Assembly: GCA_903908285.1 (NCBI GenBank)
Contig: CAIVRH010000029.1
Location: 102,037 to 166,036 of the forward strand
Source: an uncultured candidate division Zixibacteria bacterium
Lineage (GTDB): Bacteria; Zixibacteria; MSB-5A5; SM1-73
Direction: 5' to 3'
Length of the DNA: 64,000 bases
In this document: positions 1-64,000 of the stretch, one piece after another
How the letters are laid out: each line of letters begins with the position of its first letter
How positions within the stretch are numbered: position 1 is the stretch's first letter
Made by a program: the position numbers and the translations under genes
Notes under the pieces: generated by a model
What the model was told of the DNA's origin: nothing
Database searches by the model: none
Seen by the model: only the letters and a program-made list of their open reading frames with translations

Positions 1-1726
1 CTATCAATCCATCGTAATTGAAATCATCCGGGATAACCATCGATTCAAGTTTCTTCGCTTTTTCAATTTCCAGGACTTGTCTCTTGATGTACCCCTCATA
101 TTTAATTTCAAGTTCAACTTGTTCATACACTTCCTTTTCAAGCTCCCGCGCTTCCCAATCCACTTCTATTATATCTTTATAGGTAATCTCGGGCATTTTT
201 AATATCTTGGCCAGACAGATCTTTTTATTATTCTCCATTCTTCCAATAAGGTGTTCAAAAGCGGAGATCGAGACAAAGACTCTTCTCAAACGCTTCTTCT
301 CTTTATTAACTCTTTCCATTTTATTCAGATAAGCTTCATAAAGGTTATTTGAAACTAATCCAAATCGATTTCCATATTCCAAAAGCCGCTGATCTGCATT
401 GTCTTCTCGCAAAACTAATCTGTATTCCGCCCGGGATGTGAACATTCGATAAGGTTCCTCCGTCCCTTTGGTAACCAAATCATCTATCAGAACTCCAATA
501 TACGCCTGGCTTCTATCTAAAATGAATGGATTCTCACCTCTTAGCTTCAAAACCGCATTGATCCCTGCCATGATCCCCTGTGCTGCCGCTTCTTCATATC
601 CTGAGGTTCCATTTATCTGGCCTGCGAAGAACAGATTTTCGACTAGTTTTGTTTCAAGGGAATGCTTAAGCTGCGTTGGAGGGAAATAATCGTACTCGAT
701 AGCATAACCTGTCCGCATCATCTGAACATTTTCTAATCCATGAACTGTTCGTAATGCTTTGAGCTGAACATCTTCCGGTAAACTTGTGGCGAAGCCATTG
801 ACATAATATTCGTTGGTACCGATCCCTTCCGGCTCCAAGAAAAGTTGGTGCCTCAGTTTATCTTTGAATTTGACTACTTTATCCTCGATGGACGGACAAT
901 ACCGCGGACCCACACCTTTGATCTTTCCACTATAGAGTGGTGAGCGATCAAGATTATTTAAAATGTACTCATGGGTTTCCTGATTGGTGTAAGTCAAATA
1001 GCAAAGACATTTATTTTGCAGTTCGTTCTTAGTCCGGAGAGAAAACGGTTTGGGAGATTCATCTCCGGGCTGAGGATTGGTCTTGGAGAAATCAATGGTT
1101 CTGCCATCTAATCTGGGCGGTGTACCCGTTTTTAATCGGCCTGCATGAAATCCAAAATTGATCAGATTTTCAGTCAAACCCAATGCAGGAAATTCACCAG
1201 CTCTGCCTGCTGGAAAATGCTCCAACCCTATATGAATCAACCCGTTAAGAAAAGTGCCACAGGTTAGAATCACAGCTTCACCATGATAACCTATCCTGTT
1301 AGCAGTGATAACGCCATATGCTTTTTCATTCTTTACCAGGATCTCAACTATGGTATCCTGTTTGATGAAGAGGTTGTTTTGATTTTCTAAATAATCACGC
1401 ATCACCAATCGATATGCAGATCTGTCGTTCTGGGTCCGGGATGACCATACTGCCGGTCCCTTCTTTTTATTCAGCGTCTTCATTTGAATAGCAGTTTGAT
1501 CCGCCGCCAAACCGATTTCTCCACCCAAAGCATCAATCTCCTTTACCAATTGACCCTTGGCAGATCCGCCAATGGCCGGATTACAAGACATCTGGGCGAT
1601 GGTATCCTTGTTCATGGTGAAAAGGATAGTCTTTTGCCTCATCCGAGCCGCGGCCAGAGCCGCTTCACACCCGGCATGACCGGCGCCTACTACGATTATG
1701 TCAAATTCTTCTTCGTATGTTAACAT
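1..1726 (-). CDS. mnmG: tRNA uridine-5-carboxymethylaminomethyl modification enzyme MnmG (GidA), C-terminally truncated by the window edge
   Basis: Reverse translation starts MLTYEEEFDIIVVGAGHAGCEAALAAARM (FAD dinucleotide fold) and continues with ...RYCPSIEDKVVKF..., typical MnmG/GidA. ATG on the minus strand at 1724-1726. The ORF runs off the window start. Confidence 0.9.
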   Translation of the reverse strand, partial: MLTYEEEFDIIVVGAGHAGCEAALAAARMRQKTILFTMNKDTIAQMSCNPAIGGSAKGQLVKEIDALGGEIGLAADQTAIQMKTLNKKKGPAVWSSRTQNDRSAYRLVMRDYLENQNNLFIKQDTIVEILVKNEKAYGVITANRIGYHGEAVILTCGTFLNGLIHIGLEHFPAGRAGEFPALGLTENLINFGFHAGRLKTGTPPRLDGRTIDFSKTNPQPGDESPKPFSLRTKNELQNKCLCYLTYTNQETHEYILNNLDRSPLYSGKIKGVGPRYCPSIEDKVVKFKDKLRHQLFLEPEGIGTNEYYVNGFATSLPEDVQLKALRTVHGLENVQMMRTGYAIEYDYFPPTQLKHSLETKLVENLFFAGQINGTSGYEEAAAQGIMAGINAVLKLRGENPFILDRSQAYIGVLIDDLVTKGTEEPYRMFTSRAEYRLVLREDNADQRLLEYGNRFGLVSNNLYEAYLNKMERVNKEKKRLRRVFVSISAFEHLIGRMENNKKICLAKILKMPEITYKDIIEVDWEARELEKEVYEQVELEIKYEGYIKRQVLEIEKAKKLESMVIPDDFNYDGLI

Positions 1727-1858
1727 ATCAATATTGATACTACGACTGTTTCACGTGAAACGCAAACCTTATTAGATTTTCCTACCTGTCTATATCATAT
1801 TATAAGGAAACAGGCGGATGATAAAATCCGCCTAGAGCAGGGAACCAAACCAATGCTT

Positions 1859-2380
1859 TTAATATTTCTCCCAATGAAGAATCTCAGATAAGGATTTCTT
1901 CTGCGGTGGTGGTGACCATTTTACCGGTTCGCCTAATGCAATCATCAAGAGCATTCTCTTCTCTCTAGGGACATCCAAAATTTCCTTGAAATGATCTTCG
2001 TGAGGACGCAAACCACCTTCAATCCAACAGCTTCCCCAGCCTAAAGCTCTCGCCGCCAACAGCATATTCACAGTTGCCGATGATCCATCCTCTTTCCAGT
2101 ACTCATTTGTTTCACTTAGAACAACTGCTATTATGGCAGAACATCCGTCAAATTTACCATCTTCATGAGTATTATACTTCCTTCCGGCACTGAAATGATG
2201 TAATATATCATCCAGGGTTTTCTTCTCCGTGACAATCACGAAATCCCATAATTGTCTGTTTACAGCAGAGGGAGCAGCTCTTCCAGCATCCACTATCTTT
2301 TCCAAATCGTTTTTTGGGATTTTTTTACCCGTGAAGGTTCTGATAGTTACTCGAGAGTGAATAGCATCAAATAAATCCAT
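1859..2380 (-). CDS. nitroreductase family protein
   Basis: 173 aa. IHSRVTIRTFTGKKIP...LLAARALGWGSCWIEG is the nitroreductase fold signature. Confidence 0.7.
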   Translation of the reverse strand: MDLFDAIHSRVTIRTFTGKKIPKNDLEKIVDAGRAAPSAVNRQLWDFVIVTEKKTLDDILHHFSAGRKYNTHEDGKFDGCSAIIAVVLSETNEYWKEDGSSATVNMLLAARALGWGSCWIEGGLRPHEDHFKEILDVPREKRMLLMIALGEPVKWSPPPQKKSLSEILHWEKY

Positions 2381-2600
2381 GGAAATCTCCTTTGTTAACC
2401 AGGTTAAATATTGATTTTACACATTTATTGCAGATTACAGAGTGTAAAATGCAAAGTTCAAAATGAAAACCTAAACTTGGATTATTCCAGGAATCTATCT
2501 GCGAACACTTCTTTAATTTTGCATTCTGCACTTTGCAATCTGTACTCTTCATGGAAGTTTTTTAATTTTGCACTCTGTATTCTGCACTGGTTCTTTTATT

Positions 2601-4916
2601 CTATTTGTTCTTAACCTCGCACAGCACCGCATACGCCGGATTCAAAGTCACTTTTTGAGGCTTCATCGGCGCCTGGGGCAATTCGAATTGGTTATGAGGT
2701 TTGTCTACCATTAGGCGCAGTACCGCAAATTGTTCCCCGCCGAAATCCAAAAGCACCGGCACCCACATCTTGAAATCCTTCGATACGTTTTCCTGGGTGA
2801 TCTCGCATTTGACCACATATTTGCCTTCGGTGGTCTCCTCGGTAGTATAGGAAAAATCATAGGTGGGGATCTCCACTCCGTAGACCCACTGGTTGAAGAA
2901 CCAATCCATGTCTTCCCCCATATGTTTTTCCACAATCGCCTGGAAATCAGCGGTGGAGGCGTTCTTCCCCCGGTAAGTCTCCACAAAATCCGCCATCATC
3001 TTAAAAAAACGATCATCACTTTTGGTGTCATAATCCATCATCAAGTTTCGCAGCATGTACAAAACATAAGCTCCTTTTTCGTAAATTAGATTCGAATAAT
3101 CATGGGACTTAGATGAATTAAGACGTTCCCCCAGCCAGATGGGTCCGACTTTGGAACCCTCCTGCCACTTATCCCCCTTTCCTAAAATATCATTACACCA
3201 TTCCTTGAGCTGGTCATGAAAAACGTCTTTATCTTTTATGAACAAGTTAGCGAACCAAACACCGGAAAACTCGGCAAAACCCTCGGAGAGCCAATAATCA
3301 TGATAGCTTTCACATCCCACTATGTTACCCCACCATTGATGCGATACCTCGTGCGCCCGGAATGACATCACCTCAAATTCGGTCTCATGCGTTCCTTCAT
3401 CCGCCACAAAAGCAATCCAGGAGAGACGCAAAAGCCCGGGAAAACCCTCTCCGAAGGAAGAGGGGATCTCCGTGGCTAATATCGAGGGGAAGGGACATTT
3501 CCCATAAACCGTTTGAAAGTAATTGAGACTGTTCACCACGTCTGTGGCTACGCTCTCTTTTGATTTTTTAAATCCCTGATAATATACACTGACTTTTGGT
3601 ACACCCTCTACATTCATGTCGTAGGTCTTAAGATTGCCATAAGTGAATGAAAAATATCTAACCGGAATCTCCTCCACCCATTGAGTACAAAGAGAGTCCC
3701 CCTCCACCCATTCCTTCGTTTTTTCCCCGATGGAAGCCAGCTTGTAACTCTTTGGATATTTATAAGTTATATCATAAGTAGCTCTTTGGTACCCATATCG
3801 CGGATACCAATCAGCGCTGGACTTCATATATAAATCTCCATACTCATCCTGCCTGATTATATCCTTACCGTGGTATTTAAAGTTCAATTTATAAATCTCA
3901 TCTGTCTTTGTCGGCAGGGGAAGTACAACCGAGACCCCATACTGGTCATCTTCCTTGATAAAAGGAAGCGAATCACCCTTATCGTCGGTAATCTTTTCGA
4001 TTCTCAAATCCTTGTACAGATCAAAATTAAGTACTCGCAAACCGTCAACCAAACTTTCAAAGTCGATCTCCACATTGGCGGACAATCTCTCCATTACGTC
4101 GATGGTCACGAACATGGTATAGTGGGTAATTTGGATGTCGTCCTTTTGCTCATGGGGAACGGGGGTGTATCCGGCAGAAGGATTATCTTGATAATCTTTC
4201 TTTTGATGAAACGAGCAAACCCGGTCGCGGGCAGAAATACCAGGTAAATCGACCGGTTTCCTCAAGTTTACCTCCTCTATCTGTTTGGGATCGAAGGTGA
4301 AGAAAAAACGACCCTGCTGGCTGGTGTTGACGTCCGCATACAGAAAACCATGGTTCCTATCCGGATTATTCAACGAAGATGAGGAGTCGGCCAGTACGTC
4401 CTCCATAATGCGACACCAGAGATTCCCACCGGTCTCCTTGACAATATGCTCCGGGCGACTACTGATTATCGACTTGAATTTCCCCGTCACCTCTCCGGCG
4501 ATAAACTTAAGCCGATGCTCCAATTCCTGAGCGGTTGTATCCGAAAACAGAAGATACAGCTCGTCGAATGGCGAGTTTAAGCTATCCTGCCCGGTGAACC
4601 GGTTGAGCTGATATTTCTCGATATCATTGGGGGGAGTGAATTCGAAAATCCCTTCTCCCACAAAGACCGCCCCGATGACCTTTCCGTTCACCGGCTGAGA
4701 AAGGCAGATTTTCCCTTTATTCAGCCGGAAGACCGCCGCATCCCTTACCAATACCAGGCTCTCTACCTCTGCTATTTTATTCCCATCCAAAGACAGTTCC
4801 TTGATCTGGTCATAAACTGTGGTTCCCTGCTGTTTTATTTGTCCCAATACCCTGGTGGGAAGAGATAATAAAATTATCCCGCAGATCAGTATATATTTGA
4901 GTTGTTTCATCACCAC
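2601..4916 (-). CDS. secreted M1-family zinc metallopeptidase (aminopeptidase N-like)
   Basis: N-terminal signal peptide (MKQLKYILICGIILLSLPTRVLGQ). HEVSHQWWGN (HExxH) followed by WLSEGFAEF (gluzincin third ligand Glu). Confidence 0.85.
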   Translation of the reverse strand: MVMKQLKYILICGIILLSLPTRVLGQIKQQGTTVYDQIKELSLDGNKIAEVESLVLVRDAAVFRLNKGKICLSQPVNGKVIGAVFVGEGIFEFTPPNDIEKYQLNRFTGQDSLNSPFDELYLLFSDTTAQELEHRLKFIAGEVTGKFKSIISSRPEHIVKETGGNLWCRIMEDVLADSSSSLNNPDRNHGFLYADVNTSQQGRFFFTFDPKQIEEVNLRKPVDLPGISARDRVCSFHQKKDYQDNPSAGYTPVPHEQKDDIQITHYTMFVTIDVMERLSANVEIDFESLVDGLRVLNFDLYKDLRIEKITDDKGDSLPFIKEDDQYGVSVVLPLPTKTDEIYKLNFKYHGKDIIRQDEYGDLYMKSSADWYPRYGYQRATYDITYKYPKSYKLASIGEKTKEWVEGDSLCTQWVEEIPVRYFSFTYGNLKTYDMNVEGVPKVSVYYQGFKKSKESVATDVVNSLNYFQTVYGKCPFPSILATEIPSSFGEGFPGLLRLSWIAFVADEGTHETEFEVMSFRAHEVSHQWWGNIVGCESYHDYWLSEGFAEFSGVWFANLFIKDKDVFHDQLKEWCNDILGKGDKWQEGSKVGPIWLGERLNSSKSHDYSNLIYEKGAYVLYMLRNLMMDYDTKSDDRFFKMMADFVETYRGKNASTADFQAIVEKHMGEDMDWFFNQWVYGVEIPTYDFSYTTEETTEGKYVVKCEITQENVSKDFKMWVPVLLDFGGEQFAVLRLMVDKPHNQFELPQAPMKPQKVTLNPAYAVLCEVKNK

Positions 4917-5114
4917 ACCCCCTGAATTTGATTAGATTTTTTCCTTACGGCAAACCAGCACCGATTCAAGATAATTTAACCCGAAAAATAATATATGTTC
5001 AGGCTGTATAAAAGTAAAGCAACTTTTCTTTTGACACTTAAGAGCCGTGTAATCAAAGACGATAAGAAAATTAAGCTAAAGGGGCGGAATTCAATATTCA
5101 AAAGGGGGGGTTGT

Positions 5115-5657
5115 ATGAACGGGGCCATGTTTAACAGTTTGGCTCGGTATATAGACAAGAACTATCCACGGGTCTCTTTCTCCGATCTATGCCGGGAAGC
5201 ATCCCTGAAGACCAACGTGTTTGCCGAATTGACTTGGTATCCGGATAAAGATTTCATAAAAGTAATGGAGTTTCTCAGTGAACAGACCGAAACCGATCTT
5301 TCCACCCTTTGGAGGGATTTCGGCCGGGAGACTTTCCATTATTTTGCAGACATATTTGGTGATTACCTGCATGGGATTAAAACCTTTCCCAATCTGATAA
5401 CGAACCTGAATCGGATTCATCAACAGATAAAACGGGATGGATTGGGAACTCCTCCCCTGCTGGAGTTTAAGGAGGCTTCTCCCGATCATTTCGAGATAAG
5501 GTATACCTCCGACAGGAAGCTTTACGATTTCTTCCTGGGAATGCTGGAGGGAGCCACAAAATATTACAAAACAGATACAAAGATTCTGGGGAAAAAGGAG
5601 CGCGGCAAACTCATCGTCACCATAACCACCAAACAGCTGGAGCCAGAACTGGTTTAA
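5115..5657 (+). CDS. stand-alone H-NOX (haem nitric oxide/oxygen-binding) domain protein
   Basis: About 180 aa. Candidate proximal His (NRIHQQI), GTPPLL, and the Y-x-S-x-R haem-propionate motif (IRYTSDRKLYDFFLGMLEGATKYY) in the same spacing as characterised H-NOX proteins. AGGGGG RBS before the ATG at 5115. The annotated ORF start at 4995 is probably too long. Confidence 0.55.
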   Translation: MNGAMFNSLARYIDKNYPRVSFSDLCREASLKTNVFAELTWYPDKDFIKVMEFLSEQTETDLSTLWRDFGRETFHYFADIFGDYLHGIKTFPNLITNLNRIHQQIKRDGLGTPPLLEFKEASPDHFEIRYTSDRKLYDFFLGMLEGATKYYKTDTKILGKKERGKLIVTITTKQLEPELV

Positions 5658-5842
5658 ATTAAGAAGAATATCAAAAGAGGGATAGAAAATGTTGGGGTGG
5701 AACTTCTCCGCTAAAAAGTAGAAGCTCCACCCTTTTATTATTGCCGGTTGGGATTCGGATGGCGATGATGAAGATATATTTTGTGAATTCAAGCCGACGG
5801 ACTTAAAATATGATTTGTATTTCTTATTTCCTCCGATGTTTG

Positions 5843-6625
5843 TCATTTCCTTCTTACCATGAACTCACCAAAGGAAGCGCAAATTTCGAATCCTAATTTT
5901 TCATAGCAGGAAATAGCGCTGTGGTTGTCTGCCTTGACGTTCAAACCGATGCAATCTATATTTTTGGACAGGGATTGACAAAGTTTGGCAGTGACCAGTT
6001 TGCCGTATCCTTTGCCTCTGGATGAAGGATGAGTGGTAATGTTCCCCAAAGCTGCCACCCTGTATTCCTCGGAAAAGACGTGAACCCCGGCAATGCTGAC
6101 CAGTTTACCGTCTTCCCGGATACCGAAATACTGATTGGTTTCCAGCATCCTTGAATCAAACCAATTCCCCGGATAGCTCTCTTCATATAGCTGAATCATA
6201 TCATTTTGATCCAACTTGGATAAACGGATAACCTGTGAGCAATCCAATTTCTTGATCACGGACCGATCCTTCAATGTCATCTTGTAGTGCACACCAAAAG
6301 ATTCGAGTTCGAAGCTGTCCTGAACAACCTTCTCCAATCCGGGGCTGAAATGAGCGTAGAATTTAGCGGGCAAAATAGGGAGAATCGACTTGAGCAAATT
6401 CGCCATGTAAGTCGGTGGTTCCGCCAGCGCCAAAAGTGTCGGCAGTGTTAGTCCGGTGTATAGCAAAGCTATGGCTTGAGGTATCTCATTATCAGTGAGG
6501 GCGTACCGGGTAGTATAGGGCCAAAAGAAATCGTCTAAATCTCCCAGCTCATAGATGTGTAGATCGATATTTTTCCGCAGGAAAAGCTCAATCGTTCTCT
6601 TGTCGTGTAAACATATCACCGGCAT
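5843..6625 (-). CDS. GNAT family N-acetyltransferase
   Basis: The C-terminal half has the acetyl-CoA binding motif RGKGYGKLVTAKLCQ...CYEKLGFE. Confidence 0.65.
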   Translation of the reverse strand: MPVICLHDKRTIELFLRKNIDLHIYELGDLDDFFWPYTTRYALTDNEIPQAIALLYTGLTLPTLLALAEPPTYMANLLKSILPILPAKFYAHFSPGLEKVVQDSFELESFGVHYKMTLKDRSVIKKLDCSQVIRLSKLDQNDMIQLYEESYPGNWFDSRMLETNQYFGIREDGKLVSIAGVHVFSEEYRVAALGNITTHPSSRGKGYGKLVTAKLCQSLSKNIDCIGLNVKADNHSAISCYEKLGFEICASFGEFMVRRK

Positions 6626-6953
6626 TCAGTCACCTTTTGATTGCTTCAACTATTTATAGAGCTTTTCGTCCCTCTTGTCAAGGGAGGACTGGTAGGGATT
6701 AGAGAATTCTGAGGAGCTCGGTCCTCCTGACTAACTACCTAAACTCACCCCTTTGTCCCCTCTCTTTTTAAGAGAGGGGATTTATGGTATTTCTGACCTT
6801 TCTGACCTTATGGTGAGAGTTTTCATTTTTGCTAAAGTGGTCTTGCTGTACAAGCTATGCTGTTCATACAAAAGGAGATAACAGATTTGCCATGCCGGTG
6901 TTTCTGACGTTTCTGACCTTACTGGGCTTTGTTTTTCTAATTTTTTCATCATT

Positions 6954-7496
6954 TTAATGCTTCTTTTGAGATAAAAGGTTGTCATTCCACAGGATAGCGG
7001 AAGAGCCGCTTGATGTTTTTACTTTTGTGAAGCCCAGGGTGGAGAGGAGTCGGCCTATCCGGTGATAAGTGAGCCGGTTTTCTTCGGATTTACCTTGATT
7101 AAAAGTATCGGTAATGGTTTTTACCGGAAGAATGCCATTCTCCACCTGAAACCTCAGCCCAAAAATAGTTGCTTTGATTTGAGACTCGAGGTGGTTGGGA
7201 TCGGGATAATGTTTTGGCAATTCTTCCTGTCTTATGGTTTCTATTTCGTCCCAGATGGATTTTTCGTCCCTATGGGTTTCATTCCCACCCTTAAAAGTTT
7301 CAGCCACCTTCTGTTTAAGCTGGATAGCTTTCAAGACATCCTGGACTCTGGGTTTATAGGAATCTTCATCCAACTTTTTGATGAGTTTATCGATTAAGGT
7401 TTCCAGGAACTTCAACAACTCGGAATCATCCCGTCTACTAGGCTCGGAATTGGAATCGAATGAATGGTCCATATAAATATCCTCGTTCAGTAACAC
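6954..7496 (-). CDS. hypothetical protein
   Basis: 180-aa ORF with coding-like composition. An ATTTTGAAT tandem motif lies immediately upstream. No recognisable domain. Confidence 0.4.
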   Translation of the reverse strand: MLLNEDIYMDHSFDSNSEPSRRDDSELLKFLETLIDKLIKKLDEDSYKPRVQDVLKAIQLKQKVAETFKGGNETHRDEKSIWDEIETIRQEELPKHYPDPNHLESQIKATIFGLRFQVENGILPVKTITDTFNQGKSEENRLTYHRIGRLLSTLGFTKVKTSSGSSAILWNDNLLSQKKH

Positions 7497-7691
7497 ATAA
7501 TGAATTCAAATTTCAAAATTCAAGATTCAAAATTGCAATTCAAAATTCTAAATTACTCATTATATGATTGCAGAAACCGGTTTACCTGCACTTTGCTATT
7601 ATTACTCCCCTCACTAATCCCGCCACTGTCCTTTTCACCATCGAAGTTGTACCGAATTTGTATTGTGGGGGAAAGAGAGAATATGGGGTAG

Positions 7692-7797
7692 AACCCCCCG
7701 AATCCCCCTTGTCAGGGGGATAATCCCCCTAATATCTTTAAAGGGTGAAGTTCCTTAGGATGAACTCCCTGTCAGTGTAACGGAGAGGGGGATAATA
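7692..7797. repeat. family-1 variant element (cccccttgtcaggggga ... ctccctgtcagtgtaacggagaggggga)
   Basis: Two related palindromes. A shorter copy lies at 8201-8235. Confidence 0.55.
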
Positions 7798-7928
7798 CGG
7801 TCAACGGTTCGACTTCCTTCGGCTTTACCTCTGGACATGTCGCTCACCATCTTCGACGGATGAAGCGCCCATACGCCCGGACGGGCCCCGTCTGGGGGCG
7901 CCCGTCTGGACGGATGGAACGGATTAAC

Positions 7929-7958
7929 ATAAAAAACGCCCGAAATAACAGTCGGGCG
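7929..7958 (-). terminator. Rho-independent terminator candidate
   Basis: Perfect 7-bp stem cgcccga/tcgggcg with an 8-nt loop, followed on the minus strand by TTTTTTAT. Confidence 0.45.
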
Positions 7959-8280
7959 CTACGCATACAAATTCTTGCTCGTCATGAACATCTTGTCAGT
8001 GACATTTAGTAAAATGGCAACGGAAATACAAAAGAGGAGTAAACCGAATGGTTCACCCCAGAGGCGTCCTTCGATCCTTCGATAAACTCAGGATGCTGAG
8101 CGAAGTCGAAGCATAAAGCTCAGGACTTCGTAAAGACTCTGCTACGCGGATTGGGTTCTCGTTGGATGATAACATCCAACGAGAGCGGGGCTTTTCGTCC
8201 TTGCAAACCCCCTGTTTCCCCCTTGTCAGGGGGATAAACCAGTATCGTCCTTCTGATAAGGAGGACAGTATGAGGACTTT

Positions 8281-8835
8281 TTACTTCACGACAAAACGCT
8301 CGATCCACTGTTCGAATGCTTGCAGGAATTTCTTCAGGTAATCTCTTGTCGAATCGTTGATCAAATTCCCTTTGTCGTCGAACAAGCTGGCAGCATTGCC
8401 GATGTATGCTTCTGGCTGTCCCATGGTGGGCACGTTGACGAACACCAGAGACTGCCTGAGGTGATGGTTGGCGCCAAAAGCACCGAGCGCACCTGTGGTG
8501 CAGCTGATGACCGCGCCCGGTTTACCGTTCCACGTGTTTTGTCCATATGGACGCGATCCCATATCGATGGCGTTTTTCAAAACGGCGGGAACCGAGCGGT
8601 TATACTCCGGTGTAACAAACAGAACGGCATCGGCCGATTTGACCCTCTGCCTGAATTCGTTCACTTCTTTGGGCGGATTTTCCTCGAGATCTTGATTGTA
8701 GAACGGCAGATTGCCGATTTCGACGATTTCAAGCTTGAGCGATTCCGGCGCCAGAACAATTAATGCTTTTGCTAATTTGCGATTCCACGAATCCCTACGC
8801 AAACTGCCGACAAAGACTGCTACATTCTTGTACAT
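8281..8835 (-). CDS. NADPH-dependent FMN reductase family protein
   Basis: 184 aa. MYKNVAVFVGSLRRDSWNRKLAKA...VLFVTPEYNRSVPAVLKNAIDMGSRPYG is the FMN_red/ChrR/ArsH-type fold. Confidence 0.8.
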   Translation of the reverse strand: MYKNVAVFVGSLRRDSWNRKLAKALIVLAPESLKLEIVEIGNLPFYNQDLEENPPKEVNEFRQRVKSADAVLFVTPEYNRSVPAVLKNAIDMGSRPYGQNTWNGKPGAVISCTTGALGAFGANHHLRQSLVFVNVPTMGQPEAYIGNAASLFDDKGNLINDSTRDYLKKFLQAFEQWIERFVVK

Positions 8836-8872
8836 AACCCTAAAATCCTTTCACCAAAAATAAGACTACATT

Positions 8873-8899
8873 AGAATAGTGTGAGGAGCACGGGATTCC
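8873..8899 (-). repeat. cassette-boundary element (attC-like imperfect palindrome), copy a
   Basis: agaatagtgtgaggagcacgggattcc, about 45 nt downstream of the stop of gene 8942-9322. rc reads GGAATCCCGTGCTCCTCACACTATTCT. Confidence 0.5.
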
Positions 8900-8941
8900 T
8901 ATCTTACTGATAATTGATCACCATATTCAGCTTTGAGTTCT

Positions 8942-9322
8942 TTACGAAGATACCTTTTGCGGAAGGAGCAGATAACCAAAACCGACCGCAAAGAAGAGAT
9001 AGATGATAACGATACCCCAGCCGAGCACATTCAAACCGCCGGAGAGCAAAATTGTCAGTGTGGCCACAAAGGCAACGGCATCATAGACGAATAAAGCCAG
9101 GATGATAGCCCACCGGGTGGCAGATGCTTCTGCGTTTCTGGCAAACCAGGTGAGCATGAGATTGCCGCAAAGTGCCGCCCCGTATTCCCTCGCCAACAGG
9201 GCGGCTCCCGAACCGAAAGAGGCGCCCAGAAGTTTCATAAGCGGTCCCGGCGCAAAGAGCAGGATTGGCGCGAATCCAATACAGACAACTGCCTTGATGA
9301 TCATCAGGGTTTTGAATTTCAT
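8942..9322 (-). CDS. small integral membrane protein
   Basis: 126 aa with four predicted hydrophobic helices. Confidence 0.45.
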   Translation of the reverse strand: MKFKTLMIIKAVVCIGFAPILLFAPGPLMKLLGASFGSGAALLAREYGAALCGNLMLTWFARNAEASATRWAIILALFVYDAVAFVATLTILLSGGLNVLGWGIVIIYLFFAVGFGYLLLPQKVSS

Positions 9323-9365
9323 CGAAACCCTCCCTCTTTTGAAAAGGTTATAGGTATAACTCTAT

Positions 9366-9689
9366 TTAAGCTACCGGACTCCATATATTGGCTGAAAAAG
9401 TGGCTGGTTCGATCAGCAGGTGAAAAGCCGACTGAATTTTCTTCATCCCCTCGTCGTCGAAAATCCTTTTATTTATCTTCTCGCTTTCTGCCAGGTTCTC
9501 GTACTCCCATATTTCAATGTACATGCCGGTCGGTGAACCGTAGGTCTGCTTGAAAAGCTTCCACGATATCACCCCGTCGAAAAGCTGGGCATGATCCTGC
9601 TTGTATTTGACGAACTCGTTCAGCAATGGCGTGAATTCTGCTTTTTTTTCTGCTTTCACAACATACGTTTCCACTACGAAGATACTCAT
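9366..9689 (-). CDS. ABM-like (antibiotic biosynthesis monooxygenase / stress-responsive alpha-beta barrel) protein
   Basis: 107 aa with the ferredoxin-like pattern ...FVKYKQDH...MYIEIWEYENLAESEK... Confidence 0.4.
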   Translation of the reverse strand: MSIFVVETYVVKAEKKAEFTPLLNEFVKYKQDHAQLFDGVISWKLFKQTYGSPTGMYIEIWEYENLAESEKINKRIFDDEGMKKIQSAFHLLIEPATFSANIWSPVA

Positions 9690-9759
9690 CTCTTCACCTC
9701 CTTCAAGCGAATTGAACTGCGCACTTGATAAATGAATGGTATCCGGGGCATGGTTTTCA

Positions 9760-9853
9760 TGATTTGGTGCTTGGTGCCAGCGCTGTTGCCAATTTACGGT
9801 TCCACGACTCCTTACGCAAACTGCCGACGAAGACTGCTAGATTCTTGTTCATA
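9760..9853 (-). pseudogene. degenerate 5' fragment of a FMN-reductase gene
   Basis: rc reads MNKNLAVFVGSLRKESWNRKLATALAPST*. About 85% nucleotide identity to 8760-8835 (the start of the intact FMN-reductase gene). Confidence 0.6.
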
Positions 9854-9940
9854 ATTACCTCTTTATGAAAGAGGATAATCTGTGTCAGGAGCTCGGAACA
9901 CATGACCACCGACTAGATGGAATAAATATATTATCCTTCT

Positions 9941-10510
9941 TCATTTGATTATTATTGGTGGTCCGGTATATGGAGCATAAAAGTCGCCACTTACCCTCAT
10001 TGAGTCACCTCCACCGTACTCACTACCTATCTCCGCGTTGATAGTAAACTGTACCTCGCCTGGGAATCCGCACTTCAGCTTTTGAAAAACAATCCCACCG
10101 TTCGACACTTCCTGCTCATTTGACAATTCGTTGGGAGCATCAACAACATAAAGTAAGACCCCTTTCGGTTGGTCCCATATGAAATAATTGGGGAACTTGA
10201 TCTCCTCGCCTATCTTCACATCGTCGACTACTGCCTGCAAATGCCAACAGGTTTTGCTGTCTGGATAATTGGAATCATAACCTACAAGAACGTTAAGGGT
10301 ATTGGTAGGGATCAAACCTTCTTCCCATTGTCCGCACCAAACTGAAGTCCTGGAGCTAAATACGACTTGGGTTCCGTCGGACCGTGTAAAGATAAGATTA
10401 TTCTTCACTGGACCAGTATCGGAGCGAGAGCTATTCTTGTGACAACCAATTAGATTGAACACGGATAAAACACCCACCAACAATATAATATAATTGTTAA
10501 AACGTAGCAT
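9941..10510 (-). CDS. hypothetical lipoprotein
   Basis: Signal peptide with lipobox (VFNLIGC). 189 aa. Confidence 0.5.
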   Translation of the reverse strand: MLRFNNYIILLVGVLSVFNLIGCHKNSSRSDTGPVKNNLIFTRSDGTQVVFSSRTSVWCGQWEEGLIPTNTLNVLVGYDSNYPDSKTCWHLQAVVDDVKIGEEIKFPNYFIWDQPKGVLLYVVDAPNELSNEQEVSNGGIVFQKLKCGFPGEVQFTINAEIGSEYGGGDSMRVSGDFYAPYTGPPIIIK

Positions 10511-10712
10511 ATTGCCTCCTTTCCATGAGGTAAGAATCCATCTCGTAATCGTGGCTAAGAGTTTTGGCAGGAGTTACAGCTCATGACCTTGTATCTTACC
10601 TTTCAGATCGTATCTTATGATCCGAACTCCTTTTTGAAGTTGAGCGCTGCGAATAGCTCGCACCTAAATATCTACCTCTCAAGAACTCCCACTTTGAATA
10701 CGATCTTCCTGT

Positions 10713-10766
10713 GTTATTTTATCAATCTCCTCTTCATCAGCTTGGTGCCGATGTAGAAAGCGGCAA
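10713..10766 (-). pseudogene. short fragment of an ABC-2 permease 3' end
   Basis: tatcaatctcctcttcatcagcttggtgccgatgtagaaagcggc matches 20545-20600. It is interrupted by a GC-rich palindrome. Confidence 0.5.
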
Positions 10767-10905
10767 TTCTGTAAGGGTCGCACAGACGTGCCCCCAGGCG
10801 GGAGCGTCCGCTCGTCTGGGCATTCATGCGACCCCCGCCTTTAGCGGGGCTGTAAGCCGCGGGCTTGACTTGTGGTGAGTTTATCGAACCATGAATCAAG
10901 CCCCT

Positions 10906-11060
10906 ACTTTATCAATCTTCTCTTCATCAGCCTGATGCCGATGTAGAAAGCGGCGGATTCGAGGAGAATGATGTATAAAAAGTCCATTAAAAGTCCCGGA
11001 GAAGGCTCGCCGGAGAAAGCGGAGCGGGAGATATTGACTACGTGGGTAAGGGGAACTCTT
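10906..11060 (-). pseudogene. degenerate copy of the ABC-2 permease 3' end (about 150 bp)
   Basis: Near-identical to the last ~50 codons of the permease gene at 20545-20700 (…SGEPSPGLALD…YIGIKLMKRRLIK), same orientation. Confidence 0.65.
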
Positions 11061-11189
11061 GATTAGACCTCGCCCCTCTCCCTTTAAGGGTGAACCCCGC
11101 CATATAGATTTTTAATATTTTTCTTACAGAGTGGCTTTAAGACGTGCTGAAAAACTTATTCTGAATTGTAGGGCATACACCTGCTCTAT

Positions 11190-12140
11190 TCAACCATGAA
11201 TGATCTGCTCGAGTAAGAATCCGGAGATATCGGTTTTGATCTGTATCCACAACGGGAGGTGGTCGGAGAGCTGGTAAGTGAATTCCTCTTTTTTCATACC
11301 GTCCGGGAAAAGTTCCTGGATATGGGCTTCGTCTATGAAGAAATCGAGCACGCCCCCTGCATTGCTAAAATTCTCCGGGTAGTTTGGATAATGGAGGATC
11401 TGATCATAGCGTTTACTTTTGGCGAGATCAGTGCCGGGGGCATCGAGGAGCTTATCGGGAATCTTCAGGCCGTATTTGGTGATGGCCTTGAACGTGGGGT
11501 CCTCGCGCGAGGGGATGTTGAAGTCGCCCATGATCATGAAGTCATGGTCTTCTGCAAATTTGTCCAGACGCTTGCCCTCGATCCAGGCGGCCAACATGGC
11601 TATTTCGCCCTCGCGCCCCTCCATGCTGTCGCCCCACCGAATGTGCGTGGTCAGCACCACGAAATCGAAGATGCCGGATTTGAAGGAAGCGAGGTAAGGA
11701 CTTCGCCAAAAGGACTTCTCGGACAAATATTCCTGACCTATTTTCTTGCGCGGCTCGTTCGCCTCGGCGGCCAGTCCGTTGAAGGTGGCAGCCCGCTGGT
11801 CATAAACATAAGCCACGCGTTCCCGGTTGCCGCCTAGGTCGGGGATGACGTCCGAGAAAACCGCGCGCCAGTAAGGTCCGAGGATTTTTAAAACCCGGCC
11901 GAGGTCAGCGAGATTGTCTCGCAATTCAACGATCCCAATCAGATCGAACTGGCCGAGGATTTCCGCAATGTAATGGATGGCCGCTTCACTGCGTGGTGTC
12001 TTGCCAAACTCCCGGATGTTCCAGGTGGCAATATTCAAGGTTTCGTCGAGTTTCGACGAGGGAATTTTCGCTGCCTGAATGCGCTTCTGCAAGGCAATCA
12101 AACCCCGGGCAATGTCCGGAGAAACATCTCCATGTTCCAT
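11190..12140 (-). CDS. endonuclease/exonuclease/phosphatase (EEP) family protein
   Basis: 316 aa. IATWNIREFG near the N-terminus, GDFN, and C-terminal SDHLPLW are the EEP catalytic motifs. No signal peptide. Confidence 0.75.
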   Translation of the reverse strand: MEHGDVSPDIARGLIALQKRIQAAKIPSSKLDETLNIATWNIREFGKTPRSEAAIHYIAEILGQFDLIGIVELRDNLADLGRVLKILGPYWRAVFSDVIPDLGGNRERVAYVYDQRAATFNGLAAEANEPRKKIGQEYLSEKSFWRSPYLASFKSGIFDFVVLTTHIRWGDSMEGREGEIAMLAAWIEGKRLDKFAEDHDFMIMGDFNIPSREDPTFKAITKYGLKIPDKLLDAPGTDLAKSKRYDQILHYPNYPENFSNAGGVLDFFIDEAHIQELFPDGMKKEEFTYQLSDHLPLWIQIKTDISGFLLEQIIHG

Positions 12141-12409
12141 AGGTATCCTCCTTTACCGCTTGTACTACTATTTATCAGTTATATGGAGCATCTAAGCTAC
12201 TAACTGACAATGAATAAGCAGATAGGTCAATTATCCTAAAGGATGATCGACAATTTTTCCCATCCAGCAGTCTTGCAGACATACTTAACCTACTATTACC
12301 GGGTCGTGACAGCACATAACTACCATCGAGCTAACGCAAGAGGGTCAGGTGTAGGTAGAACGTCACCCGGACCCTCCGGTTAGGCCAAATAGAAATAGTA
12401 GAGCAGCCA

Positions 12410-13246
12410 TCAATCAAATTTCAACTCGCGTTTGGTTGCCTCGCATTCCAACTGCGGAGTCTGGTTGTAGTGCCCTGCGTTCAGGTGGGCGCGGATTTTT
12501 GTCAGCACCTGTGCACGGGAAAGCGAATTGTTACAGGCGTACATTTCTTTGCAGAAATAGTAAGTGAACGCCCCATGCCAACCACCGGCGATATGGGCAT
12601 CCGCACTCGTCTGGTCGGCACGGCAGGCAGCCCAGAGGATGTGATGCACGATCCCCTTTTCCAGCAACCCGCGCGCGAGTCCGCGAGATCGCTTCCCTTC
12701 CACCTCGATGAATGCCTCCAACGATGGGGGCGGCAGGTAGCGCGGCGTTCGATCAAGCAGCAGGTCAACCGCCTTGAGTCCCGTACCGCTGTGGCAGGTA
12801 TCCAAGTAAACCTCCAAAAGCACATTGGGAGGAAGCTGGATGAACAAATCTCGCAGCTCGTCATCCACGATGACATGATTCCTGTCCCATTGGTTGCCTG
12901 CCTGGGTCAGGTCATGCGGGCAAAACGCCTCATCCGCACGATCAGGTTCATCGTGGTTTAAATCCGGCACCTGTGTGCCATGACTTGACAGGCTGAATAC
13001 CAAGTAGGAGTATTTGCCTGCTTTTGCGCCATCTACCATGGTTTTGAGGTTGCTCATGATATTGGCTTTTGTGGCTTGTGCATCGTGTAGCTGGGTAATA
13101 TCTGTGCCGGCAAATCCGAGCAGCTTCTGCAGCAAAGCCGACATTTCGTTGGCATCATTGACACAACCTTGCAACGTAGAACCGGGATAGTTCTTGAACT
13201 GATTGATTCCGACACATAGGGCTTTTCTGTTACTAGGCATAAGCAC
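12410..13246 (-). CDS. caspase-like peptidase (family C14)
   Basis: 278 aa. KALCVGINQFKN...LQGCVNDA, catalytic His in SSHGTQ, and catalytic Cys in DTCHSG. No signal peptide. Confidence 0.8.
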   Translation of the reverse strand: MLMPSNRKALCVGINQFKNYPGSTLQGCVNDANEMSALLQKLLGFAGTDITQLHDAQATKANIMSNLKTMVDGAKAGKYSYLVFSLSSHGTQVPDLNHDEPDRADEAFCPHDLTQAGNQWDRNHVIVDDELRDLFIQLPPNVLLEVYLDTCHSGTGLKAVDLLLDRTPRYLPPPSLEAFIEVEGKRSRGLARGLLEKGIVHHILWAACRADQTSADAHIAGGWHGAFTYYFCKEMYACNNSLSRAQVLTKIRAHLNAGHYNQTPQLECEATKRELKFD

Positions 13247-13490
13247 CTCCTTAGGTTGTGCTCGTTGGGATTGACAGGACCGTTCAGTAACGAGCCAGAC
13301 TAAGCCGGTCCCCTTTCATTGAACTTCATCCTCTGACTGATTTTCCCCTCATTTTTACAAAAGCACTCTTTTCCCTGGCATAATGTCAAGCGTCGGTGGC
13401 TGGGTGGGCGCTTTTTCCTCTCCGTCCACGAACACCCGAATCAGGCGACGGTTTAGCTTGACAGCAATTACAGCCTAACTCACTTTTGAC

Positions 13491-14438
13491 TTAAAACTTA
13501 AACTGTCCGGTATCGATCCACTCATTCTTTAGAACTGACCACCAATCAACAGCGAGTCCTTTCAACACATAGTCATAAGGGAGCCAACCATAACCGCCGG
13601 TACCCCATTCTGGACCCCAAGAGTTTCTGATGAGTAAGGCTCCTGTGGTTTCGACACCTCCCGGATTGGTGTTTTTAATCGTCATTCTATCGTCGTAACC
13701 AACGGCATCAATGGCATGACCACCTAAAATCTTCTCTCCGGGTGTGGGAAAAGGTATCTTTCCGGTTGTGGCAGCCTGGGATAAGGAACTATACACCGTA
13801 AAGCCGAACATCGAGGGTAGATAAGCAGCTAAATTTGTCTTGATCCGATTCAGCAGAGCATCCTTAGGAGTTCCAGGCGGATCATAACGGTAGTAGCTAA
13901 TCGCCTTGTAGCTCTGGGCGTAGGCATAGCAGAATGCCGGCGGCTCCAGATCAAAGTGGTAGGTTGGAACAATAGGCTCGCCGATTCCTTTATCGGTGTA
14001 CGGCCAATATTCCTCCGGGGGCACGCCAAATAATACCAATGCGCCCATGGTGGTACGAAGAAAGGCTCCGGTGTCTCCAGACCAGTGTAACATGTTTCGG
14101 GTTGCCTTATAAAGGAAGAGTCTGGAAGCATCAATATGTTTTCCGAAGGCCTTTTTCTCAAAATACTCTACTATTCCAACACCCGCATGGGCCGTGCATG
14201 AACCAAGACTAAGTTGGTTCTCGATAGGAGAGCACCAGGGCCTTAAATCTGCAGATACCGGCAGGCTTACTCCCGCCGGTTCCGCTACTCCTGCTTTCTT
14301 GAGCATGGCCTTAACAGAATCTGCCTGTCCCAAAGCTTTAAGCGTTTCAGGAATATCTTCTTGCTCTACCGTGTGGTCCCTGAAATCGGGATAATCCGGT
14401 AGCCATCCCATTCCCAATTTTTCAATGATCTCAGCCAT
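13491..14438 (-). CDS. papain-like cysteine peptidase (family C1)
   Basis: CSPIENQLSLGSCTAHA (oxyanion Gln plus catalytic Cys), GGHAIDAVGYDD (catalytic His), and NSWGPEWGTGGYGW. The start is taken at the internal ATG at 14438, which has a GGAGGTG RBS; the longer ORF start at 14537 is unlikely. Cytoplasmic. Confidence 0.8.
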   Translation of the reverse strand: MAEIIEKLGMGWLPDYPDFRDHTVEQEDIPETLKALGQADSVKAMLKKAGVAEPAGVSLPVSADLRPWCSPIENQLSLGSCTAHAGVGIVEYFEKKAFGKHIDASRLFLYKATRNMLHWSGDTGAFLRTTMGALVLFGVPPEEYWPYTDKGIGEPIVPTYHFDLEPPAFCYAYAQSYKAISYYRYDPPGTPKDALLNRIKTNLAAYLPSMFGFTVYSSLSQAATTGKIPFPTPGEKILGGHAIDAVGYDDRMTIKNTNPGGVETTGALLIRNSWGPEWGTGGYGWLPYDYVLKGLAVDWWSVLKNEWIDTGQFKF

Positions 14439-15146
14439 AATATACACCTCCAATTCAATTAGGACCTTAGTTTGTCGAGTTTTTCTACCAAAACAACCTA
14501 CAAGACAGCAATCCGCTTTGCTAACTAATCGCTTCACCTCCTTTCAGCGCCAATCATAATGCCGCCTAACTCTGAATATACTGCCCGGTATAACACCCGG
14601 GGTACCGCTCCGAGTGTTATATAATACACAGCAGAAAAAACTGTCTACTTGGTCATATCCGATGAAATATCAGGTGGTCACATCGAGACGCCGGTTTTAT
14701 CGCAGCGTCTTCTTTGCGTCAATAGAGATTCCTTCGTGTCTATTTTTATACAACTAAGTCAAGAACCTGATACCGCTAATATTTATCAAGTTTATAGGGA
14801 CTTAGCCTGCGAACCTATTATAACTACCCCTAATTATATTTCTGTATTCTATTCTTAAAAAATATAGGACTACTGTCAAATTTTGTCAAGCTTTTTTTAT
14901 AATATTTCTGAAAAATCGTTCCTACGGGGCTTGATGCCCCTTCCTCCAACATTGAGGTCTTAAAGACCGAAGGGCAGGATGAAGCTCTCTTGTGCGTTGG
15001 TAACCTATTGAGATTCAACACGAAAACGAGCAGAGTCTACCTTAAGCAGGATTATTTTTGGCATTTATTCAGGGCTTTATATGGGGATATTTATGATTAA
15101 TAATTTCTATCGACTAAGATTAATTGAGGATATTGCTTCCGACCGC

Positions 15147-15296
15147 TATTTTATCAATCTTCTTTTCATCAGCTTGATGCCGATGTAGAAAGCGGCGGTT
15201 TCGAGGAGAACGATGTACAAAAAGTCCAGCGCCAAGCCCGGTGAAGGCTCGCCGGAAAAAGCTCAAGCGGGAGATATTTACTGCGTGGGTAAGGTG
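15147..15296 (-). pseudogene. degenerate copy of the ABC-2 permease 3' end
   Basis: About 150 bp, same orientation, roughly 90% identical to 20545-20700. Confidence 0.65.
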
Positions 15297-15310
15297 GAGA
15301 GTTTTTCTTA

Positions 15311-15375
15311 AACCTCTCCCCCTGTCCTAAGGATCTTCGATATCCCACTCTCCACATTTGTGGAGAGAGGGACTA
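15311..15375. repeat. family-1 variant between the permease fragment and the FMN-reductase fragment
   Basis: aacctctccccctgtcc...cccactctccacatttgtggagagagggac. Confidence 0.55.
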
Positions 15376-15386
15376 TTGGGCGGCCA

Positions 15387-15414
15387 AGAATAGTGTCAGG
15401 AGCACGAGGCTCCT
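15387..15414 (-). repeat. cassette-boundary element, copy b
   Basis: agaatagtgtcaggagcacgaggctcc immediately downstream of the FMN-reductase 5' fragment. rc has a GGAGC-ctcgt-GCTCC hairpin. Confidence 0.5.
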
Positions 15415-15424
15415 AACCTGCAAA

Positions 15425-15533
15425 CTTGCGTGGCTAAGGGCGCCAGCGCGATCAATGCTTTTGCCAATTTGCGATTCCACGAATCCTTCCGCAAACTGCC
15501 GACGAAGACTGCCACATTATAGTTCTTATTCAT
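15425..15533 (-). pseudogene. degenerate 5' fragment of a FMN-reductase gene
   Basis: rc reads MNKNYNVAVFVGSLRKDSWNRKLAKALIALAP... It matches 8735-8835 and is followed by a premature stop. Confidence 0.6.
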
Positions 15534-15544
15534 AATGATCCTTT

Positions 15545-15571
15545 AGAATAGTGTCAGTAGCGCGGGGCTCC
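15545..15571 (-). repeat. cassette-boundary element, copy c
   Basis: agaatagtgtcagtagcgcggggctcc, 5-30 nt downstream of the stop of gene 15576-16046. Confidence 0.5.
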
Positions 15572-15575
15572 AGAC

Positions 15576-16046
15576 CTACTTGCTCTTGCGTGTACACCGC
15601 CCTTTGTGTTTTTTTCTATCCCAAAATAGACTTCGCCAACTTTTAATCTCGAAGGGAACGAGGGCATTGTGCAGAGTTGAAGTACCTCTTGTCCGGACAT
15701 ATCGACCATTTTTCCGGCTCCAACCATGATCGTCGACAATTTTCTCTGCTTCAGAATAAGGCATTCCAAAGGCCCGGGTCTGCAACTCTGTCCCCACATT
15801 CCAAAGATAAACAATGTAGAGATCTGGAATTTTCAGATATTTCTGGTCCGTGAAGAACTCCTCTCCAGAAAAAGACTTCAACTGAAGAGGGAGGGCTCGG
15901 AAACCTTCATCCACGCAATCGGTATAGACGATGAGATCTATCCCTTCGTCAATGTCTGGGCGAGCAAACTTTATTCCCTCTCGGTAAAGCTTCTCTGCAA
16001 CGTAAGCTTCCCCGATTTTTTCGATTTGATGGCTCGATAGTTCCAT
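15576..16046 (-). CDS. small PD-(D/E)xK (Mrr-cat-like) nuclease-fold protein, hypothetical
   Basis: 156 aa. EKIGEAYVAEKLYREG...PDIDEGIDLIVY...LPLQLKS fits the D...D/E-x-K (QxK variant) pattern of Mrr-type catalytic domains. This is a weak call. Confidence 0.35.
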   Translation of the reverse strand: MELSSHQIEKIGEAYVAEKLYREGIKFARPDIDEGIDLIVYTDCVDEGFRALPLQLKSFSGEEFFTDQKYLKIPDLYIVYLWNVGTELQTRAFGMPYSEAEKIVDDHGWSRKNGRYVRTRGTSTLHNALVPFEIKSWRSLFWDRKKHKGRCTRKSK

Positions 16047-16088
16047 TTTATCTTTTCAGACTGGATATCTCGATTAAGACTCTTATCT

Positions 16089-16146
16089 CAAGTGCCCTGC
16101 GCACCTGAAAAACGAATAGTGGCAGGAGCATGAGGTATCTGACATA
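16089..16146 (-). repeat. cassette-boundary element, extended copy d
   Basis: caagtgccctgcgcacctgaaaaacgaatagtggcaggagcatgaggtatctgacata, downstream of the REC gene stop. Confidence 0.5.
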
Positions 16147-16205
16147 ATACAGCTACTAACTACTTTGTAGCAATACAGTTGTTGTAGCTAACTTAGTATT
16201 AGAAC

Positions 16206-16952
16206 TCATGTTGGTTGTTTTTTCCCAACTTTGATAGGATTCGACCGACTCTCTGCAATTGTCGTAATGGATTTTTGCACCAAACTCTCAATGGAGTAAC
16301 AAAACTCTATATTTTGGAAACGTACAATCATAACGTCTTTACTAATATTCTCAACTTGTTCCGGCTTATATGCTGTATAGAAGATAACTGGGAGGTCCCG
16401 AATTACAAGATCATCATGTTTCTCGCGTAGTTCTTTTATTTGCTCCATACCACCGTAGGTAGCATTCCCCTGTTTGTCTCTCCATTGAATATCCGATATA
16501 ATCAAGTCAAAGTCATTATCTTCCTCGATTCTTTTCTTAATGGTTTCCGGTGTGGCTGATATAACCTCAATTCCCAATGCCCTCAACAAGCGCCTCTCAC
16601 CAACAACCACATGTGGATTATCGTCTATCCAGAGGATTCTTCCCCCCTGCGCTTCAGCAATTTTGGAACCCAAACTCGCAAGCAGTCTTCTGAGCTTCTT
16701 AGGTTGAGCATCTAACATTCCATATAACGCTCCCTGAACCTGCGGTTGTTCTAATTGCAACTCGACGCCACCAGCCTTAAAGTATTTCAGTCTTTCCCAA
16801 GGAAGAACCAAGATCAAAACTGCAACAACAAAAAGCACAAGAATAGTGGTATCCATATTGTGACTTGCGATATCATGCATTTTCAACCTCATTAATATAA
16901 TTAACATCGCGAAACCGGTTAGTCCGAACTTTATCCCGAGCCACGTTTTCAT
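16206..16952 (-). CDS. membrane-anchored stand-alone response-regulator receiver (REC) domain protein
   Basis: Two N-terminal transmembrane helices, then a canonical REC: ILWIDDNP (acidic pair), DLIISDIQW (phospho-acceptor Asp), VIFYTAY (Thr), YKP (Lys). No output domain and no kinase nearby. Confidence 0.7.
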   Translation of the reverse strand: MKTWLGIKFGLTGFAMLIILMRLKMHDIASHNMDTTILVLFVVAVLILVLPWERLKYFKAGGVELQLEQPQVQGALYGMLDAQPKKLRRLLASLGSKIAEAQGGRILWIDDNPHVVVGERRLLRALGIEVISATPETIKKRIEEDNDFDLIISDIQWRDKQGNATYGGMEQIKELREKHDDLVIRDLPVIFYTAYKPEQVENISKDVMIVRFQNIEFCYSIESLVQKSITTIAESRSNPIKVGKKQPT

Positions 16953-17090
16953 TTGTTACCCTCGCTTGATTGGTTGACCTAGTAAATGTTTGCTATTCAA
17001 CTATTAACTATATGGTTACTTCATCTCACATTTTTGACACTTACCAGCGACAAAAAGGATTAATGTGCATTGGTTCCAAAGATTCACAGA

Positions 17091-17147
17091 TCAAGTGCCC
17101 TGCGCACCAGACAAATGAATAGTGTCAAGAGCACGGGACTGCTGATC
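17091..17147 (-). repeat. cassette-boundary element, extended copy e
   Basis: tcaagtgccctgcgcaccagacaaatgaatagtgtcaagagcacgggactgctgatc, downstream of the ABC ATPase stop. About 80% identical to copy d. Confidence 0.5.
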
Positions 17148-17208
17148 TACCTACTATTTCGCCTCTCCAATCTGAAACTAAAAATCCTTAATAAATTTTT
17201 TATCTTAA

Positions 17209-19002
17209 TCAGAATTTTGGCAAATTAAACAAGGTGCCAGCCTGTCCCTCATCATTTAGTTCCCTGATAATTTCTTCTTTCTTGAATTCAATAACCTTGT
17301 CATTTTCATCCCTTGGTAAATCTGCAGTAATTATAGTCAAGATGTACTGCAATCCATAGGAACCACAATATTCCCTGACAAGTTCTAGAAAATTATTCTT
17401 CTTTCTGTTATCAAGGCCCTCAAGGATGCCATCATGGTAAACGAATCTGAAAAAAGAGCGTTTTGCATAATTTTTCAATATGGCCAAATCGAAAGCAGCG
17501 CAAAGTAGCTTCTTGTAGGTTGTTCCTCTGCCTTCGCTTGTTGCCTCCATAGTTTTTTCATCATGGACAATATCAGCACTAAAGTCAATATTGCCCATAG
17601 TATTAATCTTAATAGACAATAAAGCTGAAATATTCAAAACTGCTTTGATAATCCTGTCAAAATCATTTCTAATATCGGAATATAAGCTCGCTCCAGCCTT
17701 AATTTGGTCGTTGATATTGTCAACAAGCCCTTTTCTCTTCTGTTCATATCCATCTATCTCTTTTTGTATGACAGCAACTGAATCAAGAGTCTCAAGCTGA
17801 GAATGCAGTCTTACTAAATCAGTCTCCTGGTGCACTAAGCTTTTCTGTAGCAATTTAAACTTATCAAAAGTATCTTCTCCTCGTAATATTCTGAGAAGAT
17901 CCTCTCTTTTTGAATTTAAATCTCTCAGTTGTCCGCATACCGAATCCTGCTCTTGCTTCAAAGTTTGAAGCCTTTCTTTTAGTCTCTTATTTCTTTCAGC
18001 AGAAATATTCTCATTAAATTTTACTAAATCCGTGTAGCCTTTCATCAGTTTATCAGGAAAATGAATCTGTGTTTCCTCAAATATCTGTTTTACTTCATTC
18101 AAGTCAAAATTGACTTTGGCTTCTAGAGCATCCTGAATTTTCTCAATCTCATAATTAATGTTGTAAACCTGATCATTAAGAGAGGCGATTTCAGTCTCAG
18201 TCTTCTCGACTAATTCTTTATTAATACTGAGCTCTTTTTCATAAAAATTAAACCTATCTATCTTTTCATAAGCTTCTTTTATTTCCCTCTGCTTTATTTC
18301 AATGGCTCCTTTTAGCTTGTCATATTCCTCTGTCTTTGTAGTCAAGGTCTTTTTATATTCCGCCTTGTATTTCTCCCTGCTCTCTATTGTCTTATCTATT
18401 TCATATTTCTCTTTCAACAAAGAGTCATCAAAACCCAATAATTTTGCAAGATAAGGCTTCCATTGAGAATGTTCCCCAATGCTGAATTTGCTTATCTGGA
18501 AAACATCTTGATAATCGCTTTGCGTCCTCAAGAAATAAGAAACACCTTTCCGGTAAGGCCATGGTGCTATCGAATCAAGATCAAGATAGGAATTAAGACT
18601 GTCTACCGCCTTCCGGATTGGCATTCCGCTGTAATCCCATTGCTTTTCTCCATGATTTTTAAAATCCTGGAATTTATCGTCATGAATTTTGAAACATATC
18701 TTGGTATTGTTATCAACACATCGTTTGATGGTTAGATATTTACCTGAATTAAGCAGTATCTCCAGATAAAACTCGAATCCCCTGAACTCTTTTTTATTGT
18801 CATAAAGAAAGTGCCCATCTTTCAACTCCTTAAGTAAAAGAAAATCAATAAGATGAATAAGGAGGGTTTTACCTAGATTATGTGAATCTTTATAAGTTTC
18901 CTTGGGTCTTCTGACTTTCCCATAAATTACATTAAAGCCTTCATTAAAGTGGATGGGCTTAAATATCTCGTCTCTGTTTGAATATATCTTGCTTAGTTTC
19001 AT
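17209..19002 (-). CDS. SMC-like ABC ATPase with a long coiled-coil insert (Lamassu LmuB / ABC-3C ATPase-like)
   Basis: 597 aa. N-terminal KLSKIYSNRDEIFKPIHFNEGFNVIYG...SHNLGKT (Walker A). About 300 aa of KE-rich coiled coil. C-terminal ...GRGTTYKKLL...FFRFVYHDGILEGLD (signature / Walker B / D-loop analogues). Confidence 0.6.
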   Translation of the reverse strand: MKLSKIYSNRDEIFKPIHFNEGFNVIYGKVRRPKETYKDSHNLGKTLLIHLIDFLLLKELKDGHFLYDNKKEFRGFEFYLEILLNSGKYLTIKRCVDNNTKICFKIHDDKFQDFKNHGEKQWDYSGMPIRKAVDSLNSYLDLDSIAPWPYRKGVSYFLRTQSDYQDVFQISKFSIGEHSQWKPYLAKLLGFDDSLLKEKYEIDKTIESREKYKAEYKKTLTTKTEEYDKLKGAIEIKQREIKEAYEKIDRFNFYEKELSINKELVEKTETEIASLNDQVYNINYEIEKIQDALEAKVNFDLNEVKQIFEETQIHFPDKLMKGYTDLVKFNENISAERNKRLKERLQTLKQEQDSVCGQLRDLNSKREDLLRILRGEDTFDKFKLLQKSLVHQETDLVRLHSQLETLDSVAVIQKEIDGYEQKRKGLVDNINDQIKAGASLYSDIRNDFDRIIKAVLNISALLSIKINTMGNIDFSADIVHDEKTMEATSEGRGTTYKKLLCAAFDLAILKNYAKRSFFRFVYHDGILEGLDNRKKNNFLELVREYCGSYGLQYILTIITADLPRDENDKVIEFKKEEIIRELNDEGQAGTLFNLPKF

Positions 19003-19015
19003 TTTCTATTATTGT

Positions 19016-19264
19016 TTACGTATTATTTTTACCAATAAATTCCAATGAATCTGTCTGTAAGTGGTATTCGATCATGCCGAGTAAATATAAAAAATCCAAC
19101 GACGGCACAAAAACATGTTTTACATCTTCTCCAATCTTGCCAACCAAATACTGCAATACCTCACTATATTCCATTACTCTGTTATTCTCGAACAGCTTAA
19201 TAAGCATGGAGGATACCCTGACTACAGATAAGTCCAAATCCATATATTTTGTCGGGGTTATCAT
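19016..19264 (-). CDS. small alpha-helical 'middle component' (LmuC-like) of the ATPase module
   Basis: 82-aa ORF tightly sandwiched between the effector and the ATPase: 4-nt overlap upstream and a 13-nt gap downstream, which suggests translational coupling. Confidence 0.35.
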   Translation of the reverse strand: MITPTKYMDLDLSVVRVSSMLIKLFENNRVMEYSEVLQYLVGKIGEDVKHVFVPSLDFLYLLGMIEYHLQTDSLEFIGKNNT

Positions 19265-20199
19265 TTCTTCTCACCTATATCGCAATTACAGTACATATAA
19301 TGCAAAAACACATTTATCAAAGTTCGCGATTCCCTAAGTTCGGGATGCTTGTCAAGTATTGTATCGTAAAGATGCTCAAAAATTTCTTCGAATTTGGCAA
19401 ATTCATTCTTTCTTGTGATTATCTTCCCTTTCAACTCATCAATCGTATTGTAGTAGTAATCTGTATACTTCTTGTTTATCAGCTTCTTTAGGAAAGCTGT
19501 TATTGCATTAAAGGAAGACTCCGAATTTTCCTTGATATATTTAAAATACTCTTCACTCAACTTATTCAGCTCGTTCTTTGTTTCAAGGCTTACATAGTCG
19601 AACGAGTACTTGCTGTCAAATTCCGTAGCAACCTGCTCTCGGTCATTATAAAAAGCTACGATAACATCCCTTATGTCATCAGAGTGTATTCTTAATGGAT
19701 CTCTGAATTTCTCAAGGTTACAAGTTTTTACTATGGCAGGATTCGCATCAAGCCAAAGAGTAATCGCCTCAACTCCAATAATCTCAACATTGGAAATGCT
19801 AAGATTATTCTTGAGATAATCCGTTTGCTGCTGATGTGCTTCAGCAGTAAGTTTTCTGTTTGTGAAAATGAGATAATTATCAACTTCTCCATTTTGTTTT
19901 AACTTCTTAATTTTGGGGATTTCTTTGTCCAATATCTTAGTCTTAAAATCCGCATGAGAACAACTCGAGTTAGGGTTATTAGTCTTTTTTGCCTGAATAA
20001 TAAATTTTCCTGTCCATGGTCTTGCAGCACTTGGATACTGGTTTGAAGTGCCTTCAAACTTCCCATCTCTACCACCATCTGGCCCTTCACTGAAATTTAT
20101 GGTTCCAATTCCCAATATTTTTTGGCAAATATGGATAACCAGATCCTCAAATTTCTGTGTAGAAAGCTCGTGAAGATGATAATCCCTCATTATAAACAC
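19261..20199 (-). CDS. Mrr-type restriction-endonuclease-fold effector protein
   Basis: The N-terminus FEDLVIHICQKILGIGTINFSEGPDGGRDGKFEG...GKFIIQAKK matches the Mrr_cat pattern (F-E-x-L...G...G-DGG-D-G...IQ-x-K). The C-terminal ~170 aa have no recognisable domain. Confidence 0.55.
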   Translation of the reverse strand: MFIMRDYHLHELSTQKFEDLVIHICQKILGIGTINFSEGPDGGRDGKFEGTSNQYPSAARPWTGKFIIQAKKTNNPNSSCSHADFKTKILDKEIPKIKKLKQNGEVDNYLIFTNRKLTAEAHQQQTDYLKNNLSISNVEIIGVEAITLWLDANPAIVKTCNLEKFRDPLRIHSDDIRDVIVAFYNDREQVATEFDSKYSFDYVSLETKNELNKLSEEYFKYIKENSESSFNAITAFLKKLINKKYTDYYYNTIDELKGKIITRKNEFAKFEEIFEHLYDTILDKHPELRESRTLINVFLHYMYCNCDIGEKK

Positions 20200-20541
20200 C
20201 TCTTAACGTATACCAAATTACTTATTAATAAACTTATCTTAAAAAAATAGCTGTTAGATTTTGCCGCTTATTTAATCTATTATATTAGAAAGGAGATAAA
20301 AACCAAGAGAAAAAAGCCACTCAAATCTATATTTTGAAACTTGCCCATATCCAGCTTAAATTTGGAAGATCAGGTGTCATGCACACTTGACAAAAAAAAG
20401 TATCAAGAACACGTATCTCCTCATCTATTATTATCTATTCATAAACTATTATAATCATTCATGCCATCTTGTCAAGCACTTAAGAACAGTAATTATGCGT
20501 TTTTACATAATAATTTTTCTAACAAGCGCGGGCTTCGACCA

Positions 20542-21309
20542 CTACTTTATCAACCTTCTCTTCATCAGCTTGATGCCGATGTAGAAAGCGGCGGATTCAA
20601 GGAGAATGATGTATAAAAAGTCCAGCGCCAAGCCCGGAGAAGGCTCGCCGGAGAAAGCGGAGCGGGAGATATTTACCGCATGGGTAAGAGGAAGGAACTT
20701 GGCGAAGAATTTCATCCAACCGGGGAACCGGTCCAGCGGGAAAAATACTCCGGAGAAAAAGAGCATGGGGGTGATAATCAGCTCGGTATAGTAATTGAAG
20801 AAGTCGAAGTTCGGCGCAAACGAGGTTACGATCATCGCCAGCGAGCCGAACAAGATACCGATGAAAACCATCAAGACCAACAGAAGCAGAACGTTGACTA
20901 TCGAGACCGGATATACATGCATGAAAGTGGCAACCACCAGCATGAGCGACCCGCTGATCAATCCCCGGAAAGCTCCCCAGGCGACCTCTCCGGCTATGGC
21001 ATCCTCTGCGGATACGGGGGTGGCTATCAAAGAGTCGAAGAGCTTCTGGTAGGTGACCTTGACGAAGGTGCCGTATAAACACTCGAAAGTCGACGAGAGC
21101 ATCACCGAAGATACCAAAACGCCGGGGACGAGAAAATTCAGATAGGGCTTCCCGCCGAAATACCCCATATATGCGCCCATGCCGATGCCGAAGGTGATCA
21201 GATAGAAGAGCGGCTGCCCCAGACTGACCACGAAGGTGGTGAGAACGAACCTTTTGTATGAAATAAGGTTCCGGTAAAAGACATAATATATGCGGTAAGA
21301 AAGATTCAT
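20542..21309 (-). CDS. ABC-2 type transporter permease
   Basis: 255 aa with six hydrophobic helices. Paired with the upstream ATP-binding gene. Confidence 0.8.
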   Translation of the reverse strand: MNLSYRIYYVFYRNLISYKRFVLTTFVVSLGQPLFYLITFGIGMGAYMGYFGGKPYLNFLVPGVLVSSVMLSSTFECLYGTFVKVTYQKLFDSLIATPVSAEDAIAGEVAWGAFRGLISGSLMLVVATFMHVYPVSIVNVLLLLVLMVFIGILFGSLAMIVTSFAPNFDFFNYYTELIITPMLFFSGVFFPLDRFPGWMKFFAKFLPLTHAVNISRSAFSGEPSPGLALDFLYIILLESAAFYIGIKLMKRRLIK

Positions 21310-21431
21310 GTTATGCGTCCTTTAGGGGCAAATGAAACCGAACTCACCCCTTTTATTCCCCTCTCTTAAGAAGAGAGGGGATTCAAGAGTCTACCACGCA
21401 GACTAAAGTCTGCGGCTACCAACCCCCCTAC

Positions 21432-22358
21432 CTATTCGATCAAACTCCTGCCGGTTAGCTTGAGAAAAACGTCTTCCAAAGTGGCCGGGCGGTTCAAGAC
21501 GTTCGGAAGGTTGAAATCCACAATTTTCTTCATCAATTCATGCCCGTCCCGGCAGTAAAAGTAGAGAGTATCCCCCACCCGTTCATGTCCGCAAGCGAGG
21601 TCCGCCATCTGGGCGATCAGCTTTTCATCCTCCTCTTTGGCTATCCTTATTTCGACCACTTCCCTGCCGATCTCGTCGGAGATCAACTGACGGGGTGAAC
21701 CCTCTTTTAAGATTCGCCCCTGGTGCATAACCATCAGACGATCGCAAAGCTGTTCCGCCTCTTCCATATATTGAGTGGTGAGCAACAGGGTAGTGCCCCG
21801 GCTTTTAAGCGATCTCAACCTCTCCCAGATCAGATGCCTGGCTTGCGGATCAAGTCCGGTGGTGGGTTCGTCCGCAATGATCAGCTTCGGATTGTTCAGG
21901 AGCGCCCGGGCAACCAGGAGCCGCCGTTTCATTCCGGTGGAAAGCTCGTCGATCTTACTGTTCCGCTTGCTCTCCAGCTCGACGAAATCGATCAGCTCGT
22001 TAACCCTTTTTTTGCTTTCGATGTGCGGGATATCAAAAAACTTGGCGAAGATCATCAGGTTCTCGTAAACCGTCAGGTCGGGGTCCAAGTTGATCTCCTG
22101 CGGTATCACCCCGGTGATCAGCTTGATCTCCCGGTTGTCGATATGCGACGGCTTGCCTAATACCGTTACCGTGCCGGAGGTGATGGGGGAGACGCAGTGA
22201 ATCATCCGGATGGTGGTGGTCTTACCCGCTCCGTTGGGTCCCAGAAAGCCGAAACACTCCCCTTCGTGGATCTCAAATGAAATGCCGTCCACAGCGGTGA
22301 GGTTACCGTATTTTTTGGTAAGATTTTTCGCGACTATCACAGGATTCTTTGAGTTCAT
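21432..22358 (-). CDS. ABC transporter ATP-binding protein
   Basis: Walker A GPNGAGKTTTIRM, signature LSTGMKRRL, Walker B LIIADEPTTGLD. The start is taken at ATG 22358, which has a GGTGG RBS; the longer ORF to 22457 would overlap the upstream gene. Confidence 0.85.
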   Translation of the reverse strand: MNSKNPVIVAKNLTKKYGNLTAVDGISFEIHEGECFGFLGPNGAGKTTTIRMIHCVSPITSGTVTVLGKPSHIDNREIKLITGVIPQEINLDPDLTVYENLMIFAKFFDIPHIESKKRVNELIDFVELESKRNSKIDELSTGMKRRLLVARALLNNPKLIIADEPTTGLDPQARHLIWERLRSLKSRGTTLLLTTQYMEEAEQLCDRLMVMHQGRILKEGSPRQLISDEIGREVVEIRIAKEEDEKLIAQMADLACGHERVGDTLYFYCRDGHELMKKIVDFNLPNVLNRPATLEDVFLKLTGRSLIE

Positions 22359-22374
22359 ATCCGAAAACCACCTT

Positions 22375-22941
22375 TTACAGGTATCGCCTGACCCGGCTGC
22401 AGTAATTCTTATACTCTTCGCCGAACTCCTTGAACAAATGCCATTCCTCTGCAACAACTATTTTGTGGTGAATCCAGATTACGGCTATGGCCAAGAGCAG
22501 GAAAACCGGATTCATGGTGTATAAAACCGAAGCCAGGATTGTTGCGTACACGCCCAGATACATCGGATGCCGGCTGATTTTGTATAAACCGTCCACTTTT
22601 AGACTGGTGCTCTCCTGCGGAGAACCGAGCCGGAAGGAATTCCCCAGCTTCAATCGGCCGGCGAATAATAACAAGAATCCAAAGACCCATAAACCTAAAG
22701 AAATCCACTTAACCGAAACCGGTCTCCTAATAAAAGGAGGGTTGATTCCCCAAGCGGTTAAAACCATAACACCCCACAAAACAACGATCGTATACTTGCT
22801 GACATAAAAGAGGGTTTTGTCTATAGGCGGCTCACCGTCCATATTTATGTTTTTGCGCCGGAACATTTCTCCGCCACCGAACAAAACTATAAGGAACAGA
22901 ACTGGTAATGCTGTTATCACCAGATGTTCAATCACTGCCAC
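22375..22941 (-). CDS. isoprenylcysteine carboxyl methyltransferase (ICMT)/phospholipid methyltransferase family membrane protein
   Basis: GLYKISRHPMYLG ... HHKIVVAEEWHLFKEFGEEYKNYCSRVRRYL is the ICMT/PEMT C-terminal signature. Confidence 0.75.
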   Translation of the reverse strand: MAVIEHLVITALPVLFLIVLFGGGEMFRRKNINMDGEPPIDKTLFYVSKYTIVVLWGVMVLTAWGINPPFIRRPVSVKWISLGLWVFGFLLLFAGRLKLGNSFRLGSPQESTSLKVDGLYKISRHPMYLGVYATILASVLYTMNPVFLLLAIAVIWIHHKIVVAEEWHLFKEFGEEYKNYCSRVRRYL

Positions 22942-23236
22942 TTTCCTCCAATCAAGTTATAATAAATACATCTTTGCCTTGCCCGTCAATGGGGATGTTG
23001 AAAACCCTTTTCAAGGGTATGTGCTTCGTAGGGACAGGGCTTGTTGAGCTTGCGAAATCCCGCTTTTGCGGGGTCCCTGTCCTTACTCTAAAGAGGACAG
23101 CCACAAGGGCTGTCCCTACGATTATCCATATTTTCTAAAAGACACAATAAGATACTTTTCAACAGCCCAGTCCATGCCCTGATTTAAGGTGGGCAGTGCT
23201 ACTCAGTATGGCTATACTCAGAGTGATAGTTATGAT

Positions 23237-24649
23237 TTATTTCCCTATACAAAACTCAGAAAATATCTTATTCAAAATGTCATCCGTTACCGTTTTCCCC
23301 ACCACTTCACCGATGGCATCCAAAGCCCCCTTGACATCCAAAGCCACAAACTCCGGACTCATCTTATTTTTTACGCTATCCATGGCCAGGGACAAGCTCT
23401 TCTTCGCTCTCAAAAGCGCATCCTTGTGCCGGATGCTGGAAAGAAGCACCCCCTGGGTCTGGTCTTTTTGTAAAACCAGTGAGCTTGACACGATCATGTC
23501 CTTCAGACTATCCAGCCCCTCACCTTTTAATGCTGAAACTTTTACAATTGACTTGTCTTTGAGTTTTTCCATATTCTTCCGGACCAAATCCGCTGAAGCT
23601 ATATCGATTTTGTTGAAAACAAGCAGATATTTGTTTTTTAAAGTTATCATTTCCTGCAGGAGATTCAAGTCCTCTTCATTGATTTCAGATGAAGTGTCCA
23701 TGACCAAAAGGAGCAAATCCGCTTCGCCCATTTCGATTTTGGTCCGTTTGATCCCCTCCAACTCGATGATATCTTTGGAGATTCGATAACCCGCAGTGTC
23801 CACCAATCGCACCGGGATTCCTTTGAAATTGGCGAACTCCGAGATCACATCCCGCGTGGTTCCGGGGATAGGGGTCACGATAGCCCGGTCTTCTTTCAAA
23901 AGAGCATTCAGCAGGCTCGATTTCCCCACGTTGGGTTTGCCGATGATGACAACGTTCAAACCTTCTTTAAGGATTTTCCCCTCATTATATGTGGAAAGCA
24001 AGTCGTTGATCTCGTTTTGAATCGATTGAAGCTCTTCGATTACTTTATCCCCCTCTAATGGCTCGATCTCCTCCTCCGAAAAATCTATTTCCACCTCTAA
24101 CCTGGCTAAAAGATCGATCAACCTGTCCCGATATGAATTGATTTTCTCCGAAAGATCCCCCTTTAGATGCTTTAATCCTAGTTTCAATCCCAAATCGGTC
24201 TTTGCCCGGATCACCTCTGCCACTGCCTCTGCTTGAGAGAGATCGATACGGCCGTTTATGAATGCACGCAAGGTGAATTCCCCCGGCTCCGCCAAACGAA
24301 CCCCACATTTCAAGGTTTGCTCCAACACTTTTGAAACCACCAATTGACCCCCGTGACAGCTGATCTCCACCAGATTTTCGGTGGTATAGCTGTTGGGCGC
24401 TTTAAATACAGTAAGAAGAACCTCATCCACGGTATCGCCGGTTTGCGGATCGATTATTTCCCCGTAAGTAACCCGATGAGAACTTATCTGGCTGACCGGC
24501 TTTTCGCCTTTAAAGATTTTCTCTGCAATTTTGACGGCATCCTTCCCCGAAAGGCGAACGATCCCGATACCCCCCTCCCCCAAAGGAGTGGAGATGGCGG
24601 CTATGGTATCCTCAATTGAAGAAAGATTTCCTGTGTTTCCCTTTGACAT
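23237..24649 (-). CDS. mnmE: tRNA modification GTPase MnmE (TrmE)
   Basis: N-terminal DTIAAISTPLGEGGIGIVRLSG, G-domain GKPNVGKSSLLNAL / DTAG, and a C-terminal CIGK motif. The start is taken at the internal ATG 24649; an alternative start is 24697. Confidence 0.9.
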   Translation of the reverse strand: MSKGNTGNLSSIEDTIAAISTPLGEGGIGIVRLSGKDAVKIAEKIFKGEKPVSQISSHRVTYGEIIDPQTGDTVDEVLLTVFKAPNSYTTENLVEISCHGGQLVVSKVLEQTLKCGVRLAEPGEFTLRAFINGRIDLSQAEAVAEVIRAKTDLGLKLGLKHLKGDLSEKINSYRDRLIDLLARLEVEIDFSEEEIEPLEGDKVIEELQSIQNEINDLLSTYNEGKILKEGLNVVIIGKPNVGKSSLLNALLKEDRAIVTPIPGTTRDVISEFANFKGIPVRLVDTAGYRISKDIIELEGIKRTKIEMGEADLLLLVMDTSSEINEEDLNLLQEMITLKNKYLLVFNKIDIASADLVRKNMEKLKDKSIVKVSALKGEGLDSLKDMIVSSSLVLQKDQTQGVLLSSIRHKDALLRAKKSLSLAMDSVKNKMSPEFVALDVKGALDAIGEVVGKTVTDDILNKIFSEFCIGK

Positions 24650-24712
24650 GGAAAAAATATAAGTGTTTTGAGATGGAATGTAAAGAGAAGGAAACAAATA
24701 AACCTCTCCCCC

Positions 24713-24762
24713 TATGTCCCCCTCTCCGTTACACGGAGAGGGGGATTAAAGGGGGTGAGGTT
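24713..24762. repeat. nested-palindrome intergenic element (REP/MITE-like family 1)
   Basis: cctctccccct...tccccctctccgt tac acggagaggggga...agggggtgaggtt: an outer inverted repeat enclosing an inner inverted repeat. Confidence 0.7.
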
Positions 24763-24967
24763 AAGAAAGATTTCCGGAAAAGAAAATGGGCGGGATATTC
24801 GTATGAACGCATACGCGATTCCCGCCCCTATGTTAATGGGATATACCGCAGAGGCATCCTTCGACTTCGCTCAGGACAAAAGTAAAGCCTCTGCTACGCG
24901 GATAGAGTTTTTGTTGGATGATAACATCCAACCAGAGCGGGAAGCAAACCCTTCAACGATTGATTCG

Positions 24968-26635
24968 TTAGCCGCAGGGCACTGGTCCGCTTTTGAATAA
25001 ATAGTTGATCAGATAGACCACATCACCAATACTAATCAACCCATCGGAATTAGCGTCTCCCGCTATAAAAGGATTGGGGACGGGACCACTTTTAAAGAGA
25101 TAGTTAACCACATAGACCACATCCCCCACATCGATCACTTTATCCCCGTTAGCGTCTCCGCATAAATATTCGCTCCCTCCCAGAATCCCCCGGTCGTAAA
25201 CTGAAATCTCCGATGAGTCTTTAGTGCAGGCAAATCCGGCGGAGTCGTGCAGAAATGTGGTCCAGTTGGCGAGTTTTACGTTGTAGCTGCCAGAGGAATA
25301 ATCCGGGTTGGTTTGATCCGGATACCGGGCAATGGGAGTGAGTATGAATTTGGCTGAATACCATGACACCGCCACCGGATCGGTGGAACCTAAGAGCATT
25401 TTCGTATTTTGAACCCAGTTGAGATTATTTGGCCCGTAGGTGGTAGTCCAAGCCGCATCCACGATGCTGAGTCTGGGGAAAGTCGCAGCCATCACCCGTG
25501 CCACCAGGGCATAAGTTCCGAAGAAATAGGTGTTGTGCATGTTGGTCCAGTTTCCGAATCGCTCGGAGGAGTAGGCTGTGGTGAGCATTCCGATCCAGTT
25601 CTTGACCGCAATCGTTGCTCCCGCCAAGCTGTGGGCTTTTAAAACCGGGAAGTCTATTATGCACAACCGGGAATGATCATAGCTTGAAGAGAGAGAATCC
25701 CATACACCGTAACGCATGGAAATATAGTAATCACCGGAAGGAGAGCGGAACTTGGGATAAGTGATCTTGCTGGAACTTTCATAGACATATCCGTCATTAT
25801 AGTCTCCGGTGGAGTATTCGGTGGCAACAACATTCCAGATGTATTTCCAATCGAGATAATATACCGGATACCCTTTGGCACGAAAAGTGTTCACCACATC
25901 CGGGATGGACTGGGCGGTATCTTCCGAGTTGTTATCCTGCTGGTTGATTCCGGTTCCGATGTCCTGGGTATTGTCGCAAACGAGGATTTCACCGGAGAAA
26001 CCGTCGGGATGGTTTAGAATTCGCCAGATCAAACCCTTTACCCGGTCGGCACTGGTGGTGTTTCGTGAAGTCCACTGCCAGTTCCCCTTGATGATTACCA
26101 CGTTATCCGACCCGACAATCCCTTCGGGGTGGACAACTGTTTGATGCAGGTAAGTCCCCTTTTTCTCCATCATCAGAAGCAGGGTGTCGATGGCCGGATC
26201 GGGCAGATATGAGTCGGGCACGGAAGCATTGCCGGCAGCCAGTGATCCGGAGGTGGGGGGAATAGAGTCCAACACAAAAACGGTAGAAACCGGATCGGGA
26301 ACTTCCCAAACCGGAAGCGATGCCAAAGGTTTCACCTGGGATCTGCCAAATTCCGGTAATGCTGCCACAAACCATATAATTCCACCAAGTAGAATCGCGG
26401 CACCACAAAATTTGGCAAATCGACGAAAAAATAAGCTGCCCGCAAAGAACCCTGCCATCGCCAAAAACCAGCTGGCGGCGATGGGCATGGCTGCCCTTTG
26501 ACAGGGATAGGTTAGCCGCTTGGGATTGGTTCCGCTACGGAGCAGAACCCAAAGCAAAGCAACAAATCCGACCAGCCAAATCCAATAATGTTTGATATTG
26601 AAAGTGCGTTTATGTGAATGCATGGCAGACCTCAT
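24968..26635 (-). CDS. DUF362-domain protein with N-terminal transmembrane helices and a C-terminal double dockerin-like repeat
   Basis: IDFPVLKAHSLAGATIAVKNWIG resembles the DUF362 core. The C-terminus reads GDANGDKVIDVGDVVYVVNYLFKSGPVP...GDANSDGLISIGDVVYLINYLFKSGPVPCG, two EF-hand-like dockerin repeats. Confidence 0.55.
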   Translation of the reverse strand: MRSAMHSHKRTFNIKHYWIWLVGFVALLWVLLRSGTNPKRLTYPCQRAAMPIAASWFLAMAGFFAGSLFFRRFAKFCGAAILLGGIIWFVAALPEFGRSQVKPLASLPVWEVPDPVSTVFVLDSIPPTSGSLAAGNASVPDSYLPDPAIDTLLLMMEKKGTYLHQTVVHPEGIVGSDNVVIIKGNWQWTSRNTTSADRVKGLIWRILNHPDGFSGEILVCDNTQDIGTGINQQDNNSEDTAQSIPDVVNTFRAKGYPVYYLDWKYIWNVVATEYSTGDYNDGYVYESSSKITYPKFRSPSGDYYISMRYGVWDSLSSSYDHSRLCIIDFPVLKAHSLAGATIAVKNWIGMLTTAYSSERFGNWTNMHNTYFFGTYALVARVMAATFPRLSIVDAAWTTTYGPNNLNWVQNTKMLLGSTDPVAVSWYSAKFILTPIARYPDQTNPDYSSGSYNVKLANWTTFLHDSAGFACTKDSSEISVYDRGILGGSEYLCGDANGDKVIDVGDVVYVVNYLFKSGPVPNPFIAGDANSDGLISIGDVVYLINYLFKSGPVPCG

Positions 26636-26658
26636 ATTTGCTTGAGGGAGAATTCAAC

Positions 26659-26855
26659 TCGGTCTTTTGTCCGAAAGTCCTGAAAGGACATTTCGGACCT
26701 ACAAACTATCCTGTCTAATATAAATTTAACTGAAAATGGAGAAAAATCAAGGGAAATAATCAGATGTCGGATGTAATCCCTTGATTTATATGGTGTTTGA
26801 AAACATAGAGTTTTGTCCGAAAGTCCTCAAGGACATTTCGGACCTACAAATACTA
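26659..26855 (-). other. structured 5' leader region of the DUF362 gene with two copies of a gtccgaaa...tttcggac palindrome flanking an 8-bp hairpin
   Basis: ttttgtccgaaagtcctgaaaggacatttcggacctacaaa (26660-26700) and ttttgtccgaaagtcctcaaggacatttcggacctacaaa (26811-26853). Between them is tcaagggaaataatcagatgtcggatgtaatcccttga. A third copy of the palindrome lies at 62897-62945. Confidence 0.4.
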
Positions 26856-26902
26856 AAATAGCTTATGATTTAAGATGGAAGGTAAAGAGAAGAAGACAAA
26901 AA

Positions 26903-26960
26903 CCTCACCCCCTTAATCCCCCTCTCCGTGTCACGGAGAGGGGGACACAGGGGGAGAGGT
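26903..26960. repeat. family-1 nested palindrome
   Basis: cctcacccccttaatccccctctccgtgtcacggagagggggacacagggggagaggtt. Confidence 0.7.
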
Positions 26961-27340
26961 TAAAACAGCTCTTCCACTAACCAGACCAATACTATAATGG
27001 AAATTAACGAATCGATCACTACCAGAAGGGAATATCTCACATCACGCCAAGTGACGTCGGTGGAGAATGGGGATTTGGTCAAGAGAAATTTGAATTTTTC
27101 GCCGGTGCGGGTAACTGCTACCTTCTGCCATCCTACAAGCAGTAAACGAACGATTAATATAAAAAGAAGTGCCAAAATAGCTATCTTGTAGCCAGTGAAA
27201 CCAGGCATATAAAATAATTATATCCATGTAAGCTGGGCACAATTGGTATTAACCATGCGGTTCATACCTTGTCCAGTCTTTCGAGAATCCGCCGGGGCTG
27301 GGGAGCCCCGGCTACGATATTATTACCTTCAAACAGATGA

Positions 27341-29860
27341 TTAATTTTCCGTCTCAGTCTCAGACTCAGTCCCAGTGTCGGTCTGGTTTTCAATCCCGGT
27401 ATCAGCTCTGTCCTGATCCTTACCATTCCCTTCCTCGCTCTTCGCTACCCGGGCTACATCCACCACCTTATCGCCGGAATCCAAGTTAATCAACTTCACC
27501 CCCTGGGTGGCTCGACCGATCACCTTGATCTGGGTAACCGGCTGGCGGATGATGATTCCCTTTTGGGTTATCAGCATCAGCTCGTCGTCGGTCACCACTT
27601 CTTTTATAGTGATGACTTTCCCGTTTCTCTCCGTGGCCTTGATGTTGATGATCCCCTTGCCGCCCCGGTTGGTCACCCGGTAATCGGATATGGCGGTTCT
27701 CTTGCCGAAACCATTTTCCGTCACCGAAAGGAGAGTAGTATCCCGTTTCACCACCACCATTCCTATCACCCGGTCTTTCTTCTTCAAAGTGATCCCTTTC
27801 ACCCCGTAAGCCGTTCTTCCCATATCCCGAACCTTACCCTCGGGGAATCTGATGGCCTGCCCTTCTCTGGTACCCAGGATTATATCGCAAGTTCCGTCGG
27901 TGAGCCAAACTTCGATTAGATTATCATCCTCCGGGACGTTCATAGCGTTGATTCCGCCTTTTCGCGGATTGCTGAAGGCAGACAAGAGAGTTTTTTTGAT
28001 GATCCCGTTTTGGGTTGCCATCACCACAAAGTGTTTGTCATCGAATTCCCTCACCGGCACAAAAGCCGCCACCTTCTCTTCTCCAACTAATTCCAGCATA
28101 TTGATGATAGGTTTACCCTTGGCTAATCTGCCGCCCACGGGAATCTCGTGCACCTTGAGCCAGTGGCACCTGCCTTTGGGGGTGAAGAACAGGATATAGT
28201 TATGAGTGGAGGCGATGAATAGATGCTCGACGAAATCCTCATCTTTGGTCTCGATCCCGATCACCCCTCTACCGCCCCGACCCTGTCTGCGGTATGAAGT
28301 AACGCTCAGTCTCTTGATATATCCGGTATGGGTGATGGTGATCACCATGTCCTCTTCGGCAATCAAATCCTCGACCGTAAACTCCTCTTCTTCCTCCGCT
28401 CTGATCTCGGTCCTCCGCTCGTCTCCGTACTTTTTCTTAATTTCCAGCAGTTCCTCTTTGATTATGTTCATTCGCAAGACCTTGCTGGCCAAAATTCCTT
28501 TCAGCTTCTCGATCAGCTGGATCACTTCCAGATATTCCTGCTCGACCTTTTCTCTTTCCAGACCGGTGAGCCTCTGCAAGCGCATATCCAGAATTGCCTG
28601 AGCTTGGATCTCGGAGAGCTTGAACTTCTCCATCAAGCCTTTCCTGGCTTCATCCGGGTTCTTGGATGAGCGGATCAGCTTGATCACCGCATCTATATTA
28701 TCCAATGCAATCTTCAAACCTTCCAGTATATGGGCTCTTTGCTCCGCTTTTTTCAGCTCAAACTGGGTTCTTTTGGTGACCACATCGTGCCGGTGTTCGA
28801 CAAAGAACGCGAGCATCTCTTTAAGCGTCAGCACCTTGGGGGCGCCGTCCACCAAAGCCAGCATGATCACCCCAAAGGTGGTCTGCATCTGGGTGTGTTT
28901 GAACAACTGATTTAAGGCTACCTCCGCCTGAGCATCCCTTTTCAGCTCCACCACAATCCTCATTCCATCCCGGTCCGATTCGTCTCTTAAATCCGAGATA
29001 CCCTCAATTAACTTATCCCGCACCAGATCCACTATCCTTTCCAACAGATTGGTTTTGTTGATCTGATACGGTATCTCGGTGATCACGATGCTTTCCTTGC
29101 CGCTTTTCTGTCTTTCGATACTGGCTTTCGCCCGGATGATCACCCGTCCCCGTCCGGTTTTGTATGCTTCCACTATCCCGTGTTTTCCCTGAATGATCCC
29201 GCCGGTGGGAAAATCCGGACCATGGATATGACCTAAAAGCTCATCCTCCCCCAATTCCGGATCGGCAATCAGAGCCATCAGTGCATCCACCACTTCGTTC
29301 AAGTTATGCGGGGGAATATTGGTCGCCATTCCCACTGCAATGCCGGAAGCGCCGTTGCAAATCAGATTGGGGAACTTGCTGGGCAGAACTACCGGTTCCT
29401 GCCGAGTGTCATCATAATTGGGGATAAATTTGACCGTCTCTTTATCCAAATCCTCCAGCATCTCCATGGCTACATGAGACAGTCTGGCTTCGGTGTATCT
29501 CATCGCTGCCGGAGCATCGCCGTCGACCGAGCCGAAGTTTCCCTGACCATCGACCAGCATATAGCGCATGTTGAAGTCTTGTCCCATCCGCACCAGGGTG
29601 GGGTAGACCACCTGCTCGCCGTGGGGATGATAATTTCCCGAGGTGTCGCCGGCGATCTTGGCGCACTTACGGTGCGGCCTTCCCGGGGACAGGTTCAGAT
29701 CGTTCATCGCCACCATAATCCGCCGGTTGGAGGGCTTCAAGCCATCGCGTACATCCGGCAAAGCTCTGGCGGTGATCACCGACATGGAGTAATCGATGTA
29801 GGAGGATTTCATCTCCTCTTCGATATATACCGGTACTATCTTTTCTCTTTCCATTGCCAT
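27341..29860 (-). CDS. gyrA: DNA gyrase subunit A
   Basis: [28 protein letters not shown], active-site region AAMRYTE, six C-terminal beta-pinwheel repeats and an acidic tail. The QRDR reads [13 protein letters not shown]. Confidence 0.92.
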
Positions 29861-30137
29861 GATATTATTTCCTTGTTTGTGCTATAGTGTCATGCTGAGC
29901 GTAGCGAAGCATCTGTCTTTCAATTCAAAATTTAATAAGAAAAGTGCAAAATTACAATTCAAAAATAAAAATTGTTTGCATTTGCAGATCAAGCTCCCGT
30001 AAAGTACCTGATAATTCATATTTTTTCCAATAACTCAATCTTGAATTTTAAACTGCAATTTTACATTTTGCTTTTTGAATTTTTAACATACCCCCTCATC
30101 CTATATCCTTCTCCCCAATGGGGAGAAGGAAATTCCA

Positions 30138-30197
30138 ACCTCTCCCCCTTAGTCCCCCCTATCTACAAATATGGAGAGGAGAAAACAGGGGAAGGTT
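30138..30197. repeat. family-1 nested palindrome, preceded by a 50-bp AT-rich repeat at 29905-29965
   Basis: cctctcccccttagtcccccctatct...ggagaggag...aggggaaggtt. Confidence 0.65.
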
Positions 30198-30227
30198 AAA
30201 ATAATCCAAAAGGTTTTAAATCATATT

Positions 30228-31862
30228 CTATTTCCGCAGCTGGGCTACCTCCTTCTCCAATGCCGATATCCTTTCCTGTTGATCTTTCACGATCTTCAAA
30301 AGATAAATCGCCACCTTATCGTATTTCACTGCATCCGGCTTGCCTTCACCGTCATGAATCACCAGATCCGGAAGCGCCTGCTCCACCTCTTCTGCGATGA
30401 GGCCAATATCTTCCTCTCCGGTGGTCTTCCAGGTAAATCCCACGGGATTCAAAAGTAGAACTTTCTCCGGATCAATCTCAAGCTCTTTTATCTTCTCTTT
30501 ATATCTTCTGCTCGAATTCTGCTTCCACAGTTTCCCGTTAGCATCCACTAAAACAGCGGCCCCGCCTCCGGTGGGGATCCCTCTCAATCTCGCTGTCCCG
30601 TTAACATCCAGTTTCTCGGTGGGACCGGTTATTCCGATGCCCACGTTGCGACCGGAGGCTTGCATGACGGTGTTGCCTGTTCCAGATTGGATGAAAAGAT
30701 CTCCGTTGTTGGCTTCCAGGTCTATGGCAGCACCATCCGTTCTTAGCATGATCTCTTTTGCCCCGGCCGAGGTTGAAGCTCGCAGACGGATGCGGTTGCC
30801 CACCACGTCCGTCTTGTAGGCAGGAGCGGAGGTGCCGATTCCGACATAGCCACTGTTAGTTATTTCCAATGCTCCTCCCAGGGTTAATAGATGAATGGAA
30901 CCGTTAGGCCGGTTGTTGAAAATACGCATATGATCCGGATAGCTGATGGCTCCTTCATCGTATAGAACCATTCCCGCCAGAGTCCCGTTTTCGTTCTCAA
31001 AGTAGATCCCTTCACTTGAGGATGACCCCGCGTCCAGATTCGTAATTTGTATACCCACTAAATCGTTTTTATCATCCGAGATATGCAGCATTTGTGAAGG
31101 TGACAGCGTACCAATGCCCACATAGCCATTGCTCTCGACTTTCATAAATCCTTCGGCGGCTCCTAAAAAAATGCTACCATTGGTCCTGTTATTCCAAACG
31201 CTCAGTTGATTGGGAAAATAGGAACTTCTCTCATTATTTACATGGATCCCTGCTAGCAACCCCCCTTCAGCCCCGAAGTAGATCCCTTCTTGGGATAAAA
31301 CGCCTGTGTCGGGATTTTCAATGACTATGCCGGCAAAGCCGTTTTTTTTGTCATAAATGTGCAGCTTCACGTGTGAAGAATCTATCCCAATTCCCACATT
31401 ATCGGTACTGGTGGTCAGCCTTATGTCCTCCCCATTATCGGTCCAACCACCGCCAGTAGGGGCAATTGGAGCTATCCTCGCGCTGTCTGCCACCCAGGCA
31501 CGATAAGCATAGCCTGTGCTGGTGATCCTCATGCGGGGCATGGTTTCGGCACCCAATCCGACCTCCAGCCAGTAAGATTGATCGAATGCCAGATTCAAAG
31601 CGCTTACCTTGCCTAAAGCTATATTAAACAAACCGTTCTGAACTTGAACTCCGTTTTGAGTTTCACTCCATTTGAGAGTTCCCCCTGTCGTATCATCGTA
31701 TATTTTGAAGGTCAAATTGTAAGAACCACTCAGGGGAGTACCGGCATCATCCGTAAGCATCCCCTGATAGTTAATCAGCTTAGGAATTTCAGCCAGACTG
31801 ATACCAAAAAACGCAAATGAGATGATTAAACCGGAAAGAATAATATAACGAATCATTACCAA
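30228..31862 (-). CDS. secreted tail-fibre-like surface protein with a C-terminal S74 intramolecular-chaperone (auto-processing) domain
   Basis: Signal peptide. Repeated N[VY]GIG motifs. The C-terminus RRYKEKIKELEIDPEKVLLLNPVGFTWKT...GLIAEEVEQALPDLV...YDKVAIYLLKIVKDQQERISALEKEVAQL matches the endosialidase/tail-fibre chaperone domain. Confidence 0.55.
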   Translation of the reverse strand: MVMIRYIILSGLIISFAFFGISLAEIPKLINYQGMLTDDAGTPLSGSYNLTFKIYDDTTGGTLKWSETQNGVQVQNGLFNIALGKVSALNLAFDQSYWLEVGLGAETMPRMRITSTGYAYRAWVADSARIAPIAPTGGGWTDNGEDIRLTTSTDNVGIGIDSSHVKLHIYDKKNGFAGIVIENPDTGVLSQEGIYFGAEGGLLAGIHVNNERSSYFPNQLSVWNNRTNGSIFLGAAEGFMKVESNGYVGIGTLSPSQMLHISDDKNDLVGIQITNLDAGSSSSEGIYFENENGTLAGMVLYDEGAISYPDHMRIFNNRPNGSIHLLTLGGALEITNSGYVGIGTSAPAYKTDVVGNRIRLRASTSAGAKEIMLRTDGAAIDLEANNGDLFIQSGTGNTVMQASGRNVGIGITGPTEKLDVNGTARLRGIPTGGGAAVLVDANGKLWKQNSSRRYKEKIKELEIDPEKVLLLNPVGFTWKTTGEEDIGLIAEEVEQALPDLVIHDGEGKPDAVKYDKVAIYLLKIVKDQQERISALEKEVAQLRK

Positions 31863-32158
31863 CCTCCTTTGGTGGATTTATTTATCGGATAATGTTTTAC
31901 CTCAAGTAGAAAGATCAAGAATCATACAATGGCCTATTGAAGGTTTGAGCCATATAGTTTTAAAAGGGCCGGGTAACTCTCCTATAAGCGGGGAGATCGT
32001 AATCCAATCCACGGTCTAATGTGACGAGATGGGCATAACCTCGTACCATCTGGTGCAGGGCGTAACGATGCATCCTGTTCTTCAATTCAAAATTTAATAA
32101 GAAAAGTGCAAAATTACAATTCAAAAATCAAAATATTCTGGTAGGAGGGGAAATTCAA

Positions 32159-32232
32159 ACCTCTCCCCCTTAGTCCCCCCTACGGGCGTCTGCCTCTCCG
32201 TTTTACGGAGAGGGGGAGATAGGGGGTGAGGT
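32159..32232. repeat. family-1 nested palindrome, preceded by the same 50-bp AT-rich repeat at 32082-32140
   Basis: cctctcccccttagtcccccctacgggcgtctgcctctccgttttacggagagggggagatagggggtgaggt. Confidence 0.7.
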
Positions 32233-33503
32233 CAGAAAAGTCCCAACTGTTTCGTCTCCGCCTTCTCCTTTTCCGCGAATATCTGAATTTTCCCGTAAAC
32301 CCCGTCATAGCCGGGGATAATTTTCAAATCTCCTTCTCTCACTCTCTTGATTCCTTCAAGTATCTTGGGTGGGGTGTTCTTTTCTAATTCCGGTAAAGGA
32401 AGATCGAACAGTATTCGAAACTCGGAGCCGAAGATGGAAACCAGCCGCAGATACTCGTTATCCACCCCTTTGGTCTCCGTCCCCAAGTTCAATGCTTCCG
32501 CAATTATCTCCATCAGAGGGATCATGTTTTTATACGGAATTGCGCCAGGGGGAGTAAATCCGGATGGCCGATCTGCCAAGCATTCGACCCGGTTCATCAC
32601 TCCGATGGTTAATTTCCTCCCGCAAACCGGGCAGATATTTTTATTCTTTCTCGATTCCGCGGGCGCAAAGAGAATATCACAGCTCCGGTGACCGTCGTAA
32701 TGATATTTCCCCTCCTCCGGGAAGAATTCGATGGTGGAGAGAAATTTGGTCTTATCTTTGGTTCGGATGGCTTGGATGATCTCCTTAAAGTCTAATTCAC
32801 AGTCGAATACATTCGCTTCTCGGCCGATACGGCTGGGAGAATGGGCATCCGAGTTGGAGATCAAGGCAATCTTGTCTAACTTGGACCAGCGCCAGTTCAT
32901 CTGCGGGTCGGAGGATAGGCCGGTTTCGATACAGGAGATGTGTTTGGTCTGCTCCTCGTAGCACTCTTCGATGGAATCGAAGCCGGAATTGGCACCGAAT
33001 ACCGAGAACCACGGGGTCCAGGCATGAGCGGGTACGATGAAACATTCATTCGATATGTCGGTGATGATCTCCACCAATTCCTTGGCGGGAAATCCGAAGA
33101 TCGGCCGACCATCCGAGCCTAATTTCCCAAATTGACGGAGCTCCTCATTTATCTTTTCCACGATCTCAAAGGTGGGGGCAAAGATCATGGTGTGAATTCG
33201 TCTGGAACCGCCCCCCTGCTGAAACATGTTGCTCACCTCGGTGGTGAGCATGAAATGAATTTCGTTTTGCTGACCGTTTCCGACCGACTTTTTATACTCT
33301 TTCTTTAAAGTGAAAAGACCATTCCCGGTTGGCTGTAATTTCTGTCTCAACTCGGTAAAATAAAAAGGATGGGTGAAATCTCCGGTACCCAGCAAGCCCA
33401 CCCCTTTGAGATTAGCCCAGCGAGCCATATTCTCCACATCCATATCCTTGGAGGTGGCTCGGCTGTATTTGGAATGCACGTGAAAATCGGCAATGAATTT
33501 CAT
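32232..33503 (-). CDS. PHP-domain nuclease, endonuclease Q-like
   Basis: ADFHVHSKYSRA...GTGDFTHP is a PHP metal-binding motif. A C-terminal CPVCGRKLTIGVMNRVEC zinc ribbon is present. At 423 aa the size matches EndoQ. Confidence 0.5.
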   Translation of the reverse strand: MKFIADFHVHSKYSRATSKDMDVENMARWANLKGVGLLGTGDFTHPFYFTELRQKLQPTGNGLFTLKKEYKKSVGNGQQNEIHFMLTTEVSNMFQQGGGSRRIHTMIFAPTFEIVEKINEELRQFGKLGSDGRPIFGFPAKELVEIITDISNECFIVPAHAWTPWFSVFGANSGFDSIEECYEEQTKHISCIETGLSSDPQMNWRWSKLDKIALISNSDAHSPSRIGREANVFDCELDFKEIIQAIRTKDKTKFLSTIEFFPEEGKYHYDGHRSCDILFAPAESRKNKNICPVCGRKLTIGVMNRVECLADRPSGFTPPGAIPYKNMIPLMEIIAEALNLGTETKGVDNEYLRLVSIFGSEFRILFDLPLPELEKNTPPKILEGIKRVREGDLKIIPGYDGVYGKIQIFAEKEKAETKQLGLF

Positions 33504-33540
33504 TTTTTATCCTCTATTAACACGATGTCAGATAAATAAT

Positions 33541-35172
33541 TCAATAGTTTTTCCAAGCTTCCTTAATTTTCCAGGATTTGTCGGTTTTAATCTCTTTGAC
33601 CCAAATTTCTGATACCTCATAAGGTTGCATGTCAAATTTGCTCTCCGTTACATAGACCTCATACTTTTTACTTTTCGAGACCGGGATTGTCTTAAAAGGT
33701 GTAGTTTGCTCTTTGACTTCCAATTTATCAATTGCTATCTTACAGTATTTATCTCCACTCTGGATAATGATCTCATTATCGCTCAACCAACCAGGTTTTC
33801 GCCCATTAGCCACGGTTATACGGGCAAGGTTCTGTCCCTTTTTATCTATAGTGTAAAGTGAATTTTTGTTCTCAAATAAAAGCTTTTCATTGTTTGCCAA
33901 CCATTGAGGTTTAGTTCCTCCGGAAGTAGTTAAAGGATAACTCCTAAAGGCAGTTGTGTTCAATATCCATATGTTACTTTTGGTTTCGTAAGCAAGTAAT
34001 AAACCATCAGATGAAAAAGCCAAATTCCGTAATGATTCTATCTCGAGCAGTACAGTTTTGAAGGAATTGTTCTTAAGATTAACCACATTCAAATTACCGA
34101 AAGTTTTATCAATCTTTCCATCCTGGTTAGTATCCTTTTGATATTGAGAGACAAAGAAAATATCCTCCTGATTCGGACTCCAAACCATTTCTGATATGGT
34201 CATTGAATCGTAATGAACCGGGATAAAAGAAGAGTCTGCCAGGACATAAAGCCATATCGCACATTTGTCCTTGATTAAAATTCTGTTTCCATCCTGCGAC
34301 CAAATGAATCGAAGACCGGAAATCGGACCATCCAGCAGAATATACTGCATCTGTTTCACCAATTCAGTGTCACCATGCCAGACTGCTTCATTTAAAACCT
34401 TGGCAGCCCAATCCGGAAGCTCTACCCATCTGGCGAATATTGTCTTGAATATGGATCCAATAAAACGAAACTTGAAGTAAGAATCCGCCTGATATAGAAC
34501 TTTGTCCCCGCCGGGACTTATTATGGGTTCACTGCAGGATGTATCCGGATAACCAGAAAGTACAACAAATGTTCTTTCATCACTCAGGTCTATACAGTTT
34601 ACATCACCGCCTTGGTCAAAAAAGATCTCGTTTGAATTCGGGTGCCATGCCAGTGCACAGGGAAGTAAATCCACTTTAAGAATGGTTTCTTCGAAGGTCG
34701 CTGCATCAATGATCGAAGAAATTCGTTTCCCATCGAAGCCTAACGCTCGGATGAAAAGAAACTTTTTGCTATCGGGAGCCCAGGAAACCATAATGATCGG
34801 ATTATTTCTGTCGTCAAAACCGCCGGAAGGAAAACGGTTAAAGATTTCTTTTGGCAGGGTTTTGTTTACCAAATCAAGAAGATATAGTCCATAATGGGTT
34901 TGAATCAATATTTTGGATTTATCCGGAGAGAGCCAGGAGTTCTCAATATCAAAGGATAATGGTCTCAATTCTTTGGTGTTTATGTCCACGAGAAAGATGT
35001 CACTGTCTTTTAAAGAATCTCCGTATTCCGGCTCCTCAACATTGTAGCAAGATTCAAAAACCACCTTCGTCTCATTTGGGTCCAAAACTGGTCTTTTGTA
35101 AGTTGCCCATTCAGCCATCCAAGCCCTTGATGATGTATTAACCACAGTAATCAAAAGGAATACTAAAACCAT
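33541..35172 (-). CDS. secreted PD40/TolB-like beta-propeller protein (paralog 1)
   Basis: Repeated WSPD/WAPDSKK/WHPNSNEIFF/WSQDGNRIL blades. The likely true start is the internal Met at 35172 (MVLVFLLITVV, signal-like). The ORF caller's start at 35265 lies in a ~58-bp duplicated copy of the PHP gene 5' end. Confidence 0.5.
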   Translation of the reverse strand: MVLVFLLITVVNTSSRAWMAEWATYKRPVLDPNETKVVFESCYNVEEPEYGDSLKDSDIFLVDINTKELRPLSFDIENSWLSPDKSKILIQTHYGLYLLDLVNKTLPKEIFNRFPSGGFDDRNNPIIMVSWAPDSKKFLFIRALGFDGKRISSIIDAATFEETILKVDLLPCALAWHPNSNEIFFDQGGDVNCIDLSDERTFVVLSGYPDTSCSEPIISPGGDKVLYQADSYFKFRFIGSIFKTIFARWVELPDWAAKVLNEAVWHGDTELVKQMQYILLDGPISGLRFIWSQDGNRILIKDKCAIWLYVLADSSFIPVHYDSMTISEMVWSPNQEDIFFVSQYQKDTNQDGKIDKTFGNLNVVNLKNNSFKTVLLEIESLRNLAFSSDGLLLAYETKSNIWILNTTAFRSYPLTTSGGTKPQWLANNEKLLFENKNSLYTIDKKGQNLARITVANGRKPGWLSDNEIIIQSGDKYCKIAIDKLEVKEQTTPFKTIPVSKSKKYEVYVTESKFDMQPYEVSEIWVKEIKTDKSWKIKEAWKNY

Positions 35173-35300
35173 CAACCTTATGAGTCTTTTTACAATCCTT
35201 TTTTCCGTCGTGCAGGTGGCCCGGCTGTATTTGGAATGCACGTGAAAATCGGCTATGAATTTCATTTTATCCTATTTGATTATGAATGTAGTTTGAAGAA

Positions 35301-37016
35301 TCACCAGTTCTTGATGGCTTCTGCTATTTTCCAGGATTTTGAAGTTGCAATTTCCTTCACCCAAATTTCGTTTACTTTTATGGGAGAAAATCCAGATGTG
35401 AATTCTTTTATATAAACCTCATACTTTTCTCCTTTTACTCTTGGGGCTTTTTTAGGAGGAACATTCATTTCGGTTACTCCCAGTTTATCCAAGTTGACCT
35501 TCCAGTATTTCCCCTCGTTTTTTACTGAAATTTCATTATTACTCAGCCAGACTGGTTGCATTGCTTTATCCATAGTCAAACGCATAAGATTCTTACCATC
35601 AACATCAATAGTATAAAGGGAACCTTTTTCCCCGGAATCATAAACCCTTCCTCCATTCTTGAACATGATCTTTTTGTCATTTTTCAGCCATTGCGCATTT
35701 TTTCCACCAAATGGAGTCAATTTACTGGTAATTAGGGTTTCTAGGTTTAGCAACCAGATATTTTCATCCTTTTCAAAAGCCAAAAATTTACCATCAGAAG
35801 AGAAACTGAGAAAATTAATAAGATTTGTCTGTTGTACAAGAACTCTCGGTTTACCCTCCTTTAGGTCCAAGACGTTCAAATTGGTGAAACCTTCAGGCAA
35901 CCAGTCGAATACACCATTACCATTGCGATCATGCCATTCAACAGTCGACAAAAATATTCTCTCAAGTCTCGGATCAAACACAACATCCGCAATGACAGTG
36001 GCAGTATCTCTCCAGAGGGGAGTGAATTTGTCCGCTGTAAGATCATAAATCCAGATTTGATCCTTACCTTTAATTAAGACCCGTTGACCATCCGGAGACC
36101 ACAAAACCTGTATTTTTGCAAAGAAAAAGGGGCGTCCAAAATCTCTTTGAAGCATAACACAATCCATTCGTTTTAAAACATCTTCTCCCCCTTGAGACCA
36201 AAGCAGTTTATTCAATTCTTCATAAGCCCAATCAGGAAGGTCAACCTCTCTGCAGACGATTTTCCGGTTATGTCGACCGGGAGAATGATCCAAGTTTTGG
36301 ATCTTGAAATAATCCATGTATTTATATAACATTTTTTGATTATCCGGACTGATATTAAAAAAATCAAATCTTTCGTCCGGGTTTCCTGAAGCCATAAGAT
36401 CTCTCCTCATTGTCGCTATATCCCAGAAATAGATCTCCGGATATGGTTCAGGCATCAAATAAAGAAAAGCGCTCCCATCCGAAAGCCACTGAAAGGGTAA
36501 ATCGACCAGCACAAAATCTGAGTCTAAAGCCGTCTCTTCAAAGGTCTTGACATTGACGAGCGATGCTTTGGCTTTTCCGGTTGAATCGGACCGGGTTGTC
36601 AAAAGGAACTCCTTACCGGTTGGAGACCAGGAGAATTGTTCGATCTGGCTACCTTCTGCAATTTGTTTTACTTTAGCACCGGTTTCCAAATCCACCAAGA
36701 ACAGCCCGCCAGGCATGGGACATAAGAGTAAGGATTTGTCAGGAGATAGATTCTGTAAACTCGAGGTAGATGTGGTTACACTTTCCAGGTTTTTTCCATC
36801 GATATCAACTATGTAAATATCGTTACCCTGCACGGAGTCATCACAGCCTTCACCTTCGAAAAAATTACATCGTTCAAAAACGACTTTGGATTCATCCGGT
36901 GAAAGATCTAAGTTTTTATATATAGCCCATGAATTCTCAAATGCTCCCGCGATTTGACAGTAAAATAAACTGACTCCAAAAAAGATTAACAGGATCAGCC
37001 ATTTTATGTTTTTCAT
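35301..37016 (-). CDS. secreted PD40/TolB-like beta-propeller protein (paralog 2)
   Basis: Signal peptide. Same repeat architecture and a conserved C-terminus (…IWVKEI.T.KSWKI.EA.KNW) shared with paralog 1. Confidence 0.5.
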   Translation of the reverse strand: MKNIKWLILLIFFGVSLFYCQIAGAFENSWAIYKNLDLSPDESKVVFERCNFFEGEGCDDSVQGNDIYIVDIDGKNLESVTTSTSSLQNLSPDKSLLLCPMPGGLFLVDLETGAKVKQIAEGSQIEQFSWSPTGKEFLLTTRSDSTGKAKASLVNVKTFEETALDSDFVLVDLPFQWLSDGSAFLYLMPEPYPEIYFWDIATMRRDLMASGNPDERFDFFNISPDNQKMLYKYMDYFKIQNLDHSPGRHNRKIVCREVDLPDWAYEELNKLLWSQGGEDVLKRMDCVMLQRDFGRPFFFAKIQVLWSPDGQRVLIKGKDQIWIYDLTADKFTPLWRDTATVIADVVFDPRLERIFLSTVEWHDRNGNGVFDWLPEGFTNLNVLDLKEGKPRVLVQQTNLINFLSFSSDGKFLAFEKDENIWLLNLETLITSKLTPFGGKNAQWLKNDKKIMFKNGGRVYDSGEKGSLYTIDVDGKNLMRLTMDKAMQPVWLSNNEISVKNEGKYWKVNLDKLGVTEMNVPPKKAPRVKGEKYEVYIKEFTSGFSPIKVNEIWVKEIATSKSWKIAEAIKNW

Positions 37017-37176
37017 GAGTTTTCGTAATCTATATTTCGTTTTCTGCTTGATGATAAGTATAAATTATTCTCCACCTCTTGTCAACTTAAACTTGCTCTT
37101 TATTTGTATTGTATTTTCCCCATACCCCCGCAAACTAAAGTTTGCGGCTACAAAGCTCAATTCTCTTTGGGAATGG

Positions 37177-38457
37177 CTAAAAAGAACTCAAAAACTCCCC
37201 CACTGTGAAATGCGAGCCGGTAATGCAGATGATGTCATCGGGTTTGGCATTCTTGAGAGCAAAAAGGTAGGCTTGGTTGATATGTGTGATAATCTCGTAG
37301 GGGGTTTTGGATATTTTCAGAGTTTCTTCCAGTACTTCCGGTTCAGCCGATCTTTTGTAATCCGGTTTGGTGAGAACGATGAATTTAGCTTTAGGACATA
37401 TTTCATTTAACATGGAATGATAATCTTTGTCCTCCATCACACCGAATATGAAGATAATCTTTTTTTCGGGGAAAAACCTATCAAGGGCTTGAATCAAAGT
37501 CTGTATACCCACCGGATTGTGGGCAACATCCAAGAGGACTAGGGGTTCTTTCCGAAAGACTTCCAATCTTCCCCGCCAATTGACTTTTTTCAAACCATCT
37601 CTGATCGCCGGCTCGTCGATTTTCCAGCCCAATAATCTTAATTGGTGAATCGCATTCAAGCAGATGGAAGCATTAAGAACCTGATACTCACCTGTCAAGT
37701 TCAATTCCACCGCTTCGAATTGGTCAGTTTCGGATGAGAAATTGAATTTCGATCCAAAAATTGAGGATTTCAGAATGATGCAATTCGATTTTTCCTGTAC
37801 CACATATAGCTCTGAATCCCTGTCTTTGCAGATAGACTTTATCACCTTTAAAGCCTCCGACTGATCTACTCCGGTGATGGTGGGAATGCCGGTTTTGACA
37901 ATCCCGGCTTTTTCTCCTGCAATTTCAGGAATAGTATCCCCCAGATGCTCGGTATGCTCCAATCCGATGGTGGTAATGATTGACACCAAAGGAGTTATAA
38001 CATTGGTGGCATCCAGCCGGCCTCCGAGGCCAGTCTCAATGACTGCAATGTCTACATTCTTTTCCGCAAAATACCGGAAAGCCAAAGCAGTGGTCACCTC
38101 AAAAAAGGTATAACCGTTTTGGTCAATCTCATCTTTTAATTCCTGCACGAAATCGAAGATGAAGTCTTTTTCTACCGGTTCTTGTCCAACTCTGATTCTC
38201 TCTCGGAAATCCACCAGATGAGGGGAAGTATAAAGGGCGGTTCTGTATCCGGCTTCGCACAGTATGGAGTGAAGCATGGCAGCGACTGAGCCTTTTCCGT
38301 TGGTTCCGGCTATATGAATGGATGGGAATTTCAGATGAGGATTTCCCAGATGCTTCATCAGGGCATTGATATTCGATAGATCCAGCTTCATCCCGAAGCG
38401 CTCGAGATTGTAAAGATAGGAAAGCGCTTCGTCGCAGTCTTTGATATGCATATTCAT
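37177..38457 (-). CDS. folC: bifunctional folylpolyglutamate synthase / dihydrofolate synthase
   Basis: HIAGTNGKGSVAAML is the Mur-ligase P-loop. The size is right at 426 aa and the C-terminal Mur ligase domain is present. Confidence 0.85.
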   Translation of the reverse strand: MNMHIKDCDEALSYLYNLERFGMKLDLSNINALMKHLGNPHLKFPSIHIAGTNGKGSVAAMLHSILCEAGYRTALYTSPHLVDFRERIRVGQEPVEKDFIFDFVQELKDEIDQNGYTFFEVTTALAFRYFAEKNVDIAVIETGLGGRLDATNVITPLVSIITTIGLEHTEHLGDTIPEIAGEKAGIVKTGIPTITGVDQSEALKVIKSICKDRDSELYVVQEKSNCIILKSSIFGSKFNFSSETDQFEAVELNLTGEYQVLNASICLNAIHQLRLLGWKIDEPAIRDGLKKVNWRGRLEVFRKEPLVLLDVAHNPVGIQTLIQALDRFFPEKKIIFIFGVMEDKDYHSMLNEICPKAKFIVLTKPDYKRSAEPEVLEETLKISKTPYEIITHINQAYLFALKNAKPDDIICITGSHFTVGEFLSSF

Positions 38458-38588
38458 GGTTTAATAAGAAAATAATCTGTCCGCTGTCCATCGTCCGTCC
38501 AGACGGACGCCCGTCTGGGCGCCGTCCGCCGCAAAACATGGTTTCAAATACTTAAGCTGTGGACGGTGAATCGAATATCACCAGTGGA

Positions 38589-39320
38589 CTAATCCGTTTC
38601 TTTAGTCGCCCAACACACTTTAAGTCCCACCCAGAATTCGTTTTCATCGTTTATGGTTTGATTGGGGACGATGACGTAATTAACGGAAGGGCTTATGGTT
38701 ATGTTCTTAAGGGCAAAATCGGCAGAGACTCCGAAATTTATGTCTGACCAACCCTGTTCTACTCCAATCTTATGATATTGGTTGGTATAACCAACTGTTA
38801 TTGATGGGTTAAGGGTTTGGTTTTTGATCTGGAAAAGTTGGTTTAATGAGAAAGTGCTGTAAATCCCATCGCCCAGGTTAAAATCATAATAAATGGTCCA
38901 AGTGGGGGAAAAAGGTACGAAACAGACAGTTATACCGGTGTATATCTCCGGAGTGGTGGAACTCCTGTCCGGCCATCCGGTCAAACTGGGGAAAGTATAA
39001 TAACCTCCTCCGGCAGATAAAGTTAACCTATCGAAGAGATCTCGACTATATCCAGCGATCACATCGGCTTCGACAAAATTTGTATCTGCCAAGGCAATTG
39101 CTGACCAAAGGTTAAGCCAGAAGCCACTCTTACCGAAATTTAAAGTACAGGATGGCTGTATGGCCGGTCGGTCGTCAGAGATAGTGTCGAATCCTCTCCA
39201 GATGTATTTCGATACTAATGTGAGATCGCCGCAAAACTCTATCTTTGAAAACGCGGATGAAGGGAACAGAATGAGAAAAAGTCCGGCGTAGACGAAGCGG
39301 GAAGCTTTGTTTCGGATCAT
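38589..39320 (-). CDS. outer-membrane beta-barrel protein, Gcw_chp-like
   Basis: Signal peptide. An N-terminal YIWRGFD motif, and alternating amphipathic strands. Confidence 0.4.
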   Translation of the reverse strand: MIRNKASRFVYAGLFLILFPSSAFSKIEFCGDLTLVSKYIWRGFDTISDDRPAIQPSCTLNFGKSGFWLNLWSAIALADTNFVEADVIAGYSRDLFDRLTLSAGGGYYTFPSLTGWPDRSSTTPEIYTGITVCFVPFSPTWTIYYDFNLGDGIYSTFSLNQLFQIKNQTLNPSITVGYTNQYHKIGVEQGWSDINFGVSADFALKNITISPSVNYVIVPNQTINDENEFWVGLKVCWATKETD

Positions 39321-39471
39321 ACGGAACTAAACCTGTAAAGACGTGTTTTCTTTTAGTATATTGCTCTCCGGTGAAATTTAGTTGAATTCCGGGCTGAAGT
39401 CAATCGTATTCTATTTCTGATGAATGAAAACGGCAGAAGATATTTCCGTTTCGGTAAAAACAACAAAACCG

Positions 39472-39499
39472 TTGACAAAAGCGGATTTTGTGTTAGATT
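39472..39499 (+). promoter_or_regulatory. sigma70-like promoter candidate (TTGACA-16-TAGATT)
   Basis: TTGACA at 39472-39477, then a 16-nt spacer, then TAGATT at 39494-39499. This is about 95 nt upstream of the GTG start, which has an AAGGAGG RBS. Confidence 0.3.
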
Positions 39500-39595
39500 G
39501 TTATAGGCTGAACTCATAAGTAGAATTCGGGTTTGGCCTTTTTATTCGGCTGTTTTACTTGTGGTTAACAATTCAAATCCTTAAGGAGGTTTTAA

Positions 39596-41836
39596 GTGAA
39601 ACGTTTTCTATTTTTTTCTCTATTGGTGTCTTTTGTGTTATCTTTCTGGATCGGGGGTAGCGTCGCCCTTGCCCAAAATCTGAATGCACCTCAAAAAGAA
39701 ACGATCTACACCGACCAAAACACCACCCCCAGCCAATTTCACCAGATGGAAGCAGCCATGAAGCAACAGAGATTGAACGAAATCCGTAAGCTGGGAATTG
39801 CCTTCCCCTTAAAAGAGACTAAGAACCAGAGCGATTTTGATGCCCGGTACTACCGTTTGGATCTTAAACTCAATGACACCACCCAGATTCTGACCGGAGC
39901 AGTATATCTCTACGGAACAGCGTTGATCAACAGCTTCAATGTGGTGGAGCTGAATTTCTTCGATAATGCGCAGATGTATGTGGACTCATGCAAAAGCAAC
40001 AACGGGATTTTATCTTTCAATCGGGGCAGCAACATCCTTCGCATATTTCTGAATGGCACTTATAACTCCGGCCAGCCCTTTGGAGTAACCGTTTACTATC
40101 ACGGCCATCCCCTGGAGGGGGGGCTTCAGTCGTTCGATTGGAGCACCCACGGCAGCCCGTCTGTGCCGATCATCAGCACCTTGAGCGAGCCCTATTTTGC
40201 CCAATCCTGGTGGCCATGTAAAGATCTTCCCCGGGACAAGGCGGATTCGGTTGATATCAATGTGACTGTCCGCAGCGATTTATATGTGGCTTCCAACGGG
40301 CTTTTGAGGGAGATAGTCAACAACGGTTCCACCAAAACTTATAAATGGCACGAGAAGTATCCCATCGCCACCTATTTAGTCATGCTTGCCACAACCAATT
40401 ATTCCATCTTCTCCAACTGGTACCATAATCTGTCCGGCGACTCCATACCGGTGACCTATTACGTATACCCGGAATACTTGTCGCAGGCTCAATCCACTTA
40501 TCCGGTTACCCCATCCATGATCCGATTCTTTGCCGAAACATTCGGTGAATATCCCTGGGTGGAGGAAAAATACGGGATGGCTCATTTCACCTGGGGCGGG
40601 GCGATGGAGCATCAAACCTGCACCAGCATACTGTATAATTGGTATTCCGATTGGGTGATAGCCCACGAGCTGGCTCATCAGTGGTGGGGTGACTATATCA
40701 CCTGCCACAACTGGCATCATATCTGGCTGAATGAGGGATTTGCTTCCTATTGCGAAGCCCTGTGGGAGGAACATCTCGGGGGATCCAGCGGCTATCATTC
40801 CTACATGAACGGCATGCAATTCTTCAGTGGGGGAAGCATCTTCATACAGGATACTACAGATGCTAATGGCATCTTCGGCAACATAGTTTACGATAAAGGA
40901 GCGCAGGTTTTGCATATGCTCAGACATATCGTGGGCGACTCCACCTCCTTCCGGATTTTCAGAGATTTTTATTCCGATCCCCGCTATGCTAACGGGGTGG
41001 CAGAAACCGAGGATTTCCAGGGTATATGTGAAGCCGCTTCCGGCATGGATTTGAATTATTTCTTTCAGGAATGGATTTACGGAACCTACTATCCCAAATA
41101 TCAGTATTCCTTTATGACCGAACCGGCCGGCGGAGGAACGGCTACCGATGTTTACATCCATATCAATCAGACTCAGACCACCAATCCCACTTATTTCACC
41201 ATGCCGATAGATTTGAGGGTCACATCGTCAACCAAAGATACCATTGCAGTTGGTTTCAACGATCCGCGCCACAAAGATTTCAAGGTACGAGTACCCGGCA
41301 CCAATGTCAGTGTGAATTTAGATCCGAATGTCTGGATTTTAAGAACGGTCAGCTCCACCACTTATGGGATGAACATAGTCACCACTGATCTTGAGGCTGC
41401 ATCTCAGTTGTCCGCTTATGCGGAGACCTTAATGGCCAAGGGAGGCACCCTGCCATACAAGTGGAAATTGGACAGCGGAAATCTGCCGGATGGGCTTCAG
41501 CTGGATTCTTTAACCGGAGTAATATCCGGAGTTCCGACGGTAAAAGACAGCTTTGATTTTACGGTAAAGGTAACCGATTCCAGCGCACCGAACAAAACCG
41601 ATACCCAACCGCTTTATATCCTGGTGGGTGATAGTCCGTTCATCCGGGGAGATGTCAACCGCGACGGGTTGGTGGATATAGGTGATGTGATATACCTGAT
41701 CAGTAATCTGTATATTCACGGACCGGATCCTCTGCCCTACGCCGCAGGCGACGTCAATTGTGATGGCATAATTGAGGTGTCGGATATTATCTATCTGATC
41801 AATTATCTGTTTAAATCCGGTCCGGGACCCTGCTAA
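39596..41836 (+). CDS. secreted M1-family metallopeptidase with C-terminal Ig-like and double dockerin-like domains
   Basis: HELAHQWWGD plus WLNEGFASY. An Ig-like segment LPYKWKLDSGNLPDGLQLDSLTGVISG. The C-terminus GDVNRDGLVDIGDVIYLISNLY...GDVNCDGIIEVSDIIYLINYLFKSGPGPC is two dockerin-type Ca-binding repeats. Confidence 0.85.
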   Translation: MKRFLFFSLLVSFVLSFWIGGSVALAQNLNAPQKETIYTDQNTTPSQFHQMEAAMKQQRLNEIRKLGIAFPLKETKNQSDFDARYYRLDLKLNDTTQILTGAVYLYGTALINSFNVVELNFFDNAQMYVDSCKSNNGILSFNRGSNILRIFLNGTYNSGQPFGVTVYYHGHPLEGGLQSFDWSTHGSPSVPIISTLSEPYFAQSWWPCKDLPRDKADSVDINVTVRSDLYVASNGLLREIVNNGSTKTYKWHEKYPIATYLVMLATTNYSIFSNWYHNLSGDSIPVTYYVYPEYLSQAQSTYPVTPSMIRFFAETFGEYPWVEEKYGMAHFTWGGAMEHQTCTSILYNWYSDWVIAHELAHQWWGDYITCHNWHHIWLNEGFASYCEALWEEHLGGSSGYHSYMNGMQFFSGGSIFIQDTTDANGIFGNIVYDKGAQVLHMLRHIVGDSTSFRIFRDFYSDPRYANGVAETEDFQGICEAASGMDLNYFFQEWIYGTYYPKYQYSFMTEPAGGGTATDVYIHINQTQTTNPTYFTMPIDLRVTSSTKDTIAVGFNDPRHKDFKVRVPGTNVSVNLDPNVWILRTVSSTTYGMNIVTTDLEAASQLSAYAETLMAKGGTLPYKWKLDSGNLPDGLQLDSLTGVISGVPTVKDSFDFTVKVTDSSAPNKTDTQPLYILVGDSPFIRGDVNRDGLVDIGDVIYLISNLYIHGPDPLPYAAGDVNCDGIIEVSDIIYLINYLFKSGPGPC

Positions 41837-42237
41837 AATCGTCCACGGTCCACCGCTTTTCATGGCAAGAGATGGATTATACCATGAACCACCATCTGTG
41901 AGCTTTGAACTAAACTAAGGGGGAGCATCATATAGCCCCGATCTCGAAGGTTATGGGATCGGGGCATTTTTTTGGTGATCCAACCTGATGCCTCCGTTCC
42001 TTTGAGATCCAACCAATGCCTAACGTGGCTCATCCCTTCTGCAGGTGAAACTGTTCGACTCATACCGGAGAAAGAAAATCAAATATTAATGCAGTATTCC
42101 ACTCACTCCGACTCTCTGATCGAAGGGAAAGAGAAATCTGTTATCGTACTTCTCTTATGACCGGGTGAGGTTCTTTTCTTTGCTCTTCCGGAGGGAGCAT
42201 GATAACTAAAAGGATGAGTCAACGAGGAGACTAAAAT

Positions 42238-42270
42238 GTAAGACCCCCGTAAAAAATGCGGGGGTCTTAC
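42238..42270 (-). terminator. bidirectional Rho-independent terminator hairpin
   Basis: Perfect 12-bp stem gtaagacccccg / cgggggtcttac with a 9-nt loop, 9 nt downstream of the PPIase stop. Confidence 0.55.
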
Positions 42271-42278
42271 ACGAACAG

Positions 42279-42920
42279 CTATGTCGGGACATGTTGCTTC
42301 TTCTCGTATACCTTGGTCATTGTCACCTTGTCCACAGGAACATCTCCCGGACCGGTTTTTACCGCTGCGATCTTGTCCACTGTGTCCATCCCCTGGATCA
42401 CCTTGCCGAAGACCACGTAGTTATTGTCTAAGCTGGGGAGTTCTTTTAAACAGATATAGAACTGGCTTCCGGCCGAGTTCGGATCCTGCGAACGCGCCAT
42501 CCCCAGAAAGCCCCGTAGATGTTTGGTGCTGGCTTTCTCGAAAGGTATGGAATATCCCGGGCCGCCGGTTCCATCACCGGCCGGGTCACCACCCTGGATC
42601 ACAAAATTAGGGATAATACGATGGAAGGTGAGTCCATCGTAAAAGCCGCTGTTGGTCAATCTCAGGAAATTCTCCGCCGTCTTGGGAGTTTCCTTCCAGA
42701 AAAGCTCCAACTCGATGGGTCCATAGTTGGTCTCCATCACCACGATCGGATTCTTGTCCCGCACTATCGGCTCCTGCGAAATGGGTTTGGTTTCCGGCGC
42801 CTTAGTCTCTGCTACCTGGGCCGGCTGCTCCTCCGCTTTCTGGGTTTTCACTTCCTCCTTTTTGCCGCAGCTAATAAGGAAAAAGAGTGCTAAAACCGAG
42901 AGGATGAAAATCTTTTTCAT
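42279..42920 (-). CDS. cyclophilin-type peptidyl-prolyl cis-trans isomerase lipoprotein
   Basis: Lipobox LISCGKK. FHRIIPNFVIQGGDP...GGPGY is the cyclophilin signature. Confidence 0.85.
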   Translation of the reverse strand: MKKIFILSVLALFFLISCGKKEEVKTQKAEEQPAQVAETKAPETKPISQEPIVRDKNPIVVMETNYGPIELELFWKETPKTAENFLRLTNSGFYDGLTFHRIIPNFVIQGGDPAGDGTGGPGYSIPFEKASTKHLRGFLGMARSQDPNSAGSQFYICLKELPSLDNNYVVFGKVIQGMDTVDKIAAVKTGPGDVPVDKVTMTKVYEKKQHVPT

Positions 42921-42953
42921 CTCTCCTCCTAAGATTAGATGGTAAATAATCTA

Positions 42954-44543
42954 TTACTTTTTTCCGTCCAAGATCTGCTCCACCTCTTTTTTCTCAAAGT
43001 CCATCACCCAGGGAATGCCGGATATCTCTGTTGCCTCTTTAGTCAAGGAAGCGATATCGTCTCGGGTGATATATTCCAAAGCGAATTTCCGATTGCCACT
43101 CATCAGCTGTCTTAAGCCCTGAGCCAGCCTCTGCGCGTAGGTGTAGAGTCCCATAGCGCCGGGGGGGACCTTCTTGAAGGCGGCCTCGCCCAGCTTCCGC
43201 TTCAACTCCGGAGCGGTGACAAAGATCTCCTCCGGGGTATTGCCGAATCTCTCGATGAATACCGGGACCATTCCTTCGTTGATTCTTTTGCCGATGGTCT
43301 TCCCCACCATGGCGGCGGCGATGAAACCTCGGGCCATTCCGATCAGCTTGAAATAAGGGGCGCCCAAGGCCAACCCTTTCATGATCTGATCTTCAAAGGT
43401 AAAACCGCCGGCTATCGCGATATCCGGGACATATTCACCCTTCTTGGCCAGCCGGTCCGCATATTGATACAGAAGCGAATGCAGTTCCACGGAAGGGATT
43501 CCCCATTCGTTCATCATCCTCCACGGGCTCATTCCGGTTCCGCCACCCGCACCGTCGACCGTCAACAGATCGAGTTTGGCCATAGAGGCGAACTTGATCG
43601 CCCGAGCCAAATCCACCGGACGGTAAGCTCCGGTCTTTAAGAAAATATGCTTTGCTCCCAAGTCTCTCAGTTCTTTGACTCTCTTCATGAACCCTTCCTC
43701 GGTTACCATTCCGACCCGGGAATGCCTTTCGAACTCCTTGAAGCTCCCCTGCTTGAAAGCTTCGATATTGGCCGGATCCAGCGGGTCAGGCAGGACCACG
43801 TATCCTCTTTTCTTCAACAGCTGGGCTTTCTCCAGGTTGCTGATTTTGACTTCTCCGCCGATATCCTTGGCTCCCTGTCCCCATTTCAGCTCCACCACCT
43901 CCACCCCCAGTTTGGTCAGCCCGTATTCCAAGACACCCAGCATGGTATCTTCCACGTTGGCCTGAAGGACGATGGCGCCGTATCCATCCTGCTGCCAATC
44001 TTTGTACAGCTTCACCCTCCAGGAAAGATCCGGAGCATGCTTCACTTTTCCATTCTCGATCACCGACTCCACATCCATTCCCACCACGTTTTCCCCGATG
44101 GTCAGAGGAAATCCGGCTAAGGCGGCACCTATTGCCAAACCTTCCCAGTTATTCTTAGCGATGTTGGTCGAGCCCAATCCGGGAATGATGAAGGGAAGCC
44201 TGACTTTGATCTTGGGATCGTTCCCGATCCTTGTCTCCAGTTTCACATTAGGAAAGATAGCCACATTGGAATCCTCGGCAATTCCTTTGGCTCCTACTGC
44301 CGTACCCATGATGGTAAAATGGGACAGATCCACCGGGTAGTTCTTTTCGGAGGCTGCGGTGATGATCCCGAAGGGTTGAGGATAGATCACCTCCGCTCCC
44401 CGGTAGGCCGATTTTCCGATCTCGCACATTCCAATACACCCGTCCACGCAGGTGACGCACATTCCGCTGAATGGACTGACCGATTCCTCAGTCCGGTTTT
44501 TGGTTAATGTCGCGGCGGTTGCATTAAGTCTGGTTAACGACAT
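42954..44543 (-). CDS. glutamate synthase FMN-binding (GltB central domain) family protein
   Basis: 529 aa. GAGGGTGMSPW sits in a TIM-barrel FMN domain. An N-terminal Cys cluster CVTCVDGCIGMC is present. No amidotransferase domain. Confidence 0.7.
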   Translation of the reverse strand: MSLTRLNATAATLTKNRTEESVSPFSGMCVTCVDGCIGMCEIGKSAYRGAEVIYPQPFGIITAASEKNYPVDLSHFTIMGTAVGAKGIAEDSNVAIFPNVKLETRIGNDPKIKVRLPFIIPGLGSTNIAKNNWEGLAIGAALAGFPLTIGENVVGMDVESVIENGKVKHAPDLSWRVKLYKDWQQDGYGAIVLQANVEDTMLGVLEYGLTKLGVEVVELKWGQGAKDIGGEVKISNLEKAQLLKKRGYVVLPDPLDPANIEAFKQGSFKEFERHSRVGMVTEEGFMKRVKELRDLGAKHIFLKTGAYRPVDLARAIKFASMAKLDLLTVDGAGGGTGMSPWRMMNEWGIPSVELHSLLYQYADRLAKKGEYVPDIAIAGGFTFEDQIMKGLALGAPYFKLIGMARGFIAAAMVGKTIGKRINEGMVPVFIERFGNTPEEIFVTAPELKRKLGEAAFKKVPPGAMGLYTYAQRLAQGLRQLMSGNRKFALEYITRDDIASLTKEATEISGIPWVMDFEKKEVEQILDGKK

Positions 44544-44705
44544 ACACTTGCTCCTTTCAATTTATGAATAATTCTCTTTTTCTGCGAATCTTGTCATTGG
44601 TTTTAACGGTTGCAAAATTCATTTCCACGTCAATTGATGGAAGCTTGCAGATGAGAATAAAAACGACTTCGATTCACCCGTCTTGAGCTTCGACACCAAA
44701 ATCGA

Positions 44706-45386
44706 TTATTTCTTCTTAACCTCCTCCTTCAAACACTGACAGCAAGGATCCAAATAACACAACGCATCCTCGTATTCCTCCAGGCAGACCGGCGAAACAT
44801 TCAAGCAGGAACCGCAAACCACCCCCGGAGCATCCGGTCCCTGGCAGCGAAGCTGGCAGGCCGGGCAGATATACATGCATCCTCCGCACAGCCGGCATTC
44901 TTCGGATCGAATATCAAAAGGCGTGGTGATCTTCCGGGTTTCCCCTCGGTTCACGAAACCGATGGCTTTGCCGGACATCTGTTCGGAACACATCCGGACG
45001 CATAACCCGCACAGGATACAATCGTCATGCCGCACTTTGAACCGGGTTTTCTGGACTTCCATGGAAGCCGCCAGATCCTGGATGGTTTTAGAATCCGGGC
45101 AGGTGGCCAAGAGAAGCTCTACCACCATCTTGCGCGCGGCACTCACCCTGCGGGTGTGGGTCCTGACCTCCAAGCCCTCTTCGGCCGGATAGGTGCAGGA
45201 TGAGACCAGCTTGGCGTTTGGCCCGGTCCCAATCTCGACCAAGCAGAGCCGGCACGCCCCGTAAGGGGACAATCCTTCATAGTGGCACAGGGTGGGTATG
45301 GGAAGCCCGTAAAAACGCGCGGTTTCGAGCAAAGTCCACCCCTCTTCGGCTTGTACATCCACTCCATTCAGTTTTAATTTCAACAT
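44706..45386 (-). CDS. [2Fe-2S]/[4Fe-4S] ferredoxin protein resembling the NuoG/HydA N-terminus
   Basis: N-terminal 2Fe-2S ferredoxin fold (CHYEGLSPYGACRLC), followed by CxxCxxC clusters. Confidence 0.6.
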   Translation of the reverse strand: MLKLKLNGVDVQAEEGWTLLETARFYGLPIPTLCHYEGLSPYGACRLCLVEIGTGPNAKLVSSCTYPAEEGLEVRTHTRRVSAARKMVVELLLATCPDSKTIQDLAASMEVQKTRFKVRHDDCILCGLCVRMCSEQMSGKAIGFVNRGETRKITTPFDIRSEECRLCGGCMYICPACQLRCQGPDAPGVVCGSCLNVSPVCLEEYEDALCYLDPCCQCLKEEVKKK

Positions 45387-45423
45387 AGGTTTTTCCTTTA
45401 TCTTGCGCTTTATAGATTACGAT

Positions 45424-48400
45424 CTAGTCGATTTCTTCAGGTTCCAGCTCGCATCGCAGACAACGCCTGGCCTCCTGCATCGCCATCTTTTCATCCAATC
45501 CCAATTCCACCTCTTTGAAGCTTTTATGCCTCTCTTCAATTGAGAGAGAGGGCATATCCGGCCGCTCAAGGGAAGCTAATTCCTCTTCGGTCAATTCCAG
45601 CGCTTCAACTAAAATAGAGGGCTTGGTGACTTCATAGGTTCGGGCCATGCTTTCCCCCTTCAAATATCTGTCGATGGATTCGGATGCGACCTTGCCCGCA
45701 GCCATAGCCTCTACCACTGTGTTGGCGCCGGTCACCACATCCCCACCCGCAAATACCCCCTCCTTATTGGTAAGCAAAGTTTCCGGATTCACCAGGATGG
45801 TTCCGCTCTTGGAAATATCCACGCCGCAGTCCTCCGACAAGAATGAAGTGTCCGGTTGTTCTCCAATGGCCAAAATCAAAGTATCCAATTCGATTTTAAA
45901 CTCGGATCCGGGAACAGGAACGGGTCTTCTTCGCCCGCTTTCATCCGGTTCTCCCATCTCCATCCGGATGCATTCAATACCAACCAATTTACCGTTCTCT
46001 CTTATAACTTTCACCGGCGCAGTCAATAATTTGATGTCGATCCCCTCTTCCAAAGCATCCTCCACCTCTTTTTTACCTCCTCTTTCTTTGAAAGCGGGCA
46101 TCTCGGTTTTGGTTCGTCGATAGATGATGCTTACTTTCTCGCAACCGGGAAGTCGGATCGATACTCTGGAAGAATCGACCGCCGCATTTCCCCCGCCGAT
46201 GATCCCGACTCTTTTACCGATTTTGGCCTCTTTCCCCAAATTGACTGCAATCAGGAATTTCATTGATTCCAAAACTCCTTCCCCCTCTTCCCCCGGAATT
46301 CCCAATTTCCAGCTCTTGTAAGCACCGGTAGCGATGAATACCGCTTGATACCCTTTCTTAAAAAGTTCATCCAAGGAGAAATCCTTACCCAATGCTTGAT
46401 TGGTCTTTATGGTCACGCCTGCCGATTTAATAGCTTCGATGTCTGCATTGAGCATCTTCCGGGGAAGCCGGTGTTCAGGAATTCCCAATGCCAGCATCCC
46501 TCCGGCCACCGGTGCGGACTCGTAAATCGTCACCTCATATCCTTTTTGAGCCAAATAGAATCCACAGGTCAGACCGGACGGACCCGAACCGATAATGGCC
46601 ACTTTCTCCTCCCGGGTTTTTTGGAACCCCTTCTTCGGTCTGATCCCATGGGCTGTGGCATAATCCATGGCAAATCTTTTCAGAGCCCGGATGGAAATGG
46701 GATCGCCCGATTCTCCGGCCCGGCACTTGGACTCACAGGGATGATGACATACCCGGGCACAGATCGAGGGCAGAGGATTATCCTTAAGGATGATCTCCGC
46801 GGCTTTGGCAAATTCGCCCCGGGCGATCAAAGCGATATATACGCATCCCTCCTGGTTGATGGGACAGGTGTGCTGGCAGGGGGAGGAAATGATCTTCTTA
46901 CAAACTACCGCCGGACATCTTTTGTATTTAATGTGAGCTTCATATTCGTCTCGAAAGTACCTTAAAGTACTGAGGACCGGATTAGGTGCGCTCTGTCCCA
47001 AACCACACATGGTGCTGTCCTTGACCGTCCGGGCCAACTCTTCCAGAAGCTGAATATCTGCCATGGTTCCTTTTCCATCAGTTATATCCGTCACGATCTC
47101 CAACATTCTGACGATCCCCTCCCGGCAGGTGAAGCATTTACCGCAGGATTCGTCTTTGAGGAAGTTGAGGAAGTATTTGGCCACATCCACCATGCAGGTA
47201 TCCTCGTCCATCACCACCATGCCGCCGGAACCCATCATGGATCCGACCTCGGTCAGCTTCTCATAATCCACCGGCAGATCCAAAAGCTTGGCCGGCATAC
47301 AGCCGCCCGATGGTCCGCCGGTTTGAACCGCCTTGAACTTTTTCCCTTTGGGGATACCGCCGCCGATATCTTCTATGATCTCCCGGAGTTTTATCCCCAT
47401 GGGAACTTCCACCAAACCGGTATTGTTTATTTTCCCCACTAACGAGAATATTTTCGTTCCTTTACTGGTTTCTGTACCAATCCGCGAAAACCAATCTGCT
47501 CCGTTTTTTATTATTAAAGGAATATTGGCCCAAGTTTCTACGTTGTTTATGTTGGTGGGTTTGCCCCACAGTCCTTTTTGCACCGGATAAGGGGGTCTCT
47601 GCCTGGGTTCACCAAATCTTCCCTCTACCGAAGCAATCAGAGCTGTCTCCTCGCCGCATACGAAGGCACCCGCACCTTTGACGATATTTATATCGAAATT
47701 AAAGCCTGAACCCAATATGTCTTCACCCAAAAGCCCGAATTGCTTGGCTTGATCTATAGCCAAGGAAATGTTTTTTACAGCTAAAGGATATTCATTCCTC
47801 ACATAAATGTAACCCTCTTTAGCCCCTATGGCCAAAGCACCGATTAACATCCCTTCCAGAACAGCATGGGGGTTCCCTTCCAAAAGGCTTCGGTCCATGT
47901 AAGCACCCGGATCACCTTCATCCGCATTGCAGATTAAGTATTTTACATCCCCTTTTGATTTCTTGCAGAATTCCCATTTGTAGGCGGTAGGAAATCCCGC
48001 CCCCCCTCTTCCTCTTAAACCCGATTGTTTCACGGTAGAAATTATTTCTTCGGGAGATGAGCTGCTCAAAACTTTGATAAAGGCTTTATAACCCCCTACC
48101 GCCAGATAATCATTAATATTCTCCGGGTCGATGAAGCCGTTATTCTCAAAGATAATTCTCTGTTGTTTTTTATAAAAAGGTACGTCTTTCTCATGTACTA
48201 TTTTTTCCCCGGTGTTCGGATCGATATAAAGTAAGCGATCGATCACTCGGTTATTAACGATAGACTCCGACACTATCTCCGGTATGTCTTCGATCTTTAC
48301 TTTCTGGTAGAATATCCCCGCCGGATGAATAACTACGATTGGACCCCGCTCGCAAAAACCGTGACATCCTGTCGCTCTGATGTTTACTTTATCATTTAAG

Positions 48401-48585
48401 CTCTTTTTGTTAATCTCATCCGAAAATGCTTTTACCACCTTCTCGCAACCGTAAGCATGACAGCCCGTTCCACTGCATACGGTGATACAGGGTTTTTTAT
48501 CGGCGCTTCTTTCCCTCATCTTAGTCTCGATGATGTTCTTCAGGTCCTCTATGGTTTTCATCTTGATAGCCTTTCTTTGTGGCAC
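45424..48585 (-). CDS. fusion of NuoF-like NADH-binding flavoprotein (51-kDa subunit) with GltD-like FAD/NAD(P) oxidoreductase
   Basis: 1053 aa. N-terminal thioredoxin-like 2Fe-2S. NuoF motif [13 protein letters not shown]. 4Fe-4S ferredoxin. C-terminal GltD-like [29 protein letters not shown]... Confidence 0.8.
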   Translation of the reverse strand: [1053 protein letters not shown]

Positions 48586-48597
48586 GAATGAATGATT

Positions 48598-49005
48598 CTA
48601 ATTACTTTTTAAAAATCGCGAATATTTATCGTAGAATGCTCTGATTTCTGTATCCAAATCTTCAAACTCTATCAGATGCTTCTTGCAACCTCTACGGGAG
48701 CATATCTGGACCGTACCACCCTCGGCAAATCTCATGGGGATCATGGGAGCTTCACACAGCTCACAGATGCGGGTGGATTTAAGTTCCTTCTGGCAGTGGG
48801 GGCAAAAGAAGGAAGCCACCTTCCTATCGGGAACGAAAACATCGGTCTCAATATTATAGCTTCCGTACAAAGAAGAAAAATAAAGAAAGCCTTTCTTTTT
48901 TTCGTAGCCTATAGACACTTTCACACTGGGATGTTCATCGATCTTGTGGGTCTCGTCCATCAAACTTTTCCCACAATGTGGACATTTGATATTCAACTGA
49001 ATCAT
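48598..49005 (-). CDS. zinc-ribbon protein
   Basis: About 135 aa taken from the internal Met. Four CxxC pairs (CPHCGKS, CPHCQKE, CELCEAP, CSRRGC). Confidence 0.35.
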   Translation of the reverse strand: MIQLNIKCPHCGKSLMDETHKIDEHPSVKVSIGYEKKKGFLYFSSLYGSYNIETDVFVPDRKVASFFCPHCQKELKSTRICELCEAPMIPMRFAEGGTVQICSRRGCKKHLIEFEDLDTEIRAFYDKYSRFLKSN

Positions 49006-49040
49006 AATAATTCTCCCCGAATGTTTGAAAGAAATATCGA

Positions 49041-49607
49041 TTAGTTTTCTCCCTTTGATTTGTATTTCTCCAGAACCGCATCCACCTTTCGGGTGGCCAT
49101 CTGCCCGTGATATTCTCCATCCACCACCATGATCGGTCCCAGGGCACACGCCCCTAGGCAGTTGACCGTTTCTAGAGTGAACATTTTATCCTCGGTCGTC
49201 TCTCCTCTTTTAACGTTCAATCTCTTTTTAACCTCTCCCAATATGTTTTTTGCTCCCCTCACATGGCAAGCAGTTCCCAAACAGATTGTAACTAAATATT
49301 TACCCCTGGGTTTGAGACTGAAAGATTTGTAAAAGGTGGCCATGCTATAGACGTTGATCAAGGGTATCTTCAATTTTTCTGCAACACTCTTAAGAGCATC
49401 CGGAGGAAGATAATTGAATTCATCCTGTATGTCTTGCAAAATGGCAATCAAAGCTCCACCTGCTCCCTGATATTTATCAACGATGGTTGATACTTTCTTC
49501 AAATCCACATCCATTGTTTGTCTCTCCTTTCCGATAACTTGCAGATTCATATACGCAAGATCAAAAGACCTTGTGAAAATATTCTCAAATATAACATTTC
49601 CCCTCAT
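49041..49607 (-). CDS. NuoE-like (24-kDa, thioredoxin-like 2Fe-2S) NADH dehydrogenase subunit
   Basis: TICLGTACHVRGAKNIL...CLGACALGPIMVVDGEYHG is the NuoE signature. Confidence 0.7.
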   Translation of the reverse strand: MRGNVIFENIFTRSFDLAYMNLQVIGKERQTMDVDLKKVSTIVDKYQGAGGALIAILQDIQDEFNYLPPDALKSVAEKLKIPLINVYSMATFYKSFSLKPRGKYLVTICLGTACHVRGAKNILGEVKKRLNVKRGETTEDKMFTLETVNCLGACALGPIMVVDGEYHGQMATRKVDAVLEKYKSKGEN

Positions 49608-49831
49608 TTTGTCAAAGTTTTTTTCAACTTTCCGTTATCGGAATTAAATGGTAATTGGAGATGGTTTGGCTTTATCTTTTCTGGTTTGAATCTGGCGAAG
49701 CCATTACCAATTATCCTCATCTGCCCATGAAACCATCCCGGTTTTGCCAAAAAAACAGCGCCCAACTTATTATATTCAAATAAGTTGAGCGCCGGTATTC
49801 TAATCGCTGTCAAACCTTGTTTGGAGAAAGG

Positions 49832-51100
49832 TTATGCGTAAACCCCTCTCAGCATGGATACATCCATCACTCTTTTGATGGCCAGCATAAAGGCAGCGAT
49901 GCGCATGTTTACTCTCTTGGTCATAGAGATTTCCAAAACATCCCTGAAGGAATTCTTCATTATCTCTTCCAATCTTTGGTTGACCTCTCTTTCGCTCCAG
50001 AACAACCCCATCCGATCCTGCACCCACTCAAAGTAGGAGACCGTTACACCGCCCGCATTGCATAAGATGTCCGGGATGATAAACACGCCGTTTTTGTCCA
50101 GTATCTTGTCGGCTTTCGGAATTATCGGTCCATTGGCTCCTTCCGCTACGATCTTTGCCCTGATTTTAGGTGCATTCTCCTCGGTGATCTGATTTTCCAG
50201 GGCAGCGGGAACTAATATATCGCACTCCAGCTCCAGAATATCCTCATTCGAGATCGGTTTGGTGCCGGGGAATTTGACGACACTTTTGGTCTTTTTTACA
50301 TGTTGCAGAAGCTTTTTGATATCGATTCCGTTTTTATTGATTATCCCGCCTTTGACATCGGAAACCGCAATGATCTTACAGCCGTCGTCATAAAGCAGGT
50401 CCGCCGCCACCGAGCCGACGTTTCCGAACCCCTGTACCGCCACCGTGGCTCCTTCCATGTTGATATCCATATGTTTTGCCGCCTCCCGAATCGTAAAGAG
50501 AACACCTCTGCCGGTAGCCTCTCTTCTTCCCAGTGATCCGCCTAAAGAAATCGGTTTTCCGGTAACCACCGAGGTGACGGTATGCCGGGAGTGCATGCTG
50601 TAGGTGTCCATGATCCAGGCCATGGTCTGTTCATTGGTATTCACATCCGGGGCGGGAACATCGAGTTCCGGTCCTAATATGTCGATCAAATCCGCGGTAT
50701 ATCTCCGGGTCAACCTTTCCAATTCTCCCTGGGACATCTTGAGGGGATCACAGGTGATACCTCCTTTTCCGCCTCCGAACGGGATTCCCACTACCGCGCA
50801 CTTCCAGGTCATCCAAGCGGCCAGAGCTTTAACCTCGTCCAAGGTCACATCCTGATGATAGCGGATCCCTCCCTTAGCCGGTCCCCGGGTTATGGAATGC
50901 TGGACTCTGTAACCGGTGAAAACCTGGAAGCTGCCATCATCCATGCGAACCGGCAGGTTTACTATAACCACCCGGCGGGGTTGTTTGATCACCTCAAGCC
51001 AAGCCGGGTTAACCTGCATCCGCTTGGCCGCCTCATCGAACTGGATCATGGCGTTTTGAAACGAACTGATTTCGATATCGGTACTTTTTAACCGAGCCAT
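49832..51100 (-). CDS. gdhA: glutamate dehydrogenase (Glu/Leu/Phe/Val dehydrogenase family)
   Basis: KGGIRYH...[11 protein letters not shown] active-site motifs. 422 aa. Confidence 0.9.
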
Positions 51101-51387
51101 GTTTCATCCTTTCTTTTTATAAGGTTTTATAGTTTCCTGCTATTCTGATATCTAAAATAAGCCATATAGATTAGCTATATACGCTAAAGAAATATAGAAG
51201 ACTGATTTCATTTTAACTTTTTTAATATCCCTCAAAAAAGGATATTCAAAACACCCGGTAAGTATATGTCCAAATATAACTTGCAAAGCAGGGAGCCGGA
51301 AGGAAATTCTTGGCATGAAGGGATATTTCACCTAACCATACAAATGGATATTGGAATCAAGCAAAATTTAATCGATCCTCTTGGGTT

Positions 51388-51786
51388 TTATTTTTCCATA
51401 TCTTCCTTTCGAGGTAACAGCTCATTTAAATCGCCTCGCACAAACTGTAAATCTCTTTTGATGATCAAAAGGTCGTTTTTTATATCTTCACTGTAGTCTT
51501 CATCATCCGAAATGTTTTTTTGCATATCCACCAGTCGCGATTCAGTCCGGGATACTATGTTTTCCAGTCCCCGGATCACCTCATGGGATTTTGCCATCTC
51601 CTTTTTCAGCTCCAGCAGCTCTTCCTTAAAGCCCTGTCCCCCGGTATTCATCTGAGCCACCAGACTGTGAAGCCCGCCGATACGTTCATAGATCACCTTA
51701 AGCGCTTCCTCTATCATGATCCCTAATGCTTCGACGGCATCGCCCACCTCTTCAATGTCTTCCCTGTCTTCTCTTTCAACGGTCAT
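51388..51786 (-). CDS. coiled-coil hypothetical protein
   Basis: 132 aa. Charged heptad-rich sequence. No known domain. Confidence 0.3.
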   Translation of the reverse strand: MTVEREDREDIEEVGDAVEALGIMIEEALKVIYERIGGLHSLVAQMNTGGQGFKEELLELKKEMAKSHEVIRGLENIVSRTESRLVDMQKNISDDEDYSEDIKNDLLIIKRDLQFVRGDLNELLPRKEDMEK

Positions 51787-51941
51787 ATAACTCTCTTATA
51801 ACCAAACCCAACCCCACTTTTCCCCCCTCTCCATTTCAGAGAGAGGCAAAGGGGAAGGGGTAATGACTGATCCTGCCGGTAATACTGGACCTCCGTCACC
51901 TTATGTGTATTACCATTATATCCTTGACACTGATTTCATCT

Positions 51942-52910
51942 TCAACTCCCCGGGTGAATCTTCCGGGGGATTTCGGTCCTCTTCTCCTGCATCGACCATT
52001 GCACAATCGATTTGATCTCCTTGAATCTGGTTCCGCTGGAGGGAGCACCCAAAACTACCGCGATGATCTCCTCTCCGTCCTCCCCCTGAACCAATGTGCC
52101 CAGGCAATATCCCGACGCTCCGTTATAACCGGTTTTCCCGCATTTTACGCTCCCGGTGCAACCCGGAGGCAGGGAGGTATATAAAAGTTTATTGGTGCTT
52201 TTGATCTGGTGCATTCTCTTTCGTTTACTCATTGAGCAGAATTGATAGGTAGTTTTCCCCATGATGGAGGCGATCAGGCTCTCTTTTTGGGCAAAGTACA
52301 AGAGCCGGGCACAATCTAAGGCGGTAGACCGGTTATTGGTATCCAAACCGGTCGGTTCAAAAAAGCGGGTATTCAAAAGCCCTATCTTTTTCGCTTTCTG
52401 GTTCATGTGAGCGATAAACTCATCCGCGGAGAGACCACACGAACGGGACAGGGTCCGGGTGGCGCGGTTGTTTGAACTCATCAAACTGGCGTGCAAAAGA
52501 TCATACAGGGTGAAGGATTCCTTGATTTTGAGCTGGGACCATCCGGCCCCTATCGCATCCTCCGTGCTGATGGTGGCGGTATCATATAAATCGGGATGGG
52601 TTTCCAAAAACACCAGGGCGGTCATCAACTTGGACAGGCTGGCGATGGGGAGTGTTCTCTCCATGTTTTTCTCAAACAATATCTCTTCCCTTTGGGCATC
52701 CAGCACCACCGCGGCTTCCGACTTGATGATCAAATTGCCGCTCTCCTTCGCCTTTTCACTTATCTGCACGGTTTGAAGAGGCAGCTTCTCCTTGTGAAGG
52801 AAGCCTAACCCTTCCATTCGGTTGGATGCCCAAAACCAGCTGTCACAGGCGATCTTCGAAACTGCCAGCACCACGAAGACTAAAACGATAAAGAATACTA
52901 TTTTTTTCAA
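51942..52910 (-). CDS. D-alanyl-D-alanine carboxypeptidase (S11 family)
   Basis: Signal/transmembrane N-terminus. SxxK (ASLSKLMTA), SxN (SSNNRA) and KTG (CGKTGYNG) motifs. Confidence 0.8.
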   Translation of the reverse strand: MKKIVFFIVLVFVVLAVSKIACDSWFWASNRMEGLGFLHKEKLPLQTVQISEKAKESGNLIIKSEAAVVLDAQREEILFEKNMERTLPIASLSKLMTALVFLETHPDLYDTATISTEDAIGAGWSQLKIKESFTLYDLLHASLMSSNNRATRTLSRSCGLSADEFIAHMNQKAKKIGLLNTRFFEPTGLDTNNRSTALDCARLLYFAQKESLIASIMGKTTYQFCSMSKRKRMHQIKSTNKLLYTSLPPGCTGSVKCGKTGYNGASGYCLGTLVQGEDGEEIIAVVLGAPSSGTRFKEIKSIVQWSMQEKRTEIPRKIHPGS

Positions 52911-53256
52911 AGGTATCGTCTCCTCACTCCGCCAACGAAGCTTTTTCCACCTTCCTGATTATATACAAAATATCCCGTCTGAAGTTTTAGATTGATCCGG
53001 CTTATCTTGCCTTGCCTTTTTGTTTATTTGAAATCTGACCTTCCCGCACTTAGGACAGATCCATTTCCTTTGTTTATGAAAAGTTCTTTTTATCTCTTTC
53101 ATCTCTATTTTACATTTACGGCAGCGCATAGTCAAGAAATAATTCAAAAACAACTCTGGCCGGGAGGGGATGATTCTTCCTCTGCCTAATTTCTTTTGAC
53201 CATCACCGGGACTGAGTACCGGGGTCGAACCAAGTAACGCCTAAGTCTAATATATA

Positions 53257-54303
53257 TTATCGGCTTCTTAAGAATTCCATCGCATTAATCAGATCTTCGC
53301 ATCCGAATCTGACCGGATCCACGGTGGGAAGCTCGGTTTCGTCTTCGATCCTCTCGATCTCCCTTCTGGCTTCGTCATCGCTTAAGTGAGAAGTGTTTAA
53401 AGATATTCCGATTACCTTGGAGGGTTTGACCGGTTTGGCGATTTCCTCGTGCAATTGGGCTAATTCGGAGAGTGACGGAATCTTCACCCGGTAGTTTTTT
53501 ATCCTTTCCCTTCCCGGGTAATGACACAAAACCATGGCATCGGGCAAGGAGCCATGGATCAAAGCCAGGGAGACTCCGGAATAACCCGGATGGATGATGG
53601 TCCCCTGTCCCTCCACGCAAAGTAAATCGTAATAGTTGGATTTCTCGATAAGGAATTCCTCGATGGCTCCGGACATGAAGTCGCCGATCACCGAATCGAT
53701 GGGCACTCCCTCTCCGGCGATCACTATCCCGGTTTGACCGGTAGCGATAAATAATGAATTCCATTCAAATTTCCGGGCTTGTCTTGCCAGCTCGAATGCC
53801 GTAACCATCTTTCCCGTTTTGCAGTCGGTGCCCACCGTCAGAATCACCTGGGATTTGATCAAGGATGGATCACCGGTGGAAACTTTATTGTATGGTTTTG
53901 ATTCGCGCAGGTCGTGTATTTTTACTCTCATCCGCAAAGCCAGAGCAGAGAGTTCGGGATCATCGTTCAACATGTCATGTAGTCCACTGATAATATCCAG
54001 TCCATTCTCCATGGCTTGTTTGATTACCTCTCTCCATTCCGAAGGAAGCTTCCCTCCTCTCGGAGCAATCCCGATCAAGAGCGCATTGGGTTGGATTTTC
54101 AGCGAATCCGCAATCTTTGCGACAATGGGGATCTCCCCTCCAAATCCCAATATCTGCTGAACGGTCTTACCTGCCTTGGTGGAATCCAGAATTGCCACTA
54201 CCTCTTCGGGTTTATACATGATCAAACCGGTGGCAGTTTTTGCTTCCAAACCACCGAAGTAACCTTCGGTCAAGATCACTATGCGTCGTTTTTTCTCGTG
54301 CAT
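53257..54303 (-). CDS. DUF1611-domain protein
   Basis: RIVILTEGYFGGLEAKTATGLIMYKPEEVVAILD...LLIGIAPRGGKLP..W...GLDIISGLH matches the DUF1611 family. Confidence 0.7.
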   Translation of the reverse strand: MHEKKRRIVILTEGYFGGLEAKTATGLIMYKPEEVVAILDSTKAGKTVQQILGFGGEIPIVAKIADSLKIQPNALLIGIAPRGGKLPSEWREVIKQAMENGLDIISGLHDMLNDDPELSALALRMRVKIHDLRESKPYNKVSTGDPSLIKSQVILTVGTDCKTGKMVTAFELARQARKFEWNSLFIATGQTGIVIAGEGVPIDSVIGDFMSGAIEEFLIEKSNYYDLLCVEGQGTIIHPGYSGVSLALIHGSLPDAMVLCHYPGRERIKNYRVKIPSLSELAQLHEEIAKPVKPSKVIGISLNTSHLSDDEARREIERIEDETELPTVDPVRFGCEDLINAMEFLRSR

Positions 54304-54326
54304 GGTTTTGATATATTTTGTTTTCC

Positions 54327-54425
54327 ACCCTCTCTCTGACTCTCCTCCACGGACGTGCCCGTATGGGCGTCAAGGGAGAGAGAATCTACCTACCTCCTCC
54401 CTTTACGGGAGTGGGGGAGGGTGAT
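54327..54425. repeat. composite element: family-1 arms enclosing a GC-rich family-2 palindrome
   Basis: ccctctctctgactctcctccacggacgtgcccgtatgggcgtcaagggagagaga...cctcctccctttacgggagtgggggagggtg. Confidence 0.6.
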
Positions 54426-54584
54426 GAAAAGTTCAAAATTCAAAGATTCAATTCAAAAATCAAAATTTGCAACCAGATTCTTTTCTTTCTAATCTTGAAT
54501 TTTGCATTGTAATTTTTCGTTTTGCTCTTTGAATTTTGAATTATACTAGATCTCGTTCTTTCTCTTCTCGATCAACCAAATCGT

Positions 54585-56261
54585 CTATTTCAAGAGAACC
54601 ATCTTTTTTGAAGATGTATACTCTCCTGTTTTCAACTGATAAAAATAAACTCCGCTAGACAATTGCACGCCTCTATCATTCATCCCATCCCATTTGACGG
54701 TGTAATCTCCCGCCCATTTGGATTCATCCACCAGAGTTCTCACCTTTTGACCAAGAAGATTATAGATTTTCAAGGTGGTGGGGATGGGAACTTTGATCTT
54801 TAAACCTTGAACTTTGAACTTTATTGTGGTATTGGGATTAAACGGATTCGGATAATTCTGGGAAAGAACAAATTCCGAAGGCTTACTTGAGCTTTCGGTT
54901 TCATCCTCCACCGCGCTTGGGTTTTGAATATACTTGAGGGTGACGCAATCCATTCCGGTACTGTTACCCAAGCTGCTTCCGGTCACATAGACATGGCCCG
55001 AATCGTCCACCGCTACAGCGCAGGCAGAGTCGGTGGCGATGGCCGGTCCGTCGTATCTGGCTACCCAGGCGGTATCTCCATTGGAAGTATACTTAATGGT
55101 GGCATAATCCTTGGAATTTCCACTGCCATAGCTATATCCAGTCACATACACGTTTCTGGAACTATCCACAGCTATGGCGAGTGCTTCATCTTCGCTGTTT
55201 CCCGGTCCATTGTATCTTCTCACCCAGGCAGTATCCCCGCTGGGAAGATATTTGATGGTGGCAAAGTCGTAGTTAGTCCCATAACCATAACTAAATCCGG
55301 TCACGTAGACATTGCCAGAACCGTCCACGGTAATAGCAGTAGCGTCATCGACTTGGTTATCCGGTCCATTGTATCTTCTCACCCAGGCAGTGTCCCCGTT
55401 GGGAAGATACTTGATGGTGGCGAAGTCGTTGCTGGTCCCGTTGCCATAGCTAAATCCGGTCACATAGACATTGCCCGAACCATCTACAACTATGGCGTTA
55501 GCTTCGTCCCACAGGTTTCCCGTTCCGTTGTATCTTCTTACCCAAGCTGTATCTCCATCCGACTCATACATTATGGTGGCATAGTCTACATCTGTTATAC
55601 TACCTTTGCTATATCCGGTCACATAAGAGTTACCGGAATTATCCACGACTATGGCGTAAGCCTTATCGGTTCCGTTTCCCGGCCCATTGTATCTTCTCAC
55701 CCACGCGGTATCTCCGTTAGGTTGATATTTAACGGTGGCATAATCCTCAACGGTTCCGCTGCCATTGCTGTATCCGGTCACATAGACATTGTCCGAATCG
55801 TCCACCGCTATGGCCTCTGCCAAATCGGTGGAAACAAGGCCGTATCTTCTCACCCAGGCGGTATCTCCGTTGAGATAGTACTTTATGGTGACATAGTCAT
55901 AGAGAGTCCCACTGTCGTAACTGCGCCCCGTTACATACACACGACCGGAATTATCGACAACCATAGCAGTAACCCGGTCCCAGTAGTTGTCTGGCCCGTT
56001 GTATGTCCGCACCCAGGCAGTGTCTCCGTTCGATTTATACTTTATGGTAAGGTAATCTTCGAACGTTCCACTGCCGGTAGTATAACCGGCGACGTAAACA
56101 TGTCCCGCATGACCTATGGCGATGGCAGAACCCGCATCCGAAGAGTCCATTACACCGTTGAACCTTCTTACCCAGGCGGTGTCTACGGACTGGGCGAACA
56201 CCGGCGCGACCCACGATACAAACAGTACCATCCAAAAAACCATCCTTAAAGGTTTGGGCAT
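54585..56261 (-). CDS. secreted SBBP beta-propeller-repeat protein with a T9SS C-terminal sorting domain (paralog 1)
   Basis: Signal peptide. About ten ~46-aa repeats (DTAWVRRYNGPGN...SGNVYVTGYS.GSGT.DYATIKY). The C-terminus LSQNYPNPFNP.TTIKFKV...IYNLLGQKVRTLV...SGVYFYQLK...KKMVLLK is a T9SS CTD. Confidence 0.75.
   Translation of the reverse strand: MPKPLRMVFWMVLFVSWVAPVFAQSVDTAWVRRFNGVMDSSDAGSAIAIGHAGHVYVAGYTTGSGTFEDYLTIKYKSNGDTAWVRTYNGPDNYWDRVTAMVVDNSGRVYVTGRSYDSGTLYDYVTIKYYLNGDTAWVRRYGLVSTDLAEAIAVDDSDNVYVTGYSNGSGTVEDYATVKYQPNGDTAWVRRYNGPGNGTDKAYAIVVDNSGNSYVTGYSKGSITDVDYATIMYESDGDTAWVRRYNGTGNLWDEANAIVVDGSGNVYVTGFSYGNGTSNDFATIKYLPNGDTAWVRRYNGPDNQVDDATAITVDGSGNVYVTGFSYGYGTNYDFATIKYLPSGDTAWVRRYNGPGNSEDEALAIAVDSSRNVYVTGYSYGSGNSKDYATIKYTSNGDTAWVARYDGPAIATDSACAVAVDDSGHVYVTGSSLGNSTGMDCVTLKYIQNPSAVEDETESSSKPSEFVLSQNYPNPFNPNTTIKFKVQGLKIKVPIPTTLKIYNLLGQKVRTLVDESKWAGDYTVKWDGMNDRGVQLSSGVYFYQLKTGEYTSSKKMVLLK
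54789..54822 (-). repeat. heptanucleotide tandem tract (4 units) inside the CTD of paralog 1
   Basis: The coding strand reads TTCAAAG TTCAAGG TTTAAAG ATCAAAG and encodes KFKVQGLKIKV. Confidence 0.7.
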
Positions 56262-56366
56262 GATACTAACTCCTTTTTTAACCTACTCTATTCAATTCTG
56301 TAGCGGTTCGATTCATCGAACCCGCCAGGTCGCATAAATGCCCAGACGGGCACGTCCGTGCGACCG

Positions 56367-56570
56367 CTACTTTAATAAAACCATCTTCTTCGCTGATACA
56401 TTCTCTCCAACTTTTAACTGATAAAAATAAACTCCGCTCGATAATGGCTCGCCTTTATCATTCTTTCCATCCCATTGGACAGCGTAGTTCCCAGCCAATT
56501 TGGGTTCATCCACCAACACCCTCACCACCTCCCCAAGAATGTTGTAGATTTTTAGGGTGGTGGGGACGGG
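56367..56570 (-). other. out-of-frame T9SS C-terminal sorting domain of paralog 2
   Basis: A complete CTD coding sequence directly downstream of the (TTCAAAG)2 tract, reached by a +2 / -1 shift. Confidence 0.65.
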
Positions 56571-58050
56571 AACTTTGAACTTTGAACTTTATTGTGGTGG
56601 CAGGATTAAATGGATTAGGATAATTCTGGGAGAGAGCAAATTCCGAAGGCTTTCTTGAGCTTTCGGTTTCGTCTTCTACAGCGCTGGGGCTTTGAAAATA
56701 CTTTATAGTGGCACAATCCTCGCTTGTCCCGTTACCTATACTGCTTCCGGTTACATAGACATTGCCCGAATCGTCCACCGCTACGGCACAGGCAGAATCG
56801 ATGGAGTTGACCGGTCCGTCATATCTGGCCACCCAGGAGGAATCTCCATTGGAATCATACTTTATGGTGGCATAATCCTTGGAAGTCCCACTGCCATAGC
56901 TATACCCGGTCACATAGACATTGCCGGAACCATCCAACGCTAATGCCCTAGCTTCATCATGGTTGTTTCCCGGTCCGATGTATCTTCTCAGCCAGAGAGT
57001 ATCTCCATTGGAAGCATACTTGATGGTGACATAATATGAGGCCACCCCTGACTCGTTGCTCAACCCGGTCACATAAACGTTGCCGGAACCGTCAACGGCT
57101 ATAGCATTAGCGTTATCGACTTGGTTATATGTTCCATTGTATCTTCTCACCCAGGCAGTATCCCCGTTGGGATGATACTTGATGGTGGCATAGTCGTTGT
57201 TTGTCGTCATGCCGACACTATACCCGGTCACATAAGCGAAACCCGAATCATCTACGGCTATGGCAGTAGCCACGTCCCCCATGAAGCCAGCTGGTCCGTT
57301 GTATCTTCTTACCCAGGCAGTATCTCCGTTAGGTTTATACTTTATGGTGGCATAGTCAAAGCCTGTTCCACTGCCAGTACTCCTTCCGGTCACATATACA
57401 TTTCCGGAGCCATCCACCGCTAGGGCGCGAGCCCAATCTTCACCGTTTCCCGGTCCATTGTATCTTCTCACCCAAGCGGTATCACCATTGGGATGATATT
57501 TTATGGTAGCATAGTCCATACCGGTCCCGCTACCGGTGCTGTAGCCGGTCACACAGACGTTGCCGGAATTGTCTACCACTATGGCACCTGCGTTATCATA
57601 GGAGCTTGGGTTGTATCTTCTCACCCAGGCAGTATCACCGTTGGGATAGTACTTTATAGTGACATAATCGGAGAGCGTCCCAGTACTTTGACTGTACCCA
57701 GTTACATACACCCGACCGGAATCATCGATAGCTATAGCGTTAGCCCGATCCCAGAGGTTGGCAGTCCCGTTGTAGGTTCGTACCCAGGCAGTGTCTCCGT
57801 TAGAGTCATACTTTATGGTGAGGTAGTCATCCTGAATTTCTACGCTGTCAATACAATAACCGGCGATGTAGACATGTCCAGAGTGATCTACGACGATGGC
57901 AGAACCACCATCCGAGGAGTTTGCCTTACCGTTGTATCTTTTCACCCAGGCAGTATCAACGGATGCACCGTGAACGGATTGGGCAAACTCCGGACCAACT
58001 AAAAACAGTAACAGCACTGCTGCTAAAATCATATTTAAAGCTTTTAACAT
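56506..58050 (-). CDS. SBBP beta-propeller-repeat protein with its T9SS CTD truncated by a frameshift in a heptanucleotide tract (paralog 2)
   Basis: Same repeat architecture. The ORF ends as ...TTIKFKVQSSRPHHPKNL... An intact CTD (PVPTTLKIYNILGEVVRVLVDEPKLAGNYAVQWDGKNDKGEPLSSGVYFYQLKVGENVSAKKMVLLK*) continues in the +2 frame down to 56367. Confidence 0.7.
   Translation of the reverse strand: MLKALNMILAAVLLLFLVGPEFAQSVHGASVDTAWVKRYNGKANSSDGGSAIVVDHSGHVYIAGYCIDSVEIQDDYLTIKYDSNGDTAWVRTYNGTANLWDRANAIAIDDSGRVYVTGYSQSTGTLSDYVTIKYYPNGDTAWVRRYNPSSYDNAGAIVVDNSGNVCVTGYSTGSGTGMDYATIKYHPNGDTAWVRRYNGPGNGEDWARALAVDGSGNVYVTGRSTGSGTGFDYATIKYKPNGDTAWVRRYNGPAGFMGDVATAIAVDDSGFAYVTGYSVGMTTNNDYATIKYHPNGDTAWVRRYNGTYNQVDNANAIAVDGSGNVYVTGLSNESGVASYYVTIKYASNGDTLWLRRYIGPGNNHDEARALALDGSGNVYVTGYSYGSGTSKDYATIKYDSNGDSSWVARYDGPVNSIDSACAVAVDDSGNVYVTGSSIGNGTSEDCATIKYFQSPSAVEDETESSRKPSEFALSQNYPNPFNPATTIKFKVQSSRPHHPKNLQHSWGGGEGVGG
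56571..56590 (-). repeat. heptanucleotide tandem tract (2 units) inside paralog 2, the frameshift site
   Basis: TTCAAAG TTCAAAG only. This is 14 nt shorter than in paralogs 1 and 3. Confidence 0.7.
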
Positions 58051-58367
58051 GATTTCCCTCCATGTTTTTTGATTATTTATCGCTATCCATCTTCATCCTT
58101 CTCCCGCTTGCAGTGAATCTGTCGAATCTTCCAAGGGGAAAGACGATGACAATGTATGATACAAAATGAAAAATGCAAGCAGACGCTTGCCCCCAGACGG
58201 GAGCGTCCGCTCGTCCGGGCAAAGATGCAGTTTTAGAATCAAAATTACTTTGAATTGTCTTTACTGAATCTTCAATTTTGAATTTTATACTGTGATTTTT
58301 CATTTTGCTCTTTGAATTTTGAATTGTATTTGACCTCCTTCTTTTTCAACTCCATTAAATTAAACGA

Positions 58368-60053
58368 CTATTTTAAGAGGACCATTTTCTTCGCCAAAGT
58401 ATTTTCTCCCACTTTCAATAGATAAAAATATACTCCGCTGGCTAATTGCTCGCCCTGATCATTCTTCCCATTCCACTGAACTGTATAGTCTCCAGCCCAT
58501 TTGGGTTCATCTACCAGAGTCCTTACCTTTTGACCAAGAAGGTTATAGATTCTTAAGGTGGTGTGGAGGGGAACTTTGAACCTTGAACCTTGAACCTTGA
58601 ACTTTATTGTAGTGGTCGGGTTGAACGGATTGGGGTAATTCTGGGAGAGAGAAAACTCCGATGGTTTTTCCGAACTTTCGACTTCATCTCCCACCCCGCT
58701 TGGATTCTTGACATACTTTATGGTGGTATAGTCCGTGTAGGTCAAACTATTATAGCTGGTTCCGGTTACGTAAACATTGCACGAATCATCGACAGCTAAT
58801 GCAGAAGCCGCGTCCGTATTGTTCGCCGGGCTGTTGTATCTTATCACCCAAGCAGTGTCCCCATTCGGATAATACTTTATGGTGGTATAGTCATCGCCTG
58901 TCTCACTGCCGCCGTAACTACGTCCGGTCACATAGATATTGTCAGAATCATCAACCGCTATGGCCCGAGCCCCGTCTTCGCCGTTTCCCGGTCCCTCGTA
59001 TATCCTCACCCATAGAGAATCCCCCTCGGAATTATACTTTATCGTGGCATAGCCGGTGTTGTCATCACCGGTGTAACTGCTTCCGGTTACGTAGACATTA
59101 TCCAAATGATCTAAAACCATAGCGTAGGCGTTATCAGTGGAGTTATACATTCCATTATATCTTCTCACCCAGGCAGTGTCTCCATTCGAATAATATTTGA
59201 TGATGGTATAATCGTTATCTGTTACGGCATCATAACTATATCCACACACATATACATTATTAGAGCCATCCAGGGCTATCGCACTGGGATAATCATCGAG
59301 ATTCCCCGGTCCGTTGTATCTTCTTACCCAGACCGTATCACCCTGTGGTGTATATCTGATGGTGGTAAAATCATAGCCTGTCCCGATCCCCTGGCTATAT
59401 CCGGTTACGTACACGTAGCCGGAATCGTCCACGGTCAGGGCAAAAGCCATATCATAAGAGTTGGCCGGTCCATTATATCTTCTCACCCAGACCGTGTCTC
59501 CGTTGGGATTATACTTGATGGTGGCATAGTCCCAATTTGTATCGCTGACTTTACTATTTCCGGTCACATAGACATAGTTGGAATCATCTACCGCTACGGC
59601 AATAGCATCATCATCCAAGTTCCCCGGTCCGTTGTATCTTTGAACCCAAGCAACATCTCCATTGGGAAGATACCTGATAGTAGCATAATCATAAGAAGTT
59701 CCAAGCCCGTAACTCGCTCCGGTCACGTAGACATTGCCGGAACCATCTACCGCTAGACCATTGGCCGCATCATCGAGGTTCCCCAGTCCATTATATCTTC
59801 TCACCCAGGCAGTATCCCCGTTGGAGTAATACTTGATGGTGGCATAGTCATAATCTGTGCCGCTGCCTTTGCTATATCCGGTCACATAAACATTACCTGA
59901 GCCATCTACGGCGGTGGCTGAAACATATTCTTCGTTATTTCCCGGTCCGTTGTATGTCCGCACCCAAGCGGTATCAACCGACTCGGCAAAGGTTGGACCG
60001 ACTAACAACAACAATAAAACCAGTCCCAAAACAACCTTTAGTGGTTTTAACAT
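58368..60053 (-). CDS. secreted SBBP beta-propeller-repeat protein with T9SS C-terminal sorting domain (paralog 3)
   Basis: Signal peptide, SBBP repeats, and an intact CTD (…TTIKFKVQGSRFKVPLHTTLRIYNLLGQKVRTLV…KKMVLLK). Confidence 0.75.
   Translation of the reverse strand: MLKPLKVVLGLVLLLLLVGPTFAESVDTAWVRTYNGPGNNEEYVSATAVDGSGNVYVTGYSKGSGTDYDYATIKYYSNGDTAWVRRYNGLGNLDDAANGLAVDGSGNVYVTGASYGLGTSYDYATIRYLPNGDVAWVQRYNGPGNLDDDAIAVAVDDSNYVYVTGNSKVSDTNWDYATIKYNPNGDTVWVRRYNGPANSYDMAFALTVDDSGYVYVTGYSQGIGTGYDFTTIRYTPQGDTVWVRRYNGPGNLDDYPSAIALDGSNNVYVCGYSYDAVTDNDYTIIKYYSNGDTAWVRRYNGMYNSTDNAYAMVLDHLDNVYVTGSSYTGDDNTGYATIKYNSEGDSLWVRIYEGPGNGEDGARAIAVDDSDNIYVTGRSYGGSETGDDYTTIKYYPNGDTAWVIRYNSPANNTDAASALAVDDSCNVYVTGTSYNSLTYTDYTTIKYVKNPSGVGDEVESSEKPSEFSLSQNYPNPFNPTTTIKFKVQGSRFKVPLHTTLRIYNLLGQKVRTLVDEPKWAGDYTVQWNGKNDQGEQLASGVYFYLLKVGENTLAKKMVLLK
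58572..58605 (-). repeat. heptanucleotide tandem tract (4 units) inside paralog 3
   Basis: TTCAAGG TTCAAGG TTCAAGG TTCAAAG. Confidence 0.7.
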
Positions 60054-60091
60054 TGTATACCTCCTTGTTTACGACCTTTTTGCTTCTTTCA

Positions 60092-60248
60092 CCCTCTCCC
60101 TTTATCCCTCTCCCACGGACGTGCCCCCAGACGGGAGCGCTGCGCGGGCACCGTCCGCTCGTCTGGGCATCGAGGGAGAGGGGAAATCAAAATCTCACCC
60201 CTGCCCTCTCTCCCTATTGAGGAGAGAGGGACCAAGGGGGAGAGGTTA
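60092..60248. repeat. composite family-1/family-2 element (two nested units)
   Basis: ccctctccctttatccctctcccacggacgtgcccccagacgggagcgctgcgcgggcaccgtccgctcgtctgggcatcgagggagagggg... ctcacccctgccctctctccctattgaggagagagggaccaagggggagaggtt. Confidence 0.65.
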
Positions 60249-60842
60249 TTTAATAATGTGTAAAAAATCTCCCAAAAGAAACTGCATTCTTCCGATCAGA
60301 AGTGAAATCCGGGACATGACCGTGTAGCCGAAAGTGGCTCCGAAGAAAATCATTAGAAACCAGGTGCCCATCTTGGCAGTTGCGCCAAACCAGCCTTTGT
60401 GCTCCTTAGAGAAGAAGAAATAAGCCAAAGTCGATGCGATTCCCAAAAAAATGATGATCCCGTCTATGCTGGCAAAATCTTTCATGGATGCCTGCATCTG
60501 GCTGAACAATCTTGCCTGGATGGTGGCGGGTATGGCCACGCCCGCTCCTGCTCCGATGATCAAAGCTATGGATATCCGGGAAAGCCAGGTATATCTCGGA
60601 AAAAATCTCAGCAGCATGAAAATCCCCAGGATGCCCGGTATAATATAACCCAATTCCCCCTGTTTGAAAACAGGATTTACCAGTTTGGGCATAAGGGTGG
60701 TGTTTACCGCCATGACCAAAACATATCCCACTGATATGCCTACCAATAGATGCTCGGCGAATTTGTAAAAGGGATTGTCCTTATACAAAAACGAGAAGAT
60801 GCATAGGGTAAGGAAAGTGGCAATTAGAGTTTCGATGTTCAT
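60246..60842 (-). CDS. integral membrane protein, hypothetical
   Basis: About six hydrophobic helices. The start is probably the internal MNIETL at 60842. Confidence 0.45.
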   Translation of the reverse strand: MNIETLIATFLTLCIFSFLYKDNPFYKFAEHLLVGISVGYVLVMAVNTTLMPKLVNPVFKQGELGYIIPGILGIFMLLRFFPRYTWLSRISIALIIGAGAGVAIPATIQARLFSQMQASMKDFASIDGIIIFLGIASTLAYFFFSKEHKGWFGATAKMGTWFLMIFFGATFGYTVMSRISLLIGRMQFLLGDFLHIIK

Positions 60843-61029
60843 AGTTTGTCCCGTCCGCCGACTGTCGTCCGCCGACCGCAGCAAAAACTTTAATATTTGG
60901 TTTTGCGGCGGACAGCGGACGGTTGACTGCGGACAATCTTATATTCTCACTGTTAAGTTTCCCAGCCACTTCAGTGGCGTATTTTATGAACCTGACTGAA
61001 GTCAGTTGGAATATGTCCACAGTCCACAG

Positions 61030-61881
61030 CTAAAGCGGTTTTGCTGTGGACCGTGGACTATCGACCGTGGACGTTTTTCTCCTTAAGAAATAAACCACAT
61101 TTCCCCAAACGATTATAAGAACTATGACCAGATGACTCACCGACTGCGCATCCATCCCCTTTTGACCCATCCCCGGTTTTTCAAGCAGAATTTCGTATTC
61201 TGCCGCACCTTTCAGCCCGCCTAACAGCCCGACCATTTGACCGGAGGAGAGAAACGGATAGAAACTGGTGGCCATCACCGCAGTGGTGGCACAGGCGAAT
61301 TTAGGGTGATAGCGCGAGACCGCATAATCCACCCAGGTAACCGGCAGATCACCGTCCGCTACGGAAATTATCAATTTGACTTCGTTATAGTTTTTGATAT
61401 CCTTCATCATCGGAATCCGGTCCAAAGAAGTGTTATTGTAATCCTGCGGAAAAACTCTTTTTATCTCCTCTCCCATTCCCAAGATAGCCGACTGGGCTTG
61501 CGGTCTGTATCCCAAAAACACATAATCCTCCCCATAATTAGCCTGATATTCGTTAGCGGTTTCCCTTAAGAGCTGCTCTCCGATTGCGGTTCCCTCTGCC
61601 ATAAGCGCCAGGGTGATCACCTTGAGTTTTTTCTGAAAACAATGGCGCAATATTGCTTGAGCCATCGGCTTAACCTCAGGTAGAGACGAAGCCTCGTGGT
61701 CAAAGGAGATCATCATCACCGAACCGGAGTCCAATTGCTCGATGCTTTCATATACATTCCTCACCTCGGTGGTGACCTGGTTGGGCAGTCCGATTTTGAT
61801 CACCAGAGGAATGGCGACGGAAAGAGCGATTAAGACGAATATCAATTGTCGAGACAACATTCTAGGTAATTTAAAATTCAA
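61030..61881 (-). CDS. membrane-anchored hypothetical protein
   Basis: N-terminal transmembrane anchor, a ~230-aa soluble domain, and a C-terminal transmembrane helix. Confidence 0.45.
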   Translation of the reverse strand: MNFKLPRMLSRQLIFVLIALSVAIPLVIKIGLPNQVTTEVRNVYESIEQLDSGSVMMISFDHEASSLPEVKPMAQAILRHCFQKKLKVITLALMAEGTAIGEQLLRETANEYQANYGEDYVFLGYRPQAQSAILGMGEEIKRVFPQDYNNTSLDRIPMMKDIKNYNEVKLIISVADGDLPVTWVDYAVSRYHPKFACATTAVMATSFYPFLSSGQMVGLLGGLKGAAEYEILLEKPGMGQKGMDAQSVSHLVIVLIIVWGNVVYFLRRKTSTVDSPRSTAKPL

Positions 61882-62152
61882 AGTTAAAAATTAAAAATTG
61901 CAATTCAAAATCCAAAATTATTACTGTCTTATAAAGGTTCTCACAATTTAATTTTTGATTCTATCTTTTCTGTTCCCCCTAACTACCGCCTTTGGTGGTT
62001 CGACTTCCTTCGGCTTCGCCTCTGGATAAATCGCTCACCATCCTGAGCAAATCGAAGGACGGGATTTTCTACCTACCCTCTCCCCGATGGGGAGAGGGAA
62101 TGTATTTCATCAAATTTGAACCTTGGATTAAAATTTTGCAATCTGTATATGT

Positions 62153-62794
62153 TTATTTCTTTCCAAGATACGTTCTCTCAATCCCCAGGATTATCCTCAA
62201 CGACGTGGAGATGGTTCCCAGCCCGATTCCGATGTAGAGACCTCTTTTGGCGGCCATGCTGGGGGTGTTCAAAATCCAGTTGGCGGAATCCGGAATCCAA
62301 TGGGAGATGAAACTGCCCAACGGAACGCGTCCTAACATGACGATGACCGCGACTAGAAGCAGCAGACCCGCTTCCCAGCTCCGGGCACGGAAACCCCGGT
62401 AGGCTGCCGATGCCACGAAGAATGCCAAAAGCGAGAACATGGTGGATTGCATCGGGGCTTGTATGGTATTGAACATCCACAGGAAGGGCGTTCTCTCTCC
62501 GGTTCCTTTCCAAAAACCAAAGATGACCATGACCACCAGTCCCGCCAAGCCGATCAGATTATATCCCCAGCCGGATTGAGTCCGGGTGATCTTCTTTGAG
62601 CTTAGTTTAACATAACTGATTACTCCAACCAGCAGGGTGAAAACGAAGATGATCTGCATCCAGTCTAAGACCGTCTGATAGGCGGAAACAGACACCCGGT
62701 GCGGAACAAAGAACTGCACCAGCATGAAGGCACCGAAGATAAAACAAACGATGATAGGAATGATTCTTTGCATGTTAAGCAGAGTAAAATTCAA
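62153..62794 (-). CDS. integral membrane protein, hypothetical
   Basis: 213 aa with 5-6 hydrophobic helices. Confidence 0.45.
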   Translation of the reverse strand: MNFTLLNMQRIIPIIVCFIFGAFMLVQFFVPHRVSVSAYQTVLDWMQIIFVFTLLVGVISYVKLSSKKITRTQSGWGYNLIGLAGLVVMVIFGFWKGTGERTPFLWMFNTIQAPMQSTMFSLLAFFVASAAYRGFRARSWEAGLLLLVAVIVMLGRVPLGSFISHWIPDSANWILNTPSMAAKRGLYIGIGLGTISTSLRIILGIERTYLGKK

Positions 62795-62963
62795 AAAGAA
62801 AAATTTAAAAGCAAAATCAAAAAATAGCGGAACTCAAAACATAAACTCTATCTCGATATATCACGGCATCTGAAAGAATATAGTATTTCAGACCTTTATT
62901 TCTCTTTTTGTCCGAAAGCCCATAGCGGGGCATTTCGGACCTACATGGAATTTTGAATTTCCT

Positions 62964-64000
62964 TCATCCTACATTAAAAAACTCAATAATCTTATTGAAG
63001 CCCAATATTCCCGCAACACCTCCAAGTAATATCAGAAAGACTATGACCACCTTTAACCAATCCTGACCTTTGATGCTACCCAAAACCTGTTTATCCTGGG
63101 ACAAATACCCGCTGGCGACGAAAAGCTCTTCACCGATCAAAGTATAATCGCACGCAACAATAAAAAAGGCAAGTTGGATGGTGGAATCGGTTCCGGCGAT
63201 CTGAAAAGCTCCGATAGAGTTGCCGGTTTCAGCCAAGATCAGCGCTTCGGCTTCGAATGTCCCCAAGAACATGTTGGTGGCGGGAAGCTGTCGGGTCATG
63301 ATCCCATCCACTGCCGCTGCGTAACCAAACTGGCTCTGGGTGACAAAGAATATGTTATCGGGATGGTATGCCTCGGGATGACCTGCCCGGGAACATGCCT
63401 CTTTGACCACCTCCTGGGCAGTAGTCATCACCACCGGATCATAGTTGGGGAATATCAGAGGAGTATTGTATTCTGCGGTCTTCTCCGCCACACTGGAAAG
63501 AATATTCATGGATGCCATGGTGGCAACCCGGTCCATCTTTCCCAAACCCGCAGAGTAGAGTATCGGCTTTCCCATTTCGGTGGCCCGGCCGATGGCATCA
63601 TCGATGGCTTGTAGACCGGAGATGGGTCTGATATAAAGCTTTTTGGCTTTTTTGGCATACCGGACGAATCCGAGTATAAATATGAAAGAAATGATTACAC
63701 CCAAAAGGACGTTGACTCGCTGGGTATGAAACCATTGGCCGCGGGAGATTACCGGACCAGTTATGGGAGAAACCAAGACATCCGCTCCCTTTCTGTATTT
63801 CAGAAGATAGGAATATCTTATGCCATCCTTAACACCGGTATCGATGTATGTTGTCTCTTTTGACGAGACTTTCGCCACCAACTGAAAATTCTCATCCATG
63901 TCTGTTGCTCTCCAGATTTCATATTCACTGATGGCGGGGTCTTCGGACAAACCTTCCAAAGCCAGGGTGATGCTTTCACCCTTGTCGTTGGGAGTATCCA
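62964..64000 (-). CDS. FN3-like / transmembrane hypothetical protein, 5' end beyond the window
   Basis: The reading frame stays open to the window edge; the caller's start at 63959 is a TTG codon. N-terminal FN3-like segment (YEIWRATDMDENFQLVAKV...YSYLL), one transmembrane helix, and a C-terminal transmembrane helix. Confidence 0.45.
   Translation of the reverse strand, partial: DTPNDKGESITLALEGLSEDPAISEYEIWRATDMDENFQLVAKVSSKETTYIDTGVKDGIRYSYLLKYRKGADVLVSPITGPVISRGQWFHTQRVNVLLGVIISFIFILGFVRYAKKAKKLYIRPISGLQAIDDAIGRATEMGKPILYSAGLGKMDRVATMASMNILSSVAEKTAEYNTPLIFPNYDPVVMTTAQEVVKEACSRAGHPEAYHPDNIFFVTQSQFGYAAAVDGIMTRQLPATNMFLGTFEAEALILAETGNSIGAFQIAGTDSTIQLAFFIVACDYTLIGEELFVASGYLSQDKQVLGSIKGQDWLKVVIVFLILLGGVAGILGFNKIIEFFNVG

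Follow-up and report, generated by a model that had tools for sequence, protein, structure and literature searches.

H-NOX (haem nitric-oxide/oxygen-binding) proteins, a family that binds haem b and a diatomic gas, are bacterial relatives of the animal NO receptor, and their biology has been worked out almost wholly from genes that adjoin their partner enzyme. Stand-alone NO-sensing members from Proteobacteria, Bacteroidota and Cyanobacteria have a distal haem pocket without the O2-binding tyrosine, and in facultative anaerobes the stand-alone sensors bind NO (and CO) while keeping O2 out. Solved free-standing proteins of ~180 aa include those of Shewanella oneidensis (SO2144/HnoX, 4U99), S. 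woodyi (6OCV), Kordia algicida (6BDD) and Nostoc (2O09). In the Tar4 MCP of Caldanaerobacter subterraneus subsp. tengcongensis, the H-NOX domain (Tt H-NOX; 1U55, 1U4H, 1XBN) forms one protein with a membrane chemoreceptor and uses Tyr140, Asn74 and Trp9 to bind O2; in animal sGC beta1 the H-NOX domain is joined to PAS, coiled-coil and cyclase domains. The genes of the stand-alone NO sensors adjoin one that encodes a histidine kinase or else a GGDEF/EAL enzyme (PMC8738867). According to the same source, the distal tyrosine is requisite for O2 binding, the proteins that bear it being MCP fusions of obligate anaerobes; glycine hinges are kept in all H-NOX groups; and a zinc site of three cysteines is known in the Vibrio cholerae H-NOX and inferred for most H-NOX groups (PMC8738867).

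In the literature that was searched, neither orphan H-NOX genes nor the H-NOX proteins of Zixibacteria turned up as a topic. To our knowledge, this candidate phylum has no cultured member. Here, we characterize a stand-alone H-NOX gene (hnox) in the window, by which we mean the whole 64-kb stretch of DNA that was analyzed, and compare it with its relatives in other genomes and with the systems described above.

Identification of the H-NOX protein

The hnox reading frame encodes 180 residues plus a stop codon, with the N-terminus MNGAMFNS. The initial annotation had proposed a stand-alone H-NOX protein of about this length, and the product matches the Pfam HNOB profile (PF07700) over nearly its entire length (profile positions 2-161 of 163) with an E-value of 3.8e-27 and a score of 95.6 bits, over the curated threshold of 25.5 bits; a search with the product against NCBIfam matched 0 models. 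When the PDB was searched with phmmer, the best match was Tt H-NOX (E ~1e-18, 32% identity over residues 42-164), followed by the Kordia, Shewanella and Nostoc proteins at 1e-4 to 1e-2. A profile built from the clade of close relatives improved these scores to 1e-20 for Tt H-NOX and to between 1e-8 and 1e-11 for most others.

To compare the protein with the H-NOX fold, which pairs a helical distal subdomain with an alpha/beta proximal one, a structural model was generated with AlphaFold2 from 30 homologues (pLDDT 81, pTM 0.78), in which six helices are followed by a four-stranded sheet. Foldseek's best 47 matches in the PDB comprised no chains other than those of H-NOX or sGC; TMq values were 0.70-0.84 for the subset from H-NOX and sGC beta1. 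The top matches, at TM 0.80-0.84, comprised the Tt, S. oneidensis and Nostoc H-NOX proteins and sGC beta1. Tt H-NOX, the closest solved sequence, gave a TM of 0.80, and the four stand-alone proteins gave 0.74-0.84 at 14-22% identity. With sGC beta1 (TMq 0.70-0.76, 16-20% identity) the product shares the fold, the proximal histidine of helix alpha-F (H105 in sGC beta1) and the YxSxR motif, whereas the fused domains of the animal protein have no counterpart in it.

The motifs singled out in the initial annotation, namely a proximal histidine in NRIHQQIK, the GTPPLL segment and the Y-x-S-x-R haem-propionate motif, all fall in register with their Tt equivalents in the HMMER alignment (Table 1). 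The glycine hinge between the subdomains is likewise in register (Gly70 here, G71 in Tt). Residues 1-41 have no HMMER alignment to Tt H-NOX, but with the clade profile the product is collinear from residue 1 onward with the NO-type stand-alone proteins; by this collinearity only, Met5 and Leu9 would be the equivalents of Tt Ile5 and Trp9. Both an MCP domain and a membrane segment are absent from the 180-residue product, which is free-standing, unlike the chemoreceptor-fused Tt domain, and its sole cysteine is C26.

As judged from the sequence comparisons and the predicted fold, 5115-5657 is confirmed as a genuine stand-alone H-NOX gene and a member of a known family. Every class of residue that holds the haem is kept (His102, Y130-S132-R134, Pro114 and Gly70), and the product is predicted to bind haem.

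Table 1. Features of the hnox locus and of its product, with positions in the window or, for residues, in the 180-aa protein.
Feature	Position	Strand	Basis or remark
Upstream element specific to hnox, three blocks, ~60 nt	5004..5065	+	Conserved in 16 loci
Block 1, CTGTATAAAAGTAAAGCAACTTTTC	5004-5028	+	Alignment of upstream regions
Block 2, CTTAAGAG	5037-5044	+	Alignment of upstream regions
Block 3, AGACGATAA	5057-5065	+	Alignment of upstream regions
Ribosome-binding site, AAAAGGGGGGG	5100..5110	+	4 nt before the ATG at 5115; read from sequence
hnox coding sequence	5115..5657	+	HNOB, PDB alignment, AlphaFold2/Foldseek, family alignment, codon-position diversity
Terminator-like hairpin (5694-5733), then UUUUAUUAUU	5694..5742	+	Between the convergent hnox and GNAT genes
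mnmG, cut by the window start	Upstream of hnox	-	
Small FMN nitroreductase-family gene	1859..2380	-	Pfam PF00881, E 1.8e-26
M1-family peptidase, divergent from hnox	2601..4916	-	Pfam PF01433
GNAT acetyltransferase, convergent with hnox	5843..6625	-	Pfam PF00583
FMN reductase	8281-8835	-	Downstream of hnox
Endonuclease/exonuclease/phosphatase protein	Within 11190-20199		Probable defence island
Caspase-like Peptidase_C14	12410-13246		Probable defence island
Papain-like Peptidase_C1	13491-14537		Probable defence island
DUF4365 protein	Within 11190-20199		Probable defence island
Weak receiver-like protein	16206-16952		Probable defence island
DUF2326	17209-19002		Probable defence island
Mrr_cat + CTD12 protein, ABC-3C type	19261-20199		Probable defence island
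mnmE	23237-24697		After an ABC transporter
gyrA	27341-29860		Beyond mnmE
Proximal haem ligand	His102 = Tt His102		In NRIHQQ; HMMER alignment to Tt H-NOX
Proline beside the haem	Pro113/Pro114 = Tt Pro114/Pro115		In GTPPLL; HMMER alignment
Y-x-S-x-R propionate clamp	Tyr130, Ser132, Arg134 = Tt Tyr131, Ser133, Arg135		HMMER alignment
Distal tyrosine position	Phe139; Tyr140 in Tt		HMMER alignment
Hydrogen-bond network position	Thr73; Asn74 in Tt		HMMER alignment

Gene model and transcription signals

Two competing reading frames overlap hnox, and both had been suspected of being artefacts, a view that the homologous loci bear out. The in-frame extension to a start at 4995 is rejected, as stop codons break it in 13 of the 14 homologous loci that were checked (the exception being L017) and all 30 aligned homologues start at MNGAMFNSLAR, whose 11 residues are invariant except for A4. 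In 12 of 14 homologues, 1-11 stops interrupt the antisense frame at 5187-5846 (- strand, 219 aa), which is codon-aligned with hnox; in the window this frame is open because hnox makes almost no use of TTA, CTA and TCA. Two loci, L017 and L024, have it free of stops over the whole hnox coding sequence, although it is broken in most homologues.

Among 15 orthologues, the mean pairwise DNA diversity in the H-NOX frame is 0.22 at the first codon position, 0.12 at the second and 0.48 at the third, so that position 3 is about four times as diverse as position 2, and hnox is under purifying selection.

A Shine-Dalgarno sequence precedes the start codon (Table 1) and is conserved across 16 aligned upstream regions, where homologues read AAAAGGAGGG. 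Downstream of the stop codon, the hairpin at 5694-5733 folds with -21.1 kcal/mol (z -3.2), and 0 of 200 shuffled sequences were as stable; a simple terminator scan did not call it. With this putative terminator and an upstream element of its own, hnox is a single-gene transcription unit, in contrast to the canonical hnoX-hnoK and hnoX-DGC/PDE modules, in which the partner adjoins: here the gene is monocistronic and lies on the opposite strand to its neighbours.

Conservation and distribution of the clade

A word-indexed search of 5.8 billion proteins returned 92 relatives of 57-100% identity, nearly all of 180 aa, and every one that carries a taxon name comes from a Zixibacteria MAG. Among the 30 aligned homologues, which span the same range of identity, H102, G70, F139 and C26 are invariant, and Y130, S132, R134, P113 and P114 are each conserved in at least 90%. 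A pattern census of the 85 full-length members (~180 aa) found NxIH in 83, YxSxR in 80 and a single cysteine in 77; a perfect YxSxR is thus absent in five members.

An exhaustive HMMER search of 1.84 billion representatives at 50% identity recovered the clade as a single cluster, and the next relative outside it has only ~30% identity (E 3e-15). Beyond this relative lies a mix of ~180-aa stand-alone and ~600-aa proteins, and the two ~600-aa sequences that we read are chemoreceptor-like fusions. In a scan of one genome per GTDB species, 16 hnox loci were found, seven of them labelled Zixibacteria; the other nine bear placeholder labels ('uncultured Ignavibacteria bacterium', 'uncultured bacterium') and share the Zixibacteria synteny. 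The hnox clade is distinct, tight and restricted to Zixibacteria, in the sense that its named members are all Zixibacteria MAGs.

The nearest outgroup proteins, P0094-P0104 (~27-31% identity), resemble the clade in being stand-alone proteins of ~175-190 aa and in sharing NR(V/I)HQQ, TPP, YxSxRKL and a phenylalanine at the distal tyrosine position, whereas none has the Zixibacteria upstream element or synteny. Their gene contexts vary. P0099 (~30% identity) has a HisKA/HATPase_c kinase 11 nt downstream, unlike the Zixibacteria hnox, and kinase partnering thus exists near the clade; P0094 too stands alone, with unrelated genes around it, so unlinked H-NOX genes also exist outside it. The genes downstream of P0096 are uninformative. 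P0095 is followed in its locus (L045) by a gene at 3656-5389 for a 577-aa protein in which FAD_binding_6, NAD_binding_1 and Fer2 domains are fused to multihaem cytochrome c motifs, and then by genes for a Tll0287-like protein and a cNMP-binding protein, which may represent a non-canonical H-NOX neighbourhood. P0094, P0096, P0097 and P0099 carry a cysteine-rich C-terminal motif (e.g. TETQCMKRGAPCC) that the Zixibacteria clade lacks entirely, and three of these four (P0094, P0096 and P0099) have a Pfam match to V4R.

Genomic context and candidate partners

In its region of the window, hnox is the sole + strand gene among - strand neighbours. The M1 peptidase and GNAT acetyltransferase on its two sides, recognized as such in the initial annotation, were recovered by Pfam (Table 1), and a ~17 kb block that begins with the GNAT gene and extends to ~22.9 kb parts hnox from mnmE. 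A comparison of 25 related loci revealed a conserved backbone, parB-parA-rsmG-mnmG-(bPH)-nitroreductase-(M1 peptidase or rRNA-IVP gene)-hnox(+)-mnmE, with an M1 peptidase between the nitroreductase and hnox in some relatives only. Several genomes have hnox flanked by the directly divergent nitroreductase on one side and by mnmE, as the next gene, on the other; because the backbone there runs without them, the M1 peptidase, the GNAT gene and the ~17 kb block are read as variable insertions. The M1 peptidase and GNAT genes are accordingly insertions into a housekeeping backbone and not meaningful neighbours. In the loci L012 and L013, hnox stands alone on its strand between mazG and cysS or a B12-radical-SAM gene.

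That no signalling partner is obvious nearby, as had been remarked at the outset, holds well beyond the adjacent genes. No HisKA, HATPase_c, GGDEF, EAL, HD-GYP or MCP domain was detected among the ORFs scanned in the 64-kb window, a set that takes in most ORFs of 120 aa or more that were considered real genes; the one match of a signalling type was a sub-threshold receiver (REC), which belongs to the defence island (16206-16952). For 129 neighbour ORFs of hnox in 16 non-redundant loci, a Pfam census, which displays families present in more than two loci and could miss a sporadic partner, found no histidine kinase, GGDEF/EAL/HD-GYP or MCP among the recurrent families, these being only housekeeping families, GIDA, GidB, ParA, bPH_2, Dockerin and others. 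With no recurrent signalling neighbour in 16 loci, orphan status belongs to the whole clade: orthologues in at least 16 other genomes are without a recurrent adjoining signalling enzyme.

Three of the most distant clade members have a + strand gene 65-130 nt after hnox (L007, 10665-11138; L008, 10673-11164; L025, 10665-11130), whose product is a putative lipoprotein of ~163 aa without a Pfam family. As an operon partner of hnox it was rejected, since it is absent from the window (tblastn) and from most loci.

Within the clade, no neighbour accompanies hnox more persistently than the small nitroreductase, whose PDB relatives are generic nitroreductases and NADH oxidases. It lies no more than two genes from hnox in 13 of ~17 informative loci and is directly divergent from it in L007/L025, L008, L018, L020 and L023. 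This raises the main alternative, that the H-NOX protein relays no signal and works with the flavoprotein, either as a buffer or carrier that binds NO or haem and whose haem the reductase would keep ferrous, or by direct control of the enzyme. The reductase-cytochrome fusion next to the close outgroup P0095 is compatible with such a pairing, and in a published genome-neighbourhood network (PMC8738867) nitroreductases figure among the families that recur no more than five genes away from hnox in other H-NOX groups. However, the pair sits inside the housekeeping series parBA-rsmG-mnmG...mnmE, where shared descent can account for the synteny; L012, L013 and L015 keep the upstream element with no nitroreductase near hnox; an M1 peptidase or another gene intervenes between the two in many genomes; and the nitroreductase is a generic small FMN enzyme. 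On balance, we consider a partnership of this kind improbable. We would give a similarly low probability to any clade output other than a histidine kinase, a c-di-GMP enzyme or a chemoreceptor; such an output might be control of, or redox coupling to, a flavoenzyme (e.g. the nitroreductase), or non-signalling handling of NO, and might entail a dedicated regulator acting on the 60-nt element.

The window also contains several features apart from the hnox neighbourhood. A probable defence island occupies 11190-20199, between hnox and mnmE (Table 1), and no relatives of its genes were found in the related loci that have mnmE directly after hnox. Dockerin domains occur in a DUF362 protein (24968-26635, - strand) and, together with He_PIG, in a second M1 peptidase (39596-41836, + strand); dockerin-bearing proteins recur beside hnox in the related loci L004 and L008. 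A redox cluster at 42954-49607 encodes a glutamate-synthase-like protein, a 2Fe-2S/4Fe-4S ferredoxin protein, a 1053-aa fusion of a Nuo51 FMN domain with a pyridine-nucleotide-disulphide oxidoreductase, and a thioredoxin-like 2Fe-2S ferredoxin, and is followed by a glutamate dehydrogenase gene (49832-51100). At 54585-60053, three tandem paralogues (558, 514 and 561 aa) carry SBBP beta-propeller repeats, two of them also with FlgD-Ig and type IX secretion C-terminal sorting domains.

The upstream element

Every orthologue has the three conserved blocks upstream of hnox; they lie about 50-110 nt from the start codon, and farther away in the most distant members. The element moves with hnox into the alternative context of L012 and L013, where the neighbours are different. 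Block 1 occurs once in the window, against an expectation of 0.05, and across 433 kb of related loci it is found only upstream of hnox. A strict two-block pattern, searched in exact form so that diverged copies would escape, was found on 16 metagenomic contigs and precedes hnox in all 15 that could be checked. As a route to a co-regulated partner the element was therefore rejected, for it reveals no regulon, all placeable copies preceding hnox itself.

A structured 5' leader or riboswitch was rejected: the Rfam search of the element gave no match, RNAalifold on 13 upstream sequences gave neither a consensus structure nor covariation, and the compensatory changes apparent by eye differ inconsistently between loci. 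With no Rfam match and no consensus RNA structure, the element is read as acting at the DNA level. It is most likely a promoter, in which blocks 2 and 3 would supply a -35-like TTAAGA and a -10-like GATAAG with a spacer of 16-17 bp, and the A/T-rich block preceding TTAAGA is probably an UP-element or operator; a simple sigma-70 scan called no + strand promoter upstream of hnox. Comparison of the blocks by eye with NsrR, NorR, FNR/DNR, Fur, ECF-sigma and sigma-54 sites yielded no convincing resemblance.

Predicted ligand and mode of action

The distal pocket is the basis on which a ligand can be predicted. Given that the distal tyrosine is reported to be requisite for O2 binding (PMC8738867), the phenylalanine at this position (Phe139) predicts an NO-type pocket that excludes O2, and the product is predicted to be an NO-type rather than an O2 sensor. 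The best PDB match of the clade is nevertheless the O2-binding, MCP-fused Tt type and not the NO-type stand-alone proteins, and a ligand prediction from a single residue could for this reason mislead.

The alternative that the protein senses O2, as the Tt domain does in the chemoreceptor of an anaerobe, draws on this similarity (E 1e-18 for Tt against 1e-4 for the NO-type proteins, with 32% identity over residues 42-164) and on the presence of ~600-aa proteins, the length of MCP-fused receptors, among the nearest relatives. Against it, two of the three residues by which Tt H-NOX holds O2 are replaced at aligned positions, Tyr140 by the invariant Phe139 and Asn74 by Thr73, and the third, Trp9, corresponds by collinearity only to Leu9; the tyrosine is the one reported as requisite for O2 binding (PMC8738867), and the protein has neither an MCP fusion nor a membrane segment. 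We therefore judge O2 sensing highly improbable. A thiol or zinc redox sensor that works without haem, of the V. cholerae kind, to which the invariance of Cys26 in the aligned homologues and the reported haem-free redox sensing by H-NOX (PMC8738867) might point, is extremely unlikely, because the single cysteine of 77 of the 85 members makes the C-terminal zinc site of three cysteines (plus a histidine) impossible, the cysteine-rich C-terminal motif of the outgroups is absent, and all the haem-binding residues are conserved.

We favour, with moderate confidence, a haem-binding H-NOX gas sensor of the NO type that acts in trans. With Phe139 invariant and Thr73 in place of the Tt asparagine, NO (and CO) would be bound by the ferrous haem and O2 excluded. 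With a ligand in place, the two subdomains, distal and proximal, would shift relative to each other at the glycine hinge, as is typical of the family. A partner whose gene lies at another site in the genome would detect this shift in trans; a histidine kinase or a c-di-GMP enzyme is, by analogy, the most probable candidate.

Implications

The picture of the H-NOX family is unchanged by these results, and some members of the clade are already named haem NO-binding domain proteins at NCBI. What is mildly unusual is the clade-wide absence of a linked partner together with a private upstream element. For the physiology of Zixibacteria, the hnox clade adds predicted NO sensing. For the family, a clade whose haem residues are intact, whose genes are unlinked and whose upstream element is private would offer a clean case of how an unlinked H-NOX protein finds its target.

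What the first reader, a model, noticed from the sequence alone, without database searches (positions are those of the whole stretch)
8281..21309. Hypervariable island between an ABC-2 permease gene and a FMN-reductase gene, partitioned by duplicated gene-end fragments
The last ~150 bp of the permease gene (20545-20700, encoding …SGEPSPGLALD…YIGIKLMKRRLIK) recur in the same orientation at 15147-15296, 10906-11060 and, shortened, at 10713-10766. The first ~100 bp of the FMN-reductase gene (8735-8835, MYKNVAVFVGSLRRDSWNRKLAKA) recur at 15425-15533 and 9760-9853 as stop-interrupted fragments (MNKN..VAVFVGSLRK.SWNRKLA…). Together these form permease-3'-fragment / cargo / FMN-reductase-5'-fragment units. 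This is what is expected if the original permease-reductase junction was repeatedly duplicated while different cargo was inserted. The cargo is enriched in nucleases, peptidases and a Lamassu-like module, so the region looks like a defence or accessory island hotspot. No integrase or transposase is visible in the window.
Basis: seen in the sequence. Interest (0 to 1): 0.75.

Follow-up and report, generated by a model that had tools for sequence, protein, structure and literature searches.

The report
Gene-swapping hotspot partitioned by displaced gene ends
Between a transporter gene and an FMN-reductase gene of an uncultivated Zixibacteria-like bacterium lies a real gene-swapping hotspot in which several accessory and defence modules are stacked, each separated by a leftover copy of a flanking gene's end, and no integrase gene is in sight.

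Summary
The last 158 nt of the ABC-2 permease gene recur three times and the first ~100 nt of the FMN-reductase gene recur twice. All copies are in the same orientation (BLASTN E from 1e-56 to 3e-21). Independent assemblies reproduce the whole arrangement at 99.9-100% identity.

About a dozen related genomes have the same flanking genes but different cargo. This includes toxin-antitoxin-like pairs, a restriction-modification system, a kinase, caspase and peptidase genes, a transporter, or just one methyltransferase. Many also carry permease-3' or reductase-5' fragments.

In one informative pair (L028/L030) the resident permease 3' end was pushed downstream. It was replaced by a foreign allele that arrived with the new module.

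I found no integrase or transposase in the 64-kb window or in any related island. Fragment boundaries are not all at one position (-158, -100 and -50 for the permease; +100 and +200 for the reductase).

The best reading is an additive island built by duplicative, flank-homology-guided recombination of hotspot segments from other strains. A recombinase acting in trans is not excluded. This is a variant of known island and hotspot biology, of moderate interest.

The parts
20542..21309 (-). Intact ABC-2 type permease gene (255 aa). It is the left flank of the hotspot and lies downstream of its ABC ATPase gene (21432-22457).
   Evidence: Pfam ABC2_membrane E 7.8e-24. It is 85-98% identical in aa to the permeases of related Zixibacteria-like contigs.
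20539..20700 (-). Reference copy of the repeated unit: the last 158 nt of the permease gene plus the stop codon. The left boundary is at AAG TTCC..CTTACCCATGCGG.
   Evidence: All long fragments in the window and in relatives start at this same position (query position 45 of 203).
20375..20541 (-). Conserved region downstream of the permease gene. It has a consensus sigma-70-type promoter (TTGACA-16-TATAAT, 20475->20448) reading into the island, followed by a degenerate copy of the hairpin motif.
   Evidence: 12/12 promoter match. The region is conserved behind the permease in W, L069, L022, L028, L070 and L023 although the cargo differs. W/L069 similarity ends at 20379.
17209..20199 (-). Module 1 cargo: an ABC-3C (Lamassu-family-like) three-gene system. 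The genes are the Mrr_cat-CTD12 effector (19261-20199), the MC8 middle component (19016-19264) and the DUF2326 ABC ATPase (17209-19002). GC is 35% against 46% for the window.
   Evidence: Pfam CTD12 8.6e-31, Mrr_cat 6e-6, MC8 1.7e-13, DUF2326 1.4e-26. PADLOC PDC-M68B 2e-60, with only a weak LmuB hit at 0.006. GC.
15576..16952 (-). Module 1, further cargo: a membrane-anchored receiver-domain protein (16206-16952) and a DUF4365-like protein (15576-16046). Each is preceded by a full copy of the 60-nt hairpin motif (17082-17166 and 16079-16163).
   Evidence: Pfam Response_reg 1.6e-6 and DUF4365 5.7e-4, both below the curated cut-offs. Motif copies.
15439..15596 (-). FMN-reductase 5' fragment A. 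It comprises the native upstream hairpin, the start codon and 32-33 codons, and is cut at ...CTGGCGCC.
   Evidence: It is 88-90% identical to the reductase 5' ends of L002, L069 and L070 but only 83% identical to the window's own gene.
15300..15437 (-). Junction filler between reductase fragment A and the permease fragment. It holds a hairpin-motif copy (15370-15437) and REP-like palindromes (CTCTCCACAAATGTGGAGAG, GGGGGAGAGG).
   Evidence: The same arm precedes a permease fragment in L067. The same palindrome family is found at 24693, 26893 and 32165.
15143..15299 (-). Permease 3' fragment f15, a frameshifted scar.
   Evidence: 90% identity, E 2e-54. Frameshift shown.
11190..14889 (-). Module 2. 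It starts with a promoter-like site resembling the one behind the permease (14889->14861). Then come a papain-type C1 peptidase (13491-14537), a caspase-like C14 peptidase (12410-13246) and an EEP-family nuclease/phosphatase (11190-12140).
   Evidence: Pfam, PADLOC 'caspase' 1.6e-16, promoter scan 11/12. A related caspase plus C1 peptidase pair sits directly behind the permease in L023.
10901..11055 (-). Permease 3' fragment f11. It is in frame but has no start codon, and is an alpha/beta hybrid allele.
   Evidence: 89.7% identity, E 1.4e-56. Its last third and the following 'tail' match the gene ends of L030 and L066 (85-91%).
10715..10900 (-). Structured 'tail' element (10767-10900, GGGGCTTGATTCATGGTTCGATAAACTCACC...) followed by the short permease fragment (10715-10766).
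   Evidence: The same tail followed by a truncated fragment sits right behind the intact permease in L030 (98-nt fragment) and L066 (48-nt fragment).
9941..10510 (-). 189-aa predicted lipoprotein, cargo with no family match.
9696..9909 (-). FMN-reductase 5' fragment B (hairpin 9880-9909, coding part 9782-9853). It is cut at the same position as fragment A and is followed by a degenerate motif copy (9696-9750).
8942..9689 (-). Two small cargo genes: 107 aa (weak NIPSNAP-like match) and a 126-aa membrane protein. In L028, L030 and L066 their homologues lie downstream of the FMN reductase, in the opposite relative order.
8281..8920 (-). Intact NADPH-dependent FMN reductase gene (8281-8835) with its upstream hairpin (8852-8920). 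This is the right flank of the hotspot.
   Evidence: Pfam FMN_red 1.1e-41. The hairpin upstream of the gene is conserved in relatives.

Best explanation
The interval between the permease and FMN-reductase genes is a lineage-wide recombination hotspot that grows by addition. Each arriving module is a copy of the hotspot from another strain. It consists of the last ~158 nt of the permease gene, the conserved downstream promoter region, cargo and, in some cases, the first ~100-200 nt of the reductase gene.

The module recombines through its homology to a flanking gene end. This could be a single-crossover (Campbell-type) insertion of a circularised segment. It could equally be an unequal or illegitimate join followed by homologous exchange. 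The flanking gene stays intact but now ends in the incoming allele. The resident gene end is pushed into the island as a non-functional fragment.

Repeating this stacks modules: ABC-3C+RR+DUF4365 | C1 peptidase+caspase+EEP | lipoprotein | two small genes. The scars then serve as portable homology for further shuffling. The conserved outward promoter behind the permease, and similar ones behind fragments, can express whatever lands there.

Shown: the repeats, the stacking, the variation among relatives, the import of a foreign gene end that displaced the resident one, and the absence of a recombinase gene in cis. Inferred: the circular intermediate and the dependence on RecA-type homologous recombination.
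For: - The repeats are significant and all in direct orientation.
- The architecture is reproduced in independent assemblies.
- Relatives share the flanks but not the cargo. They carry their own permease-3' fragments: L002 x1, L027/28/29 x2, L030 98 nt, L066 48+155 nt. One carries a reductase-5' fragment (L069, 216 nt).
- L028 against L030. The permease is 98-100% identical up to 137 nt before the stop. From there the L028 gene carries a foreign allele, the one seen in L025. The first L028 fragment differs from the L030 gene end at only 3 of 158 positions. So the incoming module brought its own gene end and displaced the resident one.
- Reductase fragment A (88-90%) is closer to the alleles of L002, L069 and L070 than to the window's own gene (83%).
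- Each unit carries downstream permease-type sequence. A promoter-like site similar to the one behind the permease follows the 15143-15299 fragment. The same post-stop sequence precedes the second DUF2283 pair whether it follows the gene (L002) or a fragment (L028, L066).
- The arm in front of the L002 and L028 fragments is sequence that lies upstream of the reductase gene in L070. That is what a join between the reductase-proximal end and permease position -158 would give.
- Boundaries differ between events: -158, -100 and -50 for the permease, +100 and +200 for the reductase.
- No integrase or transposase is present in the window, and none was annotated or recognised in about 12 related islands (precomputed Pfam; 10 cargo ORFs scanned; the other ORFs were only listed, not scanned). 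No viral contig carries the permease 3' sequence.
Against: - All long permease fragments start at exactly the same position (-158..T[T/C]AAG|TTCC..). Yet they are joined to three unrelated upstream arms. Random end-joining would not predict this. It fits a site-specific crossover, or a single founding junction whose neighbours were later replaced.
- In L028 the crossover lies in the first 21 nt of the unit, although a 32-nt identical stretch further in would be a better substrate for homologous recombination.
- No circular form, empty site (permease directly next to reductase) or excision variant was found.
- Only about 10 kb on each side of the relatives was held, so a recombinase encoded elsewhere in these genomes cannot be excluded.
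Confidence: 0.55

Rival explanations
1. Classical site-specific accretion. A tyrosine or serine recombinase encoded elsewhere in the genome, or on a helper element, acts in trans. It integrates integrase-less circular modules at a core site about 158 nt before the permease stop codon. Each module carries an attP that includes a replacement 3' end. The displaced ends are attR scars, as in tRNA/tmRNA islands and CIME-type elements.
For: - The left boundary (-158) is constant for all long fragments in five genomes, with three unrelated arms and a conserved T(T/C)AAG at the junction where the intact genes have CCAAG.
- The L028 crossover lies within the first 21 nt.
- There is a small inverted repeat, TTACC-CATGC-GGTAA, at the boundary.
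- A roughly 1-kb DUF2283 module behaves as a unit in three genomes.
Against: - No recombinase gene is present in the 64-kb window, and none was annotated or recognised in the related islands.
- Other duplication boundaries exist at -100 and -50, and on the reductase side at +100 and +200. One core site cannot explain these.
- The units carry ordinary chromosomal sequence from downstream of the permease rather than a dedicated attP arm.
- L002's gene end resembles its own fragment. This implies crossovers or gene conversion inside the unit.
Confidence: 0.25
2. In-situ tandem duplication of the permease-to-reductase junction by unequal or illegitimate sister-strand exchange. The cargo in one copy is then replaced by ordinary double-crossover homologous recombination with DNA from other strains.
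For: - Reductase fragment A and the permease fragment at 15143-15299 lie next to each other (15544->15143). That is the junction expected of a tandem duplication.
- Flank alleles are mosaic, which shows frequent homologous exchange at this locus.
- A second locus in the window also shows a duplicated gene 5' end (33449-33506 and 35211-35268, 95%).
Against: - The fragments differ by 10-27% from the resident gene ends and match alleles of other lineages.
- In L028 the gene end, not the fragment, is the foreign one, and the switch lies right at the unit boundary.
- About 140 nt of unrelated repeat sequence separates the two fragments at the supposed duplication junction.
- The end product is the same as in the best explanation, so the two differ mainly in the order of events.
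Confidence: 0.15
3. Artefact. The metagenome assembler concatenated co-occurring strains through shared repeats, or the copies are collapsed paralogues.
For: Short-read contigs of this population often break at or near the fragments (L077, L078, L080 and L082 end there). A strain with another island (L069) co-occurs in the same sample as pieces of this island.
Against: - The copies differ from each other by 10-27% and have unique junctions.
- Several independent assemblies span every junction at 99.9-100% identity.
- The same kind of architecture is found in unrelated samples: L002, L027/28/29 and L066.
Confidence: 0.02

Closest known systems
Additive genomic islands in tandem arrays at tRNA/tmRNA or protein-gene 3' ends. 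Examples: islands catalogued by Islander/TIGER, Prochlorococcus tycheposons, Dehalococcoides ssrA islands.
   Same: The target gene is regenerated by sequence brought in by the incoming DNA. The displaced gene fragment marks the far end of each unit. Newer units push older ones further into the island, and scars accumulate (PMC4383910 abstract; 10.1101/2020.12.28.424599; PMC3146451).
   Different: Those elements encode, or visibly derive from elements encoding, an integrase next to the att site, and they recombine at one fixed core. Here no recombinase gene was found in any version. Fragments of both flanking genes occur, and the boundaries are not all at one position.
CIMEs (cis-mobilisable elements) and accretion-mobilisation at the 3' end of fda in Streptococcus thermophilus. 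This comparison rests on my own knowledge; I did not read the papers here.
   Same: Short modules flanked by att-like direct repeats of a gene's 3' end. They lack their own recombination genes and are stacked in tandem.
   Different: CIMEs depend on the integrase of a related ICE that targets the same site. No such partner element or integrase was found here.
Replacement flexible genomic islands and core defence hotspots bounded by conserved core genes. Examples: Rodriguez-Valera/Lopez-Perez replacement islands, E. coli defence hotspots, Pseudomonas aeruginosa cDHS.
   Same: The flanking core genes are the same across strains and the cargo between them is unrelated, often defence genes. There are no mobile-element hallmarks. 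Exchange is through homology in the flanks (PMC10121019 and PMC10250203).
   Different: Replacement swaps one cargo for another and leaves no internal copies of the flanks. Here the modules are added in series and are separated by flank-gene fragments.
Integron cassette arrays, and CALINs (attC clusters lacking an integrase)
   Same: Co-oriented, functionally unrelated small modules, including toxin-antitoxin-like pairs and defence genes, lie behind a conserved outward promoter. They are punctuated by a repeated structured element.
   Different: There is no intI. By inspection the 60-nt motif lacks the R''/L''-L'/R' architecture and the GTTRRRY core of attC. The motif is not present at every module boundary.

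Membership tests
Integrase-mediated tandem island array (attL/attR derived from the 3' end of the target gene) | The target gene is regenerated, and a displaced fragment of its 3' end lies in direct orientation at the distal end of each unit. | tested here: met
   Displacement of the resident end is shown for L028.
Integrase-mediated tandem island array (attL/attR derived from the 3' end of the target gene) | A tyrosine or serine recombinase gene lies inside the element or array, usually next to an att site. | tested here: not met
   Pfam scans of 47 of the 48 window ORFs of at least 90 aa found none. None was annotated or recognised in the islands of L001, L002, L022, L023, L028, L030, L066, L069 or L070 (precomputed Pfam; 10 cargo ORFs scanned; the other ORFs were listed but not scanned). 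Genome regions outside the held DNA were not searched.
Integrase-mediated tandem island array (attL/attR derived from the 3' end of the target gene) | A single fixed crossover or core position is shared by all junctions. | tested here: inconclusive
   All long fragments start at -158. Tail-type fragments start at -100 and -50, and reductase fragments end at +100 or +200.
Core-gene-flanked replacement island or defence hotspot | Related genomes have the same flanking core genes and unrelated cargo between them. | tested here: met
   Some relatives (L001, L023, L084, L085) lack the reductase flank within the DNA held.
Core-gene-flanked replacement island or defence hotspot | Exchange is by homologous recombination in the flanks, seen as mosaic flank alleles. 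| tested here: met
   Identity profiles of the permease and allele classes of the 158-nt unit.
Integron / CALIN | An intI integrase with an adjacent attI site. | tested here: not met
   No recombinase of any kind was found.
Integron / CALIN | attC sites (R''-L''...L'-R' with a GTTRRRY core) at the 3' end of each cassette. | tested here: not met
   The repeated motif is GTAG plus a 9-bp hairpin with an alternative second hairpin. It has no GTTRRRY/RYYYAAC boxes by inspection. The dedicated attC covariance model was not available.
ABC-3C / Lamassu-family defence system (cargo of module 1) | A three-gene set: an SMC-like ABC ATPase, a middle component, and an effector with an ABC-3C C-terminal domain. 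| tested here: met
   DUF2326 1.4e-26, MC8 1.7e-13, Mrr_cat plus CTD12 8.6e-31. PADLOC PDC-M68B 2e-60, but LmuB only 0.006. Anti-phage activity was not tested.
REP / REPIN-type intergenic repeat (the 60-nt motif) | A conserved GTAG tetranucleotide 5' of an imperfect palindrome, in many intergenic copies, with an associated RAYT transposase. | tested here: inconclusive
   The GTAG plus palindrome and the multiple intergenic copies are seen. No RAYT gene is present in the DNA held. Window copies are confined to the island.

The most novel reading that the evidence does not exclude
The locus could be an integron-like expression and capture platform that works without a recombinase in cis. In this reading a conserved strong outward promoter behind the permease gene is followed by co-oriented modules. 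Their capture and reshuffling would be catalysed in trans at defined sites: the -158 permease core (T[T/C]AAG|TTCC...) and/or the GTAG-hairpin motif, which breaks consistently after CACTATTCT / TAATKTAG. That would make it a previously undescribed cassette system of Zixibacteria-like bacteria that banks defence genes.
Probability: 0.1. Interest if true: 0.8.

Novelty: new variant of a known kind. Interest (0 to 1): 0.45.

Why it matters
Defence and accessory genes are known to gather at a few chromosomal hotspots. For hotspots without mobile-element genes it is unclear how new modules get in and how several modules come to sit side by side.

This locus, in an uncultivated phylum, preserves a readable record. 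Each addition left a dated scar, a displaced end of one of the two flanking genes. At least one addition can be shown to have imported a foreign gene end.

If the stacking is driven by homologous recombination, it shows how 'replacement' islands can become 'additive' without any integrase. If a recombinase acts in trans, it defines a new attachment site and a family of integrase-less modules.

There is also a practical use. Fragments of flanking genes are a simple computational marker for finding and partitioning such islands in metagenomes, and they explain why short-read assemblies break there.

Tried and rejected
- Assembly artefact or collapsed paralogues. Rejected because independent assemblies span all junctions at 99.9-100% identity.
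- Prophage or viral origin of the permease-3' mimic. No exact pattern match was found in IMG/VR for two degenerate patterns.
- tRNA/tmRNA target. There is no tRNA or tmRNA in the window.
- Known RNA family for the 60-nt motif. There were no Rfam hits at gathering level or at E<=1.
- The motif as a cassette boundary. I tested it on methyltransferase genes that occur in three contexts (L070, L030, L072), but these are not homologous at the DNA level, so nothing could be learned. Block boundaries for the 126-aa and 107-aa genes coincide with the motif on only one side.
- Classical attC. Rejected by inspection.
- Simple circular permutation to explain why the 107-aa and 126-aa genes lie upstream of the reductase here but downstream in L028, L030 and L066. 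The cyclic order is reversed, so one circle integration cannot explain it. This remains unexplained.
- Excision or alternative arrangements in the same population. Look-ups by exact cargo proteins showed only the window arrangement. One look-up failed because the called start codon differs.
- More distant permease homologues (about 75% identity, from other phyla). They show no fragments and no reductase neighbour, so the phenomenon is confined to this lineage.

Full report
**Observation**

All genes in the region lie on the minus strand. The ABC-2 permease gene (20542-21309) and the NADPH-dependent FMN reductase gene (8281-8835) are intact (Pfam).

- The last 158 nt of the permease gene plus its stop codon recur in direct orientation at 15143-15299, at 10901-11055 and, shortened to about 50 nt, at 10715-10764. 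BLASTN E-values against the window are 2e-54, 1.4e-56 and 7e-16. The next best hit has E 0.3.
- The reductase start, with its upstream hairpin, recurs at 15439-15596 and 9782-9909 (E 4e-26 and 3e-21).
- The permease copies are scars. One is frameshifted and none has a start codon.
- The reductase copies are clean truncations at codon ~33, not stop-interrupted reading frames.
- Contigs from other samples and assemblies match the window at 99.9-100% and together span every junction. Misassembly and collapsed paralogues are therefore excluded.

**Anatomy, read along the direction of transcription**

1. Permease gene.
2. A 165-nt conserved region with a perfect TTGACA-16-TATAAT promoter (20475->20448).
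3. Module 1:
   - an ABC-3C/Lamassu-family three-gene system, made of a Mrr_cat-CTD12 effector, an MC8 middle component and a DUF2326 ABC ATPase (PADLOC PDC-M68B; GC 35% against 46% for the window);
   - a receiver-domain protein;
   - a DUF4365-like protein.
4. Reductase fragment A, then 140 nt of repeat sequence, then the permease fragment at 15143-15299.
5. Module 2: a papain-type peptidase, a caspase-type peptidase and an EEP nuclease/phosphatase.
6. The permease fragment at 10901-11055, a structured 135-nt 'tail', then the short permease fragment.
7. A 189-aa lipoprotein.
8. Reductase fragment B.
9. Two small genes.
10. The reductase gene.

Pfam scans of 47 of the 48 non-overlapping ORFs of at least 90 aa in the 64-kb window found no integrase, transposase or other recombinase; the 48th (24668-25000, 110 aa) was not scanned. 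There is no tRNA or tmRNA.

**Relatives**

The closest genome records are Zixibacteriota MAGs. I examined contigs with 85-98% identical permeases from genome, metagenome and protein-indexed collections.

| Locus | Content between the permease and the reductase |
|---|---|
| L070 | one methyltransferase (1.2 kb) |
| L022 | a HicB/UPF0150-like pair, a Ser/Thr kinase and two unknown genes |
| L002 | a DUF2283 pair, a permease fragment, then an N6/N4 methylase and an MjaI-type endonuclease |
| L027/L028/L029 (three samples) | two different DUF2283 pairs, each followed by a permease fragment, then Hypoth_Ymh-type genes |
| L030 | the 'tail' plus a 98-nt fragment, then a restriction-like pair |
| L066 | the tail plus a 48-nt fragment, the second DUF2283 pair, a 155-nt fragment and two unknown genes |
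| L069 (98% identical permease) | two unknown genes, a 216-nt reductase 5' fragment, then a second ABC transporter and an MFS gene before the reductase |

- L069 comes from the same sample as pieces of the window's island.
- L023 carries a related caspase plus peptidase pair directly behind the permease.
- More distant permease homologues (about 75% identity, from other phyla) show no fragments.
- No version was annotated with, or recognised as carrying, a recombinase gene; only part of the relatives' ORFs were scanned against Pfam.

The region is therefore a lineage-specific, hypervariable hotspot rich in defence and toxin-antitoxin genes. Flank-gene fragments are a recurrent feature of it.

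**How the fragments arise**

Three results bear on this.

First, the direction of events can be read in L028 against L030.
- Their permease genes are 98-100% identical up to 137 nt before the stop.
- From there the L028 gene carries a divergent allele, the one seen in L025.
- The first fragment downstream in L028 differs from the L030 gene end at only 3 of 158 positions.
- So a module (foreign gene end, downstream region, DUF2283 pair 1) was inserted, regenerated the gene with its own end, and displaced the resident end.
- In the same way, the window's reductase fragment A is closer to the reductase alleles of L002, L069 and L070 (88-90%) than to the window's own gene (83%).

Second, the units look like copies of the hotspot itself rather than dedicated mobile elements.
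- The same post-stop sequence precedes the second DUF2283 pair whether it follows the intact gene (L002) or a fragment (L028, L066).
- A promoter region like the one behind the permease also follows the 15143-15299 fragment.
- The arm in front of the L002 and L028 fragments is sequence that lies just upstream of the reductase in L070.
- In the window, reductase fragment A sits next to the 15143-15299 fragment.
- These are the joints expected if a segment running from permease position -158 to the reductase side of the hotspot was closed on itself and inserted by one crossover. An unequal exchange would give an equivalent product.

Third, the boundaries. Every long permease fragment in five genomes starts at the same base (-158). 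Each has a T(T/C)AAG where the intact genes have CCAAG. They are joined to three unrelated arms, one of which belongs to a GGGGGAGAGG palindrome family that also occurs at 24693, 26893 and 32165. This argues for either a site-specific crossover or a founding junction that spread by recombination. Against a single core site, tail-type fragments start at -100 and -50, and reductase fragments end at +100 (both copies in the window) or +200 (L069).

**Interpretation**

I rank duplicative, homology-guided stacking of hotspot segments from other strains first (0.55). Both fragment types, the variable boundaries, the chromosomal nature of the units and the absence of recombinase genes fit this reading.

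A trans-acting site-specific recombinase, as in CIME-like modules, comes second (0.25) because of the sharp -158 boundary. In-situ tandem duplication followed by cargo replacement gives the same product and is hard to separate from the first (0.15). Artefact is excluded (0.02).

The step from 'segment of another strain's hotspot' to 'circular or otherwise recombinogenic intermediate' is inferred, not shown.

**Comparison with known systems**

The logic of a regenerated target gene, a displaced fragment marking the unit end, and newer units pushing older ones inward is that of tandem integrase islands at tRNA/tmRNA or protein-gene ends. Examples are the Islander catalogue, tycheposons and the Dehalococcoides ssrA islands. 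The defining integrase is missing here and the fixed core is only partly met.

The population-level pattern of identical flanks, unrelated cargo and mosaic flank alleles is that of replacement flexible islands and core defence hotspots. Those replace cargo rather than stack it.

The promoter followed by co-oriented modules and a repeated structured element recalls integrons. However, there is no intI and the motif is not an attC by inspection.

I therefore call this a new variant of a known kind.

**Side observations**

- A 60-nt motif, GTAG + GTCAGGAGC-N5-GCTCCTGAC + CACTATTCATTT + GTCAGGTGCGCAGGGCAC, can form two mutually exclusive hairpins. It occurs five to six times in the island and nowhere else in the window. 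It occurs many times around the hotspot in relatives, always on the coding strand upstream of genes.
- Its first half is the native leader of the reductase gene.
- It has no Rfam match. It may be a REP-type repeat, a leader or attenuator, or a recombination substrate. I could not decide between these.
- A second locus in the window also shows a duplicated gene start (33449-33506 and 35211-35268, 95% identity). Duplicative insertion at gene ends may therefore be a more general habit of this genome.

**Verdict**

It is a well-preserved example of an additive, integrase-less hotspot in an uncultivated phylum. It is of moderate interest (0.45) and has a clear route to a decisive test using read-level junction analysis.

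Noticed in passing
window 17082-17166, 16079-16163, 15522-15596, 15370-15437, 8852-8920 (minus strand); degenerate copies at 9696-9750, 9880-9909 and 20375-20430; many copies in L022, L023, L030, L070 and L072: A ~60-nt structured repeat: GTAG, a 9-bp hairpin (GTCAGGAGC/GCTCCTGAC), CACTATTCATTT, and a third arm (GTCAGGTGC) that can pair with the second arm instead. In the window it is found only in the island. In relatives it lies upstream of many unrelated genes around the hotspot. There is no Rfam match. It could be a REP-like element, a leader or attenuator, or a recombination substrate.
   Followed up: partly
window 20448-20475 (minus strand); the same position behind the permease in L069, L022, L028, L070 and L023: A perfect sigma-70 consensus promoter (TTGACA-16-TATAAT) is conserved just downstream of the permease stop codon. 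It points into the variable cargo, much like an integron Pc promoter. A similar site (TTGACA-17-TATATT) follows the permease fragment at 14861-14889.
   Followed up: partly
window 33449-33506 and 35211-35268: A second case of a duplicated gene start. The first 17 codons plus the leader of the PHP-domain gene (32232-33503) are repeated at 95% identity as the start of the neighbouring 574-aa beta-propeller gene (33541-35265). That gene is itself a paralogue of 35301-37016.
   Followed up: no
window 8942-9689, compared with L028 15291-16687, L030 15059-16455 and L066 4472-5615: The 126-aa membrane gene and the 107-aa gene lie upstream of the FMN reductase here. In three relatives they lie downstream of it, in the opposite relative order. 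So the reductase-to-GNAT interval is a second variable region, and a single circle insertion cannot explain the rearrangement.
   Followed up: partly
window 10767-10900; L030 10769-10837; L066 267-341: A structured 'tail' element (GGGGCTYGATTCATGGTTCGATAAACTCACC..., with GGGTCGCATGAATGCGACCC hairpins) is inserted right after a permease 3' end and followed by a truncated permease fragment. The L066 version looks like a GCTT-microhomology deletion of the L030 version.
   Followed up: partly
window 24693-24754, 26893-26954, 32165-32226, 15300-15380; also 7692-7726/8206-8240 and 8130-8189/24882-24941: There are at least three further families of palindromic intergenic repeats: CCCCCTCTCC...GGAGAGGGGG; CCCCCTTGTCAGGGGG; and CTCGTTGGATGATAACATCCAACGAG. 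One family forms the arm joined to the permease fragment at 15143-15299. Another pair brackets the whole mnmE-to-reductase segment.
   Followed up: no
window 54585-60053: Three tandem paralogous genes encode SBBP beta-propeller repeat proteins with type IX secretion sorting domains. They are built from 159-nt internal repeats (15-19 copies).
   Followed up: no
L028 against L030, permease gene and upstream spacer: The permease body is 98-100% identical between these two genomes. The spacer just upstream is unalignable, and the mnmE-to-permease stretch (including that spacer) averages 91% identity. The permease gene itself therefore appears to be exchanged between lineages.
   Followed up: partly

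Follow-up and report, generated by a model that had tools for sequence, protein, structure and literature searches.

The window (the whole stretch of DNA analyzed here, 64,000 nucleotides from an uncultured Zixibacteria bacterium) contains an island that is bounded by duplicated gene fragments, as identified by repeat-family analysis, and in which three minus-strand open reading frames (ORFs) are listed at 11190-12140 (316 aa), 12410-13246, and 13491-14537. These code, respectively, for an EEP-fold enzyme, a caspase-like (C14) peptidase, and a papain-family (C1) peptidase, with gaps of 269 nt between the EEP and caspase genes (12141-12409) and 250 nt between the caspase and C1 genes (13241-13490). 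The caspase gene most likely starts at the ATG at 13240 and the C1 gene at the ATG at 14438, which are preferred because the predicted lengths (276 and 315 aa) agree with those of homologs; the 315-aa protein is recorded exactly as P0121. A first-pass annotation had grouped these same-strand genes as Module A and described intact catalytic residues in the two peptidases and EEP-fold motifs in the third product; the Peptidase_C14, Peptidase_C1, and Exo_endo_phos profiles all match above their curated Pfam cut-offs, and alignments to solved structures confirm the residues. None of the three proteins has a signal peptide, as judged by eye from the N termini, and all have 70 to 85% identity across phyla. 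The coordinates of the genes and associated features are shown in Table 1.

Table 1. Features of the three-gene segment and its boundaries, with positions in the window
Feature	Position	Strand	Basis
DNase I-like EEP-fold enzyme, 316 aa, cytoplasmic by inspection	11190-12140	-	Pfam Exo_endo_phos; PDB DNase I
Stand-alone metacaspase-like (C14) peptidase, 276 aa	12410-13240	-	Pfam Peptidase_C14; PDB metacaspase-9, Yca1, GSU0716
Caspase leader RNA pseudoknot (putative)	13260-13312	-	Only significant R2 match in the 64-kb window
Xylellain-type short C1A (papain-family) cysteine peptidase, 315 aa	13491-14438	-	Pfam Peptidase_C1; PDB 3OIS
Transferable C1 unit (111-nt leader, ORF, 110-nt tail)	13381-14549	-	Nucleotide identity with locus L091
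Best sigma-70-like promoter match upstream of the C1 gene (TTGACA, 17 nt, TATATT; 11/12)	14861-14889	-	Consensus scan only
Duplicated ABC-2 permease 3' end, upstream boundary of the three-gene segment	15143-15297	-	Repeat families D1, D3
Second duplicated permease 3' fragment, downstream boundary of the three-gene segment	10901-11055	-	Repeat families D1, D3; 90-92% identical to intact copy
Third permease 3' fragment	10715-10764	-	Repeat families D1/D3
Duplicated FMN-reductase 5' fragment, closes the preceding ABC-3C segment	15439-15535	-	Family D2; translation matches FMN_red N terminus
Other FMN-reductase 5' fragment	9764-9860		Family D2

The caspase protein matches Peptidase_C14 (PF00656) over profile positions 2 to 230 of 233 (1e-27, 97.8 bits, cut-off 21.4) and aligns with metacaspase-9 (3e-19), with the His of SSHG and the Cys of DTCHSG at the catalytic positions, the Cys position being occupied by G or A in the crystal constructs of this structure alignment. 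It is a member of family C14, with the His/Cys dyad in conserved motifs; the S1 residue, two positions ahead of the Cys, is acidic. A D-x-C motif is typical of Arg/Lys-specific metacaspases, and the protein is predicted from this motif to have the same specificity. The C14 fold, the dyad, and the D-x-C-H-S-G motif are common to metacaspases and orthocaspases such as Arabidopsis MC9, yeast Yca1, and Geobacter GSU0716 (PDB 3BIJ), but the protein has no prodomain and no extra domains, and is of the single-domain prokaryotic type surveyed previously (PMC3501461). Homologs with 62 to 99% identity are present in bacteria and archaea, and the conservation across phyla and domains (62 to 85%) is unusually high. 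The gene differs further from those of the metacaspases above in that a C1 gene recurs as its partner and its leader is structured.

The C1 protein matches Peptidase_C1 (PF00112; 1.5e-10, 42 bits, cut-off 20.7), and its best solved relative is xylellain of Xylella fastidiosa (PDB 3OIS), with which residues 58 to 302 align (2e-28). It has the papain fold, and the Gln/Cys/His/Asn(-Trp) set of family C1, with the Cys in GSCTA, the His in GGHA, and the Asn and Trp in NSWG, is shared with xylellain and aligns with that of the cathepsins. Like xylellain, it has neither a signal peptide nor an I29 propeptide, and a segment of ∼57 aa precedes the catalytic domain. The N-terminal segment of xylellain blocks the active-site cleft, and residues 6 to 25 of the C1 protein resemble xylellain residues 29 to 48, with a G-W/Y-x-PD-x-x-D-x-RD segment that is similar in both, a stretch that is nonsignificant on its own. 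Identity to xylellain is only moderate, whereas the C1 protein belongs to a subfamily that is 72 to 79% identical across environmental anaerobes of many phyla and that, unlike xylellain, often adjoins a metacaspase gene and often has a pseudoknot leader, neither of which we found reported. The patchy spread with cross-domain horizontal transfer matches that of the short xylellain-type prokaryotic C1A peptidases, which have been transferred horizontally with methanogens among the recipients (PMC10380794); the substrate of xylellain is unknown (PMC12090721).

The EEP protein matches Exo_endo_phos (PF03372; 5.7e-8, 33.2 bits, cut-off 24.5), and its N-terminal two-thirds align with DNase I (7e-7), with WNIREFG, VELRD, THIRW, and GDFNI at the DNase I catalytic motifs. 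SDHLPLW is invariant among the homologs, which are 71 to 84% identical, and the protein thereby carries the N, E, H, D/N, and D-H motifs of the DNase I-like EEP superfamily. Unlike DNase I, MnuA, and ExeM/NucH, it is without a signal peptide or membrane anchor; its N terminus carries a conserved extension of 35 aa, and its C-terminal third is divergent. Assignment to MnuA (44.2 bits, cut-off 185) or ExeM/NucH (15.7 bits, cut-off 300) was rejected on the NCBIfam scores, and there is no hydrophobic N terminus by inspection.

The duplicated junction fragments that the first-pass annotation placed at the edges of the island are indeed present and derive from the 3' end of an ABC-2 permease gene and the 5' end of an FMN-reductase gene, whose intact copies are at 20542-21309 and 8281-8835, respectively. 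The intact permease gene contributes its own 3' end (20539-20693) to repeat family D1, and the fragment at the upstream boundary of the three-gene segment is 73% identical to the D1 reference copy that forms the downstream boundary; the two D2 copies (15439-15535 and 9764-9860) are 84% and 68% identical, respectively, to 8747-8843. The C1 gene is part of a smaller transferable unit, with 86% nucleotide identity to locus L091 over 1,170 nt and homology that extends past the ORF by 111 nt on the upstream side and 110 nt on the downstream side. At L091 the C1 gene, which is at least 90% identical, is alone and has unrelated flanks (ribonucleotide reductase and rplM/rpsI). Promoter-like sites are not enriched over shuffled sequences, and the promoter match upstream of the C1 gene is a lead and not a finding.

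The first-pass annotation likened the three genes to abortive-infection or toxin effectors, which as a single module would have the proteases and the nuclease jointly kill the infected cell. Such a role would suit genes in a variable island beside a bona fide conflict system (ABC-3C), and the caspase protein has a weak match to the PADLOC 'caspase' model (1.6e-16, 166 of 453 model positions covered). Toxin-antitoxin and restriction genes are near homologs at some loci, effector-like patatin phospholipases follow the caspase and C1 genes at others, and a distant EEP gene adjoins a C1 gene at one. However, the trio is present only in this organism's own contigs and is not a unit in unrelated genomes; EEP homologs are beside caspase homologs in none of the 82 caspase loci, and the sole EEP gene near a C1 gene (1 of 80 C1 loci) codes for a paralogue with 32 to 34% identity. 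Close homologs of each gene mostly stand alone, often in stable housekeeping synteny, as for caspase genes in the Chlorobiaceae and elsewhere, and EEP genes are alone in Verrucomicrobia and Acidobacteria. Such scattered single homologs are what the first-pass annotation had itself named as refuting its reading, whereas its caveat that the genes could be independent cassettes and not an operon is upheld.

Further observations also argue against a three-gene module. No sensor, immunity, or conserved partner gene is found in the homolog neighborhoods, including any partner for the EEP gene, and each of the three genes has its own long upstream region, one of which is a structured leader. The 70 to 85% identity across phyla and domains is unlike that of fast-evolving defense effectors and better fits horizontally spread conserved enzymes; no relatives were found in viral contigs, and none on plasmids closer than 50% identity. 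PADLOC has no match for the C1 or EEP proteins and only the partial 'caspase' match. Bacterial caspase-like defense systems (gasdermin plus protease, CHAT or Craspase, and PADLOC 'caspase') also have a caspase-fold protease in a variable island, but neither at this locus nor at 80 related ones does the caspase gene have a partner of the gasdermin, sensor, CRISPR, or NLR-like type. A joint killing module is therefore improbable, and the EEP gene is an independent accessory gene, unrelated to the C1 and caspase genes and their neighbor by chance. It is extremely improbable that the three enzymes are extra effectors of ABC-3C (Mrr-CTD12, MC8, and a DUF2326 ATPase), although they are on the same strand and 1 to 6 kb downstream of the ABC-3C genes. 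The FMN-reductase and permease fragments divide the two segments, and five other contigs contain the ABC-3C genes at ≥90% identity but lack all three enzyme genes in the vicinity. Membership is largely refuted, as the ABC-3C trio is complete by itself (Mrr_cat plus CTD12, MC8, and DUF2326) and is found elsewhere without them, and none of the C1, caspase, and EEP proteins contains the ABC-3C C-terminal adaptor (CTD) domain in Pfam searches.

The C1 and caspase genes have a different relationship. C1 homologs are present in about 10 of the 82 caspase-centered loci, in different species, and all are within 1.7 kb of the caspase gene, mostly at 15 to 250 nt; none is seen elsewhere in the flanks of up to 10 kb on either side of the caspase gene in these 82 loci. 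The two genes adjoin in both orders and in both bacteria and archaea, the hosts being Methanobacterium, Methanoregula, another euryarchaeote, Desulfobacterales, Syntrophales, and Anoxymicrobiaceae. Reciprocally, a caspase gene is present in 8 of 80 C1-centered metagenome loci, although flanks longer than 1.2 kb are available upstream in only 46 of the 80 and downstream in only 35. C1 and caspase genes adjoin far above chance and are a recurrent pair across phyla, and about 85 to 90% of the caspase and C1 loci have one of the two genes only, within the DNA available. Together they probably constitute one co-regulated protease pair that is widely transferred and strongly conserved. Patatin phospholipase genes follow the caspase and C1 genes in some loci.

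Many of these genes are preceded by a putative RNA leader with the architecture of an H-type pseudoknot, in which the loop of a variable hairpin (P1) ends in GCUGGUG and pairs with CACCAGC 12 to 20 nt farther on (P2), about 15 to 35 nt before the start codon. Model R1 locates the leader immediately before 27 of 80 C1 genes, and model R2 immediately before about 20 caspase genes (82 loci) and 16 C1 genes. All significant matches are on the coding strand and directly upstream of C1 or caspase genes, and R2 has no others at an E value below 0.05 in ∼1.9 Mb searched on both strands. In both helices 87 to 95% of the cells are paired, compared with 20 to 60% when the partners are slid, with one alignment in these statistics (A2) consisting of sequences chosen for their pairing; P2 is 87.5% paired in R1, where it is not modeled as pairs, and three of its pairs have double changes. 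P1 sequences are wholly different between loci yet fold (mean z = -2.5, 18 of 20 below -1), and the excess of G.U over A.C (36 versus 17) favors a sense-strand RNA over a DNA palindrome. This conserved and covarying structure, located on the sense strand of the 5' leaders of C1 and caspase genes, has the attributes of a cis-regulatory leader. It has no match in Rfam 15 at the gathering score or at E values up to 10, no description of it was found in full-text literature searches, and it appears to be an undescribed folded RNA common to the C1 and caspase families.

In the window, the caspase leader scores 37.7 bits with R2 (E value of 2.9e-7), the sequence having been in the R2 training set. 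The 5' strand of P1 (13312-13306 and 13303-13299) pairs with its 3' strand (13288-13284 and 13282-13276), with a constrained fold z of -2.9, and in P2 GCUCGUU (13295-13289, 5') pairs with AACGAGC (13266-13260, 3'), departing from the consensus by compensatory changes; the SD sequence GGAGG is at 13250-13246. The C1 gene of the window has a different leader with no detectable copy of the motif, and the shared-leader argument here therefore covers the caspase gene only.

The leaders are of two subtypes, which are alike in their 7-bp P2, topology, and position and in little else. Of the 16 C1-type sites known, a caspase-only model (R3) recovers 4 within its top 15 matches in 74 kb, where ∼0.2 would be expected, with weak scores on C1-type sites (best 17.6 bits, E values of 0.07 to 0.5); the C1-only model does not detect caspase-type sites. 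A simple P2-plus-P1 signature is ∼4-fold enriched in caspase leaders. We infer that the subtypes are one kind of leader, although they might be separate motifs that share one helix by chance. The latter forms part of a broader alternative, in which unrelated accessory genes were stacked by hot-spot recombination, adjacency reflects shared mobility or insertion sites, and the leaders are two unrelated elements. It draws on the organization of the island as an allele stack between duplicated junction fragments, the presence of each gene alone at most loci, the separate boundaries of the C1 unit, the lack of the motif at the C1 gene of the window, and the weak cross-detection between subtypes. 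We nonetheless consider it unlikely, as the pairs overlap or have tight operon-like spacing of 15 to 60 nt, with either gene first, in distantly related archaea and bacteria sharing no other neighbors, and C1 matches in caspase loci are always adjacent, with none elsewhere in the flanks. The P2 sequence, topology, and start-codon distance are, moreover, identical between subtypes, and their cross-detection is above chance.

A second alternative treats the genes as cassettes of the integron type, with the folded element as a single-stranded DNA recombination site rather than an RNA. Single-gene units common to many phyla and domains, their varying order, and a folded element that moves with its gene would all be compatible with this, and folded single-stranded DNA also tolerates G.T pairs. 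But the window lacks an integron integrase, with no integrase-sized plus-strand ORF upstream, and a strict R''/R' scan with pairing finds no attC in the island, a home-made scan of a kind that could miss an atypical attC. The element also precedes its gene, with a short and constant spacing to the start codon, whereas attC is downstream, and its topology is that of a pseudoknot and not of an attC hairpin, making cassette sites very improbable.

As an RNA, the leader is similar to the small H-type pseudoknot riboswitches (preQ1-I/II, SAM-II/V, fluoride, and guanidine-III) in its length of ∼50 to 60 nt, its pairing of a hairpin loop to a downstream strand, its location just before the ribosome-binding site, and its variable covarying peripheral stems around a conserved core. 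It differs in that the downstream genes code for proteases and not for metabolic or transport functions, and to our knowledge the GCUGGUG/CACCAGC core is unlike that of any of these classes. An alternative SD-sequestering hairpin is near the SD sequence in the caspase leader of the window but is not seen at other loci, and no conserved expression platform is found among the leaders; a riboswitch is a candidate function.

Taken together, these features make it on balance probable that Module A is a stack of separate mobile single-gene units in a recombination hot spot, of which two are a C1/C14 pair that is often leader bearing and the EEP gene is unrelated. The hot spot, between the ABC-2 permease and FMN-reductase genes, would have received separately acquired single-gene units, and the repeated junction fragments would be scars of successive allele stacking. 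The C1 and C14 genes are often an operon in either order and, when separate, each tends to carry the same kind of leader. This leader may be a cis-acting RNA, either a riboswitch or a protein- or ribosome-binding element, that sets both proteases under one signal at translation initiation. With the C1 enzyme presumably made with a xylellain-like N-terminal segment, the two proteases may act in one intracellular proteolytic pathway, possibly one activating the other, with candidate roles in stress or starvation proteolysis or in regulated cell death. The identity of the genes, the repeated C1/C14 adjacency, a conserved leader, and the separateness of the EEP gene and of ABC-3C are shown by the data; a function for the RNA, joint regulation, a protease cascade, and the physiological role are proposals. 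A bolder possibility, which we regard as doubtful, is that the leader is a new riboswitch class or another RNA sensing a trans-acting factor, which would place a mobile pair of a metacaspase and a papain-like zymogen, sometimes with phospholipases or nucleases, under one signal, as a regulated self-proteolysis or cell death switch that methanogenic archaea have in common with anaerobic bacteria.

Metacaspases and short papain-like peptidases occur widely in prokaryotes, but their cellular roles and substrates are essentially unknown. To this, the analysis adds a C1/C14 pairing that recurs in bacteria and archaea and a candidate regulatory RNA that the two would share. Effector-looking enzymes beside a defense system in a variable island need not be defense genes, a caution for guilt-by-association screens. 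The trigger of the RNA would reveal the conditions under which the cell calls for these proteases, and the pairing points to a proteolytic cascade that can be tested.

The three minus-strand genes code for two cysteine proteases, both intact and of known fold, and for a DNase-I-like (EEP) enzyme, and all three Pfam profiles score above their curated cut-offs: Peptidase_C14 with 97.8 bits on the caspase, Peptidase_C1 with 42 bits on the papain-fold protein, and Exo_endo_phos with 33.2 bits (cut-off 24.5) on the EEP protein. Among solved structures, xylellain (3OIS; 2e-28) comes nearest to the C1 enzyme, and the Cys, His, and Asn-Trp motifs of the two align. The caspase aligns to the solved structures of plant and yeast metacaspases and of Geobacter GSU0716, its SSHG and DTCHSG motifs coinciding with the catalytic dyad, and it carries a D-x-C motif, as in Arg/Lys-specific metacaspases. 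For the EEP protein, DNase I (7e-7) is the only solved structure aligned, the match running through the N, E, H, and D/N motifs; the S-D-H motif of the EEP protein does not vary among homologs, and its AlphaFold model, from a shallow alignment, has a pLDDT of 43.6. None of the three proteins has a hydrophobic N terminus by inspection of the sequences. The Pfam scores, the aligned catalytic residues, and the inspected N termini therefore confirm the first-pass annotation, which had described an EEP-fold enzyme, a caspase with a His/Cys dyad, and a papain-like peptidase, all lacking signal peptides (this last point by N-terminal inspection only). Mechanical ORF calls begin two codons before the ATG of the caspase gene, at GTG 13246, and extend to GTG 14537 for the C1 gene, within an SD-like GGAGGTG; the 315-aa C1 product is an exact match to recorded protein P0121.

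Coordinates of the enzyme genes, the caspase leader, and island features
Feature	Position	Strand	Remarks
EEP-fold protein, 316 aa	11190-12140	minus	Pfam Exo_endo_phos
Caspase-fold protein, 276 aa	12410-13240	minus	Pfam Peptidase_C14
Papain-fold (C1) protein, 315 aa	13491-14438	minus	Pfam Peptidase_C1
Leader P1	13312-13299 and 13288-13276	minus	GGGACCG/CGGUCCU + UUAGU/ACUGA
Leader P2, 5' strand	13295-13289	minus	GCUCGUU
Leader P2, 3' strand	13266-13260	minus	AACGAGC
SD of caspase gene	13250-13246	minus	ATG at 13240
Permease 3' end fragments	15143-15297, 10901-11055, 10715-10764		
FMN-reductase 5' end fragments	15439-15535, 9764-9860		
ABC-3C effector Mrr_cat+CTD12	19261-20190	minus	
ABC-3C middle component MC8	19016-19264	minus	
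ABC-3C DUF2326 ABC ATPase	17209-19002	minus	PADLOC PDC-M68B, 2e-60

The C1 enzyme belongs to the short xylellain-type C1A peptidases, a group described as rampantly transferred between lineages, methanogens included (PMC10380794); xylellain itself still has no known substrate (PMC12090721). Single-domain prokaryotic metacaspases like this caspase have been surveyed (PMC3501461), and the EEP enzyme lies within the EEP superfamily, outside the MnuA and ExeM families. Relatives of all three proteins at 70 to 85% identity are spread over many phyla, an unusual property, and those of the caspase in methanogenic archaea still share 62 to 74% identity. The GyrA of the uncultured host falls in one 90% cluster with a protein attributed by name to a Zixibacteria MAG.

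The three genes had been proposed to form a single abortive-infection or toxin module, to be checked by their co-occurrence in other genomes. Among 80 to 82 caspase-centered loci, one per species, searched for the other window proteins, none has an EEP homolog and 10 have a C1 homolog, which lies 15 to 250 nt from the caspase gene, overlaps it, or is separated from it by one gene, in either gene order; no C1 homologs were found away from the caspase in the flanks of these loci. Hosts of the pair include Methanobacterium, Methanoregula, Desulfobacterales, Syntrophales, and Anoxymicrobiaceae, with no further neighbors common to them. A caspase gene is present in 8 of the 80 C1-centered metagenome loci, only about half of which have a flank long enough to reveal one, and in one C1-centered locus an EEP paralogue (32 to 34% identical) is located 243 nt upstream of C1. 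In distant lineages, linkage of the C1 and caspase genes far exceeds chance, and the majority of homologs of the three genes stand singly. Because EEP genes are absent from the caspase loci and homologs stand alone, the three-gene module fails the co-occurrence check that came with it; a toxin module is largely unsupported, the homologs being mostly single and often amid housekeeping genes, and what recurs in distant hosts is the C1-caspase pair. No support for a defense role of any of the three genes was found in this analysis.

Larger arrays of hydrolase genes surround the pair in loci L044 (17-6018), L100 to L103, L112, and L001 (4350-9467). In some Desulfobacterales-like contigs the pair is followed by two patatin genes, in the order caspase, C1, patatin (487 aa), and patatin (913 aa). 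In a Syntrophales MAG, the caspase gene is followed by a 124-aa ORF, the C1 gene, and a gene for an 801-aa C39-like peptidase that carries a Tectonin domain; a patatin/DUF3376 gene lies close by.

The gene units move independently and are strongly conserved. In L091, a locus with a lone close C1 homolog, a C1 gene at least 90% identical to that of the window lies between ribonucleotide reductase and rplM. Window positions 13381-14549 and L091 positions 9890-11056 share 86% nucleotide identity, from 111 nt before to 110 nt after the C1 ORF, and these edges of homology define a 1.17-kb transferable C1 unit; its upstream edge (14524-14549) is similar to the SD/start region of an unrelated gene at 9684-9709 (repeat D8). 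Chlorobiaceae caspase genes occupy a conserved housekeeping neighborhood (zinc peptidase, amino-acid permease, and tmk), caspase genes 85 to 86% identical to that of the window lie amid metabolic genes in a Binatia MAG and one metagenome contig, and conserved neighbors of their own accompany the EEP genes of Verrucomicrobia and Acidobacteria. A phage or plasmid origin was considered and rejected: single-sequence pattern searches of IMG/VR returned no relatives of the three proteins in viral contigs, no close relatives were found on plasmids (PLSDB relatives are all at most 50% identical), and the Sporomusa and Photobacterium plasmid contexts are uninformative. Integron cassettes were likewise rejected, a home-made attC scan giving one unrelated site (61668-61786) and none in the island.

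Intact copies of an ABC-2 permease gene (20542-21309) and of an FMN-reductase gene (8281-8835) flank the island, and the repeated fragments of both genes agree with its earlier description as bounded by duplicated junctions; the segment holding the three genes has permease fragments on both sides. No integrase or transposase was found within the island, and we infer that alternative alleles of one intergenic hot spot were piled up successively by recombination in the flanking genes. The segment upstream of the three genes is filled by a complete ABC-3C conflict system (17209-20190, minus strand). Five other contigs have this trio, at an identity of at least 90%, in a different setting and with no C1, caspase, or EEP genes near it, and the ABC-3C and three-gene segments are therefore independent.

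A hairpin repeat, GTYAGGAGC-cncgt-GCTCCTGAC-ACTATTC on the minus strand, is restricted to the island and always located at gene boundaries, with five copies (8874-8912, 15388-15426, 15546-15584, 16114-16152, and 17117-17155; chance expectation, 0.05 copies); it may represent a REP-like sequence, a terminator-like structure, or an element tied to recombination. Two minus-strand orphan genes (15576-16046 and 16206-16952) lie between the ABC-3C system and an FMN-reductase fragment, one coding for a membrane protein whose receiver-like domain matches Response_reg with 28.7 bits and the other for a DUF4365-like protein, both matches being under cut-off. At the FMN-reductase edge of the island, a 35-nt element including a GGGGG/CCCCC hairpin (AACCCCCYG..TCCCCCTTGTCAGGGGGATAA) has two copies with 89% mutual identity, one just 3' of the FMN-reductase gene (8206-8240) and the other about 550 nt farther outward (7692-7726).

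Many copies of both protease genes bear a similar pseudoknot leader. Comparison of the regions upstream of C1 genes shows a recurrent element about 20 to 35 nt 5' of the start codon, with the form AAGGCUUU-UAAA-GCUGGUG-AAAGCCUU, a 14- to 20-nt linker, and then CACCAGC. This is a hairpin (P1), and the heptamer ending its loop can pair with the downstream heptamer (P2), giving an H-type pseudoknot. Covariance model R1, built from 14 copies with P1 as the sole modeled helix, matches only immediately 5' of C1 genes, at 27 of the 80. In the model-retrieved alignment P1 is 87% paired, and P2, though not modeled as pairs, is 87.5% paired with three doubly changed pairs, compared with 27 to 57% in slid controls; the alignment has 36 G.U pairs against 17 A.C mismatches, a balance that speaks for transcription of the sense strand and against a DNA palindrome.

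The caspase upstream regions have the same arrangement and the same P2 sequence, with quite different P1 stems that are longer and imperfect. When folded with the P2 strand held single-stranded, caspase-type P1 has a mean z of -2.5 relative to shuffles, with 18 of 20 below -1; this constrained folding replaced an uninterrupted-helix statistic that was too crude (4.7 bp versus 3.5 bp). R2, a mixed model with P2 as a helix, finds 16 sites upstream of C1 genes and 20 upstream of the 82 caspase genes (in Chlorobiaceae, Acidobacteriota, Syntrophales, Binatia, Desulfopila, Syntrophorhabdus, and Lentisphaerae), with no match at an E value of <0.05 at any other place in ∼1.9 Mb on both strands. Leaders are present in many phyla, upstream of C1 genes in the C1-centered set (L094 to L173) and of caspase genes in the caspase-centered set (L001 to L087). 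The motif became apparent only by eye and with covariance models; blastn of the caspase upstream regions recovered just the C1 3' end and Chlorobiaceae synteny, and a generic pseudoknot scanner was dropped as far too permissive. Rfam 15 gave no match, either at the gathering score on the whole window or up to an E value of 10 on the 300-nt caspase leader, Rfam E-value scans of 17 related loci gave nothing relevant, and full-text literature searches turned up no described caspase- or C1-associated riboswitch or operon. In one C1-type leader (L098, 56-165), the linker from P1 to the P2 3' strand is enlarged by an insert of about 110 nt that includes a G11 run and a promoter-like TTGACT...TATACT; here the pseudoknot would have to span a long loop, unless the site is broken.

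The window has one significant R2 match, at 13255-13307 (minus strand), directly upstream of the caspase gene, although this leader is in the R2 training set and its score is therefore no independent evidence. Relative to the consensus P2 (GCUGGUG/CACCAGC), two positions are altered on both strands, such that pairing is preserved. No leader motif was detected upstream of the window's C1 or EEP genes, and EEP leaders from eight loci have nothing obvious in common; a weak candidate of the same topology in the C1 leader was dropped, since it was based on two near-identical sequences. An alternative hairpin enclosing the SD is present in the window leader and not apparent in others, and no conserved expression platform was found. 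An 11-codon uORF (13284-13319, minus strand; ATG AAA GGG GAC CGG CTT AGT CTG GCT CGT TAC TGA) overlaps P1 and the P2 5' strand; since other leaders do not conserve this uORF, it is probably fortuitous.

The two leader subtypes have P2, topology, and position in common and little besides, differing in P1 and in the tail following P2 (UAAA versus ACA). A C1-only covariance model leaves caspase-type sites undetected, and R3, a caspase-only model, detects C1-type sites weakly (17.6 bits for the top site), with 4 of the 16 known C1-type sites among its 15 best matches in 74 kb, where ∼0.2 are expected. A simple leader signature is only ∼4-fold enriched in caspase leaders, and pair counts from the hand-assembled leader alignment (A2) are biased upward because its sequences were selected partly for pairing. 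From these sequence comparisons, we are fairly confident that the C1- and caspase-type elements are real structured leaders and less confident that both subtypes form one class. In its working, the candidate leader may be likened to small pseudoknot riboswitches, and it falls in no described family.

The leader would control translation initiation of both proteases under a common signal, and with such control the proteases would form a small regulon even if unlinked. Both would work in one intracellular proteolytic pathway; as one option, the predicted Arg/Lys-specific metacaspase would remove the Lys/Arg-rich N-terminal segment of the C1 enzyme, a segment similar to the N-terminal region of xylellain. 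The EEP gene stands apart from the pair as an accessory gene, and regulation of its enzyme is presumably tight or the substrate range narrow, because the enzyme is cytoplasmic and without a partner gene. In place of a three-enzyme toxin module stands a more specific and moderately novel reading, a protease gene pair found across domains together with a candidate regulatory RNA common to both genes, one copy of which lies in the window; the pair may serve in stress or starvation proteolysis or in regulated self-destruction.
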